Assembly (NCBI GenBank): GCA_001595785.1
Contig: LSSJ01000035.1
Coordinates: forward strand, 4,558 to 68,557
Length of the DNA stretch: 64,000 nt
DNA from: Euryarchaeota archaeon SM23-78
GTDB taxonomy: Archaea; Nanobdellota; Nanobdellia; Woesearchaeales; SM23-78
Reading direction: 5' to 3'
The notes below the pieces were generated by a model, which was given only the letters and a program-made list of their open reading frames with translations, was not told the origin of the DNA and searched no databases. Positions 1 to 64,000 of the stretch are shown here, in pieces (within the stretch, counting starts at the first letter, position 1; every line of letters starts with the position of its first letter). Both the position numbers and the translations under genes were made by a program.

Positions 1-60
1 TTGTTTGAGTGTATGTGCAGGTCTATGAATCCTTTCATTTTGTTCTTTTTATTCTTTTAA

Positions 61-792
61 TCAATTTTTTAATTCTGTTATTAACTTGTAAAAATCAGTT
101 ATCTTTGGTTTCTTAAGCTTGGTATCAAAATTTGTTGACCAGGAACCATACTCTGAATGATCGCCAAACATGCCCAGGGCTTTCATGCCATGATCTGATA
201 AAATGATTAATTTTCCTTTCTTGCTTATCTGCTCTGCTATCTCATCCAGCTCTTTGTAAATCATTTTCATTATTGTAGTATTGCCAAAGTTTAGGTGACC
301 AATCACGTCTGCAACACTGAAGTATCCCAGTACAAGCTCGTGTTTTTCTTTTTTTTCTTCAATTGCTTTAAGAAATTGCTCTTTTATCTTTCTATGATGC
401 TCAAACGCATCCTTGTTGTACTGTTTTCTTATCTTATCTTTTTCTTTTTTATCTTCTGTTTCAAAAAACTTCTTTAATAACTCTCTTGACTTATCATGCA
501 CTTTTTTATCATAACTATAACCAGGCAAATCAAGCACAACAGGATTCTTGAACTCTGAGAAAAAAGTTTCTTTTATATCCCATTTCTTATCCCACATCTC
601 CTTGTCACCATCCTTCAACACTTCTTTCTCCTTGTTCATTCCTGTCATAAAAGAACTCCAAAGCACCATGGTCCTTGGCTGCGAGAACTCAGAGATGTCA
701 GTCCTGCCGTAGTGCATTTGCTTAAGGTTTTCACAATTAAACTTTTCAACTTTCTCATATTCTAATGCATCGATTGCAAAGATTATTATCAT
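61..792 (-). CDS. alkaline-phosphatase-superfamily protein (type I phosphodiesterase/nucleotide pyrophosphatase-like)
   Basis: 243-aa ORF. It has an N-terminal IIFAIDALEY strand with a metal-ligand Asp and a C-terminal LIILSDHGM motif, both typical of AlkP-core enzymes. Confidence 0.5.
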   Translation of the reverse strand: MIIIFAIDALEYEKVEKFNCENLKQMHYGRTDISEFSQPRTMVLWSSFMTGMNKEKEVLKDGDKEMWDKKWDIKETFFSEFKNPVVLDLPGYSYDKKVHDKSRELLKKFFETEDKKEKDKIRKQYNKDAFEHHRKIKEQFLKAIEEKKEKHELVLGYFSVADVIGHLNFGNTTIMKMIYKELDEIAEQISKKGKLIILSDHGMKALGMFGDHSEYGSWSTNFDTKLKKPKITDFYKLITELKN

Positions 793-903
793 TTTCCTTT
801 CCCTCGTGAGCTTTGCGAGCGAGCAAATAAAAATTTTTAAAATTTAAATTAAAAATTCAAATCAAAATTAAATAATTCATTGGTCCTCAATCGCCGGACG
901 GGC

Positions 904-2142
904 TTATACATCTGTTATTATCCCACCTGCACATGTATCTTTTCTTTGGAATACAAATCTTCCTAATTCCTGCACATTGTTGAAGTTCTCAACTACTACA
1001 GGTTTTTCTGTTTTGATAATAATATCTGCTACTTCCCTGTTCTTAATCTCCTTTGCATCCTTGCTTATCAACTTTAAGGTTGAAGAGTCTATAGTCCTTT
1101 CAATCTTCTCAATACCACACATTACTTCTTGAGTTGCGCACTTAAAGAGTAATCTTTCTGGTTTCTTAAAAGGAACTTTATCCATCCAAAAAACATGAGC
1201 CTTAATAGTATCAGTAATAATAGGCAAATCCTTGGTATGCGTTATCACGTCTCCTCTGTCAACAAAAACCTTGTCCTTGGTAACTATGCCTGTGCTCTTG
1301 CCAGCCTCTGCTTTTTTTACATCTTTTTTTTCATACTCTTCTATGCTCTTAACAATTGTTTCTTCTCCTGAAGGCAGGATTTTTATTTTTTCACCAACCT
1401 TTATTGTTCCGCTCTCAATCCTCCCTACAATAATTCTTTTATCATACTTAAAAACATCCTGCACAGGGAATCTCAAGGCTTTTTTCTTGGCTGATTCCTT
1501 TACATGAAAGGTGTCAAGGGCTTCAAGCACACTTGGTCCTTTAAACCAGGAAAGATTATCTGTTTTCTTTGCAATAAAATCTCCTTGTTTTGCACTAATA
1601 GGAATCAGGTATGTTGGCTTTATGTGTATTGCGTTAAGAAACTTGAGCAGCTCTTTTTTAACCTCCTTGTATCTTTCCTTTTTATAATTAACAAGGTCCA
1701 TCTTGTTCATAACAACAATTACTTGGTCTAAGCCAAGCAAGCTTAAGATATAAGCATGCCTTCTAGTCTGCTCCTGTACCCCTTCTTCAACATCAACTAT
1801 TAACATAGCTGCTTCTGCCTGGCTCGCGCCTGTTATCATGTTCTTAATAAACTCTACATGACCAGGCGCATCAATAATAGTATACTGTCTTTTTTTGGTT
1901 CTAAAAAAGGTTTGTGCAGTGTCAATAGTAATGCCTTGGTCACGTTCCTCTTGTAAATGATCCATCACATAGGCAAACTCTACTTCTTTGCCAAGAGACT
2001 CACATATAGCTTTTATCTCCTCCATTCTTCCTTCTGGCAAAGAATCTGTGTCAAAGAACAATCTTCCTATAAGAGTTGATTTTCCATGGTCAACATGTCC
2101 TACAATAACGAATTTTAAGTTCTCCATTTTTAATGTTTCCAT
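904..2142 (-). CDS. cysN: sulfate adenylyltransferase subunit 1 (GTPase, EF-Tu-like)
   Basis: G-domain motifs [14 protein letters not shown] and NKMD are present, and the gene lies immediately downstream of cysD. There is no fused APS-kinase domain (412 aa). Confidence 0.85.
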
Positions 2143-2185
2143 TTTTATTCCTTACACGTATATGTCTAGGGACTTAAGTTTTGTA

Positions 2186-4309
2186 TCAAAACAAAATCAT
2201 GTATCCTAATGAACGAAGCTTTTGCATTGCATTAGCTTCTTCTTTATCCTGGGCTCTTCCACTTCTCTCAGCGATTTTGCTCTTCTTCACCTCTTTTATT
2301 ATCTTATCAACATTATCTGCCTTACTTTTTACAGGACTGGTACAAGGCATGCATCCAAGACTCCTATATCTTTTACCTTTTTTTGCAAAGTAAAGAGGAT
2401 TAACAGGCAGGTTCTCTCTTTTAATATAATCCCAGATATCTATTTCTGTCCAGTGAAGTAAGGGGTGAACCCTTAGGTGCTGCTCTCCTTCTTTCTGGGT
2501 TTTGAACTGGTCCCAGAGTTCAGGTGGCTGGTCCTTGTAGTCCCATTTAAAATCCCTGTCCCTAGGAGAAAAAACCCTTTCCTTGGCTCTTATGCCATGC
2601 TCATCTCTTCTTATACCTAGGAGTAAGGCTTCGAACTTGTGCTCTGCAATAGTTTTTTTTAGTGCATCTGTTTTTCTTACAGTGCAGCACTCAAGCTTGG
2701 CCTTTGGACCTATACCTTTTTGCTCTGCTTCCTCATAATTCTTTGAAACAATCAAGTTAAGCCCCCACTTCTTAACACACATATCTCTAAACTCATACAT
2801 CTCCTTAAAGTGCAGGCCTGTGTCAATGTATATAACTGGAAAAGGCACTTTGCCATAAAAGGCTTTTTTTGCCAGCCACAACAGAGTGGTTGAATTATGA
2901 CATATTATATCATTTGCAATGAAATTATGTGTGTTTTCTACTTCTAAGTCATATACTTTTCTCATCTTCTTTGGAAGAATCTTAATGTGTTTAACTTTTC
3001 TTGCACTAATTTGATAATTGCTTTTTCCAGCCCAGTTAATTTTAACTTTTCTTAATTTATTAGCTAAATCAGGTACGCCCTTCAGAAAATTTTTTATGCT
3101 TTGCTTTGAAGAGACTATGATTTGATACATTTTCTTACTTTTTGTTCTAAAACCAGAGCCTCTAGCATTAGATACAGAAAATCCATGACTTATTCCTAAT
3201 CTTAGAAGTAATGGCCTTATACTTTCAAGCAAGTTTTTATTAATACTTGAAAAACTAATAGCAAATTTATTATCCTTTCTCCAGCAAGAACCATCGCCTG
3301 CGAAGTACCCTCCTAAAAATAAAGCAAGTTGTTTGTTTGATAAGGTATAAATCCAGCTTGGTATTTTCTTATTTTTACTGAGTCCTTTGAAACCAAGCTT
3401 TTTCAGTTTTGTAACAAGTTTTTTAGAGCAAATCCATACGTCTCCATTCTCTTTTACTAGTACATTAAGATTTTCTTTTCGATTTAGTAGTTCTTCCATT
3501 CTTTTTTTGCTATCATATGCAGACCAGAATGAAACCCCGTGTTTTTTACTTATCTTTTTGGCTAAGTCTAATTTAAGGTTTTTTCTTTTGAAATTTGGGT
3601 GTTCTCTAAGTTCTTTTGCTATTTTTTCTACTATTGGTTTTTCTCGTGGAATTTTTTTCAAGAAACTTAGAATGCCTTTATTCTTTCCCGTAGAAATTAT
3701 GATTTTTCTATCTAATGCATAGCATCCATCTGCTAACCATAGCCCTCCAAGAACTAAAATCCAGTCAGCTACTCCTATGTCATCCACCTTTTTTAAATTC
3801 TTGACATCAAAATTTAAGGTGTTTGCACAGAATATTGAATCTTTTCTAGTTAACCCATAAACTTCAACAGGTTTGAGTGTTAAACCATTCTTATCAGTAT
3901 AGCTTCCTATCAGACTATGATCTCTTGTAACTTTAATGTGTTTATTTGTTTGAAGCTTTATTTCATAAACATCTTTACTAGTGAAGTGTGATATAAGAGT
4001 TGTAACTTTATTGAATTGTATTTTGGCTTTTCTTTGATTTTTTCCATTTACACTAAGAACCTCTACCTTTTCTTTTGGGGTTATGAATTCCTTGTTCCCT
4101 TTTTTAAACACTTCTTTTGGCGTAACTTCTTTATATAGATCTTCAATACAACCCCATTTTAATTTACTGTTTATTTTGTAATAAATCTTACTATCTCCAA
4201 GCACACTATCCTTACCAATACTCCAAAGCATGCCTATCTTTCTGAACTTCTTATAAGCCTCTCTAATAATGTATATGCTCTGGCTCTCTAATTGGTCAAG
4301 ATGATCCAT
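2186..4309 (-). CDS. cysD: sulfate adenylyltransferase subunit 2 precursor, interrupted by an intein
   Basis: The N-extein MDHLDQLESQSIYIIREAYKKF..WSIGKD and the C-extein STTLLWLAKKAFYGKVPFPVIYIDTGLHFKEMYEFRD..RSLGY are colinear with CysD as I recall the E. coli sequence. Rejoined, they restore the PP-loop SIGKDS. Confidence 0.9.
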   Translation of the reverse strand: MDHLDQLESQSIYIIREAYKKFRKIGMLWSIGKDSVLGDSKIYYKINSKLKWGCIEDLYKEVTPKEVFKKGNKEFITPKEKVEVLSVNGKNQRKAKIQFNKVTTLISHFTSKDVYEIKLQTNKHIKVTRDHSLIGSYTDKNGLTLKPVEVYGLTRKDSIFCANTLNFDVKNLKKVDDIGVADWILVLGGLWLADGCYALDRKIIISTGKNKGILSFLKKIPREKPIVEKIAKELREHPNFKRKNLKLDLAKKISKKHGVSFWSAYDSKKRMEELLNRKENLNVLVKENGDVWICSKKLVTKLKKLGFKGLSKNKKIPSWIYTLSNKQLALFLGGYFAGDGSCWRKDNKFAISFSSINKNLLESIRPLLLRLGISHGFSVSNARGSGFRTKSKKMYQIIVSSKQSIKNFLKGVPDLANKLRKVKINWAGKSNYQISARKVKHIKILPKKMRKVYDLEVENTHNFIANDIICHNSTTLLWLAKKAFYGKVPFPVIYIDTGLHFKEMYEFRDMCVKKWGLNLIVSKNYEEAEQKGIGPKAKLECCTVRKTDALKKTIAEHKFEALLLGIRRDEHGIRAKERVFSPRDRDFKWDYKDQPPELWDQFKTQKEGEQHLRVHPLLHWTEIDIWDYIKRENLPVNPLYFAKKGKRYRSLGCMPCTSPVKSKADNVDKIIKEVKKSKIAERSGRAQDKEEANAMQKLRSLGYMILF
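2894..4207 (-). mobile_element. intein (438 aa) with LAGLIDADG homing-endonuclease domain, inserted in the CysD PP-loop
   Basis: Starts SVLGDSKIYY (block A) and has VTRDHSL (block B TxxH). There are two LAGLIDADG motifs, LGGLWLADGCY and LGGYFAGDGSC. It ends VENTHNFIANDIICHN followed by +1 Ser. I verified by reverse-complementing 2881-2920 that HN|S falls at 2894/2893. Confidence 0.85.
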
Positions 4310-4324
4310 TTTTCACCTAAATAA

Positions 4325-4546
4325 TTAATCAAGGTATCCTAGGCTTCTAAGCCTTTGCTTTACTTTTTCCTCATCCTTTTTTGAGTATGCAGGTTTCTGT
4401 TTTTTCTTTTCTTTCTTTTCTTTTTCTAGTTTGTCAACAACTTGTTTTAGAATATAATTAATATATTCATCAACATTCTTAAAAGAACCTGACTCTTTGG
4501 CTCTTTTTTCAAGCTTTTTCAAGATTTCTTTTTTTATAGTTACCAT
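4325..4546 (-). CDS. ribbon-helix-helix (CopG/Arc-like) small protein with CysD-like C-terminal tail
   Basis: 73 aa. The N-terminal beta-strand/helix pattern is VTIKKEILKKLEKRAKESG..VDEYINYILKQVV. A K/E-rich linker follows, and the C-terminus is KVKQRLRSLGYLD. Confidence 0.6.
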   Translation of the reverse strand: MVTIKKEILKKLEKRAKESGSFKNVDEYINYILKQVVDKLEKEKKEKKKQKPAYSKKDEEKVKQRLRSLGYLD

Positions 4547-4577
4547 TTTTTACACCTCACACACCATTCTTATTTAT

Positions 4578-4904
4578 TCATAAATAACCCAGCTTTCTAA
4601 GCCTTGCCTTAATCTTTTTCTCATCCTTTGAGCTAAAAGGCTTTTCTTGCTCTGAAAGTATTAATCTTAAAACAAAGGTTATGTATTCAGATGCTGAAGA
4701 TAAGTCTGTGTGCTTAATCTGTTCTTTAATCTTATTTGCAATCCCTGCCGGGATTGAGATAATGGTTTTTTCTTTATCCAGCTCTTTAAACACAGTTATC
4801 ATATCACTCAGTAATTCCTGGTATGACAAGTCTCTTTTTGAGGCTAGCACTCTTAGTTCTTTTCTCAGCTTCTCTGATACCTGGATGGTTGTTCTGTCCT
4901 CCAT
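4578..4904 (-). CDS. tandem ribbon-helix-helix protein with CysD-like C-terminal tail
   Basis: The likely start is Met19 of the listed ORF (MEDRTTIQVSEKLRKELRVLA..). A second RHH-like unit is ISIPAGIANKIKEQIK. The C-terminus is KKIKARLRKLGYL. Confidence 0.55.
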   Translation of the reverse strand: MEDRTTIQVSEKLRKELRVLASKRDLSYQELLSDMITVFKELDKEKTIISIPAGIANKIKEQIKHTDLSSASEYITFVLRLILSEQEKPFSSKDEKKIKARLRKLGYL

Positions 4905-4974
4905 TTTCCTTATACATAGAATTATGTATGGGTTTATAAAGTTTGTGAAAACAAACAAAATTATAGGAATAAAC

Positions 4975-5370
4975 TTATATTAATTTCTCTTTAAGAATTC
5001 TTTTAAGCTTCTTAATAATTTCCTTGTATTTGGCTTTGTTACTCTTAATAAAACCTGGCTCTGTGAACACCCCATAATAAACCAGCCTGTTCCTTTTCTT
5101 TCTCAGAACATCCAGCCTGTGTATATCCTCCTCTTTGAAATCCTTGAATTGCAGTATATAATCAATTAAGTCTTTGTGGCTAAGGGTTTTGTATCCATTG
5201 CAGAAAAGAATCGCTGTTATTAATTCCTTGCATATTTCATAATAAGTCTCTGTTATTAAAGGACTGTCAGTCTCTGTTTTGAACTTGGGCAGTTTGCTCT
5301 CTCTTAGCTCTGCAAGTTTCAATAGGCTCCTGGCTTTTTCCTTGTCTGGCTCTATTCTAATTAATTCCAT
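4975..5370 (-). CDS. HEPN-domain protein (partner of the upstream nucleotidyltransferase)
   Basis: 131 aa and all-helical, with a LRKKRNRLVYYG segment at the HEPN R-x4-6-H/Y position. It overlaps the MNT gene by 10 nt. Confidence 0.55.
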   Translation of the reverse strand: MELIRIEPDKEKARSLLKLAELRESKLPKFKTETDSPLITETYYEICKELITAILFCNGYKTLSHKDLIDYILQFKDFKEEDIHRLDVLRKKRNRLVYYGVFTEPGFIKSNKAKYKEIIKKLKRILKEKLI

Positions 5371-5888
5371 ATTTTTATGTAGCCATCAATTTTTATGCCA
5401 TTAATAATATTATTCCTTAACTCTTTAGGCGCTTTGTTCAGGCTAGTATACATAAAGCACTGCACTTTTCTTTTTAAGCTTTGCTCGTACTTGTCCAGTG
5501 CTAGTGCTTTGCTCTTGGCCTGAATAAACAAATCAAGGTCACTGTTTGCAAGGTCCTCTCCTTTAGCTGCAGAGCCGAAAAGAATAATAGTGCCTGGAGA
5601 TAGTTTATCATTCAAATACTCTATTAATCCTGACTCCTGGATTTTTATTAGAGTGTTAATCTTCTTATAGAACCTGAACTTCTCATTGTCAAAGTTGGCA
5701 ATGAAATACTTGAACACATCGTCTTTTTTCTCCTTGACAAGACCCTCCTTAATCAATCTGTTAATATGCAGCCTTACAGATGTGGGTGCAAGTTTTATGC
5801 TTCTGCCAATCCCTCTCATATGGAACTTCTTCTGAGGATTATCCAGGAACTCCTTCAAAACAAGCCATAAGCTACAATTATGTATCAT
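5361..5888 (-). CDS. winged-HTH + minimal nucleotidyltransferase (MNT) protein
   Basis: The N-terminal wHTH is IGRSIKLAPTSVRLHINRLIKEGLV. The pol-beta NTase signature is ILFGSAAKGEDLANSDLDLF. Confidence 0.7.
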   Translation of the reverse strand: MIHNCSLWLVLKEFLDNPQKKFHMRGIGRSIKLAPTSVRLHINRLIKEGLVKEKKDDVFKYFIANFDNEKFRFYKKINTLIKIQESGLIEYLNDKLSPGTIILFGSAAKGEDLANSDLDLFIQAKSKALALDKYEQSLKRKVQCFMYTSLNKAPKELRNNIINGIKIDGYIKIWN

Positions 5889-6205
5889 AAGAAATAATAA
5901 TGTATCAATTGATATATAAATGTTTCGGTTACTTGCATAAAAAATATAAGCAAGCCCAACTTCCCCTTTATCCGAGGGGGTGAGTTTGAGATTTTTTATT
6001 AGGTTTCTTGCTATTATTATGATTTTGCTAGTTCTTAGTTTGCCTTTTGTCTTTGCTGAACAATTATCCCTTGTTTATGATGCTAACACTAAATTGATTA
6101 ACGCTGTTTTCTAATACTCAATTTCACAACATATTTAAAACCTCCAGGTTTAATGAGAGGAGATAAGATTAAATAATTATACTGTGTGTAGGGAGGTTTA
6201 TTAAA

Positions 6206-6394
6206 ATGAGCAGAAGAGCAATTTTTGTGGGAAGATGGTCGCCTTTTCATAAAGGCCACCTAGCAATTATGCAGAAAAAGATAGATGAAGGAAAACCCCT
6301 CCTAATATTTATGAGAAACACACTTTATGATATTTATCCGCCTGAGCTTAGGAAGAGAATGGTAGAGGCTGCCATGGCAAGGCTCAAGGTTTAA
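6206..6394 (+). pseudogene. truncated cytidylyl/adenylyltransferase-like fragment (HxGH motif only)
   Basis: 62 aa beginning AIFVGRWSPFHKGHLAIM, which is the (T/H)xGH nucleotidyltransferase motif. The ORF stops after about one third of the usual domain length. Confidence 0.4.
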
Positions 6395-6410
6395 GTAAGA
6401 TGTAGGTACG

Positions 6411-7760
6411 ATGATAATGGGAAAGAAAGGAAAAAATCAAAACAAAATAAATTTATTATTAATTGAATTTAACAACTACCAAGACGCTCGGACTTTATTA
6501 AATTACTCTAAAAGAACAAGATTTAATTTACTTAGATTCGAAGATATTTATGAAGTCAAATACGATACCAAGATCAAATTTGATAGGTATTGGAAACACC
6601 TGAAGAGACTTAGTATAAAAAACATACCTCTTTATTTTAAACACTTATACAATATGCTTTTTAGGGAGTACAAATTTAATTATGATAATATAAGAAAGCT
6701 TAACATTCAGGGTTTAACTTTTGAAAAATTTAAGGAAATTGTAAAAAAAAATAAAATCAGAGCAATTATTATTCCAGAAGGATTAATTTGGCTTAATAAT
6801 ATAATAAATTTTTCCAAGAGATTGGATATAAATGTTATCGGAGTTTGTAAAGAACACTTGTTCTCAAATGTAGATGGCCGAGTTGAAACATATATTAAAA
6901 ATATACCCCCCAGAAGTGACTTAATATGCATTGGTGGAGAAAATGGGGCAAAATGGTGGAGGATGGCAAATGGCATCAAGAGAAATCAGGTTGTAGTTAC
7001 TGGTTCTCCAAGATTTGATGCTTATTTTGATAAGAAGTTATTAAAGAGAGAAGAATTTTGCAAGAAATTGAATTTAGATCCTAATAAAAAGATAATTTTT
7101 TTCCCTTCGTTTGATAATACCTGGTCTGTTAGAGAGTACAAGTGGGATTTAAATAGTTTAAATAATAATTATAGCAAGCATGATTTAGACTTTTGTTTTC
7201 CCTCTGTCGTATCGCATACATTAGATGTTAGTGGTCTAAAGAGTGAAATCCTAGATGTTTTGTATAAAGTCGCGCAAAATAATAAAGATATTCAAATTCT
7301 TATTAAACTACATCCAGATCAGCAACCCAATTTAATTGATTGTGTAAAATACGAACTATTAGCTCTTAAGCGCAATCCCTCCAATTTTGTAGGGGTGAAA
7401 GGAGTTCAAAAAGATATTGATCCAAGAGATGTTATAACAAACGTTGATATGATTGTAGGACATAATAGCACAATGCTAATGGAAGGCATCCTGCTTAATA
7501 AGCCTTTGCTTGTTGTTAAATGGGGTATCGCAAGTAAGAAAGGTTGGGTCCCCTATTATGAATTTGGTGCTTGTGATGCCGCTAAGAACAAAAAAGAATT
7601 CTATGACAAAATAATAAGTATAGTCAAGAATGGAGAGGATATTAGTAAATATAAAGAGGGTAGGAGAAGAATTATTTATAATTTTTTATATAAGCAAGAT
7701 GGAAAAGCTTGTGAAAGGATATTTAAGGCTATAGAAAAATTATTGAGGGAACAAAAATGA
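6411..7760 (+). CDS. GT-B-fold capsule/teichoic-type (TagF-like) glycosyl- or glycerophospho-transferase
   Basis: The C-terminal half has KLHPDQ..VDMIVGHNSTMLMEGILLNKPLLVV and ends DGKACERIFKAIEKLL. It is a paralog of ORF 30180..32114. Confidence 0.45.
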   Translation: MIMGKKGKNQNKINLLLIEFNNYQDARTLLNYSKRTRFNLLRFEDIYEVKYDTKIKFDRYWKHLKRLSIKNIPLYFKHLYNMLFREYKFNYDNIRKLNIQGLTFEKFKEIVKKNKIRAIIIPEGLIWLNNIINFSKRLDINVIGVCKEHLFSNVDGRVETYIKNIPPRSDLICIGGENGAKWWRMANGIKRNQVVVTGSPRFDAYFDKKLLKREEFCKKLNLDPNKKIIFFPSFDNTWSVREYKWDLNSLNNNYSKHDLDFCFPSVVSHTLDVSGLKSEILDVLYKVAQNNKDIQILIKLHPDQQPNLIDCVKYELLALKRNPSNFVGVKGVQKDIDPRDVITNVDMIVGHNSTMLMEGILLNKPLLVVKWGIASKKGWVPYYEFGACDAAKNKKEFYDKIISIVKNGEDISKYKEGRRRIIYNFLYKQDGKACERIFKAIEKLLREQK

Positions 7761-8776
7761 GTTATGAATCTATCTTTAAAAATAAAACAGTATTAATTAC
7801 AGGAGGAACAGGTTTTTTAGGTACTCATTTAATAAGAGAGATACTTAAGTTTAATCCTCACAGCATCAGGGTTTTCAGTAGAGACGAAGTTAAGCATCAC
7901 AAAGTACAGGAACTTTTTAATTATGATGAAAGATTAAGAAATCTGATTGGAGATGTTAGAAGTTATGATAGATTAAAAAAAGCCATGAGAGGGGTTGATA
8001 TTGTAATTCATGGAGCTGCTCTTAAGAGAGTTGATATTCTGGAGTATAATGTAGAAGAAGCGATAAAAACTAATATTTTAGGAACCATGAATGTTGTTAA
8101 TGCTTGTCTAGAAAATAATGTTAAAATTTCTGTTTTTATATCAAGTGATAAGGGTTGTTCTCCTGTAAATACATATGGTGCTTGTAAGTTTATAGGCGAG
8201 AGAATTTTTACTGAAAGTAACTACAGCAAAGGCTCTGCACCAACAATATTTACTTGTGTAAGGTATGGTAATGTTCTTGAGAGTACAGGTTCGGTTATAC
8301 CTTTTTTTGAGTCAAAAATAAAAGCAGGGGAAAAGATACCTTTAACAAATCCAAGAATGACAAGATTTATTATTTCGCCTAAAGAATCAGTGGAACTCAT
8401 CTTTAATGCTATTTCTTATAGTGTAGGTGGTGAAGTCTTTGTTCCCAAATTACCTTCTTTCAAAATCATAGACCTTATTGAAGTATTAAAGGAAAAACAC
8501 AAAGCAAATAATGAAATCAAAGTTATTGGGACAAGACCTGGAGAGAAAATACACGAATTGATGATTAATGAATCAGAAATTCCAAGAACATTTGAATTCA
8601 AGAACTTATTTGTTGTTACTTCACCAATTGAAAAATATCAAAATGTAAAGAAAGGAGAGTATTGCAAGAAAGGTAAGCCAGTGAATACAAGAAAGATGAA
8701 GAATTATTCTTCCAAGGATGTTTTGATTAGTAAAGATGGAGTTTACAAGATATTTAGAAGTCTTAAACTGGTGTAA
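7757..8776 (+). CDS. pseB: UDP-N-acetylglucosamine 4,6-dehydratase (PseB/FlaA1/CapD family)
   Basis: KTVLITGGTGFLG Rossmann motif, then IGDVR..VDIVIHGAALKRVDILEYNVEEAIKTNILGTMNV..YGACKFIGERIF (YxxxK). It closely resembles PseB as I recall it. Confidence 0.75.
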   Translation: MSYESIFKNKTVLITGGTGFLGTHLIREILKFNPHSIRVFSRDEVKHHKVQELFNYDERLRNLIGDVRSYDRLKKAMRGVDIVIHGAALKRVDILEYNVEEAIKTNILGTMNVVNACLENNVKISVFISSDKGCSPVNTYGACKFIGERIFTESNYSKGSAPTIFTCVRYGNVLESTGSVIPFFESKIKAGEKIPLTNPRMTRFIISPKESVELIFNAISYSVGGEVFVPKLPSFKIIDLIEVLKEKHKANNEIKVIGTRPGEKIHELMINESEIPRTFEFKNLFVVTSPIEKYQNVKKGEYCKKGKPVNTRKMKNYSSKDVLISKDGVYKIFRSLKLV

Positions 8777-8777
8777 A

Positions 8778-9905
8778 ATGATTCCTTACGGAAGACAAAC
8801 AATTGATGAGGAAGATGTGTCGGCAGTAGCAGAAGCTCTGAAAAGCGATTTCTTGACTACTGGACCCAAAGTTAAAGAATTTGAAAATAAGTTTGCTAAA
8901 TATGTTAAAGCAAGATATGCTGTTGCTGTTTCTAGTGGTACTGCTGCTCTTCATCTTGCTTGTCTTGCTGCTAATATCAAAACTGGTGATGAGGTAATAA
9001 CCACCCCCATGACTTTTGTAGCATCTGCTAATTGTGCTCTTTATAGTGGTGCGAAACCTGTATTTGTGGATATTAACGAGCATGGTTTGATTGATGAAAA
9101 CAAGATAGAAGAAAAAATAACACACAAAACCAAAATAATTATTCCTGTTAATTACGCTGGTCTTAGTTGTAATATGGAAAAAATCAGAGAAATTGCTGAT
9201 AATCATAATCTTATGATTATTGAAGATTCTTGTCATGCCTTTGGAGGAAAATATAAGAATTCTATGATTGGAAAATGTAAATACTCTGATATGTGTATCT
9301 TCAGTTTTTATCCCGTAAAGCACATAACAACAGGGGAAGGTGGTATGATCACAACTAATTCAAAAGGATTATATGAAAAACTGATTATGCTAAGAACGCA
9401 CGGAATAACAAAAAATCCTAAGAAATTTAATCAAGAACCAGATGGATCTTGGCACCAAGAAATGCATTTCTTAGGGTATAATTACAGGATAACAGATTTC
9501 CAATGTGTCCTAGGAATCTCTCAACTAAATAAAATTAATACATTTGTAAAGAAAAGAAGAGAACTTGCCAAGAACTATGATGAGGCTTTTAAAAATAATA
9601 AAGGTATTGAGATAATAAAAGAAAAAAAAGAACAATTCAATCCTTATCATCTTTACATTATAAAAGTGAAAGATAGTATTACTAGAAGAAGATTGTACGA
9701 TTATCTTCTAGAGAATAAGATTAAATGTCAGGTTCATTACATTCCTGTTTATTGGCATCCTTATTATCAGAAATTAGGTTACAAGAAGGGTACATGTCCT
9801 AAAGCAGAAGAATTTTATCAAAAGGTACTATCCATTCCAATATTTCCAACATTAAAAGTAAAAGAACAAAATTATGTTATCTCTAAAATAAGTAAGATAA
9901 TTTAA
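8778..9905 (+). CDS. pseC: DegT/DnrJ/EryC1-family sugar aminotransferase (PseC-like)
   Basis: I take the start at the ATG 1 nt after the pseB stop. The protein begins MIPYGRQTIDEEDVSAVAEALKSDFLTTGPKVKEFE and has the PLP-Lys region FYPVKHITTGEGG. Confidence 0.75.
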   Translation: MIPYGRQTIDEEDVSAVAEALKSDFLTTGPKVKEFENKFAKYVKARYAVAVSSGTAALHLACLAANIKTGDEVITTPMTFVASANCALYSGAKPVFVDINEHGLIDENKIEEKITHKTKIIIPVNYAGLSCNMEKIREIADNHNLMIIEDSCHAFGGKYKNSMIGKCKYSDMCIFSFYPVKHITTGEGGMITTNSKGLYEKLIMLRTHGITKNPKKFNQEPDGSWHQEMHFLGYNYRITDFQCVLGISQLNKINTFVKKRRELAKNYDEAFKNNKGIEIIKEKKEQFNPYHLYIIKVKDSITRRRLYDYLLENKIKCQVHYIPVYWHPYYQKLGYKKGTCPKAEEFYQKVLSIPIFPTLKVKEQNYVISKISKII

Positions 9906-10026
9906 ATGAAAAGATGTACTAACTGTGTTCAAATTGAAACACGTGGCGGGTAGACTTCAATGGGAGGTTTGTAATGCCTGTAGAACTGTCAACGCGGAAT
10001 TACCAAAGAACAGAAAAAATGTATAG
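9906..10026 (+). pseudogene. decayed 5' remnant of an N-acetyl-sugar amidotransferase (PseA/WbpG-type PP-loop enzyme)
   Basis: MKRCTNCVQIETRGG* is followed, in shifted frames, by VDFNG and EVCNACR. Together these reproduce the CxxC...F(D/N)..GVCNxC N-terminal zinc-ribbon signature, broken by stops and frameshifts. Confidence 0.4.
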
Positions 10027-10056
10027 GAATTATAAAAAAGTAAAAGGTGAATAAAT

Positions 10057-11562
10057 TTGGTGAGAGTTGAGAGTGAAAGAATATTCCTTAGAAAATTAAC
10101 TTCAAAGGACGCTACTCAGGAATACTGCAACTGGCTCAACGATCCTGTAGTAAACAGATACTTAGAGACCAGAAAGGCAACAATCCAGGACCTCAAAGAC
10201 TATATTAAAGAGAAAAATCATAGTAAGAAGTGTTTGTTCTTAGGAATATTTGACAAGAAAAAAAAGAAACACATAGGCAACCTTAAACTAGAACCTATTG
10301 ATACTAAGAAAAAAAGAGCTACTTTTAGCATAATGATTGGGGACAAGAATTATTGGGGAAAAGGTTTAGGAACAGAAGCTACTGAATTGATAGTTAAATA
10401 TGCATTTAGAAATCTTAATTTAAAAAGGGTTGATTTAGGAGTAATATCTAAAAATAAAAAAGCAATTAAGGTTTATAAGAAGGTTGGTTTTGAAGTTAAA
10501 AGGATAGAGAAGAAGAAACTTAAACATGGCTCTAAATTTTATGACAAAGTTATTATGGAGATAAGAAAGGAAGACTATAGAATTAAATTCTTGATTCTGG
10601 GCTGTGGCTCGATCGGAAGAAGGCATATCAAAAATTTACTTCAATTAGGTTATAAAGACGTAATTGGTTGTGATTCTAATGGACCCTTATTAGAAAGAAT
10701 TCAAAAGGAAATTAACATTAAAACTTCAAGAAATTTTATTGAAAGTCTAAAAAATGTTGATGCTGTTTTGATATGTACCCCGAATCATCTGCATACAAAA
10801 TTTGCAATAAAAGCTTTGAGTGAAAAAAAGCATGTTTTTATAGAAAAGCCTATTGCCCATAAATTGGATAATTTAGAGCAGCTTAAAAGATTTTCTGAAA
10901 AGAACAATCTGGTTGTTCAAGTTGGATGTAATTTAAGATTTCATCCAATTATAAGAAGAACTAAAGAAATTCTAGATAGGAATCAAATCGGAGAGATTTA
11001 CGGAGCAAGAATAGAATATGGTTCTTATCTGCCTGACTGGAGGCCTGGGCAGGATTACACTGAAAACTACGGTGCAAAGAAAAATATGGGTGGGGGCATC
11101 ATATTAGATGATATTCATGAGCTTGATTACACAGCCTGGTTCTTTGGTAAAATAAGATGGGTTTTTTGTTCAGCGAGTAAAATAAGTAATCTGAAAATTA
11201 ATACAGAAGATAATGCTGAAATTCTTTTAAAATCAAACAAGGGGTTTACTATAAACATTCATATGGATTATTTACAAAAACCATCTGTAAGAAAGTTCAA
11301 GATTATAGGGAGTAAGGGCATGATTAAAGGGGATGTCTTTAATAAAGAGTTAATAATTCTAAAAGATAATAAAAAGAATAAAATTCCAATTAAGAAAGAT
11401 TATGACTACAACCAAAGTTATGTGGATGAACTAAAACAATTCATAGATTGTATTGAAAATAATAAAAAACCTTTATGCGGCTATAATGAGGGAAGATATG
11501 CCTTAAAAATTGCTCTGAAAGCAAAAATTTCGGCAGTTAAAAAAGAGGTGGTTAGGTTATGA
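10057..11562 (+). CDS. fusion protein: GNAT N-acetyltransferase (PseH-like) + Gfo/Idh/MocA NAD(P) oxidoreductase
   Basis: Residues 1-172 are GNAT (RIFLRKLTSKDATQEYCNWLNDPVVNRYLE..YWGKGLGTEA). From about residue 175 there is a Rossmann motif, KFLILGCGSIGRRHIKNL. The start is TTG/GTG, 6-9 nt after AGGTGA. Confidence 0.7.
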   Translation: MVRVESERIFLRKLTSKDATQEYCNWLNDPVVNRYLETRKATIQDLKDYIKEKNHSKKCLFLGIFDKKKKKHIGNLKLEPIDTKKKRATFSIMIGDKNYWGKGLGTEATELIVKYAFRNLNLKRVDLGVISKNKKAIKVYKKVGFEVKRIEKKKLKHGSKFYDKVIMEIRKEDYRIKFLILGCGSIGRRHIKNLLQLGYKDVIGCDSNGPLLERIQKEINIKTSRNFIESLKNVDAVLICTPNHLHTKFAIKALSEKKHVFIEKPIAHKLDNLEQLKRFSEKNNLVVQVGCNLRFHPIIRRTKEILDRNQIGEIYGARIEYGSYLPDWRPGQDYTENYGAKKNMGGGIILDDIHELDYTAWFFGKIRWVFCSASKISNLKINTEDNAEILLKSNKGFTINIHMDYLQKPSVRKFKIIGSKGMIKGDVFNKELIILKDNKKNKIPIKKDYDYNQSYVDELKQFIDCIENNKKPLCGYNEGRYALKIALKAKISAVKKEVVRL

Positions 11563-12314
11563 TCCTAGCAATTGTTCAGGCAAGGATGAGTTCTAGGAGG
11601 CTTCCTGGGAAGATACTTAAAGAGATAAAGGGAAAACCTCTAATTTTTTATGTACTTAATCAGGTAAAAAAATCAAAATTAGTTGATAACATTGTTTTAG
11701 CAAGTACCAATAAAGAAAAAGATGCTCTCTTATTAGAAACTGTTAAGAGAGAAGGTTTTGAAACTTTTGCTGGAAGCGAAGATGATGTTTTAGATAGATA
11801 TTATAGAGCCGCAAAAAAATTCCGTGGTGATACCATAGTAAGGGTTACAGGTGACTGTCCTTTAATAGATCCAGAAATTATTGACAAGGTTATCCAGGGT
11901 TTTATTAGTTCTGATTGTGATTATGCAAGTAACATCCACCCTCCTTCTTTTCCAGACGGCCTTGATGTGGAAGTTTTCTCATTTAATGCTCTTAAGAAAG
12001 CGTGGGAAGAAGCAAAATTAAAATCTGAAAGAGAGCACGTAACCCCCTACATCTGGAAGAACAAAGATAAATTCAAAATTGTAAATTTTGTAAATGAAAA
12101 AAATCTTAATAAACTACGTTGGACTGTTGATGAAGAAGAGGATTTTATATTAATAACCAAGATAATAGAAAAACTTGAAGGTTCTGAGATTAATATGAAT
12201 AATGTTCTTGATATATTTAAGAGATACCCTGAGTTAAATGACATAAACAAAAAGTATAAAAGGAATGTTGGATATGCGAGATCTTTAAAAGGGGATTTAA
12301 ATGAAAGCACTTAA
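11559..12314 (+). CDS. SpsF/FlmC-type cytidylyltransferase (CMP-sugar-acid synthetase family)
   Basis: ILAIVQARMSSRRLPGKILKEIKGKPLI..GSEDDVLDRYY..RVTGDCPLIDPEIID. Confidence 0.7.
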   Translation: MILAIVQARMSSRRLPGKILKEIKGKPLIFYVLNQVKKSKLVDNIVLASTNKEKDALLLETVKREGFETFAGSEDDVLDRYYRAAKKFRGDTIVRVTGDCPLIDPEIIDKVIQGFISSDCDYASNIHPPSFPDGLDVEVFSFNALKKAWEEAKLKSEREHVTPYIWKNKDKFKIVNFVNEKNLNKLRWTVDEEEDFILITKIIEKLEGSEINMNNVLDIFKRYPELNDINKKYKRNVGYARSLKGDLNEST

Positions 12315-13599
12315 TACTAACTTCAGAAAGAGTAAATTGTTGCTAAAAAGAGCGAAAAGCATAATTCCCTCGGCAGCACAAACATACAGTAAGAGTTATA
12401 AGTATTTTTGTGAAGGTGCCGCTCCCGCATTTTTAGACTATGGGAAAGGAGGTCATGTATGGGATGTTGACGGCAATGAGTATATTGATTTTGTATGTGC
12501 TCTAGGGCCCGTAACTGTAGGTTATAACGATGAAAGAGTTAACAAAGCCATTATATCTGAGCTTAGGAAAGGACTTTCTTTTACTTTACCAACTGAATTA
12601 GAAATAAAACTTGCAGAAAAACTAATTCAAATAAATCCTTGTGCAGAAATGGTCAAATTTGTTAAAAACGGTTCTGATGCTACTTCAGCAGCTGTAAGAC
12701 TGGCAAGAGCTTACACAAACAGGGAGCTGGTGGCTTGTTGTGGTTATCATGGCTTTCAGGATTGGTATATAGGGTCAACAGAAAATAATTTTGGTGTTCC
12801 TCAAGCTGTTCAAAAATTGACAAAAACTTTTCATTATAACGATATCAAGTCCTTGAAAAAAATATTTGAAAATAATAAGAACAAGATTGCTGCGATTATT
12901 TTGGAACCTTGCCAGAATAATGGTCCAGAGAATAATTTCTTAGAAAATGTAAAAGAGATAACCCATAAAAATGGGGCTGTTCTTATTTTTGATGAAGTTA
13001 TTTCTGGTTTCAGACTGGCTTTGGGAGGAGCCCAAGAGTACTACAAGGTAACACCAGATTTAGCTTCTCTTGGTAAAGGCATGGGAAATGGAGCTTCAAT
13101 ATCCGCAATTGTAGGAAGAAGAGAGATTATGAAGTTGATAGATAAAGGCACTTTTATTTCTACTACTTTTGGAGGAGAAACCTCTGCTTTAGTTGCAGCT
13201 TTGGCTACAATAAAAATATTAGAAAAAAAAAGCTCGTTTAAGCATATATGGAAATTAGGCAACAAATGGAAGAAAGAAATCCAAAAGTTAATTGATAATA
13301 AAAACTTAAACAATGTTGTTGAAGTTGTTGGCTTAGCACCCCATTGTGGTGTGGTATTCAAAGATAAGAGGAACTTATCAAAATTAGATTTGTTTTCAGT
13401 GTACCAACAAACCTTAATTGAGAGAGGAATTTTAAGTATTGGGATAAACAATTTTTGTCTTTCTCATACACAAAAAGATGTAAATACTTTTATTAAAGCT
13501 GCAGATTTAGCTCTTGAAAAGGTTAAGGAAGCCATTAAGGCGAATAGTGTTAAAGGTATCTTAAAAGGAGGTAAATTCCGTCCTGTATTTAGAAGATGA
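12301..13599 (+). CDS. class-III aminotransferase (glutamate-1-semialdehyde aminomutase-like)
   Basis: GSDATSAAVRLARAYT..FDEVISGFRLALGGAQEYYKVTPDLASLGKGMGNG, which includes the PLP lysine. Confidence 0.7.
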   Translation: MKALNTNFRKSKLLLKRAKSIIPSAAQTYSKSYKYFCEGAAPAFLDYGKGGHVWDVDGNEYIDFVCALGPVTVGYNDERVNKAIISELRKGLSFTLPTELEIKLAEKLIQINPCAEMVKFVKNGSDATSAAVRLARAYTNRELVACCGYHGFQDWYIGSTENNFGVPQAVQKLTKTFHYNDIKSLKKIFENNKNKIAAIILEPCQNNGPENNFLENVKEITHKNGAVLIFDEVISGFRLALGGAQEYYKVTPDLASLGKGMGNGASISAIVGRREIMKLIDKGTFISTTFGGETSALVAALATIKILEKKSSFKHIWKLGNKWKKEIQKLIDNKNLNNVVEVVGLAPHCGVVFKDKRNLSKLDLFSVYQQTLIERGILSIGINNFCLSHTQKDVNTFIKAADLALEKVKEAIKANSVKGILKGGKFRPVFRR

Positions 13600-14684
13600 A
13601 AAACTCAAAAAGAAACATAATCAAAATCGGAAATAGAATAATCGGAAACAATCACCCCTGTTTCATAATAGCTGAAGCAGGAGCAAACTGGAAATACTGT
13701 GATGATATGAAAAAGAATTTTAAACATGCCTTACGCTTGATTGATATTGCAGCTAAAGCCAAGGCAGATTGTGTTAAGTTCCAAATTTATAGAGCAAGTA
13801 GAATGTACAATGAGATGAAGTCAGGTTACATTAAATACCTAGGAAAAAAAGAAAAAGTGTTTCAAACAATAAAAAAACTAGAGGTGCCTTACGACTGGCT
13901 TTCAAAATTAAAAAAATACTGTGATAATAGAGGCATACTATTTTTAGCAACACCTTTTGATGAAGAATCTGCCGATGAGTTAGATAGGGTTGGTGTGAAA
14001 GCTTTTAAAATAGCTTCTTACACAATAACACACATCCCCTTATTGAGGCATATTGCAAAAAAAAAGAAACCAATAATTCTATCTACAGGGGGCTCTAATG
14101 AAAAAGAGGTAGAAGAAGCGATAAAGGCAGTCAGAGCTGCTGGCAATAACGAGATAATATTAATGCAATGTACTGCAAGTTATCCTGCACCTCTTGAAAG
14201 CATAAATCTCAGAGTAATACCTGCATTGAAGAATAGATTTAAGATTCCTGTTGGCTTATCAGACCACTCACGAGAACCTTTTATAGCGCCTCTTGGTGCT
14301 GTTGCATTAGGTGCCAATGCTTATGAGGTTCACTACACTACAGATAATAAACTAGAAGGCCCTGACCATGGTTTTGCTATTCTTCCTCATGAGTTAGAGC
14401 AGGTTGTTAAGAGCATAAGGGGCATGGAAAAGGCTTTGGGAAGCGGATTAAAAGTCATGCAAAAACAAGAGGCACTTACAACCAGCTTTTGTAGGAGAAG
14501 TATCTATGTTAAGAGAGACATAAAAAAAGGTAAAAAATTAACTAAAGAAAATATTCACATTGTGAGGCATGGTGAGGATAGAGGAGGTCTGTTACCCAAG
14601 TATTTTGATGAAATTCTTGGAAAAAAAGCAAGAAGAAATTTAAAAAAAGATGAGGCATTACAATTTAAAGATGTGGAATTATAA
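13596..14684 (+). CDS. nonulosonic acid synthase, NeuB/PseI/SpsE family (copy 1)
   Basis: IIGNNHPCFIIAEAGANW..ADCVKFQ..LSDHS, plus a C-terminal SAF-like domain. Confidence 0.8.
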   Translation: MKNSKRNIIKIGNRIIGNNHPCFIIAEAGANWKYCDDMKKNFKHALRLIDIAAKAKADCVKFQIYRASRMYNEMKSGYIKYLGKKEKVFQTIKKLEVPYDWLSKLKKYCDNRGILFLATPFDEESADELDRVGVKAFKIASYTITHIPLLRHIAKKKKPIILSTGGSNEKEVEEAIKAVRAAGNNEIILMQCTASYPAPLESINLRVIPALKNRFKIPVGLSDHSREPFIAPLGAVALGANAYEVHYTTDNKLEGPDHGFAILPHELEQVVKSIRGMEKALGSGLKVMQKQEALTTSFCRRSIYVKRDIKKGKKLTKENIHIVRHGEDRGGLLPKYFDEILGKKARRNLKKDEALQFKDVEL

Positions 14685-15258
14685 AAATGAAAAAAAATAT
14701 TCTGTCGTTTGTCTCTTTGCAAGAGAGTTAGGTTTTCATACATTGAAAGATACAATTGAAGATAATTTTTTTGAAGTAAAAGCTGTAATAACTCATTATT
14801 ATGAGCCAAATCTTAAAACCAAGAGAAAATTATTTGACAAATATGTTACTTTCTGTGAAGAAAAATCAATACCTTTGGTGGTTGTGAATAAGAACCAGAG
14901 CAACCTTAGAATTTTGAAGGAAATAAAATTTGATTTTTTGATAGCTAATTGTTATAAGTACATAATTCCAGATGAATTTTTGGATTTGGCTAAGATTGGA
15001 AGTTATAACATGCACAGATCATTATTGCCCAAATATAAAGGCTTAAAACCAATTAAAAAAGCTTTAGAGAATAAAGAAAAAGAGACAGGAACCACCTTTC
15101 ATAGAATGACAGGAGTTGTTGATTCTGGAGAAATAATTGACCAATATAAAGTACCTATTGAAAGAGGAGATACTGAAAAAGAAATCTTTGAAAAATTATA
15201 CCCCACCCAATATGTTTTAATGAAAAGAGCATTGTTAAAAATAATAAAAGGAAAATGA
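14650..15258 (+). CDS. formyltransferase (Fmt/PurN N-terminal catalytic domain family)
   Basis: Signature NMHRSLLPKYKGLKPIKKAL..TGTTFHRM. The start is uncertain (14650 or 14671). Confidence 0.65.
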   Translation: MRHYNLKMWNYKNEKKYSVVCLFARELGFHTLKDTIEDNFFEVKAVITHYYEPNLKTKRKLFDKYVTFCEEKSIPLVVVNKNQSNLRILKEIKFDFLIANCYKYIIPDEFLDLAKIGSYNMHRSLLPKYKGLKPIKKALENKEKETGTTFHRMTGVVDSGEIIDQYKVPIERGDTEKEIFEKLYPTQYVLMKRALLKIIKGK

Positions 15259-15956
15259 AAAATAATTACTTAGTTGCCACCGTTAAATCATGGAACATTA
15301 AGAACTTCTATAAATTAAAAAAGGAAGATAAAAAAAATAATTGGTATATAATAACTGATAAAAAGGACCTTAATTATGAAAAAATAAATAAAATAAACCC
15401 GGAATATATCTTCTTTCCACATTGGTCTTGGATAATCCCTGAAGAGATTTATAACAACTTTAAATGTATAGTCTTTCACATGACTGATTTACCTTTTGGG
15501 AGAGGGGGAAGTCCTCTTCAGAACCTAATTTCAAGGGGAATCTACAAGACTAAGGTTTGTGCTATAAAAGTTGTTAAAGAGTTGGATGCCGGAGATATAT
15601 ATCTAAAAAAAAATCTTAATCTTAAAGATGGCAGTGCAAAGGAAATATTTAAGAAAGCTTCAGACATAACCTTTTCAATGATTAAAGAGACTATAGAAAA
15701 AAATCCGATTCTCAAAAAGCAAGAGGGTAAAGTTGTGAAATTTAAGAGAAGAACACCTGACGAAAGCAGGATTCCGGAAGAGAGGGATCTCAGGAAGATA
15801 TATGATTGGATTAGAATGCTTGATGCAGAAGGATATCCCCCCGCATTTATTGAAACAAAAGAATTAACTTTAGAGTTTAATAAAGCCAAGTTTAAAGAAG
15901 GATATGTTAAAGCAAATGTAAAAATAAAGAAGAGAGCTGATAAAGATGAAAAATAG
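15255..15956 (+). CDS. formyltransferase-like protein (second Formyl_trans_N paralog)
   Basis: CIVFHMTDLPFGRGGSPLQNLISRG..ELDAGDIY. Confidence 0.55.
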   Translation: MKNNYLVATVKSWNIKNFYKLKKEDKKNNWYIITDKKDLNYEKINKINPEYIFFPHWSWIIPEEIYNNFKCIVFHMTDLPFGRGGSPLQNLISRGIYKTKVCAIKVVKELDAGDIYLKKNLNLKDGSAKEIFKKASDITFSMIKETIEKNPILKKQEGKVVKFKRRTPDESRIPEERDLRKIYDWIRMLDAEGYPPAFIETKELTLEFNKAKFKEGYVKANVKIKKRADKDEK

Positions 15957-16623
15957 GATACTGGTTGTAAGCGCACACCCAGATGATGAAGTGCTGGGTG
16001 TTGGAGGAACAATAAGAAAAAAAGTGAATCAGGGTAACGAAGCATATTGTATAATAGCAGCTGAAGGCATAACAAGCAGAAATACCAAAGAGAGTGCAAA
16101 AGAATTAAAAAAATTACATGAACAAACATTAAAGGCCTCAAAAATAATAGGCTATAAGAAAGTTTTTTTCCTTAACCTACCAGATAACAGGATGGATTCT
16201 ATAAATTTGCTTGATATCATAAAAAAGATTGAAGAAATAATAGAAAAGATAAAACCGCAAATAGTATATACACATGATTTGAGTGATCTCAACATTGATC
16301 ATAGAATCTGTTTCAAAGCTGTAATGGTTGCAACTCGACCAACAAATGGATGTTGCGTCAATGAGATATACACTTTTGAAACATTATCATCCACAGAATG
16401 GCAAGCAAAAACAAATAAAATATTCCAACCAAACACATACGAGGATATATCAAACGAGATTGAATCTAAAATAAATGCACTTAAAGAATACAAAGGAGAA
16501 ATAAGAAATTACCCACATCCAAGATCAGAGAGAGGTGTCAGAATCCTGGCTAAATACAGAGGCCTTGAATCTGGATTAGAAAATGCAGAAGCTTTCTGTC
16601 TTATAAGAAGGATTATAAAATGA
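15946..16623 (+). CDS. PIG-L/LmbE-family de-N-acetylase
   Basis: ILVVSAHPDDEVLGVGGTI motif. Confidence 0.75.
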   Translation: MKNRILVVSAHPDDEVLGVGGTIRKKVNQGNEAYCIIAAEGITSRNTKESAKELKKLHEQTLKASKIIGYKKVFFLNLPDNRMDSINLLDIIKKIEEIIEKIKPQIVYTHDLSDLNIDHRICFKAVMVATRPTNGCCVNEIYTFETLSSTEWQAKTNKIFQPNTYEDISNEIESKINALKEYKGEIRNYPHPRSERGVRILAKYRGLESGLENAEAFCLIRRIIK

Positions 16624-17831
16624 TCAAAGTAGCTGAATTAATAAAAAAAGAAAAAAATAGGCTTCAGAGAGGCCTAGAACTTATTCCCTCTGAGAACTAT
16701 GTAAGCAAGGATGTCCTGAAAGCCTTAGGCTCTATTTTAACCAACAAATATTCCGAGGGTTATCCGAAGAAAAGATATTATGGTGGCAATGAATTTATTG
16801 ATCAAATAGAGGAACTTGCTATTGAACGTGCAAAAAAACTTTTTAATGTAGAGCACGTTAATGTTCAACCTTATTCTGGCTCACCTGCCAACCTTGAGGT
16901 TTATTACGCCTTTCTTAACATAGGTGATAAAGTAGTTGGAATGAACCTCGCTCACGGAGGACACCTCTCACACGGACATTCTGTTAGTTTCTCTGGTAAA
17001 AACTATGATTTTGTTCATTATGGCGTTAACCAAGAGACAGAACTACTTGATTATGATGAAATTAGAAAACTTGCTCTTAGAGAAAAGCCCAAACTAATAA
17101 TTTCAGGAGCTACTGCCTATTCTAGGATAATTGATTTCGAAAAGTTCCAAAATATTGCTGAGGAAGTCGGAGCTATCCATGTAGCTGATATTTCCCATAT
17201 TGCAGGTTTAATTGCAGCAGGAGTTCATCCTTCTCCTTTTCCCTTTACAGATGTTGTAACAACCACTACTCACAAAACCTTGAAAGGACCTAGAGGGGCA
17301 ATGATTATGTGCAAGGAAAAATATGCTCAGCAAATTGACAGGGCTGTTTTCCCAGGTATGCAGGGAGGTCCTCATAATCATACAATAGCTGCAATCGCAG
17401 TATGCCTTGGAGAAGCTCTGAGACCTGAATTTAAAGCTTATGCAAAACAGGTTGTAAAGAATGCAAAGGCTCTTGCTAATGAACTTAAAAAACAGGGATT
17501 AAGGCTTGTAAGCGGTGGCACTGATAATCACTTAATACTGATAGATCTGACCGGTGAGGAGTGTGTAGGTAAAGAAGCAGAAGCAGCCCTTGATGAGGTC
17601 AATATTACTGTTAATAAGAATATGATTCCATTTGATAAAAGAACTCCTTTTAATCCAAGCGGTATCAGAATAGGAACCCCTGCAATAACAGCAAGAGGCA
17701 TGAAAGAGCCTGAGATGAAAGTAATAGGGCAGATGATTACAAGAGTTGTAAGGAATTATAAAGACAAAATGATTAAGGATGAAGTCAGACAACAGGTTCT
17801 TGAACTATGCAAAAAGTTTCCTCTTCACTAA
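16620..17831 (+). CDS. glyA: serine hydroxymethyltransferase
   Basis: LELIPSENYVSKDVLKALGSILTNKYSEGYPKKRYYGG..TTTTHKTLKGPRG. Confidence 0.9.
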   Translation: MIKVAELIKKEKNRLQRGLELIPSENYVSKDVLKALGSILTNKYSEGYPKKRYYGGNEFIDQIEELAIERAKKLFNVEHVNVQPYSGSPANLEVYYAFLNIGDKVVGMNLAHGGHLSHGHSVSFSGKNYDFVHYGVNQETELLDYDEIRKLALREKPKLIISGATAYSRIIDFEKFQNIAEEVGAIHVADISHIAGLIAAGVHPSPFPFTDVVTTTTHKTLKGPRGAMIMCKEKYAQQIDRAVFPGMQGGPHNHTIAAIAVCLGEALRPEFKAYAKQVVKNAKALANELKKQGLRLVSGGTDNHLILIDLTGEECVGKEAEAALDEVNITVNKNMIPFDKRTPFNPSGIRIGTPAITARGMKEPEMKVIGQMITRVVRNYKDKMIKDEVRQQVLELCKKFPLH

Positions 17832-17855
17832 TTCAAAAAGTCAATTGATATCAAA

Positions 17856-18404
17856 ATGAATGAAACAGTTAATAGAGGATCTCTTTATTTTGAGAAAAAG
17901 AAAATAAAATGGGTGTTATTGGTACTTCTAGTTTCAATAGGGGCCTTTCTGGTATCAAAAAGCTTTTTTTTTATTAGCTTATTTTTGTTAATTAGCATCT
18001 TCTTTTATATGTTAATAAGCCGGTTGAGATTTTCAGTGGGCTTGGAATTTGTTACTATTAGCACTATTTTAATTGGTGCAGCTTATGGACCATTCGCAGG
18101 CATATTAATGGGCGTAGTTGGGAGACTGATTGAAGCTTTTTCAACAAGAAGGTTATTTTCATTACCTGTGACCCTACCTTTATACGCACTGCTTGGTTAT
18201 TTTGCAGGAGTTTATGCAGGAACAAACATAGTTTTGTTTGGTATTGTCTTAAGTGTTCTTTATGCAATAGCCTCTGGGGTACTTACTTTCTTATTATTAG
18301 GTGGACGTCTTAGAAAAGTAATGACCTTTCTTATCATTGAAGTCATTATTAATGTATTATTCTTTATAAATATCGCCCCATTTATGTTGAATGTTATGAA
18401 GTAG
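17856..18404 (+). CDS. small polytopic membrane protein (possible vitamin/ECF-S-component-like transporter)
   Basis: 182 aa with about 5 hydrophobic helices and a G-rich helix, GAAYGPFAGILMGVVG. It sits between glyA and the folD fusion. The functional guess is inference only. Confidence 0.35.
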   Translation: MNETVNRGSLYFEKKKIKWVLLVLLVSIGAFLVSKSFFFISLFLLISIFFYMLISRLRFSVGLEFVTISTILIGAAYGPFAGILMGVVGRLIEAFSTRRLFSLPVTLPLYALLGYFAGVYAGTNIVLFGIVLSVLYAIASGVLTFLLLGGRLRKVMTFLIIEVIINVLFFINIAPFMLNVMK

Positions 18405-18501
18405 AATCCGAATATATATAATATAAAGATTACCTATAGAGGTGAATTCCATAAACCTCATAAATACTTATGATTAATAATCAATAAGAAAAAATCCAAA
18501 A

Positions 18502-19923
18502 ATGAAGCATACTTTAAGAAAAGAGATTCTTGAGAAGAGAGACAAGTTGGATTCTGAAACTATTAAAGAAAAGTCTAAAAAAGTAAAAGATAAATTATTT
18601 GAAAAAAAAATTTTTGATGATATTTACAAAATAGGGTTATATTTTGCAAAGGAGAATGAGGTTTTAACCAAGGAGATTATTATTTCTTTAATTGAAAAGG
18701 GAAAAAGAGTTTTCCTACCAAGGATTAAAGGAAAAAAACTTGAATTTAGAGAAATAAAAAAATTGGATGAATTAGAAAGAGGAAGTTTTGGGATAATGGA
18801 ACCAAAAAAGGGTTGTCCCCTAATAAACCCCACCGAACTAGATTTGGTAATAATGCCTTGTGTTGCTATTGATAAATATTGCAATAGAATTGGAAGGGGG
18901 GCTGGTTTTTATGATAGGTTACTTGCAGAACATAATAATATAAAGACTGTTTGTTTGGCTTATGATTTTCAGGTTTCTTCAAAAATCAAAACGGAGTGTC
19001 ATGACCAAAAAATAGGTTTAATAATTACAGATAAAAGAGTTATAAAAAATATAGATGAAGTAGAAGAAAATACTGGGTTCCATTTATTAAATGGAAAAAA
19101 ACTAGCAGAAGAAATTTTATTAGAACTAAAAGAAAAGATAAAAAAGAGAAAGATAAAAGCTGAACTTGCAGTTATTTTAGTAGGTAATAATCCTGCCTCC
19201 GAAGTCTATGTAAGAAATAAGGAACGGAAATGTAAGGAAGTAGGTATTATTCTGAAGTTAATAAGATTTAAAGATAATGTTTCTGAAGAAGAAATAAATA
19301 AAAAAATAAAGGAGCTGAACAGGAGTGGGCAAGTAACTGGGATTCTAGTTCAGTTACCCTTGCCCCCAAACTTTAATACTGACAATGTATTAAATAATGT
19401 TCTCCCAGAAAAGGATGTTGATGGTTTAACAAGGACAAGTATGAAAAATCTTGCAGATGGTGATGAGGGCCTTGTCTGCCCTACATCTAAAGGTATTATT
19501 AGATTATTAGAAAGAAACAAAATCAGTTTAAAAAACAAAAAAATTGTGCTTGTAGGTTACGGTCGTCTAGTTGGAAAACCTCTTGCTTTAATGCTCAAAA
19601 ACAGGAAACTCAGATTTACTGTGTGCGATGAAAATACTCAGGATTTAAAACCATTGACAAAGAGAGCAGATATATTAATTACAGCCACAGGTTTTCCTTA
19701 TCTTATAAAGAAGGATTATGTTAAAAGAGGGGTTGTTATTATTGACGCCGGAATAACCAAATTGGGAGACAAGATTGTTGGAGATGTAGACTTTGATAAA
19801 GTAAAAGAAAAAGCTTCATACATTACTCCTGTGCCAGGCGGAGTTGGACCAATGACTGTTGTTATGTTAATCGAGAATGTTATACATGCTTATGAATTAT
19901 TAAAAAAAACTAAAAAAAACTAA
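18502..19923 (+). CDS. folD: fusion protein: 5-formyltetrahydrofolate cyclo-ligase (MTHFS) + methylene-THF dehydrogenase/methenyl-THF cyclohydrolase (FolD)
   Basis: The N-terminal 190 aa end DLVIMPCVAIDKYCNRIGRGAGFYDRLL (MTHFS). The C-terminal domain has LLNGKKLAEE..AVILVGNNPASEVYVRNKERKC..VQLPLP..DVDGL..PVPGGVGPMTVVML (FolD). Confidence 0.8.
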   Translation: MKHTLRKEILEKRDKLDSETIKEKSKKVKDKLFEKKIFDDIYKIGLYFAKENEVLTKEIIISLIEKGKRVFLPRIKGKKLEFREIKKLDELERGSFGIMEPKKGCPLINPTELDLVIMPCVAIDKYCNRIGRGAGFYDRLLAEHNNIKTVCLAYDFQVSSKIKTECHDQKIGLIITDKRVIKNIDEVEENTGFHLLNGKKLAEEILLELKEKIKKRKIKAELAVILVGNNPASEVYVRNKERKCKEVGIILKLIRFKDNVSEEEINKKIKELNRSGQVTGILVQLPLPPNFNTDNVLNNVLPEKDVDGLTRTSMKNLADGDEGLVCPTSKGIIRLLERNKISLKNKKIVLVGYGRLVGKPLALMLKNRKLRFTVCDENTQDLKPLTKRADILITATGFPYLIKKDYVKRGVVIIDAGITKLGDKIVGDVDFDKVKEKASYITPVPGGVGPMTVVMLIENVIHAYELLKKTKKN

Positions 19924-19947
19924 AAAATTATTTATATAGGTAAAAAA

Positions 19948-20703
19948 ATGAAATTTGGTATCAAACTCTGGAGTATTAATCACGAGTTATATGAGGAAGC
20001 TGTTGATTTGATTAAAAGAGGTAAAGCAGACTATCTTGAATTACTCTATGTTCCAGGAGCAAAAGACAAGCTTGAGTTTCTAAAACAAAACAAAATTCCT
20101 GTGATAATACACGCTCCTACCTATCATCATAGAGTTTGTTTTAGTGACAATAATTTTGAAAAGAATGATAAGATCTTTAAAGAAACTGTTAAGATTGCTG
20201 ATTATCTTAATGCTGAGAAAATAATAATTCATCCTGGCAAAGGAAATGGTGAAAATTTTGCAAGATTTCTAAGACAGCACCAAGATAATAGGATTATAAT
20301 TGAGAACATGCCCAAAGTGGCTCTTGATGGTGCTCTTTGTACTGGTTATTCTCCTTCTCAAATTAGAGGGTTTCTCTTACTTGGTCCTTTTAGCTTCTGT
20401 CTAGACTTCAGCCATGCCATAAAGGCCAGTCTTAGCCTAAAGCTTGATTATAAGGAGTACCTCAAGAAGTTCATGAAAATAAAAGCATTAATGTTTCATA
20501 TATCTGATGGTAGATTAAGCATTGAAACTGATCAACACTTAAGCCTTGGAGAAGGAAACTTTGATTTAAGTTTTATTAAGAAATTAATTAAAGAAAATGA
20601 AGCAGCCACCCATAAGAGCAAAAACCTTACCTTTGAGGTTCCTAAAGGACAGGGACTTAAAAACGATATTAAAAACATAGAGTTATTTAAGGCAATAAAA
20701 TAA
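19948..20703 (+). CDS. xylose-isomerase-like TIM-barrel protein (sugar phosphate isomerase/epimerase family)
   Basis: 251 aa with YLELLYVPG..IIHAP..IIIHPG..IIIENMP strand pattern. Confidence 0.5.
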   Translation: MKFGIKLWSINHELYEEAVDLIKRGKADYLELLYVPGAKDKLEFLKQNKIPVIIHAPTYHHRVCFSDNNFEKNDKIFKETVKIADYLNAEKIIIHPGKGNGENFARFLRQHQDNRIIIENMPKVALDGALCTGYSPSQIRGFLLLGPFSFCLDFSHAIKASLSLKLDYKEYLKKFMKIKALMFHISDGRLSIETDQHLSLGEGNFDLSFIKKLIKENEAATHKSKNLTFEVPKGQGLKNDIKNIELFKAIK

Positions 20704-20754
20704 TCTAAATAATCTGAAATATAAAACAATCTTTTCAGCAACCCCCCAACACCT

Positions 20755-22269
20755 TTATCTGTTTCTTTTTAAGTAATCTATAGGTAAGCTTTGATAAAGG
20801 AGTCTTTTGAAATCATTCCAAGTTATTATTCTTAACTTGAAAATTAAGGTTACATATATAAGTAAAGCAACACCTAAAGAACACGCTATTCTTATATAAA
20901 TACTAGCATCTGCAATTAGCCACTTAACTAAATAAATAGAGCCGATAAATATCAGAGCAATTAATAATATTTTAACAAAGATCTTAATAGGAAAAGTAAT
21001 CTTTGCTTCTTTTTTAATCGCTAAATAAGAAAGGATTAACATCAGAGCATAACTCAGAGTGGTGGTTAGAGCTGCTCCTTCTATCCCTATTATGGGTATT
21101 AAAATTAGATTGAAAATAACATTAAACACAGCTGCAACAATCATTATTTTAGTAACTTTTGCTGGCTTACCAATACCCGAAAGAAAGGCAAAGTTTACTT
21201 TAGCTAAACTTATTAGAATTACCCCTAAGGCCAAGATCATCATTGCTAAGAAACCTGGAACATAAGCCTCTCCAAATAATAATCTTAAAATTGTTTTAGA
21301 GTAAGCGAACAATATTAATACGAAAGGAATTGTTAATACTAATAGATATCTATAAATTAATGTTATAGCGTTTTTAAGCTTTTCCCTTAATTTTTTCTCC
21401 CAAAGTTCAGAAACCATTGGGAAAAAAACAGTGTAGACTGCTCCACTGAAATTTACAATAATTAAAGCTGTTGGTAAGACAGCATTGTAAATACCTACTT
21501 TATCCAAAGTTAGAAAATAAGTTAGCATTAAGGTGTCAATATACCCTATCACCAAACCAGCGATATCTGTAAATAATGAGGGAAAAGCAAATAAAGTTAG
21601 CTTCTTAAATAAAGCTTTATCAAAAGGTAAAAACGATTTTATAGGCTTTAGCTTTTTTAAAACAAATGGAACAAATATTAACACTCCCAAAGCAAAGGAG
21701 GTAATTGTCGCATAGGTAGGAAGTAAGGCTCCCTTAAATAACCCAAAATAAAAAAAGACGATTATAAAGATAAAAGTTAGAAAATTCCTTAAGAAATAAA
21801 TAATCCCGCTTTTAAGCATATCTTGGAAAGCATTGAAAAATGCACGCATAAAGCTATTAAAAGTATTAATAAAAAAGAAAATACAGAAAAGATATATCAT
21901 AGGCCTGGCTAAGGGCACTTTAAAATAATTTAAGGTAAGATAATCTGCCAATAAAACGATGGCAAAGATGAAGATTAATCTTAATGCCAAGCTAATGATT
22001 AGAACGTAAAGAACAGTTTTATCAATTAAATCCTTTCTTTTTTGGACTTGAAATTCTGGAATAAATTTGATAAGGGACTGGCCATAACCTAAGGTGGTAA
22101 AAATACCAATAAACATAAAAAAGGTGAACATTGAATAAAACAAACCATACTCTTCTAACGAAATTGTATTTGCTAAGAATATCCTAATTAAGAATCCAAA
22201 CAGAGCAGCCAACAAGCTGGTTAACAGAATTATTACACTGCCTTTAAAACCTTTTTTAAAATAACTCAT
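20755..22269 (-). CDS. oligosaccharide flippase (MOP/Wzx family)
   Basis: 504 aa with about 12-14 TM helices, in a polysaccharide-cluster context. Confidence 0.65.
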   Translation of the reverse strand: MSYFKKGFKGSVIILLTSLLAALFGFLIRIFLANTISLEEYGLFYSMFTFFMFIGIFTTLGYGQSLIKFIPEFQVQKRKDLIDKTVLYVLIISLALRLIFIFAIVLLADYLTLNYFKVPLARPMIYLFCIFFFINTFNSFMRAFFNAFQDMLKSGIIYFLRNFLTFIFIIVFFYFGLFKGALLPTYATITSFALGVLIFVPFVLKKLKPIKSFLPFDKALFKKLTLFAFPSLFTDIAGLVIGYIDTLMLTYFLTLDKVGIYNAVLPTALIIVNFSGAVYTVFFPMVSELWEKKLREKLKNAITLIYRYLLVLTIPFVLILFAYSKTILRLLFGEAYVPGFLAMMILALGVILISLAKVNFAFLSGIGKPAKVTKIMIVAAVFNVIFNLILIPIIGIEGAALTTTLSYALMLILSYLAIKKEAKITFPIKIFVKILLIALIFIGSIYLVKWLIADASIYIRIACSLGVALLIYVTLIFKLRIITWNDFKRLLYQSLPIDYLKRNR

Positions 22270-22438
22270 TTATGAACACCATCAGGTTTGTTTAACTCAA
22301 TAATAAATATTTAAATATTTTATGAAACACAATTTTTTTGACTTGTAAGGGTTAATAATAAAGAGTTTGAATTTCGAATGACTGAAAATTTTATTCATAG
22401 AAACCGGTCTCTTTTATCATTATCCCTTCCCTTTATCA

Positions 22439-23314
22439 TTATTTCTGCTTTTTCTTTGCATATATTGTAAACGCTGACCTCCAGAACGAAGCAGACTCTT
22501 TTCCACTTATGTAATTCCAGACAAAATTAAGATGGTCCTTTAACAAATTACAGTAAGGTGTGTTAAGATAAGGATAATAGGTCTTAAACCTCTTGAAGCC
22601 TGTCATATCTAAGAGTTTATCTATGGTTTTATTGGTGTAATAATAAATATGTTCTTCTGGCTTGGTAAGCACCCACCTATATTTATATACTCTGGCGGCG
22701 GGGCCGCCTACATTTGGAGTAGTGCTTAATATCAGAATGCCCTTATCCTTAAGAATATCATGTGTTTTTTTCAGTACCTTTTTAGGATTCTGCACATGCT
22801 CAAATACTGCTCTCATATGAACAACATCAAACTTCTCTTCTCCAAAATCAAGCTTGGATAGTTCTCCTACCCAGATTTTTTTTATTTTTGCATTCTTTTT
22901 TGCAATTCTTGCCGCGTCCTTTGAGAACTCGGTTGCATATTTTTCAATTCCTTTATCTGGCAAAGCCTGTAAGAAAAGACCATTTCCGCAACCAGAATCA
23001 AGAAATTTTATTTTTCTTTTTCTAAACTTTTTCTTTAGTATTTTCATTATTTGATTTATTTCAATCTCATACATCTTGGCGCGCTTTACATTCTTTTCAG
23101 AGGCAGTTGTTCTGCCACCTGCATAGCTCGCTAAACTATAGTACTCTTCAAGCTCCTTTGATGTTAATCTTGGGTTAGTATAGATTAAGCCACATTTTTT
23201 ACACTGCACAATCCTATACACTCTTCTATCCTTAGGATTTCTCTTGCTTTTTCCCTTTGCCCATAACTGGGTAGGAGTCTTTTTTCCGCATATATTACAC
23301 TTGACTGTTTCCAT
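22439..23314 (-). CDS. class I SAM-dependent methyltransferase with N-terminal zinc ribbon
   Basis: CNICGKK...CKKCGLIYTNP, then FLDSGCGNGLF (motif I). Confidence 0.7.
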   Translation of the reverse strand: METVKCNICGKKTPTQLWAKGKSKRNPKDRRVYRIVQCKKCGLIYTNPRLTSKELEEYYSLASYAGGRTTASEKNVKRAKMYEIEINQIMKILKKKFRKRKIKFLDSGCGNGLFLQALPDKGIEKYATEFSKDAARIAKKNAKIKKIWVGELSKLDFGEEKFDVVHMRAVFEHVQNPKKVLKKTHDILKDKGILILSTTPNVGGPAARVYKYRWVLTKPEEHIYYYTNKTIDKLLDMTGFKRFKTYYPYLNTPYCNLLKDHLNFVWNYISGKESASFWRSAFTIYAKKKQK

Positions 23315-23346
23315 TATAATCTCCTCTTATGCTCTTATTTATTCTC

Positions 23347-23742
23347 TTATTCATTACTAAAAATCTTAATAATCAAGTAGACAACTAATCCTTGCCTAGC
23401 ATCAAGTTGATGAACCTCATTTTTAGTAATATAAAAAAAGTCTTCTTCTTTCATGTCATGAGTTTCATAGCCTTCTGCTTTAGGAGATTTGAACTCTCCT
23501 TCTCCAACCTGCTTCTCCTCAACTATCTTTCCGCCAATGTTCAGTTTTGCTTTTCCTTTTAGAACATAATAGATTTCACTTGCATAAACATGCCTTTCTG
23601 CTGCACCTATCTTTGTATCAGCTTTCTTCAATAATACAACATGATTCTTTATTTTATCCTTAAATAATTCAACAACCATGTTTTCATTAGACAAACCTGA
23701 AACTATTTTGTCTACTTCTTGTTTTCCAATTTTATAAGCCAT
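23347..23742 (-). CDS. cupin-domain protein
   Basis: 131 aa with HVYASEIYYVLKGKAKLNIGGK and VHQL beta-barrel motifs. Confidence 0.55.
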   Translation of the reverse strand: MAYKIGKQEVDKIVSGLSNENMVVELFKDKIKNHVVLLKKADTKIGAAERHVYASEIYYVLKGKAKLNIGGKIVEEKQVGEGEFKSPKAEGYETHDMKEEDFFYITKNEVHQLDARQGLVVYLIIKIFSNE

Positions 23743-23882
23743 ACTATCACCCTATTCTTCCTTTTTTGGGAGAAAATTGTTATTTATAAAATTATCTTTC
23801 CTGAGTTTTATATCTTTTTGAAATTTACTTAATTTACCTAACAATGAAAAAACATTTATAGTTCTAGGAGAATGCTTACTCT

Positions 23883-24746
23883 ATGATTTGGGCTCTATTT
23901 GCACTGTTCAGTGCTTTCATGGTGGCTACCCAGTACATGCTGGTTAAGAGGTTTGTAAAGGATATTGATCCTCATATTCTGGGAAGCGGCACCTTTCTCA
24001 CTGCCTTTGTCTTTTTATTCACTGCTTCTTTGATAAAAGGGTTTCCTGTGTTAGGACCTAATTTTCTTATGGCTTTGTTAGGAACAGGCATTCTTAATGT
24101 TGTTGCAACGATTATATATTATAAGGCTTTAAAAATAACTGATTTGTCTCTTGCAGCTCCTATGCTCTCCTTTACACCTGTGTTCCTGATTCTTACCTCT
24201 CTTATAATCCTTGGCGAGTTCCCTACCCTGCTTGGAATTATAGGTATATTACTGATTGTAGGAGGATCTTACATTCTTAATATAAGCAAGCATAACAGAG
24301 GACTACTTGCTCCTTTTAAACAGATTTTCAGGGATAAAGGTGTTTTGTTTGTTCTTTTGGTGGCCTTTATCTATAGCATAACCACTAATTTTGATAAGAT
24401 GCTCATGCTTAACTCTGACCCTGTGTTTAGTTTGGCTGTTTTTTCCTTGTTCGTGGGTTTGTCCCTTCTTATAGTTTCTTTTGCTAGAAAGCTCGACGTG
24501 CCTAAGGTTTACAAGAAAAACATTCACAAATTCTTTTTAATAGGCTTAACCCTTGCTCTAAGCACGCTTGCTATAAACCTTGCTTATACCATGCAAATAG
24601 TTCCTTATGTTATCTCATTAAAGAGACTGAGTCTTTTGTTCAGTGTAGTATACGGAGGATTACTGTTCAAAGAGAAGAACATCCTTCCAAGAAGCATTGG
24701 AGCAGCTGTAATGATAGGAGGGGTGGTACTGATAATTCTATTTTGA
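23883..24746 (+). CDS. EamA/DMT-superfamily transporter
   Basis: 287 aa with 10 TM helices in two repeats. A TATA-like ACATTTATAG box lies about 25 nt upstream of the ATG. Confidence 0.65.
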   Translation: MIWALFALFSAFMVATQYMLVKRFVKDIDPHILGSGTFLTAFVFLFTASLIKGFPVLGPNFLMALLGTGILNVVATIIYYKALKITDLSLAAPMLSFTPVFLILTSLIILGEFPTLLGIIGILLIVGGSYILNISKHNRGLLAPFKQIFRDKGVLFVLLVAFIYSITTNFDKMLMLNSDPVFSLAVFSLFVGLSLLIVSFARKLDVPKVYKKNIHKFFLIGLTLALSTLAINLAYTMQIVPYVISLKRLSLLFSVVYGGLLFKEKNILPRSIGAAVMIGGVVLIILF

Positions 24747-24829
24747 ACTAAGGCTGTAAAGAATATAAATAACCTACTAATGAATTATCTTAGATAAAAT
24801 TTTTATATACCTTATAGTTTGCTTAGCTC

Positions 24830-25519
24830 ATGGACATAAATATTACACATCTTATTGAGGGTGCAAGAAAAGCAAAAGGTTTGACTATTATCATTGATGT
24901 TTTCAGAGCTTTTTCTACTGCTTGTTATGTGTTTAATAATGGAGCTAAAAGAATCATTCCTGTAGGCAATCTAGATCTAGCTTATTCCTTAAAAAAGCAG
25001 AACCCTGATTTTGTTTTAATGGGTGAAAGAAAAGGCATAATGCCACCTGGTTTTGATTATGGTAACTCTCCCACTTATATTCAAAACATAGATTTTACAA
25101 ATAAAGAAGTAATACACACAACAAGTGCAGGTACACAAGGAATTGCTAATGCAATTAATGCAGATGAAATCATCACTGGAAGCTTTGTGAATGCTCAGGC
25201 AATTGTTAATTATATCAAAGCTAGAGATCCTGCTCAAGTTTCCTTAGTGTGTGTAGGTCTTGATGGAATCAAAAAAACTGATGAGGACACGCTTTGTGCG
25301 CAATATATAAGAAATGCTTTGGAGAATAAACCAAATAATTTTTCAGGTATAGTTAATCATTTAAGAATGTATAGAAGCGCAGATGAATTCTTTAATCCAG
25401 AGAAGAAGTGGTCGCCTAAAAAAGACTTTTATCTATGCTTGAACTTAGATGCTTTTGATTTTGTTCTTAAAGCTGAACTTTTTAAAGATAACATTTATTC
25501 TCTAGAAAAAAGATTTTGA
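24830..25519 (+). CDS. comB: 2-phosphosulfolactate phosphatase family protein
   Basis: IIIDVFRAFSTACYVF..LMGERKGIMPPGFDYGNSP matches the ComB family pattern as I recall it. Confidence 0.7.
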   Translation: MDINITHLIEGARKAKGLTIIIDVFRAFSTACYVFNNGAKRIIPVGNLDLAYSLKKQNPDFVLMGERKGIMPPGFDYGNSPTYIQNIDFTNKEVIHTTSAGTQGIANAINADEIITGSFVNAQAIVNYIKARDPAQVSLVCVGLDGIKKTDEDTLCAQYIRNALENKPNNFSGIVNHLRMYRSADEFFNPEKKWSPKKDFYLCLNLDAFDFVLKAELFKDNIYSLEKRF

Positions 25520-25575
25520 GCTCTGGAAAATGAAATCCACAAAACCAAAATTTTTACTACCGAATAATAGAAACT

Positions 25576-25585
25576 TTTATAAATA
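25576..25585 (+). promoter_or_regulatory. TATA-box-like promoter element (TTTATAAATA) followed by SD AGGAGGT at 25608..25614
   Basis: The same 10-mer class precedes the SRP RNA and the candidate ncRNA at 47248. It lies upstream of the kinase-aldolase operon. Confidence 0.45.
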
Positions 25586-25622
25586 AAGGATTTTTATCTA
25601 TAAAACCAGGAGGTCCTGTAAA

Positions 25623-26720
25623 ATGGTTAATGATGAAGAAATTGCAAACAAAGTCATGAATCAAAGTTTTCCTGGACAAAAGATGACTGATTTCAAACGT
25701 CTTCCAGGGGTGAGACATACTGTTCTAAGAATTGAAAGAAAAGATGAGGAGCCCATCATAGCAAGGGTTGAGACACCTGAGCAAACCCTGCCTTTCATAA
25801 GAAAGACAGGATACTTCAGCACCTCACTTGACATAGGTAAAGAGCAAGAGATATTGGACATGCTCAGACCTGTATTAGGGGAGAGAATACCTACGATACT
25901 TGCAAGAGGTCAGATAGAGGAAGGCCCATACCTCGTTGTAACACCCTTGAAAGGGAACGTGCTCAGAGATGTTCGTGCAGACACTTCAATTAAGAATGGG
26001 GAGAATGTATTGTATTCCCTTGGTGAATTAATAGGCATAGTTCATAAAAATTTCTCTTTTGACCATATAGGAACGTTCTCTGGAGAAAGAACATATAGCC
26101 CTAAAGAATGGGGTAAGTATTGGGGTTGGTTCACAAGCCAGAAACTTGATTCAAATCTTGCAGAATTGGTATTCACGCCTAATGAAAGAAAAGAGATAGC
26201 TGATTACATAGAGAAAAGAGCTAAGCAGAAATTCAGATTTCAGTCCACCACTATTATATATGATTTACACGATGCTAATTTTACAGTAAATGATGACTAC
26301 AGGGTTTCAGGCCTGTTTGATTTTGATCACACCCATAAAGGACCTGGTCAACTAGATATATTTTCTATTGAAGAGACATTTTTTACAGCACCATGGCAAG
26401 GCGAAGTAGATGCTGGGAAAATGCAGGATTCTTTTAATAATGGCTATAAAAATGTTACAAAAAGAGATTTTGAACAAGACCCTTTGACAAGGGAGATGGG
26501 GTGGTTCAACCACTATCTGTACGCTTCCTTGTCTAAGTACGCTATTAGGCATAAGCGACCTGGATTCACACAGGTGACCAAGCACAGAGTGATGCAGGTT
26601 GTGCGTGAGGGAGAGGTTGATACCAAGAAATTCTTTGAGATAAGAGGGGATAAAGGAGTAATTATCCCTGAATACCAAAGAATAGTTGAGATGTATGAGC
26701 TTCCAGGTGATAAGCAATGA
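25623..26720 (+). CDS. phosphotransferase-family kinase (APH/choline-kinase fold)
   Basis: Catalytic-loop-like IIYDLHDANFTV and SGLFDFDH. Confidence 0.55.
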   Translation: MVNDEEIANKVMNQSFPGQKMTDFKRLPGVRHTVLRIERKDEEPIIARVETPEQTLPFIRKTGYFSTSLDIGKEQEILDMLRPVLGERIPTILARGQIEEGPYLVVTPLKGNVLRDVRADTSIKNGENVLYSLGELIGIVHKNFSFDHIGTFSGERTYSPKEWGKYWGWFTSQKLDSNLAELVFTPNERKEIADYIEKRAKQKFRFQSTTIIYDLHDANFTVNDDYRVSGLFDFDHTHKGPGQLDIFSIEETFFTAPWQGEVDAGKMQDSFNNGYKNVTKRDFEQDPLTREMGWFNHYLYASLSKYAIRHKRPGFTQVTKHRVMQVVREGEVDTKKFFEIRGDKGVIIPEYQRIVEMYELPGDKQ

Positions 26721-27469
26721 AAAAGCAAGAGACACTCAAAAAAATACTTGACAATGGCTTGGTGCCTGTTTTTGCACCAGCTTATGGCCTTGAACTAATG
26801 CCTTCTGCTGAAGCAATATATAAAGCAGGGGTGCGATGTTTTGAGATTACTGCTCGAACACCGAATTGCTTGGAGGGGCTGAAAAAGGTTAAGGATGCAT
26901 TCCCACACATAGCAGTTGGGATTGCCAGTCTTATTGATTATCCAGAATATTTAAAAAAAGTAAATAACTTACGAGCTCCAGACCTTCAAATTCCGAGTCC
27001 TGAACAAGCCATGCATGCAGGAGCAGATTTCTTGGTTAGTGGTTCAACATTTAGGCATGAAACTTATCAAAACTTAGGTGACAATTTAATCATTATTCCT
27101 GGAACACAGAACCTGGAACAGATGCTACAAGAGATGAACAAAGGTGCTAACATAATAAAGTTCTTCCCAGCAGACATACTTGGAGGTCCATCAATAATCA
27201 AAAAATACCAGGATCCAACGCATAAGAGCCTTCCAATAGCACCAAGCTCTGGTGTGAATTTCAACACAGCTCCTGAATACTTAAAGGTAGGCTGTGTTGC
27301 TTTAGTGATGAGTATGAAGCAACTAGCTGATGAAGAGACACGCAAGCGTATGGTAGAGACAGGAGACTACACTCCATTAGCAGAAGGTGTAGCCAAGGCT
27401 TTAAGATTTGTCAGAGAGCATAGACAACCATATGAGAACAGAATATTCAATGTAGACCTTAGCCATTAA
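26717..27469 (+). CDS. KDPG/KHG (Eda-type) class I aldolase family protein
   Basis: VPVFAP..AGVRCFEITARTPN..AGADFLVSGS..IIPGTQNLEQ..ANIIKFFPAD (Schiff-base Lys region). Confidence 0.6.
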   Translation: MKKQETLKKILDNGLVPVFAPAYGLELMPSAEAIYKAGVRCFEITARTPNCLEGLKKVKDAFPHIAVGIASLIDYPEYLKKVNNLRAPDLQIPSPEQAMHAGADFLVSGSTFRHETYQNLGDNLIIIPGTQNLEQMLQEMNKGANIIKFFPADILGGPSIIKKYQDPTHKSLPIAPSSGVNFNTAPEYLKVGCVALVMSMKQLADEETRKRMVETGDYTPLAEGVAKALRFVREHRQPYENRIFNVDLSH

Positions 27470-27500
27470 ATTTCAATTATTAAATTTCATTTATTAAATA

Positions 27501-28235
27501 TCACTCATTAAAATAATACTCTTTATCCCTTTCTTTCTGAAGCCTCTTTATTATGGTCTCTGCAATCCACCAATCTTTTTTATCATGAATATCAATGCTT
27601 GACAAGGCATCATGGTTTTCCAGTATCCACACATTATCTCCGAGCCTAACTCCTTTTTCCAAGAGTATCTTTGGTTTGGTAGCAGACGCTATTCCTGTGT
27701 CCTCTCTATACCACCAACCCTTGTCCTTTTGCCTAGGAGTATGTTCTTTGGTCTGTCTTATCCTGACCAGCTTACCTTTCTCATCATAATGCCAGTACTT
27801 TTTATGCGTTGGATTAACTGCAAAAGCTGAGTCTTTCTTTGGGTTGTCAATAAGTTTTTTAACACAAGCATCAATCATCCCTCTTCTTTTAAAAGGGTCT
27901 GTTACTTGCAGATAAACAAGAATATCAATATCATAATTTTCATTCTCTTTTAACCAATTAATGGCATGTAAAAGAACTGCTTCGCTTGTTGCCAGGTCTG
28001 TAGAGTGCTCAGCAGGTCTTATAAAAGGCACTTCTGCTCCTGCTTTTTTTGCAACCTTTGCTATCTCTTTATCATCTGTAGAAACAATAACCCTGTCTAC
28101 GAGTTTTGCATCTAAAGCTGCTTTTACAGTGTAGTACAAAAGAGGTTTGCCTCCAATTGGAAGAATATTCTTCCGTGCTATTCCTTTTGAACCCCCTCTC
28201 GCAGGGATTATTGCAACAACATTCTTTTTTTTCAT
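27501..28235 (-). CDS. neuA: N-acylneuraminate (nonulosonate) cytidylyltransferase
   Basis: VVAIIPARGGSKGIARKNILPIGGKPLLYYTV..VIVSTDD..RPAEHSTDLATSE. Confidence 0.8.
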   Translation of the reverse strand: MKKKNVVAIIPARGGSKGIARKNILPIGGKPLLYYTVKAALDAKLVDRVIVSTDDKEIAKVAKKAGAEVPFIRPAEHSTDLATSEAVLLHAINWLKENENYDIDILVYLQVTDPFKRRGMIDACVKKLIDNPKKDSAFAVNPTHKKYWHYDEKGKLVRIRQTKEHTPRQKDKGWWYREDTGIASATKPKILLEKGVRLGDNVWILENHDALSSIDIHDKKDWWIAETIIKRLQKERDKEYYFNE

Positions 28236-28237
28236 CT

Positions 28238-28906
28238 TTACTTATGAAGTTTGTGGTCTTCAATTACTCTGACTACCCTATCACATCTCTTAACATCTCC
28301 TGCTTGGTTAATTCCATGAGGGTGGTATACACTGGCGCTTGGTTCATAAATAATCTTATATCCTTGTTCTAACACTTTTTTTGCCCAGAGCCTATCCTCA
28401 ACACCAGAGATTTTTTCGTCAAAAGGTATTTTTTTCCATACACTTCTTCTGATTTTTGCATTTGCATTATGAAAAAAAGGATCAGTTGTTTGTTCTTTCC
28501 TCTCCAATCCAAAGGTGTTCCATAAATCCCTTTTGTCCCTGGGATCACTATGAGCCATGGGTTCTTGTCTGCCATACACGCCTGCAACCTTTGGATCCTC
28601 AAAATTGGTGAGCAGTCTGAACAACCAATTGGTGTTTTTGGGTATGCAATGAGCAGAAAGAAAGGCTAAGTATTCTCCTTTAGAGGCTTGGATTCCTTGG
28701 TTCAGGGCTCTGCCATAACTGAATTCTTTATTAGATATTTTTATTATTTTACAATTAAATTCTTTGGCTATCTCAAGGGTTTTATCTGTTGATTCATTAT
28801 CAACCAGAATAATCTCAAAATCAACAAAGTCCTGTTTAGATACTGCATAAAGGCATTGCCTAATCCATTCTTCCTCATTTTTAGACCTTATAATAACTGA
28901 TATCAT
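28238..28906 (-). CDS. family-2 glycosyltransferase
   Basis: MISVIIRSKNEEEWI..EIILVDNESTDKT. I moved the start to 28906. The 11 upstream codons of the listed ORF are the repeated leader read in another frame. Confidence 0.75.
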   Translation of the reverse strand: MISVIIRSKNEEEWIRQCLYAVSKQDFVDFEIILVDNESTDKTLEIAKEFNCKIIKISNKEFSYGRALNQGIQASKGEYLAFLSAHCIPKNTNWLFRLLTNFEDPKVAGVYGRQEPMAHSDPRDKRDLWNTFGLERKEQTTDPFFHNANAKIRRSVWKKIPFDEKISGVEDRLWAKKVLEQGYKIIYEPSASVYHPHGINQAGDVKRCDRVVRVIEDHKLHK

Positions 28907-28965
28907 AATTTCACCTCCAGAGAAATTATGGTATTGCAAAAATTTTCAATTTTAGCAATTATCAT
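28903..28965 (-). CDS. 20-aa mini-ORF MIIAKIENFCNTIISLEVKL (leader cassette copy 2)
   Basis: Its ATG overlaps the NeuB2 stop (ATGA) and its TGA overlaps the GT2 ATG (ATGA). It shares a 58-nt perfectly identical core with 51874..51931, running into the first bases of the downstream gene. Confidence 0.5.
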   Translation of the reverse strand: MIIAKIENFCNTIISLEVKL

Positions 28966-30068
28966 AATTTCACCATTCCAAAGGTGATGTGGGTGTCAGC
29001 CTCAATATCCTGCATTGCTGGTTTCCCTATTAGTTCAGGAATCATTTTTGGGGGAAGCCCTCTGTTAGGTCCCTTTGTTGTGAGCATTTCTCGTGTTATC
29101 TTTTCCCCTTTTTTTATCTCTTTTGCTGCAACTATGGTTCTTCTTTTTTCATCAAAGATTTTTAGTTCGCCTGGAAGCACCTCTCTTTCTTGCTTTGACC
29201 ATTGAAGGCCTTTTTCTACTTTTCTTATGTTTCTTACTAATTTCTTTAATCCGTGTGGTTCAAGACTCATTGCATGGTCAAGGCCTGGGAGCGCTCTATT
29301 AATAGTATAATGCTTCTCTATCACTCTTGCTCCTAGGGCAACAGCCACAGGACCAAAGGTTATACCGTTCTCATGGTCACTGAATCCAACAGGCTTACCA
29401 AACTTTTTTAACCACTGAATCCATTGCAGGTTTGCATCCTCTGCTCTCATAGGATAACTTGAAACACAATGCAGAAGCACAACATCATATCCTTCCAGAA
29501 CCTCAAGAGCGTCTTTTACTTCTTGTTCAGTTGCCATTCCTACTGACATGATTATAGTTTTATTTGTCTTTGCTAATTCTTCTAATACAGGGATATCTGT
29601 TAATGTAAAGGCTGCTACTTTATACGCATCCACCCCTAGTTTTTCAAGAAATCTTACACTAGGAATGTCAAAAGGGGTTACTATAAAATCAATTTTTCCT
29701 TTGCAGTACTCTTTTAATTTTTTAAATTCTTCCCAGCTCAGTTCTATGTGTTCTCTTACCTTTCTATAAGTATCTCCCCACTCAGGAACATTGGTAAACA
29801 CCCTATCAAGCCTGTCTTTGGTAAGCATAGAATCAATATCTCTTTTCTGAAATTTAACAGCATCACAGCCAGCCTCAATGGCTACATCTATGAGCTTATA
29901 ACCCTTTTCTAATTCTCCGTTATGATTATTGCCTGCTTCGCCTATCACATAGGTGTGGCTTTCAGGTATTTCTTTAAACCCATTAACAATACTAACCCTT
30001 GTTTTCCTTGATTTTCTTGGACGACTCCTAGCCATAATACCCCTCTTAATTCTTATTAATCCTACCAA
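28962..30068 (-). CDS. neuB: nonulosonic acid synthase, NeuB family (copy 2)
   Basis: HTYVIGEAGNNHNGELEKGYKLIDVAIEAGCDAVKFQ..FSDHENG, plus a C-terminal SAF domain. The start may be Met12 (30035). Confidence 0.8.
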   Translation of the reverse strand: MVGLIRIKRGIMARSRPRKSRKTRVSIVNGFKEIPESHTYVIGEAGNNHNGELEKGYKLIDVAIEAGCDAVKFQKRDIDSMLTKDRLDRVFTNVPEWGDTYRKVREHIELSWEEFKKLKEYCKGKIDFIVTPFDIPSVRFLEKLGVDAYKVAAFTLTDIPVLEELAKTNKTIIMSVGMATEQEVKDALEVLEGYDVVLLHCVSSYPMRAEDANLQWIQWLKKFGKPVGFSDHENGITFGPVAVALGARVIEKHYTINRALPGLDHAMSLEPHGLKKLVRNIRKVEKGLQWSKQEREVLPGELKIFDEKRRTIVAAKEIKKGEKITREMLTTKGPNRGLPPKMIPELIGKPAMQDIEADTHITFGMVKL

Positions 30069-30179
30069 TTAAAGAGTGGATTTTTGTTTTATATATTTTA
30101 TGATATTCAATTAAACTTCGACTAAACTTATCTTCGACTAAACCTAACTTCAACCAAACTTATCTAAATAGCGTATTCT

Positions 30180-32114
30180 TCATAGAAATTTTTTAATCTC
30201 AGCCACTGCTCTTTCACTGGCCTTTCCATCATCAGAATAAAGGTATTTTCTTATGAATTTCTTTCTTAAAGAAGCATTCATGCCTTTATTCTTGAATAAA
30301 CAAGCTCTTACCCCTTTCCTTACCTCAGAAAGGTCTTTGTATGGCTTAATAAATCCTTCTCTTATATAGGTATGAGTTGGGTCAGTGCCCAATCCGACTA
30401 AGACTAATTTTTTATTCAGGGTTATACATTCATAAACAAGGGTTGAGGAGTAGGTTATTACCAGGTCAGAGGCATGTATTAATCTACTGCTGTTCTCATA
30501 CCTTGAAACCCTTGCATTAATATTAAACCTTTTTATTATTTTTTCTATTGTTTTCTTGTTTAAGATAGGGTCTCTTGGATGCATCTTTACAATTATATTT
30601 AGATTTTTAATATCTCTTAAACTCTTAAAAATCATACTTAAGTATTCATTTTCCCAAGGCTTTGCCCTGGTTATCACAGTTATTAGTCTCTCCTCTTTTT
30701 TAGCCTTGTATTTTCTTCTTATTTCTTGTAGGTTCTTTTTACCCAGGCTTTTAAGAAAATCATACTTGGGTGCTCCTATTATCTTAAGGTTTTGTTTGGG
30801 AAAATAATTCTTTTTTTGATACCATTCTCTTGTATATTCTCCCCATAAAAATTTCTTATTAGTGATAGGCCTCCATAAAGGGCTTTTTTTGTTAAGAATT
30901 TCTTTTATTGGAATCTGGGTTAGGTACATGTAGTTATCAAATATTTGCTCTCCTTCAAAGCAAAGAGAGGGTATGTTCCTAAAGTTGGCTTCGCTTATTA
31001 ATGCTCTTCCATAATAGTTTTTCTCATGATCTACTAGAACAACTTGGGGTTTTTCTTTTTCAATAACAGCTTTAGTGATGGCATAAACATCAGCGATGTA
31101 CCAAGCATAGGTTAAAAATATTTTTTTGAGTCTAGACCTAATTAAATCATAAAAACTTACTCCTTGGTATTCAAAACTCTCTTTAAAGCCTTTTTTATCC
31201 ATTTCCTTAAACTTCTTTTTTAAAAAACCAACCATTGTTTTAATATCTTTCAAGGTGTTTAAGGTGTAGTATGTTCCTATGAATTGAGCATCATATTTCT
31301 GTGGCATGTAGCGTTCTTTTAAGTTCTTAAACCCATCCAAGGTCTCAATCCTATCATACTCAACCATTTTATAAGGTATGCTTTGCTTTTCCATTACCTT
31401 AATAATAGGACCCCAAAAAACATCATTTCTATTTTCCTTATAACTCAATCTATCACTGGTTGATATCAGAATCTTTTCTGGTTTGGTTTGCTTGCAAAAC
31501 ACTTTTGCTACTAATACTCTTATAAGAATCCTGCTCTTAACATAGTTCCTTATGAGTAAGGGGTTATTAACTATTCTGAATAAAAAACTCTTTTTTTGCG
31601 CTTTAAGCTTCAAGTTGGTTATTCTTATTCTTTCTTTTCTACAGATTTTAGCAACAACTCTATTAAATGAGGTTTTTTCGTTCTCAATTACTACCTGGGA
31701 TGGCTTTTTTTCTTTTATTATCATGTTAATACAATCTATATAAAGTAATATTTTGGACAGAGGGCATTCATGACTAAGGTAATCTACATCATAATGAAGA
31801 ATAAATTCCATGGGATACCATAAACTCTTTCCTTGAAACACTAATTCTTGTGCAAAACTTTTATTATCATTCTTATTCCTTTTTTTAAAAGCCCATGCTT
31901 GTGCCCATCTCATCTCATAACAGTATCTAAATTGTATAGTTTTATCTTCAAGTTTCTTTATGTAATACCCGATAGTGTGATGTTTTTTCTGATTTTCCTC
32001 GCTAGAGAGATTATCAAGATAAATAATAACATCTTTTTTTCCTAGGTTTTTTATTAGTGCTTCATTCTTTTTCTGTAGAAAGAATAATCTTTTCATTTTT
32101 TCAATATTTTTCAA
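30180..32114 (-). CDS. large GT-B-fold TagF-like transferase (paralog of 6411..7760)
   Basis: KMHPRD..ASDLVITYSSTLVYECITLNKKLVLVG, ending DGKASERAVAEIKKFL. Confidence 0.45.
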   Translation of the reverse strand: MKNIEKMKRLFFLQKKNEALIKNLGKKDVIIYLDNLSSEENQKKHHTIGYYIKKLEDKTIQFRYCYEMRWAQAWAFKKRNKNDNKSFAQELVFQGKSLWYPMEFILHYDVDYLSHECPLSKILLYIDCINMIIKEKKPSQVVIENEKTSFNRVVAKICRKERIRITNLKLKAQKKSFLFRIVNNPLLIRNYVKSRILIRVLVAKVFCKQTKPEKILISTSDRLSYKENRNDVFWGPIIKVMEKQSIPYKMVEYDRIETLDGFKNLKERYMPQKYDAQFIGTYYTLNTLKDIKTMVGFLKKKFKEMDKKGFKESFEYQGVSFYDLIRSRLKKIFLTYAWYIADVYAITKAVIEKEKPQVVLVDHEKNYYGRALISEANFRNIPSLCFEGEQIFDNYMYLTQIPIKEILNKKSPLWRPITNKKFLWGEYTREWYQKKNYFPKQNLKIIGAPKYDFLKSLGKKNLQEIRRKYKAKKEERLITVITRAKPWENEYLSMIFKSLRDIKNLNIIVKMHPRDPILNKKTIEKIIKRFNINARVSRYENSSRLIHASDLVITYSSTLVYECITLNKKLVLVGLGTDPTHTYIREGFIKPYKDLSEVRKGVRACLFKNKGMNASLRKKFIRKYLYSDDGKASERAVAEIKKFL

Positions 32115-32132
32115 TCATTTTCTTATTATTTT

Positions 32133-32819
32133 TTACTTTTTCCCAGCCACAATGCATAAATGTTTGTAAACCCCAAACTTGGATAGAATTCTTGTGAAGA
32201 AATTCAGGTCAAATCCTTTATCTATATTTTTTATCTCAAGTTCCTCTTCCACCTCTTTTATTAGCTGTTTCATAGTATACTGGTTGGGATGAAATTCCTT
32301 ATTATTCATCCAGTTATTGCCTGTAAAATTGTAGATTAATTTCATAATCCAGCTAAAGTTAGGGCTTACTATTATGCACAAACCATCGTCTTTGAGCACC
32401 CTGTTAATTTCTTTGAGCATCTGCTTTATTTTTTTCTTAGAACCAACATGTTCTATCATGTCAAAGGAAAAGGCTATGTCTATAGAGCTTGATTTTACAG
32501 GGACCTTTTTTTCACATGACTGAATAAAAACCCTATCTTGCCCTATCTGGCTCTCTGCTATATGAGCAACTTTTTCTACTACTTCAACCCCGTAAATCGT
32601 GTGTTCTTTGTTAAGGGTTTGAATTATTGCCAAGAGGTCTCCAAAAGCGCATCCATACTCAAGGATTCTTCTGGGCTGGCTTAGATTCTTATATTTATGA
32701 ATAAATAATATCTGATGAAAGTTCCTTTCTAGGTTAAGATAAACATCTGCTTCTTTGGAGCGCCATTTAAGCATGCTCTCAGCATCCTGGTTCTTATATA
32801 TGATTCTTTTTTTACTCAT
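32133..32819 (-). CDS. class I SAM-dependent methyltransferase
   Basis: ILEYGCAFGDLL motif I. I take the start at Met24 of the listed ORF. That ATG is preceded by GGAGG and overlaps the upstream stop by 8 nt. Confidence 0.7.
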   Translation of the reverse strand: MSKKRIIYKNQDAESMLKWRSKEADVYLNLERNFHQILFIHKYKNLSQPRRILEYGCAFGDLLAIIQTLNKEHTIYGVEVVEKVAHIAESQIGQDRVFIQSCEKKVPVKSSSIDIAFSFDMIEHVGSKKKIKQMLKEINRVLKDDGLCIIVSPNFSWIMKLIYNFTGNNWMNNKEFHPNQYTMKQLIKEVEEELEIKNIDKGFDLNFFTRILSKFGVYKHLCIVAGKK

Positions 32820-33957
32820 TTGCTCCCCTCCTTTTTGCATACACCCTGTCCCATTCTTGCCTGAACTTGAAATGGTCAACAAGCTCATACATCTTTACAT
32901 TAAGAGGACTCTCAATTCTTGTCTTTTTTATCCCTCGTATACTTATAGGAACAGAGGTTACTTCTATATCATTAAAGCCTGCTTTTTTGTACCAATCTAT
33001 CACTTCTTCTATGGCTTGAAAATAATTATATGTTGCAGAGTAATGGTCATAGTTCCTTACCAGTCTTTCATGAAAATTCACTCCTACGTATGCGAATGGC
33101 GGAATAAACCTAAGAGCTTTGCCTAGGGGTCGTGTTATCTTGTTCTTTACAAGAGTACTTTCAATTGTTGACTTCAAAGCCATTAGATAAGCAAATCCAT
33201 GAATTATTGGATGAGGCATCCTGCTAATGATTTTTCTTATACCCAGCCATATCATCACACCAGTAGCATAAACTGTGTCCAGGAACAAACTCTTTTTATG
33301 AGCCTTATGATAAGCCCACTCCTTGTGATAAACATAGATTGCCATCATGCCTCCTACCTTGAGGTGCTTTGAAATCCTCATAAAAGTTGCTCTTGGATTA
33401 GGGGTGTGGTGTAGTACTCCATGAGATGTAACTACATCAAAGACTTCTTTTTTAAAAGGAAGATTCATCAAATCTGCTTGTATAAAATGAGTGTTAGGAG
33501 CATCATCAGTTCTTTTGGCTTCAAACACCTGCACTCCTAAGTCAACCCCTATGATTTCTTTGCAACCATGCTTAGAGAAATCTGACTTAATATGTCTTCC
33601 TGTGCCACACCCTGCATCAAGCACTATCTTTCCTTTGAAATGCTCTGGTCTAAACAAGGGTTCTCCTCCCAGATTCTTTAAGGCCTGCACCCAGAGCTTA
33701 TCATATACATCAATATCACTCTTTTTCCTAACCTTTTTCCACCAGTTCTCCCAGTTTTTTTGAGTTTTAGCAAAGTCTTTGAGTTTTTTCTCATCAAGAA
33801 TAACAGGTATGCCTTTAATAATAGGATACTTCTTATTACACTTCTTGCACACCAAAAAACTACTAACTATCTCTGTTCCTGTTTTTCTCTTAACCAGTGC
33901 CTTAAAATCACTCTTACAAAAAGGACAACACATATATTTTAACAGTCCTGGCTTCAT
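32812..33957 (-). CDS. Trm112-like zinc-ribbon + class I SAM methyltransferase
   Basis: CCPFCKSDF..CKKCNKKYPIIKGIPVILDE, then VLDAGCGTGRH. Confidence 0.7.
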   Translation of the reverse strand: MKPGLLKYMCCPFCKSDFKALVKRKTGTEIVSSFLVCKKCNKKYPIIKGIPVILDEKKLKDFAKTQKNWENWWKKVRKKSDIDVYDKLWVQALKNLGGEPLFRPEHFKGKIVLDAGCGTGRHIKSDFSKHGCKEIIGVDLGVQVFEAKRTDDAPNTHFIQADLMNLPFKKEVFDVVTSHGVLHHTPNPRATFMRISKHLKVGGMMAIYVYHKEWAYHKAHKKSLFLDTVYATGVMIWLGIRKIISRMPHPIIHGFAYLMALKSTIESTLVKNKITRPLGKALRFIPPFAYVGVNFHERLVRNYDHYSATYNYFQAIEEVIDWYKKAGFNDIEVTSVPISIRGIKKTRIESPLNVKMYELVDHFKFRQEWDRVYAKRRGANE

Positions 33958-33963
33958 CTTGCT

Positions 33964-35127
33964 TTACACATATAATTTTTCATACTTGCTCAGCACTTTG
34001 CTCCACTCAAACCCCTTTATTTTTCTTATTCCTTGCTTTGCAATTCTTTCTCTTAGGTTTTTATTTCTTAACAGCTTGCCAATCTTTGCTGTAAAATCAT
34101 TAACATTAGTTCGTTTACATAAAAAACCTGTTATACCATTCTCTAATAAGTCAGGTATGCAGGGAATGTTGCTGGCTACACAAGGCACTCCATAGCTCAT
34201 GGCTTCCATTACCACTCCTGGCAAGCCTTCTCCTTGTGATGGTAATAAGAATATATCACTTGCTTGATAAAGTTTGTGCATGTCTGTTCTCCAGCCCAAG
34301 AACAAAACCTTTTTCTCAAGCCTTAACTTTTTTACCTGATTTTCATACTCTTTTCTATTAGGGCCATCGCTTACAAGCAAGAACACAACATCTCTTCTTC
34401 TAAGATTATTAGCTATTCTTATCAGCTTATCAACGCCTTTCCTAGGTATTAGCAAACCCACAAACAAGATAATTCTTGTACTTGGCTTTAGATTCAATTC
34501 TTTGCTTATGCTGGCTTTTGATTGGAGTTTACTCTTGTTATCATACTTCTTAAAGTCAATACCAGTGGGTATAACCCTTATTTTCTGCTTAGGCACACCT
34601 GCTCTTAAGGCAAAGGGTAGCATGCTCTCCCCATAAAGAGTGATTATGCTTGGAGTTCCAAAGAGTAACCAGCCAAACAGCTTATTATAAATCTTGAACA
34701 TAGTATTCCAAAATCTTCCCATACTAAAACTATACCCTGGCACAGTATCCATGGTGAGGATTAGTTTTTTTTCTGGAAAAAACACTCTTTTGGTTAGCAA
34801 GATGAAAAAGCTGGTTAGATAATAAGGAACCCACATATGGATTATATTATTATTCTTAATAGCCTTCCAAGTATTGATGCAGAACATGGGTGTTATTGGT
34901 AAGGGCTGCTCTGCACTCACAAAAGGCGGATTAATAATAGAATAAGTATAGATTCTGCTCTTCTCAACCTGCTTGCAATGATGCAGGGAAGTATGCCTTC
35001 TTTTAAAAAGTATTTTAGGAATCAAAAGACTAGTCTTAAACCCTTTCTTTGTAAGTTTTCTGATTATCTCAGACACTGGTCTCTTAAGCAGGACAGGTGG
35101 GTTTACAAAGCATATTTTTGGTTTCAT
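33964..35127 (-). CDS. family-4 (GT-B) glycosyltransferase
   Basis: EGLPGVVMEAMSYGVPCVASN (E-x7-E). I moved the start to Met63 (MKPKICFVNPP) because the upstream 62 codons overlie a structured GC-rich element. Confidence 0.75.
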   Translation of the reverse strand: MKPKICFVNPPVLLKRPVSEIIRKLTKKGFKTSLLIPKILFKRRHTSLHHCKQVEKSRIYTYSIINPPFVSAEQPLPITPMFCINTWKAIKNNNIIHMWVPYYLTSFFILLTKRVFFPEKKLILTMDTVPGYSFSMGRFWNTMFKIYNKLFGWLLFGTPSIITLYGESMLPFALRAGVPKQKIRVIPTGIDFKKYDNKSKLQSKASISKELNLKPSTRIILFVGLLIPRKGVDKLIRIANNLRRRDVVFLLVSDGPNRKEYENQVKKLRLEKKVLFLGWRTDMHKLYQASDIFLLPSQGEGLPGVVMEAMSYGVPCVASNIPCIPDLLENGITGFLCKRTNVNDFTAKIGKLLRNKNLRERIAKQGIRKIKGFEWSKVLSKYEKLYV

Positions 35128-35142
35128 TTTTATTACTTGTTT

Positions 35143-35269
35143 CAAAAGCCATACTCGTCTTACCATAACCGTACACTTCGTATACGAACATGGTAAGCCT
35201 CGCCGTGCCTGCCATTGCTGTCTCACTTCGTTCGACATCAATGACAACAATGGCACAGACGGTCTTTTG
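35143..35269 (-). ncRNA. GC-rich three-helix structured element, copy 1
   Basis: The architecture has P1 caaaag/cttttg, P2 tgccattgttgtc/gacagcaatggca and P3 cttaccatgttcg/cggttatggtaag. It is homologous to 41861..41998 with compensatory changes. Confidence 0.45.
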
Positions 35270-35287
35270 AAACTTAAGTGAATCTTT

Positions 35288-35626
35288 TCATTTCTTCTTC
35301 TTAACCTTTGCACTGAAACTAATCCTCCTCACAATTGAGGTAATCTTTTTTTCCATGTTCTCTATCTTTACATACAATCTGAAGATTAAGTAGAAGATTA
35401 CAATAATGCTGATATAAACTATCAAGTCTATTCCTCTGGTTATTCCAAGTGAAGGTGAAATTGTGCTTGTTATGCCAGGAATAATAGAAACGACTATCAC
35501 AGCAATCCACAGTACAGCCCAGAAGATGAACTCGTTCTTGGTTAAGCGGTTATCCTTGAATCTTAGAAAAGCCCTGCTTAGCGCAAATAATGAAAAAATG
35601 ATTATTAATATCTGGATTATCTCCAT
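35288..35626 (-). CDS. DUF2304-like small membrane protein
   Basis: 112 aa and 3-4 TM helices, with GITRGIDLIVYISIIVIFYLIFRLYVKIENMEKKI matching my recollection of this GT2-associated family. Confidence 0.55.
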   Translation of the reverse strand: MEIIQILIIIFSLFALSRAFLRFKDNRLTKNEFIFWAVLWIAVIVVSIIPGITSTISPSLGITRGIDLIVYISIIVIFYLIFRLYVKIENMEKKITSIVRRISFSAKVKKKK

Positions 35627-35809
35627 TTTTACCCCCTACTGTGCCCTTTCACTCTTTTCCTCTTTATATTTTTTATGAAGCTTGATTAGGTTTTATGGTT
35701 TTATGAATGTTTAAGACGTGTGTGAGTGCGAAAACTATTTAAACCATTCCCTTTATCTCTTCTCTAATAATCATTAAAATTTGTTAAAGATTTTGGAGAG
35801 GGTGATTTT

Positions 35810-38785
35810 TTGAGCAAGGAAGAAAGTAAGCATGAACATAAGACTATGCATAGCCCTGAGGAAGAAGAAGTAAAGCTTGATTTTAAAAAGTTCAAAGGCT
35901 TTTTTTCTGATAAGAGATTTTTCAATAACTACACTCTTCTAGTTATTCTCTTGCTTGTATGCATTTTTTTCAGTGTTTATTTCAGGTCTTTTCCTGCTAG
36001 TCTGCCAATAACAGATGAATGGGCACAAAATGCTGCTATTAACTCTATTCGTAACAACATAGCTGCTCAGATTAATCAGCAGTATCCTAATCTGCCTGAT
36101 GCTAATAAGCAACAACTCATTAATGAGCAGTTGCAGATAATTCTTAAAGACCAAGGAGCGAATATTGAGGCTCAGATAAAAAGCACCTCTGATTATTTCC
36201 GGTCCAGGCTTCAGAATGATGAAGGCCAGACCTATCTATTAGCCATTGATCCTTATCAGCACTTAAGAAGAGCTGAGAACATATTACTGAATGGGCATCC
36301 AGGAGATATTCTAAAAGATGGTAAGCCTTATAATACTCGCCAGTTTGCTCCTGTAGGCAAGCCAATCACGCCTGATCTTCATCCTTACATAATATATTAT
36401 TTGTACAGGTTCCTAAGAATATTTAACCCCAACATCTCAATGCTAGCAGCAGCTTTCTGGGTGCCTGTACTTATATCTGCGCTCTCAGTAATCCCTGCTT
36501 TTTTTATTGCTCGAAGAAGAGCAGGCTTGTTCGGTGCCTTTGTTGCAGGTATGCTAGTGGCAATTCATCCTGTGTTTATTGGAAGAACCGCAGGTGGTTT
36601 TAGTGATACAGATGCCTATGTTGTTTTCTTTGCTCTGTTAGTAACCTGGTTATTCATTGAGGGCTTTGAATCTGATAACCTAGTAAAAAAGGTTATTCTC
36701 ACAGTTGTTGCAGGTTTATTTGTTGGGGTGTTTAGTTTTGCCTGGGATGGTTGGTGGTATGTTTTTGACTTGTTACTAGGATTATTGATTATATACATAG
36801 GCTATGTGGTGTTAAAGTCAATTATTAACAAGGAATCTTTTAAGAAAATATTTTCAAATATTAATCTCAGAGGAGCATTTATAGTCTTAATAATATTCTT
36901 GGTGTGCTCAGTAGCCTTTGTTCCTTTACTAACAGGTGGAAGAGAGAGTATTAATGAGGCTTTCAGAGGACCCTTAGCAAGAATCAAGATAAAGGTTGCT
37001 GCTCATGATGATTATTGGCCTAATATTCAGACCACAGTAGCAGAGCTTAACCCTATTTCTATTAATGGAGCAATCAGACAGGTGGGTGGAAAGTTATTGT
37101 TTTTTATAGCTGCTCTAGGAGTTGTGCTTAGCCTTATAAAAGCTGATGATCTTAAGAAAAAGGATTATCTCTTTTTAGGAGCGTCTTTTATTTATCTTCT
37201 TATCATGCTATCCAATTCTGTGCTTGGATTAGAACCTATCACTTATCTTATCCTGCTCGCTATTCCTATTCTAGTAGGTTTTGTTCTCTTACTTAAGGAT
37301 AAGCGTGAGATTGATATTAAGTATGCAATTCTATTAATGTTATGGTTTATTGGTTCATTATATGCTAGTACCAAGGGAACCAGGTTTGTGCTTCTTCTAG
37401 TCCCTGCTTTTGGTATTGCTATGGGTATAGGACTTGGACTTGCTCATAGAATGCTGACTAAGCTGATTACCGAAGAGTTCAAACTAAAGAAAGTGGTTGC
37501 TGCTGTTGTTCTGGCTATTCTTTTAGGAGTCTTTGTTGTTAACCCTATAGGTTTTGTTAATAAGCCTAATAATCCCACCCATATCATGGACATGGCACGC
37601 TATACTGCTGAGAGGGAAGTGCCAAGCATGAATGATGGTTGGTGGGAGTCTCTTACAAGGATTAAGCAAAACTCAAGTGAGGATGCTATTATTAATTCCT
37701 GGTGGGATTTTGGTCACTGGTTTAAGTATGTTGCTGACAGACCAGTAACTGTTGATGGTGCGGGCCAGGATTATTTCTTGGCTCATTGGATGGGAACCAT
37801 TCTTATCTCTAATAATGAGGAAAAAGCTGTTAAAACTTTGAGAATGCTTGACTGCGGAAGCAGAGAATCATACTTTACTCTTCTTAAGGATACTGATGAT
37901 ATTATGCTCTCAGTTAATCTTACCAAAACTATTATTATGCAGGATGAGGATGAGGCAAGAGAGACCCTTGAGAAAGCAGGCATAAGTAAAGCTGCAATAG
38001 ATAAGACTCTTGATTATGTATTTTGCGACCCTCCTGATAATTTCCTTATTACAAGTGAGGACATGGTTGGTAAGGCAGGTGTGTGGGGGCATTTTGGGAG
38101 CTGGGACTTTAACAAAGCATTTATCTATATTAATTCAAGGAACAAAAAAGCAGAAGAAGCCATACCCTTATTAATAGAAGAACTCGGCTTATCAGAGGAA
38201 GATGCAACTGAGTACTACTATGAAGTCCAAGCCTTGGCATCAGAAGAAGAAGGAAATACTTGGATTGCTCCCTGGCCTAATTATCTTACAGGAAGCTGGT
38301 CTGGTTGCAAGGTGAGCAAACCCGAGCAGGATGAAGACGAGAACGCTACAGACACCATTACTAGTGCTGGCACTATGACTTGTAATATTAACAGAGCAAT
38401 TAGACAGGACAACCAGCAGAACCTGGTTATTGAAAGAGTAGTGCTTGACTTGGATAATCCTGAGAAATCAACCCTTATAGTGGGTTCTTATGATAGAAGC
38501 TCAGGCTACAGGCTTGGAGGAGGAAATGCTGTGCCTTCCTCGTTTGTGCTCTACAAGGAAGATGGTGTTATTGAGAGGATTAAGATGCCTAACTCAACCT
38601 TTCCTTATGATGTGGTGATTGACATGGAGAACACCAGAGCCTTGCTCACAGATCCTTTGCTCTCAGAATCATTATTCACCAAGCTCTTTTATCTTGACGG
38701 CAGATACAATACTCGTTTTGAACTCTTCAGTGACCTTACCACTGTTAATGGCCAGAGAGTTACTATTTGGAAGGTTAAGTGGTGA
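35810..38785 (+). CDS. aglB: archaeal oligosaccharyltransferase (STT3 homolog)
   Basis: 991 aa with about 13 TM helices plus a C-terminal domain. The WWDFG (WWDxG) motif is encoded at 37700..37714, and the first-loop acidic motif is GGFSDTDAY. TTG start after GGAGAGGGTGA. Confidence 0.85.
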   Translation: MSKEESKHEHKTMHSPEEEEVKLDFKKFKGFFSDKRFFNNYTLLVILLLVCIFFSVYFRSFPASLPITDEWAQNAAINSIRNNIAAQINQQYPNLPDANKQQLINEQLQIILKDQGANIEAQIKSTSDYFRSRLQNDEGQTYLLAIDPYQHLRRAENILLNGHPGDILKDGKPYNTRQFAPVGKPITPDLHPYIIYYLYRFLRIFNPNISMLAAAFWVPVLISALSVIPAFFIARRRAGLFGAFVAGMLVAIHPVFIGRTAGGFSDTDAYVVFFALLVTWLFIEGFESDNLVKKVILTVVAGLFVGVFSFAWDGWWYVFDLLLGLLIIYIGYVVLKSIINKESFKKIFSNINLRGAFIVLIIFLVCSVAFVPLLTGGRESINEAFRGPLARIKIKVAAHDDYWPNIQTTVAELNPISINGAIRQVGGKLLFFIAALGVVLSLIKADDLKKKDYLFLGASFIYLLIMLSNSVLGLEPITYLILLAIPILVGFVLLLKDKREIDIKYAILLMLWFIGSLYASTKGTRFVLLLVPAFGIAMGIGLGLAHRMLTKLITEEFKLKKVVAAVVLAILLGVFVVNPIGFVNKPNNPTHIMDMARYTAEREVPSMNDGWWESLTRIKQNSSEDAIINSWWDFGHWFKYVADRPVTVDGAGQDYFLAHWMGTILISNNEEKAVKTLRMLDCGSRESYFTLLKDTDDIMLSVNLTKTIIMQDEDEARETLEKAGISKAAIDKTLDYVFCDPPDNFLITSEDMVGKAGVWGHFGSWDFNKAFIYINSRNKKAEEAIPLLIEELGLSEEDATEYYYEVQALASEEEGNTWIAPWPNYLTGSWSGCKVSKPEQDEDENATDTITSAGTMTCNINRAIRQDNQQNLVIERVVLDLDNPEKSTLIVGSYDRSSGYRLGGGNAVPSSFVLYKEDGVIERIKMPNSTFPYDVVIDMENTRALLTDPLLSESLFTKLFYLDGRYNTRFELFSDLTTVNGQRVTIWKVKW

Positions 38786-38788
38786 AGC

Positions 38789-38967
38789 TTTTCGCCCGCT
38801 CGCTACGTTCGCTCCCCAAAGCCAGCAAAAGCAAAGCTTTTGCGGTGCCAGAAATTGCATTTCTGAGCACTTGCAAAAGGCAAGCGGTTACAAAAAGCCA
38901 AAGGCTTTTTGAATGTTCAAATCAAAATTTGAATATTCCTAGCACAAAAACGTGCCGGAACCCCTTA
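38789..38967 (+). repeat. left arm of an approximately 180-bp inverted repeat (multi-hairpin intergenic module)
   Basis: Near-identical blocks are shared with the reverse complement of 47450..47632: 35 nt at 38876..38910, 33 nt at 38935..38967, and a 25-nt GC box at 38789..38813. Confidence 0.8.
38892..38910 (+). terminator. hairpin plus T5 run (aaaaagcc-aaa-ggcttttt), candidate aglB terminator
   Basis: 8-bp stem followed by oligo-T, 107 nt downstream of the aglB stop. Archaeal termination at oligo-T is established; its use here is inferred. Confidence 0.35.
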
Positions 38968-38974
38968 GAAAAAA

Positions 38975-39829
38975 ATGAAAATCAAATACTCTGTGTTAAT
39001 TCCTGCGTATAACGAGGAGAGAGCTATTCTTGATACTATTAAGGATATAAAGCAAACTCTTAAGGGCTTTGCCTATGAGATAATTGTTATTAATGATGCA
39101 TCTAAGGATAGGACAGGTCTTATTCTTAAGAAAATTCAGGGAATAAGAGTGATTAATCATCCTGTTAACAAAGGTTATGGTGCTTCCTTGAAGTCAGGGC
39201 TTAGAGTGGCTCAGGGTGAGTGGATAATAATAACTGATGCTGATGGTACTTATCCTGTTAATGATATTCCCAGATTATTAAAGCACACCCCAAGGTATGA
39301 CATGGTTGTGGGTGCAAGAACTGGCAGAAAGACTTATGATCCTTTTCTTAGAAGGCCTGCTAAGTGGATGCTTAAAATTGTTGCAAAGATTGTTACTGGT
39401 ATCAGGATTCCTGACCTGAACTCAGGCTTAAGGGTTTTTAGAAAAGAGATGGCTCTTAGGTTCTGGAATCTTTTTCCTTATGGCTTTAGTTTTACAACAA
39501 CCCTTACGGTTGCTGCTCTTGCTAATAATTATAATGTAAAGTATATTCCGATTAATTATTTTAAGCGTAAAGGCAAGTCAAGCATCAATCCTATAAAGGA
39601 TTTTATTGGTTTTAACTTCTTGATTTTTAGAATTGCATTGTACTTTGCTCCTCTTAAGTTCTTTGTTCCTGCTAGTTTTCTTCTCTTCCTAGCAGGCGTG
39701 GTTAAGGGAGTGATGGATTTTTCAAATAATAGCAGAATTGGCATCTTTGCAGCTCTGGTTGTTCTTTTCAGCATTCAAATCTTCTTTTTTGGCTTATTAG
39801 CAGACCTGGTTAATAAGAGGATGAGTTGA
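38975..39829 (+). CDS. dolichyl-phosphate hexose synthase-type GT2 (Dpm1/AglD-like) with C-terminal TM helices
   Basis: KYSVLIPAYNEERAI..VINDASKDRT..ITDADG, plus two C-terminal TM helices. Confidence 0.75.
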   Translation: MKIKYSVLIPAYNEERAILDTIKDIKQTLKGFAYEIIVINDASKDRTGLILKKIQGIRVINHPVNKGYGASLKSGLRVAQGEWIIITDADGTYPVNDIPRLLKHTPRYDMVVGARTGRKTYDPFLRRPAKWMLKIVAKIVTGIRIPDLNSGLRVFRKEMALRFWNLFPYGFSFTTTLTVAALANNYNVKYIPINYFKRKGKSSINPIKDFIGFNFLIFRIALYFAPLKFFVPASFLLFLAGVVKGVMDFSNNSRIGIFAALVVLFSIQIFFFGLLADLVNKRMS

Positions 39830-39922
39830 TATTGATAAATAGAATATTTTATCCAAATAATAAGTTATTAAATAAATGATATGTATGTTAGATGATATGT
39901 ACTTTTATTAAGAAGAGGTAAC

Positions 39923-41854
39923 ATGGTAAATACAAAAAAAGTAGAGGAGTCAGATGAATTAGAAGGGTCTGGGGTAGGGAATAACAGTTTTTTGCAAAAA
40001 CTTAAGCTTTTTTTTAAAGGACTTAGCTGGGAGGATTATGTTCTTATAGGATGCATTATTATTATTTTGATTCTACAGGCTAACTTGATCGGAAGTTTCA
40101 AACAGCTACCTAGCCCTTTGTATGGAGGAGATTACTATCATCAAATGGGGGGAATAAACCATGTGAAATATGGGGGTGATGCATTTAAGAGTTTTTCAAC
40201 TAATGACCCAGTTCCTAGTTATTTTCCAATCTACTCACTTATTACAGGTAATATTGCTCGTTTTTTCAATATCTCTGCAATGCAAGCAATGTTTGCTTTT
40301 TCTTATGTACTTACAATAATAGCTCTTTTACTTGCTTATTGGTTAGGGTTTTTATTGTTCAGAAACAAGTCAGCAGCCTTAGGAGCAACTCTGCTCTTCT
40401 TTTTTTTCACAAGAATTCCCATCATTAAGTACCGCCAGTTCACAGAGGTAACATTTTTCCTTTTTTTCTTTGTCTGCCTTTACTATGTACTAAAAACCAG
40501 GGACTGGAAATGGGCTCTTGCAGCTGGTCTTGCTTTTGGAATAGGTAGCTTGTCCCATGGAAGCATGTTCTTGTACCTCCTACTTTTCATGCCAGTTCTT
40601 TTAGTATACATGCTACTAGGTCAGTATGTTAATTATGATAAGAGAAAGTTTTCTTTTAACAAACAAGAATTTAAGGAGCAATGGAAAAAGAACTTGGTCT
40701 TGTTTCTTATCATTCTGGTCATAGGTTTTGCTCTTGCCTTAGTTTACTGGTATCTTCCTTTAAGTTATATGGCCTCTAGTGACCCTGCTCTTAGGGAAAT
40801 AGTTGATTTAAGAATATTGCAAGGAAGAGGAGATTTTTATTCTAATCTTATGGCCAGAGCAGGATGGGTTTTTTCTGCGGTCTGGGGTAGTTTTATTTAT
40901 CAATATTCTTTTGTTTTTGTAGCCTTTACTATTCTAGGTATTCTTGCCTTATTTTTTGTTAAAAAATGGTCAAGAACAATAAAATTTATTTTATTAATAA
41001 CCATTAGCACTATCTTTATCTTCTGGCATTTCCTTATAACTCAACCTTTGCTAGGGGCACAGGTGCCTGTTCAGGAGATGAGAACCTTTATCCTTCCTTT
41101 ACTGATGTTTATGTTCTCAGGTTTATTTCTCTCAATAATTAGAAATACTGTGAAGAATAAACTCTTAAAGCTGGGGATAAGCGTATTTGTCATAATCCTA
41201 GTTTTATTAACTAACTTTTTTATATATAATACTTACATAAAAGAAGATAGATGGATACAGGTTGGTCAAAGTGGTTCTCTTCCAGGCCCTCTACTAGGCG
41301 CAGCTGACTTTATAATCCAGAACACAGATGTGAATGATGCAATTCTTACCAATCATGAGCTTGGGTTTGCAATTAATGCTCTTACTGGAAGAAAGATAGT
41401 CAGCATTCCAAGAGGACACCTCTCTCCTGTTACAGATTCTGTTCAAAGAGATGCAGATCTGGCTGTTATGCTGTACGGCTCTAATAATGAGCAGAGAGAG
41501 AAGTTATTTAAGGATTATAATGTCAAGTACTTGTTCTGGGATTCCTACTGGCTAAGAGGAGAGTTTATCTTTGACCAGGATGCTCAGGTAGTTGGCTTAT
41601 TTGACCCTATAGAAGTTCTTGACAAGCCTGATTGGAGGGAATATCTAGATGCAAGTAACGTAACCTATGAGCCCATCCATACAGAGCTTAACCCTAATAA
41701 AAGAGGCAAGGCAAACCAGTTTGATGTGCTTGTAGTAATGCCAAGAATGAACATCACCCACCCATGGCATCCCTCCCTTAACAAGTATTTAGAGTTAAAA
41801 TTCCAAGCACCACAGAATAATCCTAGTATTAAGGTTTACAAGGTTAATGTTTGA
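39923..41854 (+). CDS. large polytopic membrane protein with C-terminal soluble domain (GT-C-like architecture)
   Basis: 643 aa and more than 10 TM helices. The first loop has GGDYYHQMGG, and the gene is in a glycosylation context. I recognised no diagnostic motif. Confidence 0.35.
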   Translation: MVNTKKVEESDELEGSGVGNNSFLQKLKLFFKGLSWEDYVLIGCIIIILILQANLIGSFKQLPSPLYGGDYYHQMGGINHVKYGGDAFKSFSTNDPVPSYFPIYSLITGNIARFFNISAMQAMFAFSYVLTIIALLLAYWLGFLLFRNKSAALGATLLFFFFTRIPIIKYRQFTEVTFFLFFFVCLYYVLKTRDWKWALAAGLAFGIGSLSHGSMFLYLLLFMPVLLVYMLLGQYVNYDKRKFSFNKQEFKEQWKKNLVLFLIILVIGFALALVYWYLPLSYMASSDPALREIVDLRILQGRGDFYSNLMARAGWVFSAVWGSFIYQYSFVFVAFTILGILALFFVKKWSRTIKFILLITISTIFIFWHFLITQPLLGAQVPVQEMRTFILPLLMFMFSGLFLSIIRNTVKNKLLKLGISVFVIILVLLTNFFIYNTYIKEDRWIQVGQSGSLPGPLLGAADFIIQNTDVNDAILTNHELGFAINALTGRKIVSIPRGHLSPVTDSVQRDADLAVMLYGSNNEQREKLFKDYNVKYLFWDSYWLRGEFIFDQDAQVVGLFDPIEVLDKPDWREYLDASNVTYEPIHTELNPNKRGKANQFDVLVVMPRMNITHPWHPSLNKYLELKFQAPQNNPSIKVYKVNV

Positions 41855-41860
41855 ATTATT

Positions 41861-41998
41861 GAAATTCTGGTCGTCTGTGCCATTATTGCCACTTATTTCT
41901 GTAGGAAACTGTAGGAAATAATGGCATGGCCAAGATGGAGCTTACCACGTTCCCATACAAAGCGTGGGGTTGTGGTAAGCGGAGTAGGCCAGAATTTC
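41861..41998 (+). ncRNA. GC-rich three-helix structured element, copy 2
   Basis: P1 gaaattctgg/ccagaatttc, P2 tgccattatt/aataatggca and P3 cttaccacgttccc/ggggttgtggtaag. It lies between convergent genes. Confidence 0.45.
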
Positions 41999-43416
41999 TA
42001 AATTCTAATCTCATCAACAACAAAAACAATTTTTTCTTTCTCATTGATATCTTCCTTAAAGAACTTGCCAGCTTCTTTTCTTAGAGCCTTTGCAACTGCA
42101 GGATTTTTTTTAACAATATTCTTTACTTCCTTTGGATCTTTTTTCAAGTCATACAGCTCTTCAACCTCTCCATGTACATAACCGCAGCGCTTGCACTTCC
42201 TAAAACCTTTTTGAGGAAAGATATATTTATATCTTTCAGAACGAATGCACCTCTTCTTTTGTAAATAATTTTCTTCTGCAAATACGTACTTTCTTTTTTC
42301 TTTTCCCTGCATTAGCTTTACAAGGCTCTTACCATTATCTTTGTCAAATCTTTTTCTTATTCCAAGAATATCAATAACAGTAGGAGTTATGTCAAGGTTC
42401 ATTGCGAGATTTTTCACAACTTTTCCTTTACCAAGTTTTGGATATCTTATGATTAAAGGTATCTTTAGGTTTTGTTCATACAATCCGTGGTGGTCAAATA
42501 ATATGTTATGTTCCACAAGGCTCTCGCCGTGATCTGCTGTTATAAATATGATTGTATTGTCAAGTATTTTTTTTTGTCTTAAAGAAGTGGTTATTCTTCC
42601 TATCATCTCATCGCAATAGTTTATACTTGCATGATACCTGGCTATTACTTGACGTGCATCATTTTGATACCCTGTGAGAGCCTCATAAAAGCTGCGCACC
42701 TCTTTGTCTTTGAGCTGATTTATTAGGTGCTTCATAGGAATAAAGGGTTGGTTCTTTTCAAAGAATTTTTTTTGAAGAGCAGAAGAACAGTTGTAAGGTG
42801 CGTGCGTGTCCCAGAAATGAATGAACATAAAGAAAGGATGGTTTTTGTTATTCTTAATTATTGACTCTGCTTTTTTTGCAAGCTCAAGACCGTCTGAATA
42901 AGGTTTGAATTTATTGGTTAGCCAGTTTAGTTTTTCAGAAAAATAAAGTCTTACCATTAGTTTATGCAGAGGCTTTATCTTAGACAGCATTTTTTCAAGA
43001 TTTTGAAAAAACATTTTTTTCTCTTTTATTTCTGTTATTTTAAGGTAATAATCATAACCTGTTTTATGCCATCTGCCCAACCAGTCAAGGCCAAAGGTAT
43101 GGTAGCTTTGCTCTTTTAGGATGGATTGCAACATTTGGTTTTTTCTTGCAAAAAAAGTGCTGATTTCAGTCTTTGTAACTTTCTCTGCTTGGTTATGAAT
43201 TCCATGCCTAGTCGGGTGCTTGCCGGTCATGATAGAAGTAATAGAGGCGTCAGTGGTATTAATTGAGGTAAAAGCATTCTCAAATCTTATGCCTTCCCTT
43301 GCCAGTTTGTCAATATTAGGAGTGGTTTTTAAGTGAAAACCATAGCAGCTAACACTCTGGGCGCGCATAGCATCAACTAGGAAGATGATAATATTGGGTT
43401 TGTTAGTTTGTTTCAT
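41998..43416 (-). CDS. sulfatase-fold (AlkP superfamily) enzyme lacking the C/S-x-P-x-R formylglycine motif
   Basis: PNIIIFLVDAMR..TTPNIDKLAREGIRFENAF..TTDASITSIMTGKHPTRHG..FITADHGE. Thr occupies the position of the FGly Cys/Ser. Confidence 0.65.
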   Translation of the reverse strand: MKQTNKPNIIIFLVDAMRAQSVSCYGFHLKTTPNIDKLAREGIRFENAFTSINTTDASITSIMTGKHPTRHGIHNQAEKVTKTEISTFFARKNQMLQSILKEQSYHTFGLDWLGRWHKTGYDYYLKITEIKEKKMFFQNLEKMLSKIKPLHKLMVRLYFSEKLNWLTNKFKPYSDGLELAKKAESIIKNNKNHPFFMFIHFWDTHAPYNCSSALQKKFFEKNQPFIPMKHLINQLKDKEVRSFYEALTGYQNDARQVIARYHASINYCDEMIGRITTSLRQKKILDNTIIFITADHGESLVEHNILFDHHGLYEQNLKIPLIIRYPKLGKGKVVKNLAMNLDITPTVIDILGIRKRFDKDNGKSLVKLMQGKEKRKYVFAEENYLQKKRCIRSERYKYIFPQKGFRKCKRCGYVHGEVEELYDLKKDPKEVKNIVKKNPAVAKALRKEAGKFFKEDINEKEKIVFVVDEIRI

Positions 43417-44396
43417 TTTTTTATGAACATCGCATCCTTCACAAACACTTCAGGTCCCACCTTATTCACCAGGAAGATGATAACTGCAAGTATATATCTT
43501 ATAATTAACATCACTCCAAATATTGTTCCTGAAGCAATAGTTGATATACCTACTGCTTTGAACAGATAAACACCAGAGGTTTCTCTTATTCCAAGGCCAC
43601 TCACACTTACTGGTATTAATGATACAAGGGTGCTTAGTGATATTATTCCGATGACGTGACCCAGGGAGACCCTCACTCCCAGAGCATCAAACAAGATTTT
43701 TACTCCAATGAATAGTATTAACCAGCGTATCGCAGTGACTCCAAAGTTAAGAGCAACTTGTTTTTTTCTTTTAAAAAAGAAGGTCTTAATGTCTTTGTCA
43801 AATAAGTCTACTGTCTTATGACTCTTTCTAAAAATCCTTTTGGTAATAATGTTTCTTACCTTAGTGTTAAGAGCGAGTAAGAGGAGAAGAGTTCCAATGA
43901 TTGCAATTATTAGTGCCAAGGTCAAGGCTTGCTGAAAAGGCAGGTAGAAGAACATTGCAAACCCTCCTATTATGAAGATTAGTGCAAAGGTAATTATTTT
44001 ATCAGCAATGCTAATAGCAGAGGTTTTTCCTAGGTTCATGTGCTTTTCCTTGTTAAGAAAAAAGATGATTGAGAACTCGCCCAGGTTGCCAGGGGTGAAC
44101 TGCCCTACTGCCCAGCTCATAAGATAGTACTGCACTATCTTTTTGAATTTTACTTTTTTGCCTAGGCTGTCAATGATTATCTTTAAGCACACACTTTCAA
44201 GAGCAGTGTAGATAAAGAACAGGATTGCAAATATTATTATCGGAAGGATTCCTATTGTGCTTATAGAACCAAAGGTTGCTTTAAATCCAAGCTTGAGATA
44301 AAGGATTATAAAAATGGCTATTCCAATAATTATCCTTCCAATCCTAAGCCATAACCTGGTTTTTTGTTTAGACATTTGCCTGTTTAACCCATTCAA
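43413..44396 (-). CDS. UPF0104/LPG-synthase-TM (flippase-like) membrane protein
   Basis: 327 aa with 8 TM helices and an N-terminal RLWLRIGRIIIGIAIFIILY, typical of this family. The likely start is Met8 (44375). Confidence 0.5.
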   Translation of the reverse strand: MNGLNRQMSKQKTRLWLRIGRIIIGIAIFIILYLKLGFKATFGSISTIGILPIIIFAILFFIYTALESVCLKIIIDSLGKKVKFKKIVQYYLMSWAVGQFTPGNLGEFSIIFFLNKEKHMNLGKTSAISIADKIITFALIFIIGGFAMFFYLPFQQALTLALIIAIIGTLLLLLALNTKVRNIITKRIFRKSHKTVDLFDKDIKTFFFKRKKQVALNFGVTAIRWLILFIGVKILFDALGVRVSLGHVIGIISLSTLVSLIPVSVSGLGIRETSGVYLFKAVGISTIASGTIFGVMLIIRYILAVIIFLVNKVGPEVFVKDAMFIKK

Positions 44397-45303
44397 TTGT
44401 TGCTCTTAAGCCTTGTTCAAAATCATACTTGTTTTTATAACCAAGCATCTTTTCTGCTTTTGAGTTGTCTGAACAAGCTCTTCTAAGCTCTCCTTTTCTC
44501 TCAGGTGCAAATAAGGGTTTTATCTCTTTGTTTAGATTTTTGTTTATGAGCCTTAGAATCTGATTAACCCTGATTTCTTTTCCAGAACCAATATTCATAG
44601 GCTCTCCAAAGCCTGCTTTAGCTTTGCATGCGAGTAGATTTGCTTTTACAATGTCTTTTACAAATACAAAATCCCTGGTTTGATTACCATCTCCATATAT
44701 AATTGGTGTTTCATTGTTAAGTACTTTCTTTATGAATAATGGAATTACTCCTGCGTACTGGGACTCAGAGCTTTGTCTAGGGCCAAAAACATTAAAATAT
44801 CTTAGGATAAAGGTTTTTAATTTATGCTTCTTATAATATTCATCACACAGCTTTTCTGCTTTAAGCTTGAACTGAGCATAAGGAGATAATGGTTCTGGTT
44901 TCATGCTTTCTGTCTGAGGAATCTTATCTGTGTTTCCATAAACAGCGCATGAAGAAGAAAAAATAACTCTCTTAACATTATTAAGCCTTGCAGCTTCAAG
45001 AACATTTCTTGTGCCTTCCAGATTAACTTTTCTGTAAAGCTCTGGTTTTTCAACAGATTCAATAACAGAGATTAGGCTTGCATGGTGCAGAACAAAATCA
45101 CAGCCTTCCAACTCTTTTTTTAAAAGTTCAAAATCAGTTATATCTCCTTTAACAAAGCTTATCTGATTCAAGACATCTCTTAATACTTCTTTTCTTCCAA
45201 TTGAAAGGTTATCAATAACAACAACATCTGCTCCTATTTTCACTAATTCTTCTACTAAATGGCTTCCTATGAACCCTGCTCCCCCTGTAATAACATATTT
45301 CAT
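44368..45303 (-). CDS. NAD-dependent sugar epimerase (GalE/WbpP-like SDR)
   Basis: KYVITGGAGFIGSHL..SSCAVYG..YAQFKLKAE (YxxxK). Confidence 0.8.
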   Translation of the reverse strand: MKYVITGGAGFIGSHLVEELVKIGADVVVIDNLSIGRKEVLRDVLNQISFVKGDITDFELLKKELEGCDFVLHHASLISVIESVEKPELYRKVNLEGTRNVLEAARLNNVKRVIFSSSCAVYGNTDKIPQTESMKPEPLSPYAQFKLKAEKLCDEYYKKHKLKTFILRYFNVFGPRQSSESQYAGVIPLFIKKVLNNETPIIYGDGNQTRDFVFVKDIVKANLLACKAKAGFGEPMNIGSGKEIRVNQILRLINKNLNKEIKPLFAPERKGELRRACSDNSKAEKMLGYKNKYDFEQGLRATIEWVKQANV

Positions 45304-45305
45304 TC

Positions 45306-46004
45306 TTATTTGTTAGCGTCTAGCTCTGAGTTTATAATCTTTATGAATTCCTCTTCTGCTTTTGCTCCAACAACCATGATGCCGTTAATAAAAAATGTTG
45401 GTGTGCCTGAGACTCCAACTTGTTTGCCTGTTAGTATATCTTTCTCAACCTCTAACTTGTACTTCTGAGTTTCAAAGCAAGCCTTGAATTTTTCTGTGTC
45501 CAAGCCTACAAGCCCTGCATATTCCTCCAGATAATGAGGCTCTAACTGGTCGTTGTGTTCATAAAGCAAGTCATGGTACTCCCAATATTTATCTTGCTCC
45601 TTTGCACACTCAGCTGCAAGAGCAGCATTGTATGCATTAGGATGAATCCTTGTTAAAGGATAATCCTTGAACACATACACAACTTCAGCAGCATACTTTT
45701 CTCTTATACTCTTCATAGTGCTCTCAGATTCTGTGCAAAAAGGGCATTCATATTCAGAAAAAGCAATTATTAGGATTTTAGAGTTTTCACTGCCAATATA
45801 TGGGTCATTTCCAAGAGGAATTCTGATTCTAGCTGTCTCATTCCCTGCTTTTTCAAACAAGCCAAAGCCCTTGGTAAAAATAGCAAGACCAATAAGGATT
45901 ATGAATATGAACACACCAATAGCCACCAGGTTCTCTGTTCTCTCAGACTTAGGCTCTTCTTCTTTCTCCTGCACACTAACCTCTTTATTTTTAGTGGTTT
46001 TCAT
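45306..46004 (-). CDS. membrane-anchored DsbA-family thiol:disulfide oxidoreductase
   Basis: N-terminal TM helix and a CPFC active site (FSEYECPFCTESE). Confidence 0.7.
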   Translation of the reverse strand: MKTTKNKEVSVQEKEEEPKSERTENLVAIGVFIFIILIGLAIFTKGFGLFEKAGNETARIRIPLGNDPYIGSENSKILIIAFSEYECPFCTESESTMKSIREKYAAEVVYVFKDYPLTRIHPNAYNAALAAECAKEQDKYWEYHDLLYEHNDQLEPHYLEEYAGLVGLDTEKFKACFETQKYKLEVEKDILTGKQVGVSGTPTFFINGIMVVGAKAEEEFIKIINSELDANK

Positions 46005-46054
46005 GATTTAGAAGAAGAATAAGACAAGAATTTAAAAAGGTTTTTGGAAAAAAC

Positions 46055-46345
46055 TTAATGATCCTTCCTCACAGTACTAAAATGTATAACAGCAGTTATC
46101 ATGATAACAGCGAACATGACCAGAAGAGATCCTAGTAAGAGCGTGGCATTGCCAGTTATACTCTCAGCTGCTGTTACAAAACCAGTTGGTGTGCTGCCAG
46201 TGAAGTTAAGCATAAAGTGAGAGGCAAGCACAGAAATGAACACTATAAGCATCCAGATAAAGAACACATCCTTCTGGCTCTTACTCTCAACCTGTTCTTC
46301 ATGGTGCTTAATGAATTTTTCTTCATCAACAAGGTCTTCTTCCAT
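46055..46345 (-). CDS. small two-TM membrane protein, unknown function
   Basis: 96 aa with an acidic N-terminus followed by two hydrophobic helices. Confidence 0.35.
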   Translation of the reverse strand: MEEDLVDEEKFIKHHEEQVESKSQKDVFFIWMLIVFISVLASHFMLNFTGSTPTGFVTAAESITGNATLLLGSLLVMFAVIMITAVIHFSTVRKDH

Positions 46346-46555
46346 ACCCTTATTTTTTACAAGTTTAAGTATTTAAATGTTGCTTTTTAGTAACCTTTTA
46401 GTTTCTAGTTCTTCTACTGTTTTAAAACTATTTCTTAACACCTGATACTCTCCAGCTGACGCCTTTGTAATGAGAAATATGAATTTGTTTGAATTCTTTT
46501 GGATTAAACCATTTCTTAATTGTGCTTTTCTTAATAAAAAAGGTCTGCGGAGCAT

Positions 46556-47188
46556 TTAGTTTGTCTGATTGTTTCTTTTAAAGCTTAACCTTCTCCAGTT
46601 CTCAAAATACTCATAAAACGGCAGAAACCTCAAAGGCAGAAGATATATCGTATATATGGGGATGTACATCAATGCATTGATAATGTTTGAAATAATCCAA
46701 AGGAGTTTCTTATTAATCTTTAAAAAGAAGTGTTTCTTAAAAAACTCAATCAAAGTTCTGTTCCAAAAATTACCTTCATAAGAATAAACCCACACAATCA
46801 GTTTTCCACCTTTCTTAACCATTTTTTTAATATTATTAAAAGACTTAGTTGGGTTATCAGTGTGATGTAAAACACCAATTGAATAAATAAAGTCAAATTT
46901 CTGTTTTAATTTTATTTCAGCAATATCACCTTTTATGATTTTGATGTTCTTGTTATGCTTAGTGTTTTTTCTTGCAACAGAGTAAGTATTTAGTTCAATT
47001 CCAACCCCTTGCTTGCAGTAAGGAGCAATAAAGTTCAGGTGCTGACCTCCTCCGCAACCGCAGTCAAGAGCAGTCTTACCTTTAAAATCCTTTAATTTTG
47101 TAGGGTAAATCCACTCAGTAAAAAGCCATTGATTAGTATCATAAATTTTTTCCCACTGCCACTTCCATTCAGACTGTTTTTTTTGCAT
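46556..47188 (-). CDS. class I SAM-dependent methyltransferase
   Basis: ALDCGCGGGQH motif I. Confidence 0.65.
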   Translation of the reverse strand: MQKKQSEWKWQWEKIYDTNQWLFTEWIYPTKLKDFKGKTALDCGCGGGQHLNFIAPYCKQGVGIELNTYSVARKNTKHNKNIKIIKGDIAEIKLKQKFDFIYSIGVLHHTDNPTKSFNNIKKMVKKGGKLIVWVYSYEGNFWNRTLIEFFKKHFFLKINKKLLWIISNIINALMYIPIYTIYLLPLRFLPFYEYFENWRRLSFKRNNQTN

Positions 47189-47247
47189 ATTCTTATTTAG
47201 ACTATGAGATTTATTAATAAATATTTTTATTAGTTTTTATGCAAACA

Positions 47248-47257
47248 TTTATAAATA
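47248..47257 (+). promoter_or_regulatory. TATA-box-like element TTTATAAATA
   Basis: It is centred about 27-30 nt upstream of the first base (47281) of the GC-rich closing helix. Confidence 0.4.
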
Positions 47258-47280
47258 CATCCTTGTTTTTCAGTCTAAAA

Positions 47281-47440
47281 GCCCGAGTGAATAGCGCCTA
47301 TTAGGGTTTTTGAGCTGCTAAGCTTTAAGCTATTTCTCTTGGGTTTAATAAGTTAATGGGTTTCAAATGCCCTCAAGCTTTTGCGCGAAGCGGAAAAGGT
47401 TGACCAAAAACAGGCGACATGCGCTCGTTTCACTCGTTTA
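47281..47440 (+). ncRNA. candidate structured RNA or structured leader upstream of the ribosomal protein operon
   Basis: This is a GC-rich island in AT-rich DNA. The long-range closing helix pairs cgagtgaa (47284-47291) with ttcactcg (47429-47436), plus agcgc (47293-47297) with gcgct (47421-47425). The strand is not certain. Confidence 0.3.
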
Positions 47441-47449
47441 GTCCCCTTA

Positions 47450-47632
47450 TAAGGGGTTCCGGCACGTTTTTGTGCTAGGAATGTTCAAATTTTAATTTGA
47501 AAATTAAAAAAGCCTTTGGCTTTTTGTAACCGCTTGCCTTTAGTCAAGTCTCAAAAATGCTTTGCATTTTTGGACTCCCAAAAGCACAGCTTTTGATGAG
47601 TTTTAAAAGCGAACGAAGTGAGCGGGCGAAAA
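47450..47632 (-). repeat. right arm of the approximately 180-bp inverted repeat
   Basis: It is the reverse complement of 38789..38967. Identical blocks lie at 47507..47541 and 47450..47482, and the GC box lies at 47608..47632. Confidence 0.8.
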
Positions 47633-47633
47633 C

Positions 47634-48146
47634 TTGAGAAAAATGACAGAAGAAAAGAATCCTGGGAAACCTGAAGACAAGGAGTTCAAGCACTTAGTCA
47701 GGGTTGCGAATAATGATATTAAAGGAGAGAAACATGTAATCTATGCTCTTACTGGTATCAAAGGAGTTAGTATTATGTTTGCTAATGCTGTGTGTAGAAA
47801 AGCCAAGGTTAGTGTTACTAAGAAAGCAGGTTATCTCTCTGACTCAGAGGTTAAAGCCTTGGAGAATGTTATTCTAGACCCTGCCAAAGCAGGTATTCCT
47901 GTATGGATGTTTAATAGGAAGAGGGACTATGAGACAGGAGAGGACAAGCATGTGTTCTCAGGTAATCTTGATTTTATTCATGAGATGGATATTAAGCGTA
48001 TGAAAAAAACAAAGTCTTACAAAGGTTTAAGGCATCAGTGGGGCTTGCCTGTGCGTGGCCAAAGGACCAAGTCTAATTTTAGAAAGAACAAAGGTAAAGG
48101 CTCACTTGGTGTGCAAAAAAAGAAGGTTAAGTCTGGAAGAGTGTAA
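47634..48146 (+). CDS. rps13: 30S ribosomal protein uS13
   Basis: FKHLVRVANNDIKGEKHVIYALTGIKGVS. The start may be the ATG at 47643. Confidence 0.9.
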   Translation: MRKMTEEKNPGKPEDKEFKHLVRVANNDIKGEKHVIYALTGIKGVSIMFANAVCRKAKVSVTKKAGYLSDSEVKALENVILDPAKAGIPVWMFNRKRDYETGEDKHVFSGNLDFIHEMDIKRMKKTKSYKGLRHQWGLPVRGQRTKSNFRKNKGKGSLGVQKKKVKSGRV

Positions 48147-48256
48147 GCTTATGATTAGAGGATTATACAATGGGACAACAAAATCAGAGATTTTGAGGTT
48201 TCTTTCAGAAACCAACAAAAATCAAAGATTTTTGAGCCCCAACCTAAAGGTAAAAA

Positions 48257-48979
48257 ATGGGAGATCCTAGAAGAATAAGGAAGAAGTATGAAACACCTAC
48301 TCATCCTTGGCAAAAGGACAGGATTGAGGAGGAGAAGAAGCTTATAAAAGAGTTTGGTCTTAAGAACAAGAAAGAAATCTGGCGTATGGAGACTTTGCTT
48401 AAGAAATTTAAAGACCAGGTTAAGGAATTGGCTAGCAGGGTTGATGAGCAGTCAAAACTAGAAGAGCAACAACTGATTCATCGCCTTATATCTATGGGTT
48501 TACTCACAGAAGGAGCTGCTCTTGACACACTGCTAGGTCTTGAGGTAAGAAACATTCTTGAGAGAAGACTTCAAACCTTGTTTGTTATGAAAGACTTAGC
48601 CAGAACTATGAAGCAGGCAAGGCAGTTTATTACTCATGGTCATGTGCTTGTTGATAAGAAAAAGATTACTTTTCCTAGTTATATTGTAAATTTGAAAGAA
48701 GAAGCATTGATAGAGTTCGTGCCCACTTCTTCTCTTAGCAAGGAAGAGCATCCTGAGAGATTGGTAAAAGAGGTTGCAAAGGAGAAGATTGGGAAGAAGA
48801 AGCTTGAGAAGAAAGAAGAAGCACCTCCTACTTTTGCAGAAGAAGAGATAGAGGCGATTGAGGAGAAAGGTTTTGTGGAAAAAAAGGAGGAAACTAAGGA
48901 ACCTGAGGAAGAAGAGCAGAAGAAAGAGAAGAAGAAAGAAGGTAAGAAAAAGAATGCAAAGCAAGAGAAAAAAAAGTAA
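48257..48979 (+). CDS. rps4: 30S ribosomal protein uS4 with about 80-aa Lys/Glu-rich C-terminal extension
   Basis: MGDPRRIRKKYETPTHPWQKDRIEEE..ARQFITHGHVLVDKKKI. A low-complexity K/E tail starts at about residue 161. Confidence 0.9.
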   Translation: MGDPRRIRKKYETPTHPWQKDRIEEEKKLIKEFGLKNKKEIWRMETLLKKFKDQVKELASRVDEQSKLEEQQLIHRLISMGLLTEGAALDTLLGLEVRNILERRLQTLFVMKDLARTMKQARQFITHGHVLVDKKKITFPSYIVNLKEEALIEFVPTSSLSKEEHPERLVKEVAKEKIGKKKLEKKEEAPPTFAEEEIEAIEEKGFVEKKEETKEPEEEEQKKEKKKEGKKKNAKQEKKK

Positions 48980-49142
48980 GCCTGTGCCTCGTTTGAGCAC
49001 CTATGAAAGTTTAAGTTTAAAATATAAGGGAAATAAAGAAAATAAAAATAATAACTGTGCTCGCTCACTTTGCTCGCGAGGGAACAAGCAAATCTGAGAT
49101 TTGCTGTCCCAAAAAAATAGAATATTTTTTGTGAAAACAAGA

Positions 49143-49541
49143 ATGAGAAGAGATAATATTTGTTGGGGAATCGCGCATATCTATTCATCTTATAATAATA
49201 CTATTATCCATATAACAGATATTACTAACACAGAAACCTTGGCTATGAGTTCAGGAGGCCAGGTTGTTAAGTCTCATCGTCTTGAGAGCAGCCCAACAGC
49301 TGCTATGATGGCTGCTAAGAGAGCAGCAGAGACTGCCATGGACAAAGGCATTACAGGTGTTCATATTAAGATAAGAGCCCCTGGAGGCCATAATGGTCCT
49401 ATGACTCCTGGGCCAGGAGCACAAGCAGCTATTAGGGCATTATCCAGGATTGGTTTGAGGATTGGTTTTATAGAAGATGTTACTCCTATTCCTCATGGTG
49501 GGTGTAGGAAGAAAGGAGGTAGAAGAGGAAGAAGAGTATAA
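49143..49541 (+). CDS. rps11: 30S ribosomal protein uS11
   Basis: [33 protein letters not shown] take the start at the ATG at 49143. Confidence 0.9.
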
Positions 49542-49555
49542 GGGGTGTGTTTAAC

Positions 49556-50356
49556 ATGATGAAAGTCAAATTATCAAGTAAAAAAGATAAGGATAAAGAA
49601 AAGCTCTTTTTTGAGCTTAGTGGTGTTGATGCTAGTTATGCTAACACTCTAAGAAGACTTTTTATGAGCGAGGTACCTGTACTGGCAATAGAGGATGTTG
49701 AGTTCAGAAAGAATGATTCAGGCTTATACGACGAGATAATTGCTCATCGGCTAGGATTAATACCTTTTAGAACAGATCTCAAATCTTATAATCTTCCATC
49801 AGAATGCAAGTGTAAAGGTGAGGGTTGTGCTCACTGCCAGTTAAAAATGACTCTTAAAGCCAAAGGCCCTGGCATTGTGTATGCAAGTGACATTAAGACC
49901 AAGGACCAAAAGGTAAAACCTGTTTTTCCAAAGATGCCTATTGTTAAGCTCTTAGACGGACAGGAATTGATACTTGAGGCTGTAGCAGTGATGGGTCTTG
50001 GAAAGATGCATTCAAAGTGGAGTCCGTGCCTTGCTTTTTATAAGGAACTGGTTGATATTCATATTGATAAGCAGCCTGCTAACAAAGAAGAGATTGTTGA
50101 GCAGTGCCCCAAAGATATATTTATTGTTAAGAGTGACAAGCTCGAGCTTGTAAAGGATAAAGTCGAGGATTGCACCCTGTGCGATGCATGTGTTAGTCTT
50201 AGCAAGGGCAAGATAAGAGTGGTGCCAAAGAACACTTTCCTCTTGACAATTGAGTCTTGGGGCCAGCTTGAGCCAAAAGAGATTGTTATTGCTGCTGTTG
50301 ATGGTTATAACAAGCAGCTTGATGAGTTTAATGACTTGCTTGCAAAAGCCAAGTAG
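49556..50356 (+). CDS. rpoD: DNA-directed RNA polymerase subunit D (Rpo3)
   Basis: GVDASYANTLRRLFMSEVPVLAIEDVEFRKNDSGLYDEIIAHRLGLIPF, plus a Cys-rich insert. Confidence 0.85.
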   Translation: MMKVKLSSKKDKDKEKLFFELSGVDASYANTLRRLFMSEVPVLAIEDVEFRKNDSGLYDEIIAHRLGLIPFRTDLKSYNLPSECKCKGEGCAHCQLKMTLKAKGPGIVYASDIKTKDQKVKPVFPKMPIVKLLDGQELILEAVAVMGLGKMHSKWSPCLAFYKELVDIHIDKQPANKEEIVEQCPKDIFIVKSDKLELVKDKVEDCTLCDACVSLSKGKIRVVPKNTFLLTIESWGQLEPKEIVIAAVDGYNKQLDEFNDLLAKAK

Positions 50357-50386
50357 GTTGGTAAATCATTTACCCCGCTCATAAAC

Positions 50387-50533
50387 GCGGGGGTGCCGGA
50401 GTGGTCAATGCTTATGGCGACTAGACGGGCATGGTTGAGGGCCATGTGACTTAGTGTCTGCGCGGGTTCAAACGAGAAACTGCGTTTATTGCCCAGAAAA
50501 ACGTTAGTTTTTCTGAATGCCCCGTCCCCCGCA
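50387..50533 (+). tRNA. tRNA-Leu (anticodon GAG) with two non-canonical introns (D-loop about 50409..50424; T-loop 59/60 about 50473..50519)
   Basis: Acceptor GCGGGGG pairs with CCCCCGC, followed by discriminator A. The anticodon arm is CATGG-TTGAGGG-CCATG (50430-50446). There is a 15-nt variable arm, T-stem GCGGG/CCCGT and T-loop TTCAAA|C. Intron 2 is flanked by a 3-nt bulge, a 4-bp helix and a 3-nt bulge. The spliced length is 84 nt. Confidence 0.7.
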
Positions 50534-50557
50534 TCATACTCATAAAAAATTAAGAAA

Positions 50558-50914
50558 ATGAAACGCGTACAGAAAAACAAGCAACTCATGGAATTATTGC
50601 AGCTCTTGAAAAAGACAGCAATAGAGAACAAAGCTGCTGTTTGGAAAAGAGTTGCATCTGACCTAGAGAAACCTACGCGTAAGAGAAGGATTGTTAATGT
50701 TTACAAGATAGAGAAGTATGCTAAGGATAATGAGATTGTTGTGGTTCCTGGTAAAGTGCTGGGAACAGGAGAGTTGAACAAGAAGGTTACTGTTGCTGCT
50801 TATAATTTTTCAGATGAGGCTTATAAAAAGATTAAGGAGAAAGGAAACCCTATTAGTATTAAGGAGCTCTTAGATAAGAATCCGCAGGGTAAAAAAATAA
50901 GGTTAATGGGTTGA
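50558..50914 (+). CDS. rpl18e: 50S ribosomal protein eL18 (L18e)
   Basis: AAVWKRVASDLEKPTRKRRIVNVYKIEKY..VVVPGKVLGTGEL. Confidence 0.85.
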   Translation: MKRVQKNKQLMELLQLLKKTAIENKAAVWKRVASDLEKPTRKRRIVNVYKIEKYAKDNEIVVVPGKVLGTGELNKKVTVAAYNFSDEAYKKIKEKGNPISIKELLDKNPQGKKIRLMG

Positions 50915-50918
50915 GAAA

Positions 50919-51344
50919 ATGTTATTAGATGCTACTAACCTGGTTGTTGGAAGGCTTGCCAGCATAGCAGCTAAGAAGGCTTTGCTAGGTGAAAGAGTGG
51001 ATATTATTAATTGTGAAAAAGCAGTGATATCTTGTGATAAGAAGTATGTGTTTGCTAGTTATAAACAGAAAAGAGATAGAGGTGTTCCTAAGAAAGGACC
51101 TTTTATTCCTAGAATGCCTGACCGCTTTATGAAGAGGATTGTAAGAGGCATGCTTCCTATGAGCAAGAAACGAGGAAGAGAGGCTTTAAAGAGAGTAATC
51201 TGCCATATAGGGGTGCCTGAGAAATTCAAGGGTAAAGCTGCTGACACCTTTCCTAAGGCTAATGCTGATAATTTGATAACTCTTAAAAAGGTTAGTGTGG
51301 GAGAGGTGTGTAGGTTTTTAGGAGCTAAATGGCATGAGGTATGA
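50919..51344 (+). CDS. rpl13: 50S ribosomal protein uL13
   Basis: DATNLVVGRLASIAAKKALLGERVDIIN..MLPMSKKRGREALKRV. Confidence 0.9.
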   Translation: MLLDATNLVVGRLASIAAKKALLGERVDIINCEKAVISCDKKYVFASYKQKRDRGVPKKGPFIPRMPDRFMKRIVRGMLPMSKKRGREALKRVICHIGVPEKFKGKAADTFPKANADNLITLKKVSVGEVCRFLGAKWHEV

Positions 51345-51446
51345 TATGGTTAAAACAAAATTTAAAAAATTTTGAATTGGTGTAAAAATTTATTTTTATG
51401 CAACACAAAAACAAAAGTTTTTGTTGATTCATTTAAAAAATAAAAA

Positions 51447-51857
51447 ATGAATAAAATGGAGCAAAAAGTTATTAATGCGCATGGTAAGAGGAAAAGAGCA
51501 GTTGCAAGAGCTACTCTAAGTCCTGGCACTGGCATTGTTAGGATTAATGATGTAGAGTTGGATAGTTATAAGCCAAGGATTTACAGGTTAAGAATTAGAG
51601 AGCCTTTATTGTTATCAGGAGAAATAGCTAATCATGTGGATATAAAAGTGAATGTTGTTGGTGGAGGCCTTTCGAGCCAGACAGATGCTGCAAGACTAGC
51701 AATTGCAAAGGTATTAGCAGATTACAGTCCCAGGTTAAAGAAGGTCTTCCTTGATTATGACAGGCAGCTTCTTGTTGCTGATGTTCGACGTAAGGAAATG
51801 GCAAAGCCGAATAGGCATGGGCAGGCTCGGAGTCGTAGACAAAAAAGCTATAGATGA
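51447..51857 (+). CDS. rps9: 30S ribosomal protein uS9
   Basis: GKRKRAVARATL..VNVVGGGLSSQTDAARLAIAKVL..RQKSYR C-terminus. Confidence 0.9.
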   Translation: MNKMEQKVINAHGKRKRAVARATLSPGTGIVRINDVELDSYKPRIYRLRIREPLLLSGEIANHVDIKVNVVGGGLSSQTDAARLAIAKVLADYSPRLKKVFLDYDRQLLVADVRRKEMAKPNRHGQARSRRQKSYR

Positions 51858-51866
51858 GGAGGTGGA

Positions 51867-51932
51867 ATGATGATTATTGCTAAAATTGAAAATTTTTGCA
51901 ATACCATAATTTCTCTGGAGGTGAAATTATGA
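51867..51932 (+). CDS. 21-aa mini-ORF MMIIAKIENFCNTIISLEVKL (leader cassette copy 1)
   Basis: Preceded by GGAGGTG. Its TGA overlaps the rpoN ATG (ATGA). The peptide is identical to the one at 28903..28965. Confidence 0.5.
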   Translation: MMIIAKIENFCNTIISLEVKL

Positions 51933-52126
51933 TTATACCAATCAGATGTTTTTCATGCAACAAACCAGTAGCTCATTTATGGGAGGAGTATGTTGAAAGA
52001 GTAAAGAAAGGCGAGGATAAAAAAGAGGTTCTTGACAAGCTAGGATTAGAGAGGTATTGTTGCAGAGCACTATTTTTAGGACATGTTGATTTGCTGGATA
52101 TGGCTACTCAGTTTAAGAAGTTCTAG
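51929..52126 (+). CDS. rpoN: DNA-directed RNA polymerase subunit N (Rpo10)
   Basis: MIIPIRCFSCNKPVAHLWEEY..LERYCCRALFLGHVDL. I moved the start to 51929. Confidence 0.9.
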   Translation: MIIPIRCFSCNKPVAHLWEEYVERVKKGEDKKEVLDKLGLERYCCRALFLGHVDLLDMATQFKKF

Positions 52127-52146
52127 ACACTAAATTTCATGCTACT

Positions 52147-53484
52147 ATGAAAACTATTATCAAGAACACAACTACTTTTGTAGGAGAAAACTTTGACAGG
52201 CAGGACAGTATTGATATTCTTATTGAAGATGACCTTGTTAAAAGGATAGATAAACAGATTAATGCTTCTGATGCTGATGAAGTTTTTGATGGAAAAGATT
52301 TCTTTGTTACGCCAGGTTTTATTAACGCGCATTTCCATCCTTCGCAGCAGTTTAACAGGGCTTTGGGTGTTGGCATTAGCCATGACAAGCAAATGGATTT
52401 ATTGCACGCTACTGATAAGATAAAAAAACCTGATGACAAGTATTGGTTATCCTACCTGGCTGTTCTTGAAGGCTTGAGAGCAGGAACCACTTGCTTTTAT
52501 TCTGTGGGTTCAGAGATTGAAACCCAGATAAAGCTTTATAACAAGCTGGGTGTAAGGGCTGCTTGCACCATGATTCCTAAAGATATTGAGGCTAATGAAA
52601 AAGATGAATCTGTTAGAGCTAAGACCTGGGATACTAAGGAGAGAATAAAGACAGCAGAAGAGCTTCATAAAAAGTATCACTCTGACCTTGTAAGGGTTCA
52701 TTTCGGAGTTGCCAATGTGAGGTATGCTTCTGATGAATTAATCCTGGGCATGCAGAAGCTGGCTGAGAAGTATGATGTTTATTTTCATATGCACGCTGCT
52801 GAGGCCAATAAGTATGTTGAGTCTGTGATGAAGAGAACAGGGCACAGGCCTGTTGAGCATTTATACAAGACAGGTGCTTTGAATCACAGGGTTTCCCTTG
52901 CTCACATGACCAAGCTGATGCCTGAAGAAATTAAGTTTTTGGCTGAGAAAAAAGCCCATGTTGTGCACTGCCCAAGAGCCAACTCATATGTAGCAGTAGG
53001 CGTGTGTCCTATGAAAGAGCTCATTGACGAAGGTGTTAATGTGTGCCTTGGCTCTGATGCTGCTATTAATAATAATTCTAATAGAGTGCTTGGTGATGCT
53101 CATGCTGCTCATGATAAACTTGCAGACAGGTATGAAAAAGCAGATATTATTGATTACATAACCCTATTTAAGATGCTCACTATTAATGGCGCAAAAGCAA
53201 TGGGTTTGGAGAAACAAATAGGAACAATTGAGGAAGGCAAAAAAGCAGACCTGGTGTTATGGTCAAAGAACGAGTACCCTTTTATACCAGGCTTTAACCT
53301 ATTAGCAGATCTTATCTTTGCAGACGATGGATGTATGGCACACACGGTTTTTATTAATGGAAAAAAAGTACTTGAGAACTACAAGTCTACAATGATGAAT
53401 GAAGAGGAACTTAAACAACAAGCCAAAAAAATTGCACACAGATTTTATTCATTATTTAAAGAAAGAATTTTTAAAAATCTCTAA
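52147..53484 (+). CDS. metal-dependent amidohydrolase (MTA/SAH-deaminase / chlorohydrolase family)
   Basis: TPGFINAHFHPSQ (HxH)..HMHAAE..GSDAAINNN. Confidence 0.7.
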   Translation: MKTIIKNTTTFVGENFDRQDSIDILIEDDLVKRIDKQINASDADEVFDGKDFFVTPGFINAHFHPSQQFNRALGVGISHDKQMDLLHATDKIKKPDDKYWLSYLAVLEGLRAGTTCFYSVGSEIETQIKLYNKLGVRAACTMIPKDIEANEKDESVRAKTWDTKERIKTAEELHKKYHSDLVRVHFGVANVRYASDELILGMQKLAEKYDVYFHMHAAEANKYVESVMKRTGHRPVEHLYKTGALNHRVSLAHMTKLMPEEIKFLAEKKAHVVHCPRANSYVAVGVCPMKELIDEGVNVCLGSDAAINNNSNRVLGDAHAAHDKLADRYEKADIIDYITLFKMLTINGAKAMGLEKQIGTIEEGKKADLVLWSKNEYPFIPGFNLLADLIFADDGCMAHTVFINGKKVLENYKSTMMNEEELKQQAKKIAHRFYSLFKERIFKNL

Positions 53485-53541
53485 TCTATTTCTTATCTTT
53501 TACCAAACCTTTATTAATAACCTCTTCAATTAATATTATTA

Positions 53542-54894
53542 GTGGCTAAAAGCATTGAGTTAAGATCTAGTATTACTGCTGATGGAGTGAGATTAAGCTA
53601 TGGTAAAAGGAAATTTGACCTTATCTATCCTTCTAATGTCTGGTACACTTATCCTAGCAAGTCTCAGCAAGTATTGGTTGATAACTTGGCTTATCTCTTA
53701 ACTATTAATTTGCCTTTTGTCTCGGATTTCAAGAGAATTGTTTACAACACCACCAAACCTTTTTTTGAAAAAAAATTTAAGCGCATGGTATTGGAGGGTA
53801 TTCCTTCTGCTAGTCATGATTATGAGCAACACTCCAAGGAGCTTGTTGAGAGGTTTCTTAGCACAGAAGTGGTTTTCAGAGATGACTGGCCAAGAAAACC
53901 TTTTTATGATGAGGTGTTGGATGAGAAAAGCATTATCCCTTTATCGTGTGGTAAGGACAGCTTGTTGACCTTGGCAGTTGCTAAAGAGGCTGGTCTTAAC
54001 CCAATAGCTGTTTATATTGTTGACACTGTAAGCCCATCTGAAAACAAGATTAAGATTAAACATGCTAAGAAGCTGTGCAAAGAACAAGGCATAAAACTGG
54101 TATTCTTGAAGAATAGTATTGAGAAGCTCAATGATTTTGAGACTTGGGATACTATGGAAACCTGCTTAGGTTATATGCACATGATTACAGGCTTTTGTTT
54201 TATAAGCTTGCCTCTTGCTCATTTCTTTGGCGCTGATAAAATATTAATTGGTAATCAAAAAGATATGGATTTCCCTTTTGTTAACAAGGATAACATATTA
54301 ACATGGCCTTCTCCTGATCAGACCAGCAAGGCTACAAAGGAGCAGCACAAAATGATTCAGAAGATGACTGGTAGGGAGGCAGGGGTTTACAGTATTATAA
54401 GACCCTTAACCAATATTGCTATCACAAAGATATTGCATCACCGCTACCCAGAATTTGCTAAGTACCAGGTTTCATGTGATTGTTTAGATGCTTGTGATGA
54501 GGAGAGATGGTGTCATAACTGTAACAAAGGAGCAAGGCTGAGCTTGTTTACACACGCAATAGGGAAACATCCGAGAGCAGTTGGTTTTAAGAGAGAGATG
54601 CTGGATAAAAAACATGAGAAACACTACGCCTTGTTTGAGGGTAAAGAAGTGGACCATTACGAACTTAGTAAAGAGGCAAGAGACCAGCAGTTATTAGCTT
54701 TTCTCATGGCTTATCGTGCTGGGGTTAAGGGTTATCTGATAGATAAGTTTAAGAGAAAATATTTGCAAGAAGCCAAAGCAAGGGAGGGCGAGCTCAGGAA
54801 AAAGTTCTTTAAGGTATATCCTACGCCCTTGCCACGCTATCACAAAAAAGAAATTATTTCTATCTATAAAGAAGAGATGAAGGATTTAGTGTAA
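53542..54894 (+). CDS. PP-loop (adenine-nucleotide alpha-hydrolase) superfamily protein with Cys-rich C-terminal region, function unknown
   Basis: IIPLSCGKDSLLT is an SxGKDS PP-loop. The Cys-rich segment is CDCLDACDEERWCHNCNKG. GTG start, about 27 nt after CCTTTATTAATAA. Confidence 0.5.
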   Translation: MAKSIELRSSITADGVRLSYGKRKFDLIYPSNVWYTYPSKSQQVLVDNLAYLLTINLPFVSDFKRIVYNTTKPFFEKKFKRMVLEGIPSASHDYEQHSKELVERFLSTEVVFRDDWPRKPFYDEVLDEKSIIPLSCGKDSLLTLAVAKEAGLNPIAVYIVDTVSPSENKIKIKHAKKLCKEQGIKLVFLKNSIEKLNDFETWDTMETCLGYMHMITGFCFISLPLAHFFGADKILIGNQKDMDFPFVNKDNILTWPSPDQTSKATKEQHKMIQKMTGREAGVYSIIRPLTNIAITKILHHRYPEFAKYQVSCDCLDACDEERWCHNCNKGARLSLFTHAIGKHPRAVGFKREMLDKKHEKHYALFEGKEVDHYELSKEARDQQLLAFLMAYRAGVKGYLIDKFKRKYLQEAKAREGELRKKFFKVYPTPLPRYHKKEIISIYKEEMKDLV

Positions 54895-55818
54895 CCTTCT
54901 GACCTGTCTTGCCTTTTCCTCTTTTAATTTGAACAAGAGTTTAATCAAGTCTATACCTCTAACAGGAACAAATACTAGGAAGAACCAACCAAATGTGAAG
55001 ATTAAGATATTGATTTTTAAGAATTCAAAATTGATAAAAGGGACGTTGTGATAAATCCATTCCCAGGAAAACACATTCGGAACTTCGGTTAAGACCACAG
55101 CGATAATCCAGCTCAGTGCAAGAGTTGCTATTATTAATTTGTTTCCCTGAATAAACTCTAAGACCACAGACTTTTTATTAATCTTATACACCAAAGCATC
55201 AGTTGAGAAGACAGTTAATATCATTATAAAAACCATTATCTCATTAGCATGTCTGTTTGCATTAAACAATAGGTTTACAAGTGGCACCAGCAATCCCAGA
55301 ATAAAAAATAGGATTAGCACATCGATAATAATTGTTTTTACTTTCTTTCCTAGATGATAAATATTTTTATCCTTTAATTTCTTGGCTAAAACTGTTTTGC
55401 AAAAGTAGAATATCTCATATACTTGAAGCCCACCAAAAGGATAATAGAATAATAAAGGAAAAACAAAATCATATATTCCTTTTAGATTAGGATAATACCA
55501 TAAGGTAGCTATGTTTCTTCCGTATATAATATCTACAAGAAGAGCTAAGAACAAGCCTAGCGTATATATGAGTAAAAAAGGTTTATACTTCCTATTAAGA
55601 ACATAAGAGAAAACAGATTTAGAGCCTAGTTTATAATTAAGACTTCCAAAAAACATGAAAGCGCCTATCACATAGAAACTGTACCAAAAATAAAAACCAA
55701 AGACTACAGAGGAAATAATGCTTCCCACAACCAGTATTAATCCAATTAAAAGCGTAGCATCTTCCTTTTTCATTATAATGTTAATCTTACTTTTAGAATT
55801 ATATAAATATTTTGGCAC
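54886..55818 (-). CDS. polytopic membrane protein, unknown function
   Basis: About 8 TM helices. The likely start is Met16 (55773). Confidence 0.4.
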   Translation of the reverse strand: MPKYLYNSKSKINIIMKKEDATLLIGLILVVGSIISSVVFGFYFWYSFYVIGAFMFFGSLNYKLGSKSVFSYVLNRKYKPFLLIYTLGLFLALLVDIIYGRNIATLWYYPNLKGIYDFVFPLLFYYPFGGLQVYEIFYFCKTVLAKKLKDKNIYHLGKKVKTIIIDVLILFFILGLLVPLVNLLFNANRHANEIMVFIMILTVFSTDALVYKINKKSVVLEFIQGNKLIIATLALSWIIAVVLTEVPNVFSWEWIYHNVPFINFEFLKINILIFTFGWFFLVFVPVRGIDLIKLLFKLKEEKARQVRRLH

Positions 55819-55847
55819 TTACTCATTTCTTTCTAACTACCAATACC

Positions 55848-55855
55848 TTTAAATA
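55848..55855 (+). promoter_or_regulatory. TATA-like box TTTAAATA about 28 nt upstream of the leuS ATG (leaderless-type spacing)
   Basis: Based on spacing and sequence only. Confidence 0.4.
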
Positions 55856-55879
55856 TCTCTTCTAATCATCTTTTCTCTT

Positions 55880-58800
55880 ATGGCCAAAGAACCTAAACCA
55901 GGAACTAAACTGCCTAATTTCAAGGCTATTGCTGAGAAATGGCAGAAGAAATGGGCAGATAAGAAGATATTTAGGGTAGTTGAGAATCCGAACAAAAAGA
56001 AATACTACGTATTAGAGATGTATCCTTATCCTTCTTCATATGGCTTGCACATGGGTCATGCTAGGAACTATACTATTGGTGATGTATTTGCTCGTTTTAA
56101 GAGGATGAATGGCTTTAACGTGCTTTACCCTATGGGCTATGATTCTTTTGGTCTTCCTGCTGAGAATGCTGCTATTAAGGCTAAATCTCATCCTAAGATT
56201 TTCACTGAAAAAGCCATTGAAAACTTTGTTAAGCAGCAGAAAGCCCTTGGTTTAAGCTATGACTGGGATAGAATGATTTACTCTCATGACCCTGGTTTCT
56301 ATAAGTGGGATCAATGGGTTTTTCTTAAGATGTTTGAAAAAGGCCTTGCTTTTAAGAGAAAGGCTGCTGTTAATTGGTGCCCTAAGTGTAAAACAGTTTT
56401 GGCTAATGAGCAGGTCCATGGAAGTATGTGCTGGGCTCATACAGACACCCCTGTTGAAATAAAGGATTTGAATCAATGGTTCTTTAAGATTACTGATTAT
56501 GCAGAAGAGCTTCTTAAGGATATTGACAAACTTAAGAACTGGCAAGAGGATGTTAAGCTTATGCAAAAGAACTGGATTGGTAAAAGTCATGGTACCCTAA
56601 TAGAGTTTCAGATTGAAGGTTCTGATAAAAAGTTCAGTGTTTTTACCACAAGACCAGACACTCTATGGGGAATTACTTTCTTAGTGTATGCTCCTGAACA
56701 TCCTGATGTTATGGAGTTAGTTAAAGGAACAGAGTATAGGGGTAAGGTTAAGAAGTTTGTTCAAAAAGTATTGCTACAGGACAGGTTTGAAAGAACTGCT
56801 GAGAACAAAGAAAAAGAGGGCGTGTTCATAGGTAGATTTGCTATTCATCCTGTTACAAAGGAAAAAATACCCATATATATTGCTAATTTTGTGCTTTATG
56901 AGTATGGCACTGGTGCAATCATTGCTGTGCCTGCTCATGACCAGCGTGATTTTGAGTTTGCAAAGAAGTACAAGATTCCAATAAAAGTAGTTATTAATCC
57001 TGCTATGTTTGACCTTAGTCCTGATAAGATGACCAGGGCTTACATGGGAGACGGTAACATGATTAATTCTGAGCAGTTCAATGGCATGAACAACAGAGAC
57101 GCAATACCAGATATTAACAAGTTTTTAGAAAAGAACAAATGGGGTAAGGTAACTGTTCAGTACAAACTAAGGGATTGGTTGATAAGCAGGCAGAGGTTCT
57201 GGGGCTGCCCAATACCAGTTATATATTGTGATAAATGCGGTAAAGAAGATGTTCTTATGTTGCATGGCTGGGAAGACACATCTAAAGCTGGTTTTATCCC
57301 TGAGTTTGTTAAAGATTTGAAAACTAAAGGTTACAAGGCTTATGCTTATGACCAGCCTAACACAGACGCACCAAAGTTTAATGAATGGTTTAGTTTTGCA
57401 GAAAATAAGATTAAAGGCCTTAACAATAATAATATGAGTATTGTTGGCCACAGCATGGGTGGCTTGCTTGCTTTAAAACTTGCTGAGAAATATAAGGTTA
57501 AGAAATTAGTGCTTGTTGCTCCTGTTGGAACAAGGCCTTCAAAAAAATATTATGATGTTACTTGCAAAGAGCTCGGACAGGATGAACTAAATGTTTTCAA
57601 GAACTATATGGACAGAGACATTGATGTTGAAAAGATAAAAAAGAATGCTAAGAAAATAATTTTTATTTTTGGGAAAAAAGACCCTTGGATTAATGAGGAG
57701 ATAAGAAATTCTTATATCTCTAGGTTCAAAGATGTTGCTGATATTCATCTATTGGATTATGGTCACATGGCTGAGAGTGAAAATTTTAAGAAACTTACAG
57801 AATTAGAAAACCTGTTTTCAAAAGAAGGTATTAAAACAATTCCTGTGCCTGAAAAAGACTTGCCTGTAAAACTGCCTGAAGATGTCAAGTTTGATGCTTC
57901 TGGTGGTAATCCCCTTGCAAAGATTGAAGCATTTGTTAATACCAAGTGTCCTAGGTGCGGCGGAGAAGCTAGGAGAGAAACAGATACCATGGATACCTTT
58001 GTTGACTCTGCTTGGTACTTTTTAAGGTACTGTGATCCAAAGAATAACAAAGTGATTTTTGATAAAAAGAAAGTAAAGTACTGGATGCCCATAGATACTT
58101 ATATTGGTGGTAAAGAGCATGCAACTATGCACCTTATTTATTTTAGATTTTATTGCAAGTTCTTAAGAGACCTTGGCTTGTTAGAGTTTGATGAACCCAC
58201 CCTTCACTTGTTTAATCAGGGTATGCTATGCAAAGGCGGTGTTAAGATGAGCAAGAGCAAGGGCAATGTGGTGACCCAAGAAGAAATTGAGAATAATTAT
58301 GGTATTGACACTGCACGCTTTTTCCTTGTTTTTGTTGCTAGTCCTGATAAGGATATGGAGTGGGATGACCAGGCAGTTGAGGGCTCTTATAGATTCCTTG
58401 TGAAGGTTTATGACATGCTTACTAATAAGAAGATTGTTAATAAGGTTATTAAGAATCAGGAGAGCAAGACCCATAAAACCATTCTTGAGGTTACTGATTA
58501 TATATCTTCTTTCAAGTACAATCTTGCTCTTATTAGTATTATGAAGTTTGCGAATTATCTTTACACTAAAGACGAGATAAGTAACAGTGCTGCAAACAAC
58601 TTGTTATTATTACTCTCACCTTTTGCTCCTCACCTTGCAGAGGAATTATGGGAAAAATTGGGTAATAGAGGTTTTATTAGTCTTGAAAAATGGCCTGTTG
58701 GTGATAAGCAGAAGATTGATGAGAAGGTAGAGGCAGCTGAAGAGTTATATATAAAGGTAAGAAAAGATATTCTTGCATTACAAGAGTTAACTGGCTTGAC

Positions 58801-59158
58801 CAAGCCTAGTAAAGTAGTGCTTATTATTGCTAATACTTGGAAATACGAGTTTATTACTAATCTGAAGAAGGAGATAGAGAAAACAAGGGATGTTGGTAAA
58901 TTAATAAAAGTACTTAGTGCAAAAGATAAAACCCATAGTAAATTAATTGCAAATTTTGTTCCAAAATTTGTGAAGAACCCTGATAAGATACCAGAGGTTG
59001 TAATATCTCAGCAGGATGAAAAGAAAGCTCTTGGTGATTTTGTTGTTGAGCTAGAAAAAGAGTTTAAGACCAAGTTTGAAATAACGCTTGAGAAGGATTC
59101 AAAGCATGATAAAGCCAAGAATGCCTTGCCTGGTAAACCAGCTATTGTTTTTACATAA
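55880..59158 (+). CDS. leuS: leucyl-tRNA synthetase (bacterial-like architecture) carrying an internal alpha/beta-hydrolase domain
   Basis: HMGH (res 57-60), CP1 TTRPDT (256-261), NWIGKS, RETDTMDTFVDSAWYFLRY and VKMSKSKGN. Confidence 0.9.
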   Translation: MAKEPKPGTKLPNFKAIAEKWQKKWADKKIFRVVENPNKKKYYVLEMYPYPSSYGLHMGHARNYTIGDVFARFKRMNGFNVLYPMGYDSFGLPAENAAIKAKSHPKIFTEKAIENFVKQQKALGLSYDWDRMIYSHDPGFYKWDQWVFLKMFEKGLAFKRKAAVNWCPKCKTVLANEQVHGSMCWAHTDTPVEIKDLNQWFFKITDYAEELLKDIDKLKNWQEDVKLMQKNWIGKSHGTLIEFQIEGSDKKFSVFTTRPDTLWGITFLVYAPEHPDVMELVKGTEYRGKVKKFVQKVLLQDRFERTAENKEKEGVFIGRFAIHPVTKEKIPIYIANFVLYEYGTGAIIAVPAHDQRDFEFAKKYKIPIKVVINPAMFDLSPDKMTRAYMGDGNMINSEQFNGMNNRDAIPDINKFLEKNKWGKVTVQYKLRDWLISRQRFWGCPIPVIYCDKCGKEDVLMLHGWEDTSKAGFIPEFVKDLKTKGYKAYAYDQPNTDAPKFNEWFSFAENKIKGLNNNNMSIVGHSMGGLLALKLAEKYKVKKLVLVAPVGTRPSKKYYDVTCKELGQDELNVFKNYMDRDIDVEKIKKNAKKIIFIFGKKDPWINEEIRNSYISRFKDVADIHLLDYGHMAESENFKKLTELENLFSKEGIKTIPVPEKDLPVKLPEDVKFDASGGNPLAKIEAFVNTKCPRCGGEARRETDTMDTFVDSAWYFLRYCDPKNNKVIFDKKKVKYWMPIDTYIGGKEHATMHLIYFRFYCKFLRDLGLLEFDEPTLHLFNQGMLCKGGVKMSKSKGNVVTQEEIENNYGIDTARFFLVFVASPDKDMEWDDQAVEGSYRFLVKVYDMLTNKKIVNKVIKNQESKTHKTILEVTDYISSFKYNLALISIMKFANYLYTKDEISNSAANNLLLLLSPFAPHLAEELWEKLGNRGFISLEKWPVGDKQKIDEKVEAAEELYIKVRKDILALQELTGLTKPSKVVLIIANTWKYEFITNLKKEIEKTRDVGKLIKVLSAKDKTHSKLIANFVPKFVKNPDKIPEVVISQQDEKKALGDFVVELEKEFKTKFEITLEKDSKHDKAKNALPGKPAIVFT
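57242..57838 (+). other. inserted serine-hydrolase (alpha/beta fold, YdeN/RBBP9-like) domain within LeuRS
   Basis: LMLHGW; GHSMGG (Ser525); GKKDPW (Asp601); YGHM (His629). The insertion lies between CDKCG and TIPVPEKDLPVKLPEDV. Confidence 0.7.
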
Positions 59159-59173
59159 AAAAGAGGGTTGTAC

Positions 59174-61051
59174 ATGATACCCCAAAAAGTCTTATATATT
59201 GATGCATCCACCGGAAAATTCAGAGTAGAGGATGTTAAGGATGAAAATGTCATTGGTCCTGTTGACTTTGCTCTTAAGTATGCAAATGAGGATAACAAGT
59301 TCTTTTTTGGCTCTGGAGTGCTTGCTGGCTCAATAATACCAAGCACAAGAAGATTAATTTTTTGTGGTCATTCTCCTCTTTGGGATAATTTCTATATCTC
59401 TACTATGGGTGGAGCAGCCATGGTGTTCAGGCATTTAGGTATTAATTATGTGATTATTGAAAATAGTTGCCCTGAGCACAGTGTTTTAAAGTTGAAGAGA
59501 GAAAAGGATGAATTTAGTGTTGTTTTTGAAAGAGTTGATGCAGAAAAGATATGGAAGGGATACAAAGATAAAATCGGGTTCTATGCTTTACAAGAATTTG
59601 TTTTTGATAACTATAAGGATGAATATAATCACTGTATTGATGATTTTGGCAAACTGAGGATTCTAGCAACAGGCCCTGCTGCTCTTAAAACCAATATGGG
59701 AGCTATTGGCTCTGCTTATATTGAAGCAGGCAAGCCAGGCTTTGTTGATTGCTGGGCAGGCAGAGGAGGCATAGGCTCTAAACTAGTGCAGAAACATAAG
59801 ATTGTTGCTATTATTTATGGTGGTGACTACAAGGATGATAGCTTGACAAATATTAATGAGTTTAACAAGTATTTTCAGGATAAGTTTCAGAAAAAAATGA
59901 TGATTAAAGACACAGAAGCAACCACTAAGTACAGATATGATCCTAAGTATAAGTCAGGCGGAACCCTTGGTGTTAATTATTCTGCAACTGATAGCTGGCT
60001 TTTTAGTTTTAACTATTCCTCTATTTATCTTTCTGATGAAGACAGGATAAAGATACACACTGATTTTATCAAGAAACACTACTTAAAACAGTTTAATGAG
60101 GAGACCATCAAGCCAAAAAAGTTTAAGACTTGTGGAGAAGCCTGTCCTGCTGTTTGTAAAAAGATGAGGGATGAGTATAAAAAGGATTATGAGCCTTACG
60201 AAGCTCTAGGACCCAACAGCGGAGTATTTGACCAGAGAGCAGCTGAAAGGCTTAATCATTATGCTGATGCAATGGGCTTTGATGCAATCCAAGCAGGGGG
60301 GATTGTGAGCTGGGTAATGGAGTGCTTGGCTAAGGGTATTATTAAGAAGGAGGATCTTGGCTTAACCTTAATGCCCAAATTTGATTGGAAAAACTTTGAT
60401 ATTGTTAATGATTCTAATAACAATGCTGAGCTAGGCATACAAATAATAAATCTAGTATTAACCAATCCCATGTTTAGCAAAAGCATAAGACAATCATCAA
60501 AAGAGCTTGATAATAGGTTTGGAACAAAAACTATTAACCTAGCAGTATTCAATGCTTTTGGAAATGAAGGCTGCATGGTTCCTAACATGTACTGGGGACC
60601 TGGATTATTTAGTCCTATGCCGATAATGGGCAAGTATTTCCAGTATTACAAGTACAGCATAGCCAATCCTTATGAGCTTGGCAAAAAGAATAGTGAGAGA
60701 ATGATAAAAGAGTTGTATTCAGATAACTCTGGTTGCTGCAGGTTTCACAGGGGATGGATAGAGGAAGTAATCCAAGACATTATTAACAAGCACTTTAACT
60801 TAAATATTGATTTTTTTGCTCACCACAAGAAATTAGTGCAGGATATTAATCAGAATAATAAGAGTGTTTTCTGGGAGAGCGAGAGAGTAATTGATATTAT
60901 CTTTGAGTTCTTGAGAAAATTCATAAGAGAAAACCCTGAGGACACAGTTGCAAAGGAGTGGGTGGCTAGGTTTGAGAAAGACAAGTACATAGCAGCAAGG
61001 GAATACTGGGAAGAGATAAGAAGAGGCATAAATGATACTTTGAAGGATTAA
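59174..61051 (+). CDS. aldehyde:ferredoxin oxidoreductase (AOR) family protein, divergent
   Basis: The N-terminal domain has LYIDASTGKF..GSGVLAG..CGHSPL..GGAAMVFRHLGINYVIIEN. Further along are AGRGGIGSKLVQKHKIVAIIYGG and CGEACPAVCKK. Confidence 0.7.
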   Translation: MIPQKVLYIDASTGKFRVEDVKDENVIGPVDFALKYANEDNKFFFGSGVLAGSIIPSTRRLIFCGHSPLWDNFYISTMGGAAMVFRHLGINYVIIENSCPEHSVLKLKREKDEFSVVFERVDAEKIWKGYKDKIGFYALQEFVFDNYKDEYNHCIDDFGKLRILATGPAALKTNMGAIGSAYIEAGKPGFVDCWAGRGGIGSKLVQKHKIVAIIYGGDYKDDSLTNINEFNKYFQDKFQKKMMIKDTEATTKYRYDPKYKSGGTLGVNYSATDSWLFSFNYSSIYLSDEDRIKIHTDFIKKHYLKQFNEETIKPKKFKTCGEACPAVCKKMRDEYKKDYEPYEALGPNSGVFDQRAAERLNHYADAMGFDAIQAGGIVSWVMECLAKGIIKKEDLGLTLMPKFDWKNFDIVNDSNNNAELGIQIINLVLTNPMFSKSIRQSSKELDNRFGTKTINLAVFNAFGNEGCMVPNMYWGPGLFSPMPIMGKYFQYYKYSIANPYELGKKNSERMIKELYSDNSGCCRFHRGWIEEVIQDIINKHFNLNIDFFAHHKKLVQDINQNNKSVFWESERVIDIIFEFLRKFIRENPEDTVAKEWVARFEKDKYIAAREYWEEIRRGINDTLKD

Positions 61052-61066
61052 GTTTGCGTTGAAGGG

Positions 61067-62110
61067 TTAGGCTTGCATGGGCGTTACATCTATTTTGTAA
61101 AACCCTCCTATACTAGCTGCTTTATTGAATAATTCTCCGCCAGTAAGCTTGGTGTCAACACCATAATTCTTTCCTGAACGCTTATCAAAAAGCACTCTTA
61201 AGTCCTGCTGTCTCCAAGGAGGAATGCTTACTGCATAATTATTTGCATAAAGTATCAAAGCCTTGTTATTCATATCTTGTCCTGCTAATTCTAAGAGCTG
61301 GCTTAGTTTCATAGAAGGAACTTCTTGCCCTTTGTATTCAACCAGGTTTTTTTCTGCAAATGGCTTTATTTTTGAATAAGGAATTTTTTTACCAGCTATT
61401 TCTAACACAAGGTTATCAAGGCTCATGCTTATGTCCTTGTTTTCAGGGGTGATTATTTTTTGGTCAGGACCTAAGAAATGATTTCCTAGAGGTATGTCTT
61501 CTTTCAGATTAATCATTTTTTTTCCATCAACAACATCCTTCCACGCATATTCTTCTGGAGTAAAAAAGCCATAAGGAGTCATCTTTGCCTGAACAGCTTT
61601 TTCAAAACCTGCTCCGTGCCAGTATTCTTTAGGAATATTACTCTTGGCTCTTGAGAAAAAAGTTTTTTCAGGTTCTTCAGGAATCAGAGCGTACCAGTCC
61701 GTAGAACTAAGCATTAATTGGCCTGGCTTTGCATTGAAATCCATTTTTAGTTTTTCAAAAACATCTGGCATGAGCAAGCCGAACTTTTTGGATTCAATAG
61801 GAAACTCAGGATTGGATTTGCAGTATTTTTTGCAGTCAATAGGAAGCATGGGTATGCTCTCAATATTTCCTTGGTCTAAAGGATTGGAATTAATACTAAC
61901 CCTGTCAAAAGTTCTATACCATGATTCTGGTATTGGAAGAGCTGTTTCTCCAATGCTTCTTGAAATCTTGTCAGTGTCTATTCTTGGAAGATAAGGTCTC
62001 TGAGAAACAGAGGAAATAGTAAGACCAGTTAATAGAATTCCCTTTCCAATAAGTTCCAAAGCTTTTCGCCTATCAATTATTTCTTTTGATACATAACTCA
62101 CAAATTCCAC
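61067..62110 (-). CDS. hypothetical exported protein with Tat-like signal
   Basis: N-terminal IDRRKALELIGKGILLTGLTISS. I recognised no other motif. Confidence 0.4.
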   Translation of the reverse strand: MEFVSYVSKEIIDRRKALELIGKGILLTGLTISSVSQRPYLPRIDTDKISRSIGETALPIPESWYRTFDRVSINSNPLDQGNIESIPMLPIDCKKYCKSNPEFPIESKKFGLLMPDVFEKLKMDFNAKPGQLMLSSTDWYALIPEEPEKTFFSRAKSNIPKEYWHGAGFEKAVQAKMTPYGFFTPEEYAWKDVVDGKKMINLKEDIPLGNHFLGPDQKIITPENKDISMSLDNLVLEIAGKKIPYSKIKPFAEKNLVEYKGQEVPSMKLSQLLELAGQDMNNKALILYANNYAVSIPPWRQQDLRVLFDKRSGKNYGVDTKLTGGELFNKAASIGGFYKIDVTPMQA

Positions 62111-62152
62111 CCTTTTTTATTTAAGTGATTAATCTCTAGTATAAATATTTTT

Positions 62153-62341
62153 TCAGTGCTTACCCCCAAATATTCTCTCTAACATGAACCACACAGCGCT
62201 TAGACCTAGAAGAATGATTAATACTCCCAAGGATGCATTAATGGTATCTCTGGAAAGCCAGATAATGACAAGCCTGATAACCACATATATTAAGAGTATG
62301 TCCTTGATAATTCCTCTAACACCTGTCTTCATTTGTTTCAC
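62153..62341 (-). CDS. small two-TM membrane protein
   Basis: 62 aa with two hydrophobic helices. Confidence 0.3.
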   Translation of the reverse strand: MKQMKTGVRGIIKDILLIYVVIRLVIIWLSRDTINASLGVLIILLGLSAVWFMLERIFGGKH

Positions 62342-62365
62342 TCACATAAATAAGAATTTTATTAA

Positions 62366-62628
62366 ATGCGCGCCTGGAGGTGGATAAGCTGAATAAGCAT
62401 TAGCTTACCCCATTCTTTCCTCCGCTCCGCAACCCTCAAAGCACCCTTGCCTAAGCTTAGGGCTGCTCTGTTCCCAGCCTGACCCGGTTCACAAAGATAA
62501 GAGCCAATGAGGACAAAGCATCGACGGTCCGAACAGGACTAATACTTAAGGAGCAAACCGCCCCCCAGGCTTCGGCCCCCACAATATCCATTTTGGGTAA
62601 CAGGCGAGGATAAGCCGCCCGGCCTAGC
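62366..62628 (-). ncRNA. signal recognition particle RNA (7S/SRP RNA); ends approximate
   Basis: The minus strand reads GGGUCAGGCUGGGAACAGAGCAGCCC, which is the helix-8 signature (AGG loop, GGAA tetraloop, AGCA loop). It is a GC-rich island of about 260 nt with a T-run at the 3' end. Confidence 0.75.
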
Positions 62629-62650
62629 AGAGGAGAGGAAGAATTGGTTA

Positions 62651-62658
62651 TTTATAAA
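62651..62658 (-). promoter_or_regulatory. TATA box (TTTATAAA on minus strand) for SRP RNA
   Basis: It is centred about 27 nt upstream of the G-rich 5' end GCUAGGCCGGGCGGC. Confidence 0.55.
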
Positions 62659-62723
62659 GGTTGTTGAGAACGAAGAGAAAAGAAAAAAAATTTATCAGTT
62701 CTTTATCCTTTTTATTTATTTTT

Positions 62724-63149
62724 TTATGCTTCTTTGTGTTGTATTTCTTCCATTACCCTTTTTAACTCTGTTTCAGCTTCTCCATACATTTTGCTTATTT
62801 GATAGTCTGGTCCTGGCTTGTATTTTTCAAGCAAGCTTTTTTCTAATGATGAAGTTCCTATTACAATTGTTTTTGGGTCTTTTTTCTTAATAACAGGGAT
62901 TAAAGTATAGCCTATTTCCCTAAGGCTTGCAAAGAATTTTTCTTCATCAGTATCTTCTGTGCATCCAGGGTCTTCATAAGGCATTCTATGGTCCAGGATT
63001 ACCAAATCATACTTTTTTGTTTCAATTAGTTCTTCAGCTTGTTTATACCATTTTGCTATGTCATAATCTGCTTTTGGCATAACGCTTTCAACAGCTGATT
63101 CCAGTGATTCTAATGGAAACTTCTGGTCTTCAACAATGAGTATTTTCAT
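62724..63149 (-). CDS. stand-alone response-regulator receiver (CheY-like) domain protein
   Basis: MKILIVEDQ..YDLVILDHRMP..VIGTSS pattern. Confidence 0.55.
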   Translation of the reverse strand: MKILIVEDQKFPLESLESAVESVMPKADYDIAKWYKQAEELIETKKYDLVILDHRMPYEDPGCTEDTDEEKFFASLREIGYTLIPVIKKKDPKTIVIGTSSLEKSLLEKYKPGPDYQISKMYGEAETELKRVMEEIQHKEA

Positions 63150-63195
63150 TTTTTCACCTCTTTTTTGTTTTTTTAAATAATAATAAAAAATATTT

Positions 63196-63633
63196 TTAAC
63201 AAATATATTTCTCTAATGTATCTCTGGACATTGACCCTTCATATGCTACTACTTTAAGTCCTTTACTCTCAACGCATTTCTCTACAGCTTCTTTATGAAT
63301 TGGTCCATACGTACTAGTGCCTATTAAATATATCTTACCTTCCAATATTAAATAAAGACTGCCACCAAGCACTCTTTCTCCATCATGCTTTATGTCGCAG
63401 TGAAATCCTACTCTTTCTTCTATATTTGTACGAAGATCCATTAAGGTTTCTAATGTTTCTTCATCTGTCTCTACCCTTTCTGGGCATTCACTTTTCAAAA
63501 ATGTTCCAATACCTGGCACTCTTGAAGCTGCTGCTCCTGTTGTATCACCTTTTTTATAAAGGATGATTTTTCCTGCATCTCCATCTTCCAACTTTGTATC
63601 CAATGTGAATTTTTTTCCTTTCATTTTTTTCAC
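63196..63633 (-). CDS. hypothetical protein
   Basis: 145-aa ORF packed tightly against its neighbours. I recognised no motif. Confidence 0.3.
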   Translation of the reverse strand: MKKMKGKKFTLDTKLEDGDAGKIILYKKGDTTGAAASRVPGIGTFLKSECPERVETDEETLETLMDLRTNIEERVGFHCDIKHDGERVLGGSLYLILEGKIYLIGTSTYGPIHKEAVEKCVESKGLKVVAYEGSMSRDTLEKYIC

Positions 63634-63643
63634 CTTTTTATTT

Positions 63644-64000
63644 TCAAAGCTTTTTTATGTCATATACTACTTCTTTTGCTCCGTATTGTTTTAGTATTTC
63701 TTCACACAAAAGTAATTTCTCATCACAATCAAAAAGCTTAACTCTGTCAAATAATTCCTCAACATCTTTTTCTTGCAATACCTCCCTTACTTTTGTCATT
63801 ATCTTTTCTATCTCTTTTTTTGTTTGAGGATGTTCTCTTGGATTGCCTGTGGTGTGGGTTACATAAACCACTGTTTTTCCTTTTAAATCTAGTATTGGTG
63901 CATATCTAATTAGAGTTTCTCTGAAGTTTCTGTCACAGCAGTAAGGTTGCCTATCAAAGACCTCTTTTTCAAATCTATCCTCCCAGCCAAGAACACGAGG
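63644..64000 (-). CDS. hypothetical protein, 5'-partial (runs off the window)
   Basis: The frame stays open from 63871 to 64000 (..LGWEDRFEKEVFDRQPYCCDRNFRETLIRYAPILDLKGKTVVYVTHTTGNPREHP..). Confidence 0.35.
   Translation of the reverse strand, partial: PRVLGWEDRFEKEVFDRQPYCCDRNFRETLIRYAPILDLKGKTVVYVTHTTGNPREHPQTKKEIEKIMTKVREVLQEKDVEELFDRVKLFDCDEKLLLCEEILKQYGAKEVVYDIKKL

Follow-up and report, generated by a model that had tools for sequence, protein, structure and literature searches.

How did one short DNA segment come to lie at two unrelated operon junctions of the same uncultured, Woesearchaeota-like archaeon, and do these operons depend on it? We examined it in a 64-kb window (the whole 64,000-nt stretch of DNA analysed), where it stands between a NeuB-family gene and a glycosyltransferase gene on the minus strand (locus 2) and, 23 kb away, between the genes for ribosomal protein S9 and RNA polymerase subunit N on the plus strand (locus 1). 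On the minus strand the NeuB/GT2 junction reads ..GGAATGGTGAAATTATGATAATTGCTAAAATTGAAAATTTTTGCAATACCATAATTTCTCTGGAGGTGAAATTATGATATCAG.. and is made up as follows.

28962..30035, minus strand: gene for a NeuB-family sialic/nonulosonic acid synthase (Pfam NeuB, 1.2e-76, plus SAF)
28960..28974, minus strand: left junction J1, GGTGAAATTATGATA; native; contains the stop of NeuB and what was once the start of GT2
28903..28965, minus strand: mini-ORF of 20 codons, MIIAKIENFCNTIISLEVKL, then stop; overlaps the stop of NeuB at its start codon and the start of GT2 at its stop codon
28916..28959, minus strand: inserted core X, 44 nt, ATTGCTAAAATTGAAAATTTTTGCAATACCATAATTTCTCTGGA; identical to 51876-51919
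28933..28959, minus strand: hairpin P inside the core, ATTGCtAAAATT-GAA-AATTTTtGCAAT; 12-bp stem with one mismatch
28922..28930, minus strand: J', CATAATTTC; an inverted copy of GAAATTATG in the junction
28901..28915, minus strand: right junction J2, GGTGAAATTATGATA; carries the working GT2 start
28238..28906, minus strand: gene for a family-2 glycosyltransferase (GT2), downstream of the insert (Pfam Glycos_transf_2, 1.5e-29)

An earlier note on this DNA, made from the letters alone, had proposed that a segment was duplicated or inserted into an ancestral direct overlap of the NeuB stop and the GT2 start. The overlaps it described can be read off the sequence: the NeuB TGA (28962-28964) overlaps the ATG of the mini-ORF, whose own TGA overlaps the GT2 ATG (28904-28906). 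It set these overlaps 60 nt apart; the second one is indeed at the GT2 ATG, whereas the length has to be corrected, as the insertion adds 59 nt. The 15-mer GGTGAAATTATGATA, which it had seen on both sides of the segment, is a perfect direct repeat at 28901-28915 and 28960-28974, spaced by the same 59 nt, and the only matches with at most two mismatches in the 64-kb window are those at 28901, 28960 and 51920. At each of the two loci the added 59 nt consist of the 44-nt core X and a second 15-nt copy of the junction. At locus 2 the left copy is formed by the last codons and stop of NeuB (..GTG AAA TTA TGA), and the former GT2 start codon within J1 is now that of the mini-ORF. J2, together with the preceding GGA, yields the SD GGAGGTGA, followed by a spacer and the start codon that GT2 now uses.

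The second locus is arranged in the same way; rpoN here denotes the archaeal RNA polymerase subunit N and not sigma-54, as the Pfam RNA_pol_N match indicates.

51447..51857, plus strand: gene for ribosomal protein S9 (rps9), upstream of the insert copy (Pfam Ribosomal_S9, 6e-32)
51861..51875, plus strand: left junction copy, GGTGGAATGATGATT; 13/15 match to the right copy
51867..51932, plus strand: mini-ORF, MMIIAKIENFCNTIISLEVKL, then stop; SD GGAGGTG in front, and its stop overlaps the rpoN ATG
51876..51919, plus strand: inserted core X, 44 nt; hairpin P at 51876-51902, J' at 51905-51913
51920..51934, plus strand: right junction copy, GGTGAAATTATGATT; SD and working rpoN start
51929..52126, plus strand: gene for archaeal RNA polymerase subunit N, the Rpb10 homologue (Pfam RNA_pol_N, 8e-29)

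Together, the two junctions share a 73-nt block, 28902-28974 on the minus strand and 51861-51933 on the plus strand, with 70 of the 73 positions identical. All three mismatches fall in the left 15 nt and none in the next 58, which form an exact core of the block that includes the whole of X (44/44). The flanks given in the earlier note for the rpoN copy, ggaggtgGaatGatgatt and ggaggtgAaatTatgatt, do differ by two mismatches, and the left junction copy there differs from GGTGAAATTATGATA at three positions. Dinucleotide shuffles yielded no second 49-nt match by chance. Direct repeats that are perfect over 13 nt or more and spaced by 25-120 nt are likewise in excess, with 8 observed against 0.7 expected from Markov simulations (103 kb; about tenfold). 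We ruled out an assembly artefact, since eight independent assemblies (JGI, ENA and Logan contigs) carry identical inserts at both loci, one of them with a nearby SNP.

The earlier note had suggested a check for empty orthologous sites; the nearest relatives have them at both junctions, and the note's proposal of an insertion into a direct overlap is borne out. In the closest GT2 orthologues the NeuB and GT2 genes overlap by 4 nt (ATGA or TTGA) with no insert, the junction reading ..tttggaatggtgaaaatATGAtttctgtg.. in L091 (69% identity) and ..agcaaggtgaagatTTGAtatcagta.. in L089 (73% identity). The counterpart of J1 in L091, GGTGAAAATATGATT, is present in a single copy; the NeuB C-terminus ..HITFGMVKL of the window resembles ..HITFGMVKI of this orthologue, each followed by the stop, and the GT2 N-terminus MISVIIRSKNEEEW is kept in both L089 and L091. 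At the other locus, 12 nt (AAAGGTGATAAT) separate the rps9 stop from the rpoN ATG in L009, L094, L095 and L098, which are syntenic and whose rps9 DNA is 80-81% identical to that of the window. L012 and L014 are also empty there. Among the orthologous junctions examined, NeuB-GT2 as well as rps9-rpoN, none had the insert or the mini-ORF. Compared with the closest orthologous loci, both sites therefore carry insertions, these are lineage-specific, and the operons do not need the insert.

Since the two cores are identical, they go back to recent copying, either of one from the other or of both from a third copy. Most probably, this copying was assisted by homology. Both targets are SD-spacer-ATGAT sequences with about 14 nt in common, and after a break at such a junction, repair would begin with priming at the donor copy's similar junction and go on by synthesis through the core and the donor's right-hand junction followed by re-annealing. 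The recipient would thereby keep its own left junction and gain a donor-type right junction. Core and right junction are the same at both loci. Each locus has a left junction of its own, and the base that follows ATGAT agrees with the local gene on both sides. The left-only differences fit a native left junction joined to a copied core and right junction, and fit a clean target-site duplication poorly; the imperfect rpoN repeat beside a perfectly identical core likewise favours recombination or templated copying. A donor-identical insert between one native and one donor-type junction, the mark of a templated insertion, is thus present at these loci, and is compatible with such copying without proving it. 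We assume here that templated insertion in archaea can proceed over only about 14 nt of homology. As to the direction of transfer, the two variable positions of the right junction at rpoN are as in the outgroup L009, a sign that the rpoN copy may be the older; the right arm at locus 2 also pairs with the NeuB codons CACCTTTGGA, and this extended pairing suggests the opposite direction, with the NeuB/GT2 copy older. These signals are weak and conflicting.

That same extended pairing could speak for a local origin, through fold-back repair or template switching during replication, either independently at each locus or once with chance convergence. The order of junction, palindrome, inverted junction copy and junction is what successive fold-back or template-switch events would produce, and both RNA hairpins made by template switching and short inverted insertions made by fold-back priming have been documented (PMC8794818, PMC11724301). 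Template-switch mutations and templated insertions resemble the insert in being short, in having direct and inverted copies of their flanks and in creating hairpins (PMC8794818, PMC11724301, PMC5453318), but they copy local sequence, whereas here an identical 58-nt block stands at loci 23 kb apart. Independent origin of 58 identical nucleotides at two loci is impossible, and the 27-nt central palindrome has no local template in the window at either locus. We consider such an origin very improbable; at most, it would explain the birth of the first copy.

How could compact operons accept 59 additional nucleotides? On the left, the duplicated junction would keep the last codons and the stop of the upstream gene; on the right, it would supply a full SD (GGAGGTGA), a spacer and an ATG, and for this reason the insert may be nearly neutral. 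The orphaned old start codon would open the 20-codon mini-ORF, whose TGA overlaps the regenerated ATG, so that the insert could be tolerated. Given the stop/start overlaps at both ends of the mini-ORF, ribosomes would be passed on by a two-step hand-over, through two termination-reinitiation (ATGA) events, and on their way they would open the predicted structure in which the downstream SD or AUG is otherwise hidden. At both loci the prediction is of a structured downstream initiation region, with unpaired probabilities of 0.01 for the SD at locus 2 and 0.22-0.33 for the AUG, which is consistent with a dependence on upstream translation. Genes that are led by an SD and tightly packed are the norm in this genome. 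No frame other than that of the mini-ORF is open across the insert, and the mini-ORF closes exactly at the start codon. Such a frame would be open by chance with a probability of about 0.08-0.10, which is only weakly non-random; the earlier idea of a mini-ORF cassette is thus weakly supported. Overall, we see about an even chance that the insert is a low-copy, lineage-specific 59-nt junction insertion that was copied by homology between SD-ATG junctions and is tolerated through a mini-ORF relay.

The folding of the insert bears on a different possibility, namely that it is a selected cis-regulatory leader, in which the mini-ORF and alternative pairings of J' act as an attenuator-like or coupling switch that sets the translation ratios of GT2 to NeuB and of RpoN to S9, and that it was recruited twice because it is useful. 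Hairpin P alone folds with -4.6 kcal/mol (RNAfold), is part of the minimum-free-energy fold of both loci and has a run of five T in its 3' arm. J' is able to pair with J1 or with J2, giving mutually exclusive predicted folds, and burial of the downstream SD or AUG is predicted. The fold is strong at locus 2 (z = -4.85), and L010/L096 and L013 have independent hairpins at the rps9-rpoN junction (z = -3.9 and -4.9). However, the predicted folds differ by locus, one burying the SD and the other the AUG, z is only -1.43 at locus 1, the open frame is statistically not compelling, and the nearest relatives lack the insert at the orthologous junctions. Covariation is not measurable because the two copies are identical. 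A known RNA family or riboswitch was rejected: the Rfam 15 covariance models at gathering thresholds matched only the SRP RNA in the window, and a permissive Rfam search of 28700-29200 returned noise (E >= 1.3). Upstream stops that overlap the next start, and short ORFs that end on the start of the main gene, are also features of ATGA coupling and upstream mini-ORFs, where the upstream ribosome could open structure around the downstream SD or AUG; unlike classical coupling and leader peptides, which are conserved operon features, this insert is recent and absent from orthologous operons. We regard a selected leader as improbable.

Two further roles for the insert were considered. An archaeal promoter cassette was rejected: the insert contains no TATA box (TTTATAWA in this genome, some 26-32 nt before a start site), unlike the genuine promoters of this genome, which have a canonical box, for example the SRP RNA promoter ccTTTATAAAtaacc. 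Excision from the RNA was searched for as a BHB, defined as two 3-nt bulges with a 4-bp helix between them and an excision that restores the exon junction. None giving a 59-nt excision was found, and the candidates of 63-66 nt arose artefactually from a long helix. The scan was too strict, since the tRNA gene at 50386-50541 has evident introns that it likewise failed to detect.

The perfect 15-nt repeat at NeuB/GT2 would also be expected from a staggered-cut integrase. By such an account, the core is a tiny non-autonomous mobile element, inserted into GGTGAAATTATGAT-like SD-start sites by an enzyme acting in trans with a stagger of about 15 bp (casposase/Cas1-like, or another transposase or integrase) and duplicating its target. 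This agrees with the perfect duplication that surrounds the NeuB/GT2 core, itself identical to the rpoN core, and if 15 nt are assumed at rpoN as well, the core is bounded at matching positions in both copies. In relatives, other short hairpin inserts are flanked by exact 15-nt repeats, at a tRNA 5' end in L009 and at the rpoN 3' end in L010; the perfect repeats are ATGCGGGGGTGCCGG in L009, L094 and L095, and TTTAAGAAATTCTAG in L010. The insert at the tRNA site is present or absent among genomes with 98% identical rps9 DNA. Repeat lengths in relatives also run to 18-21 nt and to about 8-11 nt, however, and the L010 insert with its perfect repeat is shared with the distant L096 (rps9 DNA 73% identical). 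Because that insert is old, a perfect repeat is not the mark of a fresh duplication, and we rejected the general rule that it signals recent insertion. At rpoN, moreover, the duplication has two mismatches and the 44-nt core none, and no inverted repeat is formed by the two ends of the core, ATTGCTAAAATT... and ...TTTCTCTGGA, its palindrome lying internally (core positions 1-27). Pfam found no transposase, integrase or Cas1 domain in the 38 window proteins scanned.

Copy number, too, bears on mobility. The 64-kb window holds two copies of the core. DNA-pattern censuses gave no matches in GTDB representative genomes or in viral contigs, phages and plasmids, and one pattern gave none in metagenome contigs, a collection evidently without the source samples; there, a 21-mer of the palindrome had two chance matches (L092 and L093) with unrelated flanks. 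The 44-nt core has no coding capacity. Read in a shifted frame, the insert supplies the prefix MQYHNFSGGEIM that ORFs 28238..28939 and 51896..52126 have in common, as had been pointed out, and a census of protein clusters was run with a synthetic alignment of this 13-aa frame-shifted prefix and random tails. At most 8 clusters in 5.8 billion shared words with the prefix, and none reached E <= 10, which sets a weak upper bound on copy number. Across the 64 kb of the genome and the collections searched, copy number looks low. With only two copies found, we regard a mobile element as possible but unlikely.

Like a MITE, the insert is short, non-coding, hairpin-capable and flanked by a putative direct target duplication (15 nt, perfect at NeuB/GT2 and 13/15 at rps9/rpoN, around cores that agree at 44/44); it exists in more than one identical copy, and relatives have empty sites. 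Unlike a MITE, it lacks terminal inverted repeats, measures 44 nt against typically 80-500 nt, is known in two copies with no parent IS or transposase seen, and has one imperfect flank duplication. Rickettsia palindromic elements (RPEs) are 100-150 bp long, occur in dozens of copies and lie in frame within bacterial ORFs. They too are small palindromic inserts that survive in or beside coding sequence, keeping the frame open and expression undisturbed, whereas the present insert is archaeal, stands at a stop/start junction and rebuilds an SD and an ATG. RPEs are listed in a review of MITEs (PMC10969869). Casposon/Cas1 integration makes target duplications of 14-15 bp, comparable to the 15-nt repeats here, at the L009 tRNA site and at the L010 rpoN 3' end, and targets tRNA genes or gene 3' ends; casposases apply a '15-bp yardstick' and integrate short duplexes in vitro into such sites (PMC5137440, PMC4779613). 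Casposons, by contrast, are kilobase-sized, have terminal inverted repeats and encode Cas1 and PolB, and because the insert has none of these features, the likeness is limited to the length of the duplication.

Whether the insert was copied by homology or placed by an integrase, the comparable repeat-flanked hairpin inserts at further gene boundaries of relatives point to an undescribed mutational or mobile process in these small genomes. A broader proposal, which we consider doubtful, is that Woesearchaeota-like archaea harbour an undescribed class of hairpin inserts of about 30-50 nt at gene boundaries (stop/start junctions, gene 3' ends and tRNA 5' ends), made with a staggered cut of about 15 bp by a Cas1/casposase-like yardstick acting on spacer-sized DNA. 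Such inserts would persist as the duplication regenerates stop, SD and start, and the element in the window would be the first with two identical copies.

For annotation, the insert is a warning that gene callers extend GT2 and RpoN by the spurious MQYHNFSGGEIM prefix. If the 15-bp duplication was made by an integrase, the less likely case, the insert would be a new minimal mobile element in DPANN archaea and might provide a link to the casposase/spacer-integration chemistry from which CRISPR adaptation evolved. If instead homology-assisted copying between SD-ATG junctions is the true account, the two loci would show cleanly, in nature, how an insertion can be absorbed by a compact operon with translational coupling: once the stop/SD/start junction is duplicated, a single ATGA overlap becomes a two-step relay through a mini-ORF.

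On the minus strand, the NeuB/GT2 junction (locus 2; GT2, family-2 glycosyltransferase) holds a mini-ORF that runs from one copy of a 15-mer into a second. All details of this sequence described in the earlier note are present in the window, apart from two small corrections, to the length added by the insertion (59 nt, not 60) and to the identity of rpoN. The features are as follows:

28962-30035, minus strand: NeuB (Pfam NeuB plus SAF), ending ..GGA ATG GTG AAA TTA TGA
28903-28965, minus strand: mini-ORF of 20 codons, MIIAKIENFCNTIISLEVKL*, its ATG overlapped by the NeuB TGA
28238-28906, minus strand: GT2, its ATG overlapped by the mini-ORF TGA
28960-28974 and 28901-28915: the 15-mer GGTGAAATTATGATA, the two copies 59 nt apart
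51861-51933, plus strand: second copy of the element, in the rps9/rpoN gap (locus 1)

Here rpoN stands for subunit N of RNA polymerase (Pfam RNA_pol_N) and not for sigma-54. The second copy is identical to 28902-28974 at 70 of 73 positions, including an exact 58-nt stretch, and all three differences are confined to the left 15 nt. No second match arose in any shuffle of the window, and a third copy is absent from the window. Insertion added 59 nt, 44 of them unique and 15 duplicated. Independent assemblies from JGI, ENA and Logan contain the same inserts on eight contigs, one with a neighbouring SNP, which rules out an assembly artefact.

Orthologous junctions show that the element is an insertion. 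In a collection of 5.8 billion proteins, the three GT2 orthologues nearest to the window's were 73%, 72% and 69% identical, and on two of their contigs (L089 and L091) NeuB was reached. In both, NeuB and GT2 overlap directly by 4 nt, the ancestral arrangement that had been predicted from the window sequence. The junction reads ..cacattacatttggaatggtgaaaatATGAtttctgtg.. in L091, where NeuB ends ..HITFGMVKI* and GT2 is MISVIIRSKNEEEW, and ..agcaaggtgaagatTTGAtatcagta.. in L089. The rps9-rpoN junction is TAA-AAAGGTGATAAT-ATGATAATCCCA in four syntenic contigs (L009, L094, L095 and L098) that share the same downstream amidohydrolase and whose rps9 DNA is 80-81% identical to that of the window; it is just as compact in L012 and L014. 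Empty orthologous junctions at both loci thus support the insertion proposed in the earlier note, and the feature is real and lineage-specific. Because the databases hold no intermediate relatives at 73-100% (GT2) or 83-100% (S9) identity, the time of insertion cannot be narrowed further.

The element has the architecture J1 - X - J2, in which each junction copy (J1 left, J2 right) comprises a Shine-Dalgarno (SD) core GGTGA, a spacer and ATGAT followed by A or T, and X is the 44-nt inserted core ATTGCTAAAATTGAAAATTTTTGCAATACCATAATTTCTCTGGA. X starts with a 12-bp hairpin containing one mismatch (ATTGCtAAAATT-GAA-AATTTTtGCAAT), followed by J' (CATAATTTC), which repeats GAAATTATG of J exactly in inverted orientation; the end of X, ..TCTGGA, creates with J2 the full SD GGAGGTGA. 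Predicted pairing of J' with J1 encloses the hairpin (-13.7 kcal/mol at locus 2, -10.7 at locus 1), and an alternative predicted pairing with J2 forms a 9-bp stem that contains the AUG and leaves the SD in its loop (-7.0). At locus 2 the predicted helix reaches NeuB codons CACCUUUGGA, paired with UCUGGAGGUG (-27.4 kcal/mol, z = -4.85); at locus 1 it has no such extension (z = -1.43). Partition-function estimates of the probability of being unpaired were:

Locus 2 (NeuB/GT2): downstream SD 0.01, downstream AUG 0.33
Locus 1 (rps9/rpoN): downstream SD 0.55, downstream AUG 0.22

Two routes by which the insert was copied fit the data; we favour homology-templated copying, to which we give roughly even chances. 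A break at an SD-ATG junction would be repaired by priming on the similar junction of the donor copy, and synthesis would then run through X and the donor's right junction before re-annealing. This route predicts that the left junction is native and specific to the locus, that the right one is of donor type and that the base following ATGAT is the local one on either side, and all three were seen. It would also explain why the occupied sites share this 14-mer; no window site beyond the insert junctions matches the 15-mer at two or fewer mismatches. A staggered-cut integrase that duplicates 15 bp and prefers this site would account for the perfect 15-nt repeat at NeuB/GT2, but would require either gene conversion or two subsequent substitutions in the rpoN-site duplication that spared the 44-nt core, and we consider it rather unlikely. 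Signals on the direction of transfer are weak and conflicting. The right junction at rpoN agrees with the outgroup L009 at both variable positions, a hint that the left copy diverged there and that the rpoN insert is the older. The extended complementarity to NeuB codons, together with a match of 21/22 positions (2-nt gap) between ..CTTTGGAATGGTG.. and ..CTCTGGAGGTG.., hints at birth of the insert at the NeuB locus.

Rfam searches, permissive as well as at gathering thresholds, gave no family for the insert. A promoter cassette was ruled out because the insert has no TATA box, and a classical MITE because X lacks terminal inverted repeats. The 38 window proteins scanned included no transposase, integrase or Cas1. 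A bulge-helix-bulge scan for an intron whose removal would restore the ancestral mRNA gave no motif for a 59-nt excision; the same scan missed the apparent introns of the tRNA gene nearby. Through the insert, only the mini-ORF frame is open. A frame was open in 23-31% of randomisations at the insert's composition and one-third fall in the right length class, so that such a relay has a chance of about 0.08-0.10, which is suggestive at best.

Repeat-flanked hairpin inserts resembling the element occur at other gene boundaries of related genomes:

L009 1420-1497 and L094/L095 2911-2988: tRNA 5' end; repeat ATGCGGGGGTGCCGG, 15/15; 48-nt hairpin insert
L099 about 2585-2660: tRNA 5' end; repeat 11/15; diverged copy of the L009-type insert
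L010 2886-2959 and L096 4385-4460: rps9 3' end; repeat 18/21 (L010) and 15/18 (L096); insert 32 nt (L010) and 36 nt (L096)
L010 3156-3217 and L096 4660-4725: rpoN 3' end; repeat 15/15 (L010) and 12/15 (L096); 32 nt, 47-nt spacing in both
L013: rps9-rpoN; repeat about 8-11 nt; insert about 60 nt with two hairpins

L099 and L009 have an identical 29-nt hairpin core, and the tRNA-site insert is missing from the window and from L098, whose rps9 DNA matches that of L009 at 98% identity. Both inserts of L010 are shared with L096 although rps9 DNA identity between the two is only 73%, so such inserts can be old and a perfect repeat is no proof of recency. In L010 and L096 the repeat copies differ only at third codon positions; the first copy's stop codon lies in a hairpin followed by a T-run, a terminator-like arrangement. 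Perfect short-range repeats were about 10-fold commoner than in simulation, and only the window element was seen in two identical copies at unrelated loci. Casposases, which target tRNA or gene 3' ends, provide a documented 15-bp yardstick (PMC5137440, PMC4779613), and the resemblance goes no further than analogy. Hairpins with inverted flank copies can also arise by template switching and fold-back repair (PMC8794818, PMC11724301). The insert resembles known kinds of small palindromic inserts and is not a demonstrable member of any defined family.

Between rpoD and rpl18e lies a tRNA-like gene (50386-50541, plus strand; GCGGGGGTGCCGGAGTGGTCAA ... GGGTTCAAA ... CCCCGTCCCCCGCA) that was missed by both ARAGORN and Rfam and appears to contain at least two non-canonical introns, one within the T-arm. 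The same tRNA occurs in L009, L098, L010, L096 and L099 with different intron sets.

The core had no matches in one genome per GTDB species, viral contigs, or phage and plasmid collections, and no true match in a metagenome contig set that evidently lacks the source samples. Downstream gene calls sometimes begin at a TTG inside the element, yielding the prefix MQYHNFSGGEIM(I). This is so for the public calls of GT2 (28238-28939, minus strand, 233 aa; protein record P0001) and RpoN (51896-52126, plus strand, 76 aa; contigs L002, L003 and L101). As the earlier note had recognized, the shared N-terminus is spurious, the cassette being read in another frame. The calls that start at the internal TTG are an annotation artefact that the element causes. 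A synthetic alignment of the prefix, searched against the 5.8-billion-protein collection, found only eight proteins with shared words and none at E <=10. Since both known loci have prefix-extended calls, this weakly bounds the element-led genes at a handful at most.

An archaeal SRP RNA (62362-62634) and the gene order S13-S4-S11-RpoD-L18e-L13-S9-RpoN place the window in an archaeon. Its S9 protein is identical to one named 'Euryarchaeota archaeon SM23-78' at NCBI, and the nearest genomes are labelled Woesearchaeota or Nanoarchaeota. The window has about 35% G+C; genes are tightly packed and often preceded by a GGAGGTGA-type SD, and promoters carry a canonical TTTATAWA box. Other features of the window are:

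51345-51446: 102-nt AT-rich rpl13-rps9 spacer, dense in small A-run/T-run hairpins (CAAAATTTaaaaAATTTTG, CAACACAAAAACaaaaGTTTTTGTTG); 5-21 nt or overlapping in relatives
799-824 (minus) and 49059-49084 (plus): G+C-rich motif GCTCGCTCnCnnnGCTCnCGAGGGAA (none expected), each just upstream of a gene start (gene at 61-792; rps11 region)
30114-30165: three tandem 16-nt AACTTCGACTAAACTTATCT-like units, intergenic, upstream of NeuB
38789-38970 / 47447-47632: pair of inverted repeats, each about 180 nt (114 nt at 89% plus 67 nt at 75%) and made up of small hairpins in a row
43376-43391 and 43468-43483 (minus): LPG-synthase-like C-terminal codons (..VIIFLV..DAM..) recurring 92 nt downstream as overlapping sulfatase N-terminal codons (..IIIFLVDAM..), another duplicated gene junction
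2186-4309 (minus): PAPS-reductase-like gene split by an intein that carries a LAGLIDADG homing endonuclease domain
55880-59158 (plus): leucyl-tRNA synthetase gene with an alpha/beta-hydrolase domain inserted at residues 458-646

The inverted repeats flank an 8.5-kb glycosylation block (GT2, sulfatase, LPG-synthase-like, epimerase, thioredoxin, methyltransferase) between AglB/STT3 and the S13 operon, and could mark an invertible or inserted segment.

Finally, the NeuB C-terminus ..MVKL* is intact beside the insert. The left junction copy preserves the upstream gene's C-terminus and stop, and the right copy provides an SD with its spacer and ATG. What used to be the start codon, which remains coupled to the NeuB stop or, at rpoN, is preceded by GGAGGTG, now opens the mini-ORF, whose stop lies on the new start. 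Ribosomes would thereby be passed along by two ATGA steps; in doing so they may melt the predicted structure in which the downstream SD or AUG is otherwise buried. Owing to the duplicated junction and this two-step relay, the insert would be nearly silent. A regulatory role under positive selection is possible but unsupported, as orthologous operons lack the insert, the predicted folds are unlike at the two loci and no covariation is available. The best description of the element is that of a junction insert, low in copy number and bearing a hairpin, which was copied between two SD-start sites and rendered harmless by regenerated translation signals.

Follow-up and report, generated by a model that had tools for sequence, protein, structure and literature searches.

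A dispersed, probably MITE-like repeat family with a conserved three-way junction fold in Woesearchaeota

We found that two structured intergenic features of an archaeal N-glycosylation cluster are very probably old copies of a MITE-like family of non-autonomous transposable elements in Woesearchaeota (DPANN archaea). Both lie in the window, that is, the whole 64-kb stretch of DNA that was analysed. An element of this MITE type would in all likelihood be moved by a transposase acting in trans and cutting in a staggered fashion. The original prediction had placed a structural RNA element inside a glycosyltransferase operon; neither a discrete structural-RNA gene nor a cis element of that operon was supported, and what emerged instead is a repeat scattered in many copies that has terminal inverted repeats (TIRs) and target-site duplications.

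Results

Two homologous copies in the window

Copy 1 (35143-35269, minus strand) and copy 2 (41861-41998, plus strand) are homologous, as had been proposed, with a mean column identity of 80% in the alignment. Single-sequence RNA folds returned all of the predicted helices P1, P2 and P3 in both copies (Table 1). The fold energies were -60.0 kcal/mol for copy 1 and -67.4 kcal/mol for copy 2, with z-scores of -6.9 and -7.8, respectively, and 0 of 200 dinucleotide shuffles were as stable. Two double substitutions in P3 that had been noted earlier, U-A to C-G and G-C to C-G, were verified (A3 columns 87/113 and 92/108), as were the conserved G·U pairs that fix the strand; the polarity is the one originally named, minus for copy 1 and plus for copy 2. 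The description of the feature as a GC-rich island was right in kind but overdrawn in degree, since the contrast is modest (G+C of 0.47-0.48 in the element versus about 0.30-0.40 nearby). Weaker outer pairing extends P1 to approximately the full-element limits given in Table 1. The ends of the window copies are degenerate, consisting of 10-14 bp stems with bulges. Within the 64-kb window, a covariance model (CM) detected these two copies and no others.

Table 1. Features of the two element copies in the window
Feature	Position	Strand	Basis and remarks
Copy 1, full element	35135..35279	-	MFE fold; weak outer P1 ACUU..GUUUCAAAAG / CUUUUGAAAC..AAGU
Copy 1, CM match	35143-35269	-	92.8 bits, E = 1e-32
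Copy 1, P1 5' strand (CAAAAGACC)	35261..35269	-	A3 columns 1-9
Copy 1, P2 arm	35202..35260	-	GUCUG..., UGCC/UGUC repeats, CAAUGGCA; can pair in two ways
Copy 1, P3 hairpin with invariant G·U / U·U / U·G motif	35158..35198	-	Fold and alignment
Copy 1, junction strand J3/1 (CGAGUA; GGAGUA in most copies)	35152..35157	-	Near-invariant A2/A3 columns
Copy 1, P1 3' strand (UGGCUUUUG)	35143..35151	-	A3 columns 128-136
Copy 2, full element	41853..42005	+	MFE fold; outer P1 GAAUU...AAUUC
Copy 2, CM match	41864-41995	+	107.9 bits
Copy 2, P1 5' strand (GAAAUUCUGGUC)	41861..41872	+	Fold and alignment
Copy 2, P2 arm	41873..41936	+	Fold, alignment and constrained folds
Copy 2, P3 hairpin	41940..41980	+	Fold and alignment
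Copy 2, junction strand J3/1 (GGAGUA)	41981..41986	+	Alignment
Copy 2, P1 3' strand (GGCCAGAAUUUC)	41987..41998	+	Fold and alignment

Both copies sit in a large N-glycosylation and cell-surface cluster (window 28962-46004), whose gene order is largely kept in relatives. It encodes NeuB-like and CDP-glycerol transferase-like proteins, two methyltransferases, GT4, DUF2304, AglB/STT3 (991 aa) and GT2, together with a 643-aa PMT_2-like membrane protein, a sulfatase, LPG_synthase_TM, an epimerase and a thioredoxin-like protein. The best homologues of the window AglB come from Candidatus Woesearchaeota/Nanoarchaeota MAGs. The archaeal origin of the window is confirmed by an archaeal SRP RNA at 62362-62634 on the minus strand, which scored 125.3 bits (gathering score 96.5).

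An open reading frame (33964-35313) runs across copy 1, and the earlier view that it is non-coding there was borne out: its start is over-extended to an upstream GTG. The GT4 domain protein begins at the ATG at 35127 (homologues and orthologues have 385-399 aa), so that copy 1 is intergenic and fills most of the 160 nt between the DUF2304 stop (35288) and the GT4 start. The distance to the GT4 start codon is about 15 nt from the core, or 8 nt if the weak outer P1 pairing is counted. Copy 2 is located exactly between the convergent genes for the 643-aa membrane protein and the sulfatase. The membrane protein ends ...VNV* in the window and ...VNV(N/D)* in relatives, the TGA in the window being supplied by the first bases of the element, and the sulfatase stop codon sits within the other end of copy 2. 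Furthermore, a JGI metagenome contig with an identical AglB gene (L033) begins exactly at copy 1 (L033:1-147 = window 35141-35287), which suggests that the assembler stopped at the repeat, as is typical of assemblies.

A dispersed family of 16 copies

Pattern scans and the CM revealed 14 further copies beyond the window, giving 16 in total. An exact-pattern scan of a genome collection with one genome per species yielded 6 true copies, the other 15 matches being due to chance. Four of the six were on separate contigs of the Woesearchaeota MAG MP5_5_87, one was in FT1_083 and one in a MAG labelled Methanosarcinales. A stricter pattern applied to JGI metagenomes found 7 stretches, two of which (L022 and L023) are identical in sequence. 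The CM, built from 14 sequences, recovered all pattern-found copies and added two, a divergent one at L027:5285-5407 (58.9 bits) and another at L037:11965-12084 (110.8 bits); the later model alignment comprised 16 sequences. With the L037 addition as the fifth, MP5_5_87 carries at least 5 copies on 4 contigs. Well-preserved copies are about 143 bp long and the window copies about 145-153 bp, and the element has no ORF of its own.

The Methanosarcinales-labelled copy (L007:1-117) neighbours a gene for GTP-dependent PEPCK and occupies the terminus of a 7.6-kb contig whose bin is named 'uncultured Methanosarcinales archaeon'; it may reflect a wider host range or mis-binning. L027:5285-5545 holds a tandem pair 18 nt apart, of which the member at 5285-5407 is highly divergent and yet keeps the fold and the G·U/U·U/U·G motif. 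Both of these copies are flanked, and separated from each other, by similar AT-rich repeats, TTATTATT(A/C)AAC and AAAACTTAT, which suggests nested or adjacent insertion.

The Rfam search proposed with the original prediction was carried out, and the element matched no family; tests for tRNA and SRP RNA were likewise negative. At the gathering threshold of Rfam 15, whose families include RNase P, C/D, H/ACA and 5S RNAs as well as known ribozymes and riboswitches, there was no match on the element. At E <= 10 copy 1 had no overlapping match, and the sole matches of copy 2 and the L001 copy were to miRNA-type hairpins, far below threshold. ARAGORN reported nothing on the element, BLAST of a full element against plasmids and phages gave no match, and a pattern scan of viral contigs detected no copy.

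Inverted repeats, target duplications and empty sites

The TIRs measure 16-21 bp, usually start GGC... and form the outer part of helix P1. The ends are perfect over at least 15-16 nt in L017, L025, L026 and L018, and in L037 they match over 21 nt except for one conserved G·A, which is the third pair of P1 counted from the junction. The repeat reads GGCTGTGGTGCAATCCTAGGC in L001 and L017, GGCCTCATAGAAATCCTAGGC in L037 (and in L009 with one mismatch), GCCTTATAGAAATCC in L014 and L018, GGCTCTGTCCTAAATC in L025 and GCACCGTTAGGTTAAG in L026; GGCTGTGGTGCAATCC and GGCCTCATAGAAATCC are also among the subfamily ends. The tips GGCTGTGGTGC, GGCCTCATAGA, GGCTCTGTCC and GCACCGTTAG illustrate a near-total difference between subfamilies in which complementarity is nevertheless kept, even within one genome. 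About 70 outer-P1 tip pairs were read, and they are pure Watson-Crick, with no G·U. The tips are less conserved than the core, and their divergence between subfamilies is not explained by a single transposase specificity.

Direct repeats flank several copies. Flush repeats were found in L017 (8 bp, TTAAAAAC), L009 (8 bp, TGAAATTT), L025 (9 bp, GATTAAAAG) and L037 (7/8 bp, (G/A)TTTTTCC), and offset ones in L026 (8 bp) and L024 (13 bp). Same-length pseudo-elements placed at every position of the same loci gave a background of 5e-5 per position for flush 8-mer repeats. The insertion targets are AT-rich intergenic DNA, of which 8-9 bp are duplicated. No clear target-site duplication was detectable for either window copy. 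An 8-bp duplication at copy 1, AAATGAAA, is not claimed: its 3' repeat overlaps sequence that is apparently ancestral in L031.

In a separate locus, L028:2200-2400, the element lies inside a hydrogenase-type operon and has AATGATTAGA, the overlapping stop/start of the flanking genes, on both sides. This insertion appears to have duplicated the gene junction, and both flanking genes therefore stay intact. The ends of this copy adjoin the purine-rich imperfect repeats AGAAGAAAA and AGAAAGAAAA.

Comparison with related loci revealed empty sites. In L017, from MP5_5_87, the element stands between a tRNA-intron endonuclease gene and a FaeA-like gene. It is absent from L034, L035 and L036, whose FaeA-like proteins are 66-67% identical and in which the promoter-like TATATAAACTTCTTCAG by the insertion point is conserved. 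When the element and one duplication are subtracted from L017, 67 nt are left, and the gap in L035 is 72 nt. In the window cluster, DUF2304 and GT4 are 160 nt apart, compared with 39 nt (L030) and 29 nt (L031), and in L029 another gene stands between the two. Downstream of the orthologue of the 643-aa ORF the gap is 27 nt in L030 (634 aa) and 43 nt in L031 (679 aa). A CM scan of four syntenic AglB loci (L029-L032, 84 kb, 63-72% AglB identity) found no element. The surroundings of copy 2 differ in gene content, with a sulfatase and LPG_synthase_TM in the window versus two EamA genes in relatives, and a methyltransferase that relatives have between GT2 and the 643-aa gene is missing from the window. 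Because the relatives are only 63-72% identical at the protein level, no exact single-copy target sequence was recovered. For the window copies, family membership together with these empty sites in relatives of 63-72% AglB identity points to a probable mobile origin.

The element fits the MITE definition as summarised in PMC3184786: it is small and multicopy, has no transposase ORF, carries TIRs and duplications, and is matched by empty sites. In the mechanism that we favour, a DDE-type transposase from an insertion sequence would bind the repeat tips in trans and make a staggered cut. The window copies would represent two separate insertions, each at a gene boundary of the N-glycosylation cluster, copy 1 between DUF2304 and GT4 and copy 2 at the convergent stop codons of the 643-aa and sulfatase genes. 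An inverted-repeat search of the window and an end-motif search of all loci analysed returned no partner insertion sequence or matching ends, and Pfam analysis of 20 neighbouring proteins gave no transposase and no reverse transcriptase.

A conserved core fold

The core between the repeats, about 105 nt, forms a three-way junction on one strand only. P1 is the closing helix, of 9-21 bp; its innermost pair joins the C of CGUCUG with the G after GAGUA, and, counted from the junction, the third position is usually occupied by a purine·purine mismatch. P2 begins GUCUG/CAGAC, and its arm holds two or three direct UGCC(A)UU repeats and one complementary AAUGGCA. The junction strands are purine-rich, with G-R-A leading from P2 to P3 and GGAGUA from P3 to P1. 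P3 has the sequence CUUACCAnG-U-UCC...GG(G)-U-UnUGGUAAG, in which the G·U, U·U and U·G positions are invariant in 16 of 16 copies (in A5, GU in 16 at pair 101/125 and UG in 15 at pair 103/123) and the adjacent pairs covary.

A covariance model had also been proposed as a check, and the further copies supported the helices. In the 16-sequence model alignment, 94.9% of cells showed standard pairing, compared with 28-44% for slid partners. Changes on both sides were seen in 23 of 44 pairs among the 16 copies, against 4-8 in slid controls, and no column shuffle attained the observed values. In P1, 8 of 9 pairs covary. There were 59 G·U/U·G cells versus 6 A·C/C·A cells, indicating strand-specific pairing, and the named strand was more stable than its complement in 14/14 copies. 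The junction and proximal stems of the G·U-rich core are near-identical across subfamilies, and the distal stems covary. Thus the variable tips, free of G·U, behave as DNA-level inverted repeats, whereas the covarying, G·U-rich core behaves as an RNA or single-stranded structure. The loops showed no conservation in the alignments, so no conserved antisense or guide sequence is evident.

Constrained folds revealed two mutually exclusive pairings in the P2 arm, no more than 4 kcal/mol apart in 14/14 copies and 1.7 kcal/mol apart in copy 1. In the first, which RNAalifold prefers and which shows covariation, the first UGCC repeat pairs with AAUGGCA. In the second, the GGC before CAGAC is taken up by the first GCC, and AAUGGCA by the second repeat. 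The divergent L027 copy (L027a) favours the second through a swap of GCC/GGC to GGC/GCC. The predicted bistability could represent a conformational switch or be a by-product of the repeated UGCC motif.

Resemblances to known structures and systems were also considered. A hammerhead-like topology was rejected by eye: the junction lengths in cyclic order are about 7, 0-1, 3 as against 7, 3, 1 in the hammerhead, and CUGANGA is missing. No consistent register was found for a K-turn or loop-E reading of the junction. Both 5S rRNA and a SINE-like derivative of a known RNA were dismissed, as Rfam gave no signal. A template/variable repeat pair of a diversity-generating retroelement was set aside as well, since the differences are not confined to adenines and there is no reverse transcriptase.

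Since compensatory changes occur among lineages and the core is more conserved than the tips, selection acts on a single-stranded form of the element. This form would most likely be RNA produced by read-through or from neighbouring promoters. With low confidence, we suggest that the RNA fold serves the element or the host transcript. It might be a compact 3'-end or processing structure by which insertions are rendered tolerable or transcripts stabilised, a role put forward for ERIC and bcr1; it might be a regulatory fold inherited from the parent insertion sequence; or it might be a structure used during transposition.

Neighbouring genes, promoters and alternative explanations

The neighbours of the copies are functionally unrelated and include genes for translin, tRNA-intron endonuclease, PEPCK, glutamate dehydrogenase, hydrogenase and TctA, among others. 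Seven copies, both window copies included, lie in sense orientation just downstream of a gene, and four or five are antisense to both neighbours, among them L009, L017, L027 and the second L037 copy. A TATA-like box is present 13-25 nt upstream of the 5' end in about 8-10 of the 12 non-window copies, and downstream in only 3 of 12. A TATA..AAATCTTT-like motif ends 9-11 nt from the 5' terminus of the element in L009, L025, L037, L022, L001, L018, L017 and L027, and it is the reverse complement of the BRE/TATA-like AAAGATTT..TATA of the divergent neighbour. Overall, about 9 of 13 copies have a promoter-like motif at 9-11 nt from their 5' end. The L017 box is the neighbour's promoter and predates the insertion, as seen against L034 and L035; in L009, L027 and L037 the divergent gene starts 25-35 nt beyond the box. 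Where it could be checked, then, the box is a pre-existing promoter of the divergent neighbour and is therefore not carried by the element. The constant spacing could result from targeted integration, from selection in very short intergenic regions, or from use of the neighbour's promoter for divergent sense transcription. Coding sequence lies directly against the window copies, which therefore lack a promoter upstream, and no consistent oligo-T terminator follows the element among the copies.

An unlikely alternative to a MITE with a selected fold is that the core is itself a functional RNA housed in interchangeable inverted-repeat shells. It would then be a mobile non-coding RNA gene, the integration of which may target the upstream edge of BRE/TATA. 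If this were true, the product could be a regulator or cofactor of the transposase, a self-processing RNA or a bistable switch.

We regard as rather improbable a family of independently transcribed, trans-acting small non-coding RNA genes, for which dispersal would be secondary and the inverted-repeat shell would merely have moved the core. Such genes would account for a core that outdoes the tips in conservation, with junction nucleotides and the G·U/U·U/U·G motif invariant in 16/16 and covarying helices, and for the strong strand asymmetry. The excess of TATA-like boxes upstream over downstream would also fit, but the boxes that were checked belong to the divergent neighbour and are older than the insertion. 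The window copies are without an upstream promoter, a consistent oligo-T terminator is absent, and the unconserved loops offer no evident guide or antisense sequence.

The fold might also be used as single-stranded DNA in transposition, or the element might spread through a SINE-like RNA intermediate, with an enzyme that reads structure rather than end sequence. This is very improbable. It would explain why the P1 tips vary by subfamily and stay complementary, and it suits a strand-specific fold with a core better conserved than the tips. Single-strand transposons of the IS200/IS605 family have neither target duplication nor terminal inverted repeats, however, and the present element has both. 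As for a SINE-like route, the element lacks a 3' tail and any internal promoter logic suited to archaea, its neighbourhood contains no reverse transcriptase, and the outer tips, pure Watson-Crick without G·U, are unlike an RNA helix.

The presence of both window copies inside the N-glycosylation cluster, the short distance from copy 1 to the GT4 start and a variable P1 around a conserved three-way junction, as in riboswitch aptamers, recall a riboswitch, leader, attenuator or 3'-UTR element that would regulate the glycosylation operon in cis. This reading is scarcely credible and is contradicted by the data, and the idea of an RNA dedicated to this operon was not upheld. Other copies adjoin genes of unrelated function, copy 2 has no downstream gene on its own strand, several copies are antisense to both neighbours (those named above), and the same operon in related genomes lacks the element at the orthologous positions.

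The data equally contradict, and leave next to no chance for, a 6.6-kb composite transposon or invertible segment with the two copies as its ends: they are inverted and bracket exactly four genes (DUF2304, AglB, GT2 and the 643-aa gene), but relatives show the same gene order without any element, the copies are only about 70-80% identical, and all other family members are solitary or tandem.

Discussion

The kind of element described here, a MITE or structured intergenic repeat, is already known, and bacterial bcr1 is its closest analogue. Our literature search found no description of this element family, and no paper that reports a Woesearchaeota MITE or brings together DPANN, transposable elements and non-coding RNA. 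In the Bacillus cereus group, bcr1 is a dispersed, non-coding repeat of about 155 bp with short direct repeats and a distribution that is not conserved; its closing stem and two independent stem-loops are upheld by compensatory changes at the RNA level, its transcription was shown experimentally, and it is regarded as a special class of mobile sequence (PMC3184786). The archaeal element is like bcr1 in size, dispersal, flanking direct repeats and compensatory fold. It differs in its long perfect inverted-repeat tips and 8-9 bp duplications, whereas the direct repeats of the bacterial bcr1 span 5 bp, and the two elements are not similar in sequence.

Other small repeats offer further parallels. 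Chunjie has 21-bp terminal repeats and 9-bp direct repeats (PMC3184786). Like Chunjie, Nezha, Correia and ERIC (PMC3184786), the Woesearchaeota element is small, with TIRs, duplications and multiple intergenic copies; filled/empty polymorphism and very stable predicted RNA folds, often at gene 3' ends, are also shared. In typical MITEs, the terminal repeats are the best conserved part and the whole element is one long hairpin. Here, by contrast, the tips are variable, the interior is a conserved three-way junction with RNA-type covariation, and the host belongs to DPANN.

The IS6/IS26 family and the MITEs MITEBth2 and MITEHarch3 have an 8-bp target duplication and the consensus GGTTCTGTTGCAAA (PMC6807381). 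Several of our subfamily ends likewise start GG with G at position 7, and the duplication here is 8-9 bp. In a manual alignment, GGCTCTGTCC... and GGCTGTGGTGCAA... agreed with GGTTCTGTTGCAAA (G1, G2, G7) at about 10 of 14 positions. The fit extends to two of at least 5 subfamilies only, and ends such as GGCCTCATAGA and GCACCGTTAG do not conform, so the resemblance to IS6/IS26 may serve as a lead only. ISL3, IS1595 and IS256 also pair GG-starting ends with 8-9 bp duplications.

What is new here is that the core is conserved above the tips, that the three-way junction carries a non-canonical motif without variation, and that one arm is bistable. The bistable arm and an RNA-like core under tighter constraint than the tips to which a transposase would bind suggest that a DNA transposon may have an RNA-level activity tied to it. 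In bacteria, a connection of this kind has been discussed for bcr1 and ERIC, but none is shown for archaea. The findings also carry a warning for RNA-gene discovery in AT-rich archaea, in that covarying GC-rich islands can be mobile repeats, and the element probably accounts for at least one assembly break (contig L033). Mobile elements of DPANN are barely described, and this family provides a concrete and easily modelled marker of genome dynamics in Woesearchaeota.

Follow-up and report, generated by a model that had tools for sequence, protein, structure and literature searches.

Several kinds of described systems resemble the locus considered here. In regulatory upstream ORFs (uORFs) and leader peptides, translation of the short ORF melts a hairpin and unmasks the downstream start, which is classical translational coupling. 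MITEs, REP/BIME sequences, palindromic elements derived from IS200/IS605 and the Rickettsia palindromic elements are short, repeated and hairpin-forming, and they are tolerated near or even inside coding sequences. In template-switch (quasi-palindrome, or snap-back) mutations, the inserted stretch repeats its neighbouring sequence in inverted orientation. As to the gene pairs whose stop and start codons overlap as ATGA, they are tightly coupled in both archaea and bacteria (Huber et al., 2019, PMC6728339); an intergenic distance of about 20 nt nearly abolishes the coupling, and for reinitiation in E. coli the final 15 nt of the upstream gene suffice (Huber et al., 2023, PMC10666635).

We analysed a window of 64,000 nt (the whole stretch of DNA under study, part of contig LSSJ01000035.1) from 'Euryarchaeota archaeon SM23-78'. 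In it, a 59-base insertion, found in one archaeal population only, stands where two unrelated genes have their start codons, one following the gene of ribosomal protein S9 (the S9/RpoN locus) and the other following a NeuB-family gene (the NeuB/GT2 locus). With moderate confidence, we read it as a lineage-specific insertion of 59 bp, created in a single event and copied to the second site. The features are as follows.

51447-51857, plus strand: gene of ribosomal protein S9, the upstream neighbour at the S9/RpoN locus (PF00380, 100% match to the SM23-78 S9); stop codon TGA at 51855-51857
51858-51877, plus strand: native Shine-Dalgarno (SD) sequence and start of rpoN (GGAGGTG GAATG ATGATTAT), recognised from the sequence and from the empty sites in relatives (AAAGGTGATAATATGATA); these today serve the mini-ORF as SD and start and make up the imperfect left-hand direct repeat of this locus
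51870-51932, plus strand: mini-ORF copy 1 (relay uORF), 20 codons (MIIAKIENFCNTIISLEVKL) and TGA, from the sequence and the ORF list
51876-51934, plus strand: 59-bp insertion, made up of a 44-bp core (51876-51919, ATTGCTAAAATTGAAAATTTTTGCAATACCATAATTTCTCTGGA) and an element-borne junction copy (GGTGAAATTATGATT)
51876-51902, plus strand: hairpin 1 (predicted), a 27-nt near-palindrome with 11 Watson-Crick pairs, one T-T mismatch and a GAA loop; -4.6 kcal/mol
51905-51931, plus strand: hairpin 2 (predicted), CATAATTTC pairing with GAAATTATG; -7.3 kcal/mol, with GGAGG in the loop and the rpoN AUG inside the 3' arm
51917-51936, plus strand: element-borne SD and start (GGAGGTG AAATT ATGATTAT), the current SD and start of rpoN and the right direct repeat
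51929-52126, plus strand: rpoN, RNA polymerase subunit N, 65 aa, with ATG at 51929 (PF01194 on the called product)
28962-30068, minus strand: NeuB-family sialic/nonulosonic acid synthase gene, the upstream neighbour at the NeuB/GT2 locus (PF03102 and PF08666)
28960-28974, minus strand: native NeuB-stop/GT2-start junction GGTGAAATTATGATA, the left direct repeat of this locus (counterpart in the relative L016: GGAATGGTGAAAATATGATT)
28903-28965, minus strand: mini-ORF copy 2, 20 codons and TGA, from the sequence, with the same 20-aa product
28901-28959, minus strand: 59-bp insertion, made up of the 44-bp core (28916-28959) and a perfect second GGTGAAATTATGATA (28901-28915)
28238-28906, minus strand: GT2 glycosyltransferase gene (PF00535), starting MISVIIRSKNEE, with ATG at 28906

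The insertion is recognised from the empty sites of relatives at the two loci. The spacer between the S9 and RpoN genes measures 71 nt here versus 12 nt (TAA AAAGGTGATAAT ATGATA) in L009, L010-L013 and L028, and in L016 and L017 the NeuB and GT2 genes overlap by 4 nt (ATGA) with no insert; therefore the feature is a 59-bp insertion composed of the 44-bp core and a second ribosome-binding and start junction. At the NeuB/GT2 locus, NeuB ends in ...HITFGMVKL*, its TGA (28964-28962) overlapping the ATG of the mini-ORF; the C-termini of eleven NeuB relatives read ...MV[KQRE][LIFM] or ...MIKW, and the GT2 N-terminus MISVIIRSKN is kept in L016. Judging from these sequences and from the L016 counterpart, the duplicated 15-mer is the native NeuB-stop/GT2-start junction. 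The direct repeat is perfect at this locus (15/15) and matches at 17 of 20 positions at the S9/RpoN locus, where the right repeat is the NeuB/GT2 version (AAATT, not GAATG) and has the NeuB/GT2 bases at both differing positions (GGTGAAATTATGAT versus the native GGTGGAATGATGAT). Since the rpoN copy carries this version, the NeuB/GT2 junction is the most probable birthplace of the insert, from which a copy would later have entered the S9/RpoN junction; this order, which is based on the two diagnostic bases and the perfect repeat, is the most likely one, and a third source resembling the NeuB/GT2 locus is a possible alternative donor. The motif GGTG-N5-ATGAT occurs four times in the 64 kb against 0.34 expected, and these are the native junction and the inserted copy at each of the two loci, so that the S9/RpoN junction is the only such site in the window besides NeuB/GT2; in relatives, both orthologous sites show this motif without an insert.

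The repeated 58-mer ATTGCTAAAATTGAAAATTTTTGCAATACCATAATTTCTCTGGAGGTGAAATTATGAT is present in two exact copies with 0 mismatches, at 51876-51933 on the plus strand and at 28902-28959 on the minus strand (none expected, 100 shuffles), and with the flanks included the likeness of the two loci extends over 73 nt at 96%. The first-pass annotation had described this perfect identity of 58 nt on opposite strands, correctly except for coordinates that were 2 nt off. It had further seen here a portable, mobile or duplicated module in front of the unrelated genes of RpoN and a GT2 enzyme. The duplicated unit does carry an SD sequence, a start codon and an ATGA stop/start overlap, and the genes are indeed unrelated, RpoN being the archaeal RNA polymerase subunit N (PF01194) and not sigma-54; portability or mobility was not borne out, with only two copies in about 80 kb and none in public collections. 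Its concern that one copy might be an assembly artefact is answered by the identical recurrence of both junctions in independent assemblies produced by different assemblers: the S9/RpoN junction in JGI 3300027901, JGI 3300027888, ENA ERZ27275860 and ERZ27275859, and the NeuB/GT2 junction in ENA ERZ27275860. In SRR6208352, two Logan contigs both end exactly 30 nt inside the shared sequence, the break point to be expected where a genuine two-copy repeat makes a k=31 assembly graph branch.

All the assemblies with the repeat come from one clonal DPANN-like archaeon, SM23-78. The sampled genomes of this population are at least 99.94% identical and the insertion is present in every assembly of it; with such identity, its fixation is a poor guide to selection. 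About 16 kb of additional flank (bringing the coverage to about 80 kb of the genome) contained no third copy, and no related sequence turned up in 185,579 reference genomes, in metagenome and viral collections, or among phages and plasmids; the reference, metagenome and viral collections searched do not contain the source organism, so this search is silent on the copy number inside its genome. A phage or plasmid origin was rejected, as the matches there were of only 26-32 nt, at chance level.

The origin that we propose has two steps. In the first, suggested by the anatomy, the insertion would have been born at the NeuB/GT2 junction. A native termination-reinitiation junction, combining the SD sequence, the last NeuB codons and the ATGA overlap, would there have been duplicated, with 44 bp of new sequence between the two copies. 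Of this new sequence, about 23 bp is an inverted copy of the 24 bp to its left (a part of the junction and the first 12 nt of the core), and a snap-back or template-switch error of replication or repair would have made this copy and with it hairpin 1, hairpin 2 and the 50-nt near-palindrome of the NeuB/GT2 locus, in which the junction and core arms agree at 21 of 24 positions. The 5' arm of hairpin 2 repeats 9 nt of the junction repeat exactly, in inverted orientation (P about 0.003-0.009); the presence of such a copy in the core accounts for this hairpin and fits the manner in which the insertion is supposed to have been made. Like template-switch insertions, the sequence is mostly an inverted adjacent copy combined with a direct duplication; unlike in them, no template was found for the 15-nt seed of the palindrome, the first 15 nt of the core (ATTGCTAAAATTGAA). 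Elsewhere in the window, the best match to the core is of 13 nt, at 58295-58307 (E about 0.03-0.05), and was taken as chance. A diverged tandem duplication of the NeuB 3' end was rejected as the source of the core, since 690 of 2000 shuffles reach its global alignment score.

In the second step, to which the diagnostic bases point, the identical 59 bp would have been copied into the S9/RpoN junction through the short SD-ATGAT homology, by ectopic gene conversion or illegitimate recombination. We assume here that recombination through only 5-15 nt of homology takes place in SM23-78. As far as the sequence goes, a single transposon-like description (a 53-bp element with a 6-bp duplication ATGATW) also fits both sites.

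This description leads to another explanation, which we consider rather unlikely, namely a miniature non-autonomous mobile element, for example of 53 bp with the 6-bp target duplication, specific to SD-ATGAT start sites. Its own SD sequence would regenerate the displaced start codon, and more copies would be expected before other genes elsewhere in the genome. Both GGTG-N5-ATGAT sites in about 80 kb are occupied, one set of boundaries with the 6-bp duplication suits both loci, and the copies are 100% identical and hairpin-forming. In being short, in having hairpins and direct-repeat flanks and in occupying unrelated loci, the insertion is comparable with elements of the MITE and REP types. It departs from them in having only two known copies and no terminal inverted repeats: the palindromes are internal, and when one of the ends ATTGCTAAA... 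and ...GGTGAAATT (ATTGCT... and ...GAAATT) is inverted, the two have no more than 4 nt in common. Its 3' end is a sequence native to the NeuB/GT2 locus; a foreign element would agree with it only by chance or if its targeting were guided by homology. No domain of a transposase, an integrase or Cas1 was found among the window proteins examined (Pfam scans, precomputed annotations), nor were there further copies or relatives in the additional flank and the collections mentioned above.

The flanking repeats bear on the same question. The repeat at the NeuB/GT2 locus is the native one of 15 nt, while that at the S9/RpoN locus is of the NeuB/GT2 type (17/20) and, in contrast to the flanks of MITEs, probably not a true target duplication; the longest duplication common to both sites is the 6-nt ATGATW. 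Elements of the IS200/IS605 and REP kinds have subterminal hairpins and insert 3' of a specific target of 4-5 nt, which they do not duplicate; here hairpins are present as well, but at least 6 nt (ATGATT or ATGATA) are duplicated, including a base that differs between the sites. A duplication of 15 bp is reportedly the length produced by casposon integration. As a product of casposon or Cas1 integration the insertion was nevertheless rejected, the 15-bp duplication being limited to the NeuB/GT2 locus, terminal inverted repeats being absent and no Cas1 being found among the window proteins examined. The length of 59, common to the insert and the integron attC site ('59-base element', an imperfect palindrome with a core site at each end), is a coincidence; the 58-mer contains neither GTT nor AAC on the plus strand and therefore neither core site (RYYYAAC or GTTRRRY) on either strand.

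To a more specific form of this explanation we give a still smaller chance: a new mini-element of about 53-59 bp which homes to SD-N5-ATGAT starts, brings its own SD sequence and start, and turns the displaced start into that of a short relay ORF. If this were true, the element would never silence its target, its spread could reach even essential genes, rpoN among them, and many more copies would be expected at other gene starts of this DPANN genome; such copies would in turn make a dedicated mobility mechanism likelier.

It is improbable, in our opinion, that the insertion is a selected regulatory leader, in which the mini-ORF and hairpin 2 would form a translational switch with uORF ribosomes unmasking the start codon. 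Hairpin 1 or the T5 tract may in addition attenuate transcription, and the switch, kept or co-opted after duplication, would tune the output of RpoN and GT2. Both hairpins proposed by the first-pass annotation were predicted by folding, and its melting route is supported in so far as a ribosome on the mini-ORF would cross hairpin 2 and reach its stop at the start codon of the next gene. For the 62-nt segment 51870-51931, the predicted fold has -13.9 kcal/mol (z = -3.3; none of 200 shuffles is as stable), a hairpin as good as hairpin 1 is found in 0.03% of random 44-mers of the window and in 0.1% of shuffled cores, and the start codon with a part of the SD sequence is predicted to be sequestered in hairpin 2, which lies wholly within the uORF. 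At the NeuB/GT2 locus, CAUAAUUUC can pair with either junction copy, which gives predicted alternative structures. The fixation of the insertion in every assembly of the population would also suit a selected leader, although, as said, it barely informs on selection in genomes so nearly identical.

On the other hand, the insertion is missing from all relatives at both loci, the inverted copy accounts for the hairpins, two identical copies offer no variation for covariation or codon-level selection, and there is no evident reason for the joint regulation of RpoN and a glycosyltransferase. The resemblance to leader-peptide uORFs consists in a short ORF that crosses a hairpin pairing the downstream start codon; the differences are conservation in one clonal population only, the lack of a recognisable stalling or sensing motif, and a hairpin arm that is an inverted copy of the flank and fits a mutational origin. 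The SD sequence, the ATGA overlap and the C-terminal VKL*, which had been taken as the design of a leader, turned out to be a second copy of the native NeuB-stop/GT2-start junction. A copied mutational accident is more likely than a purpose-built regulatory leader. In the analysis of the two identical copies there was no sign of selection on the peptide or the hairpins. A palindromic operator shared with other promoters was rejected too (TTGC-N13-21-GCAA occurs 17 times versus 14.7 expected), as was a bacterial-type promoter or terminator in the element, for which nothing rose over background in a tool that has no archaeal promoters.

That the 20-aa peptide is a functional small protein with two gene copies, as had been suggested earlier for a conserved peptide, is very improbable. 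Its frame is open, its start is led by an SD sequence and the peptide is identical at both loci; however, 24-44% of random 44-mers with the composition of the core are expected to leave a frame open, so that selection for the frame is not demonstrable, and the copies, being identical in nucleotides, are uninformative on selection. The C-terminal VKL* derives from NeuB by copying, and, in place of homologues conserved at the amino-acid level, relatives have empty sites. A codon-degenerate scan for AKIENFCNT (GCNAARATHGARAAYTTYTGYAAYAC) gave one match in genomes, two in metagenomes and none in viral contigs, all by chance (a Nostocaceae MAG and two unrelated metagenome contigs, in unrelated contexts), and tblastn of the window and all fetched loci revealed no further copy of the peptide.

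Two further readings hardly deserve credit. An assembly or chimera artefact is contradicted by the junctions recurring across assemblers and by unitigs that break at the very points expected of a genuine repeat. For a known small RNA, for instance an archaeal C/D box sRNA (C box RUGAUGA, D box CUGA, guides of about 12 nt), several sub-threshold Rfam matches over 51862-51910 and the AUGAUGA at 51867-51873, fitting the C-box consensus, might speak. No Rfam family matches at threshold (all matches 10-19 bits versus thresholds of 30-112, E about 0.1-9; the best C/D ones 14-16 bits versus 30-45), the heptamer belongs to the native flank of the S9/RpoN locus and reads AUUAUGA at the other one, and there is CUGG in place of a CUGA D box.

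We return to the insertion made once and copied. Its length, 59 = 3n-1, brings the TGA within the new ATGA into the reading frame of the old ATG, and thus the old start opens a 20-codon ORF which ends exactly on the new start codon. The ATG of the mini-ORF lies 5 nt past GGTG in both copies (an extra in-frame ATG at 51867 would make the product of copy 1 21 aa long), and, in agreement with the first-pass annotation, its TGA overlaps the ATG of the next gene as ATGA at both loci (TGA 51930-51932 and ATG 51929-51931 in the case of rpoN). Such an insert supplies its own SD sequence and ATG, and, to judge from the published work on overlapping genes, the downstream gene would stay translatable. 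Three routes to it may be considered: de novo initiation at the copied, longer SD sequence GGAGGTGA; termination-reinitiation at the ATGA; and unwinding by mini-ORF ribosomes of hairpin 2, which would otherwise pair the start codon. The mini-ORF probably relays or unmasks the translation of the downstream gene. At the NeuB/GT2 locus, where an ATGA overlap is found at both of its ends (with the NeuB stop and with the GT2 start), it would bridge a gap of 59 nt that would otherwise break the coupling. The mini-ORF and the hairpins may accordingly be by-products of how the insertion was made and not an evolved regulatory leader, and insertions without such properties would not have survived before an essential gene.

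As in the described ATGA pairs (PMC6728339, PMC10666635), both loci have co-directional ORFs, a 4-nt stop/start overlap and an SD sequence in the last upstream codons, and the duplicated unit of 15 nt equals the upstream length sufficient for reinitiation in E. coli (PMC10666635). Unlike in those pairs, the upstream ORF here is no gene but a 20-codon ORF made by the insertion, with a putative coupling; two junctions are chained at the NeuB/GT2 locus (NeuB to mini-ORF to GT2), and the junction at the S9/RpoN locus was imported to a site whose original state was a 12-nt spacer without overlap. If our reading is true, the two loci represent a small natural experiment in operon evolution, showing how an essential gene can tolerate an insertion right on its start codon: the duplicated ribosome-binding and stop/start junction creates a relay ORF that keeps translation coupled. 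A 15-nt junction would then be movable between unrelated operons, which matches the work on the last 15 nt sufficing for reinitiation. No long-standing question is opened by it, and its value would rise sharply only with many copies at other start sites of the complete genome, which would point to a mini-element homing to such sites.

As for the habits of the host, the ATGA arrangement is in wide use, with seven other overlaps of this kind in the window, and SD-like motifs precede 35 of 59 genes versus 9% of control positions. Some gene callers place the start at a TTG inside the element, which gives the downstream product the N-terminal extension MQYHNFSGGEIM.

A 58-nt stretch had been reported in the first-pass annotation as identical at two loci, and it is indeed present in the window in exactly two copies with 0 mismatches, where chance would give none; only the positions then assigned to it were 2 nt off. 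The similarity between the copies extends upstream (73 nt at 96%). Both carry the 20-codon mini-ORF already described, MIIAKIENFCNTIISLEVKL, which starts at an ATG 5 nt past GGTG and whose TGA shares ATGA with the ATG of the downstream gene; at locus 1 only, an additional in-frame ATG lies one codon 5' of this start. The two hairpins of the earlier description are also predicted on folding (-13.9 kcal/mol for 62 nt, z = -3.3, with equally stable structures in 0 of 200 shuffles). The elements are located as follows.

51876-51934 (+): 59-bp insert at the S9/RpoN junction (locus 1)
51876-51933 (+): exact 58-mer, locus 1
51870-51931 (+): folded stretch, locus 1
51905-51931 (+): hairpin 2, locus 1
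28901-28959 (-): 59-bp insert at the NeuB/GT2 junction (locus 2)
28902-28959 (-): exact 58-mer, locus 2

The window (35% GC) is archaeal, as it contains an archaeal SRP RNA at 62362-62634. For the S9 protein, identity to 'Euryarchaeota archaeon SM23-78' is 100%, and the closest relatives, labelled Woesearchaeota or Nanoarchaeota, reach at most 83%. The downstream gene taken earlier for RpoN is such in the sense of RNA polymerase subunit N (PF01194), not of sigma-54, and comes after S9 within an operon of ribosomal-protein and RNA-polymerase genes. Locus 2 belongs to a large island for glycan synthesis, with the gene order NeuB-family synthase, GT2 glycosyltransferase, cytidylyltransferase. SD-led starts and ATGA overlaps are routine in this host: SD-like motifs precede 35 of the 59 window genes (vs 9% of control positions), and the window holds 7 further ATGA overlaps.

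Judging by comparison with relatives, in which the sites at both loci are unoccupied, the feature is an insertion. In three related lineages (L009, L010-L013 and L028; S9 81-83% identical to that of the window) the S9 stop is followed by AAAGGTGATAAT and ATGATA, which makes a spacer of 12 nt vs 71 nt in the window, the difference being 59 nt. In the closest NeuB relatives (L016 and L017, 65-67% identity) the NeuB stop and the GT2 start overlap by 4 nt with no sequence between them, and in the relative P0131 the two genes are fused. The S9-rpoN junction is unusually variable among these archaea, since another related lineage (L029/L030) has here an unrelated, very AT-rich spacer of 100 nt (1003-1102), and L014/L015 have no rpoN after S9.

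An assembly artefact, which would have made one of the copies spurious, is ruled out. The locus-1 junction shows no base differences in four independent assemblies (JGI 3300027901, JGI 3300027888, ENA ERZ27275860 and ENA ERZ27275859), and ERZ27275860 also reproduces the locus-2 junction exactly. Two Logan contigs (SRR6208352), one per locus, run into the repeat and both end exactly 30 nt inside the shared sequence, which is what a k=31 assembly graph gives at a genuine two-copy repeat. All assemblies match the window at 99.94% identity or more and thus sample one clonal population, so the fact that the insert is fixed throughout carries little information on selection.

Locus 2 is arranged as GGTGAAATTATGATA, a 44-nt core and again GGTGAAATTATGATA, i.e., a perfect 15-nt direct repeat with a period of 59 nt. 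The C-termini of NeuB relatives read ...HITF[GS]MV[KQ][LIF]* and the uninterrupted NeuB/GT2 junction of L016 reads GGAATGGTGAAAATATGATT; the 15-mer is therefore native to locus 2, and the insert's SD, its ATGA overlap and the C-terminal VKL* of its peptide are a second copy of an ordinary NeuB-stop/GT2-start junction. Of the two repeats at locus 1, the left one, GGAGGTGGAATGATGATTAT, is native, and the right one is GGAGGTGAAATTATGATTAT. The two native sites differ at 2 positions, at both of which the right repeat of locus 1 has the locus-2 base, so this flanking repeat was not duplicated from locus-1 sequence. Most likely, the insert was made at locus 2 or a locus-2-like site and later copied to locus 1.

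The core itself has no significant match anywhere else in the window, and its derivation from the NeuB 3' end by duplication and divergence was rejected on comparison of the two. It is strongly palindromic: hairpin 1 comprises 11 pairs around a single mismatch (as good in 0.03% of random window 44-mers), and in hairpin 2 the 5' arm, CATAATTTC, repeats exactly, in inverted orientation, the GAAATTATG found within the junction (P about 0.003-0.009). Together, the native junction of locus 2 and the core make a 50-nt near-palindrome with arms matching at 21 of 24 positions.

Segments of the insert
Seed of the palindrome, at the start of the core: about 15 nt
Inverted copy of the preceding sequence: 23 nt
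Linker: 6 nt
Second copy of the junction, in direct orientation: 15 nt

Such a pattern would be expected of a snap-back or template-switch error, an origin that would explain both hairpins without invoking function.

As to the second locus, GGTG-N5-ATGAT occurs 4 times in the 64-kb window vs 0.34 expected (once in each native junction and once in each inserted copy) and not at all in ~16 kb of additional flank taken from other assemblies; in relatives it is present and unoccupied at both orthologous junctions. S9/RpoN is the one place in the region that matches the NeuB/GT2 junction at ~12-13 of 15 bases. The motif match at the two sites would fit either short-homology copying or a site-specific mobile process. 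The latter would account for the occupancy of both available target motifs, and one description, a 53-bp element plus a duplication of 6 bp, fits both sites. However, terminal inverted repeats are absent, the 3' end consists of sequence native to locus 2, none of the window proteins examined showed a transposase, integrase or Cas1 domain, and there are only 2 copies in ~80 kb of genome. Thus, of the 'mobile or duplicated' module proposed initially, duplication holds and mobility is less likely; a mini-element homing to start sites seems to us rather improbable. The data are best explained by a palindromic insertion that happened once, at NeuB/GT2; short homology would later have allowed its copying into the S9/RpoN junction, and it would have been tolerated because it regenerated the start signals.

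The readings suggested earlier, a regulatory leader that is portable or a peptide with a function, are also less likely. The two copies are identical and hence offer no substitutions for analysis; of random cores of the same length, 24-44% would be expected to have an open frame, multiplied by about one third for phase. Relatives are devoid of the mini-ORF, and a codon-degenerate scan that covered 185,579 reference genomes, a metagenome collection and viral contigs (source organism not included) gave only 3 chance matches. These data lend no support to a functional peptide and cannot show selection on the ORF or the structure.

What stands of the supposed translational-coupling module is a duplicated coupling junction, and coupling of the downstream genes through the mini-ORF is plausible. 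According to reporter work in an archaeon and E. coli (PMC6728339; PMC10666635), ATGA-type overlaps provide tight termination-reinitiation coupling, a spacing of about 20 nt nearly abolishes it, and the terminal 15 nt of the upstream gene are enough for reinitiation to take place. An insertion of 59 nt and nothing more would uncouple GT2 from NeuB, and the frame from the old rpoN start would overrun the new start codon; since 59 = 3n-1, the frame from the old ATG stops precisely at the new one. Ribosomes could be handed over from NeuB to the mini-ORF and then to GT2 at locus 2, and from S9 or a de novo start to the mini-ORF and then to RpoN at locus 1; direct initiation may also occur at the copied, now longer SD, GGAGGTGA. 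In hairpin 2 (predicted -7.3 kcal/mol) the downstream AUG is paired, and the whole hairpin lies inside the mini-ORF, so translation of the latter would open it. We would place the insert with overlapping-gene coupling junctions and uORFs.

Other families were rejected: a C/D box sRNA (all Rfam matches sub-threshold, no D box, a C-box-like heptamer in the locus-1 flank only), an integron attC or '59-base element' (core sites missing), an IS200/IS605-type palindromic element (at least 6 nt duplicated at the insert, which does not fit), casposon-type integration (no terminal repeats, and no Cas1 among the window proteins examined), a shared operator (half-sites not enriched), and phage or plasmid origin (matches at chance level only).

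The glycan island spans ~35 kb and includes formyltransferases, an aminotransferase, a flippase, several glycosyltransferases, a 991-aa STT3/AglB and two NeuB-family synthases, 13596-14684 (+) and 28962-30068 (-), which share only 35% identity and have each its own cytidylyltransferase (11559-12314 and 27501-28235). This small-genome archaeon appears to have two nonulosonic-acid pathways. The region also contains a second, inverted intergenic repeat of ~185 nt (84-89% identity, 8.5 kb apart). Copy A, 38789-38970 (+), ends shortly 5' of a GT2 gene (start 38975), and copy B, 47447-47632 (-), faces a methyltransferase gene (start 47188, minus strand) ~260 nt off. It folds into ~5 stem-loops, one stem keeping its pairing across 4 two-sided changes between the copies and another across 1; no Rfam family matches it (best E about 0.4), and it could be an unannotated structured RNA pair or a shared leader. 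The gene at 2186-4309 (-), encoding a 707-aa PAPS-reductase-family protein, contains an intein, as follows from its Intein_splicing and LAGLIDADG_3 domains (precomputed Pfam, identical contig L020). In a 1092-aa class I aminoacyl-tRNA synthetase, 55880-59158 (+), alpha/beta-hydrolase matches (Hydrolase_4; Abhydrolase_1 weak) between the tRNA-synt_1 matches may represent a domain insertion. About 2.3-3.1 kb past the 3' end of the window, in contig L024 of the same genome (2908-3711), a gene adjoining a nucleotidyltransferase (Polbeta) pair encodes a metallo-beta-lactamase-fold protein with a precomputed match to the Anti-Pycsar Apyc1 family (PF23023).
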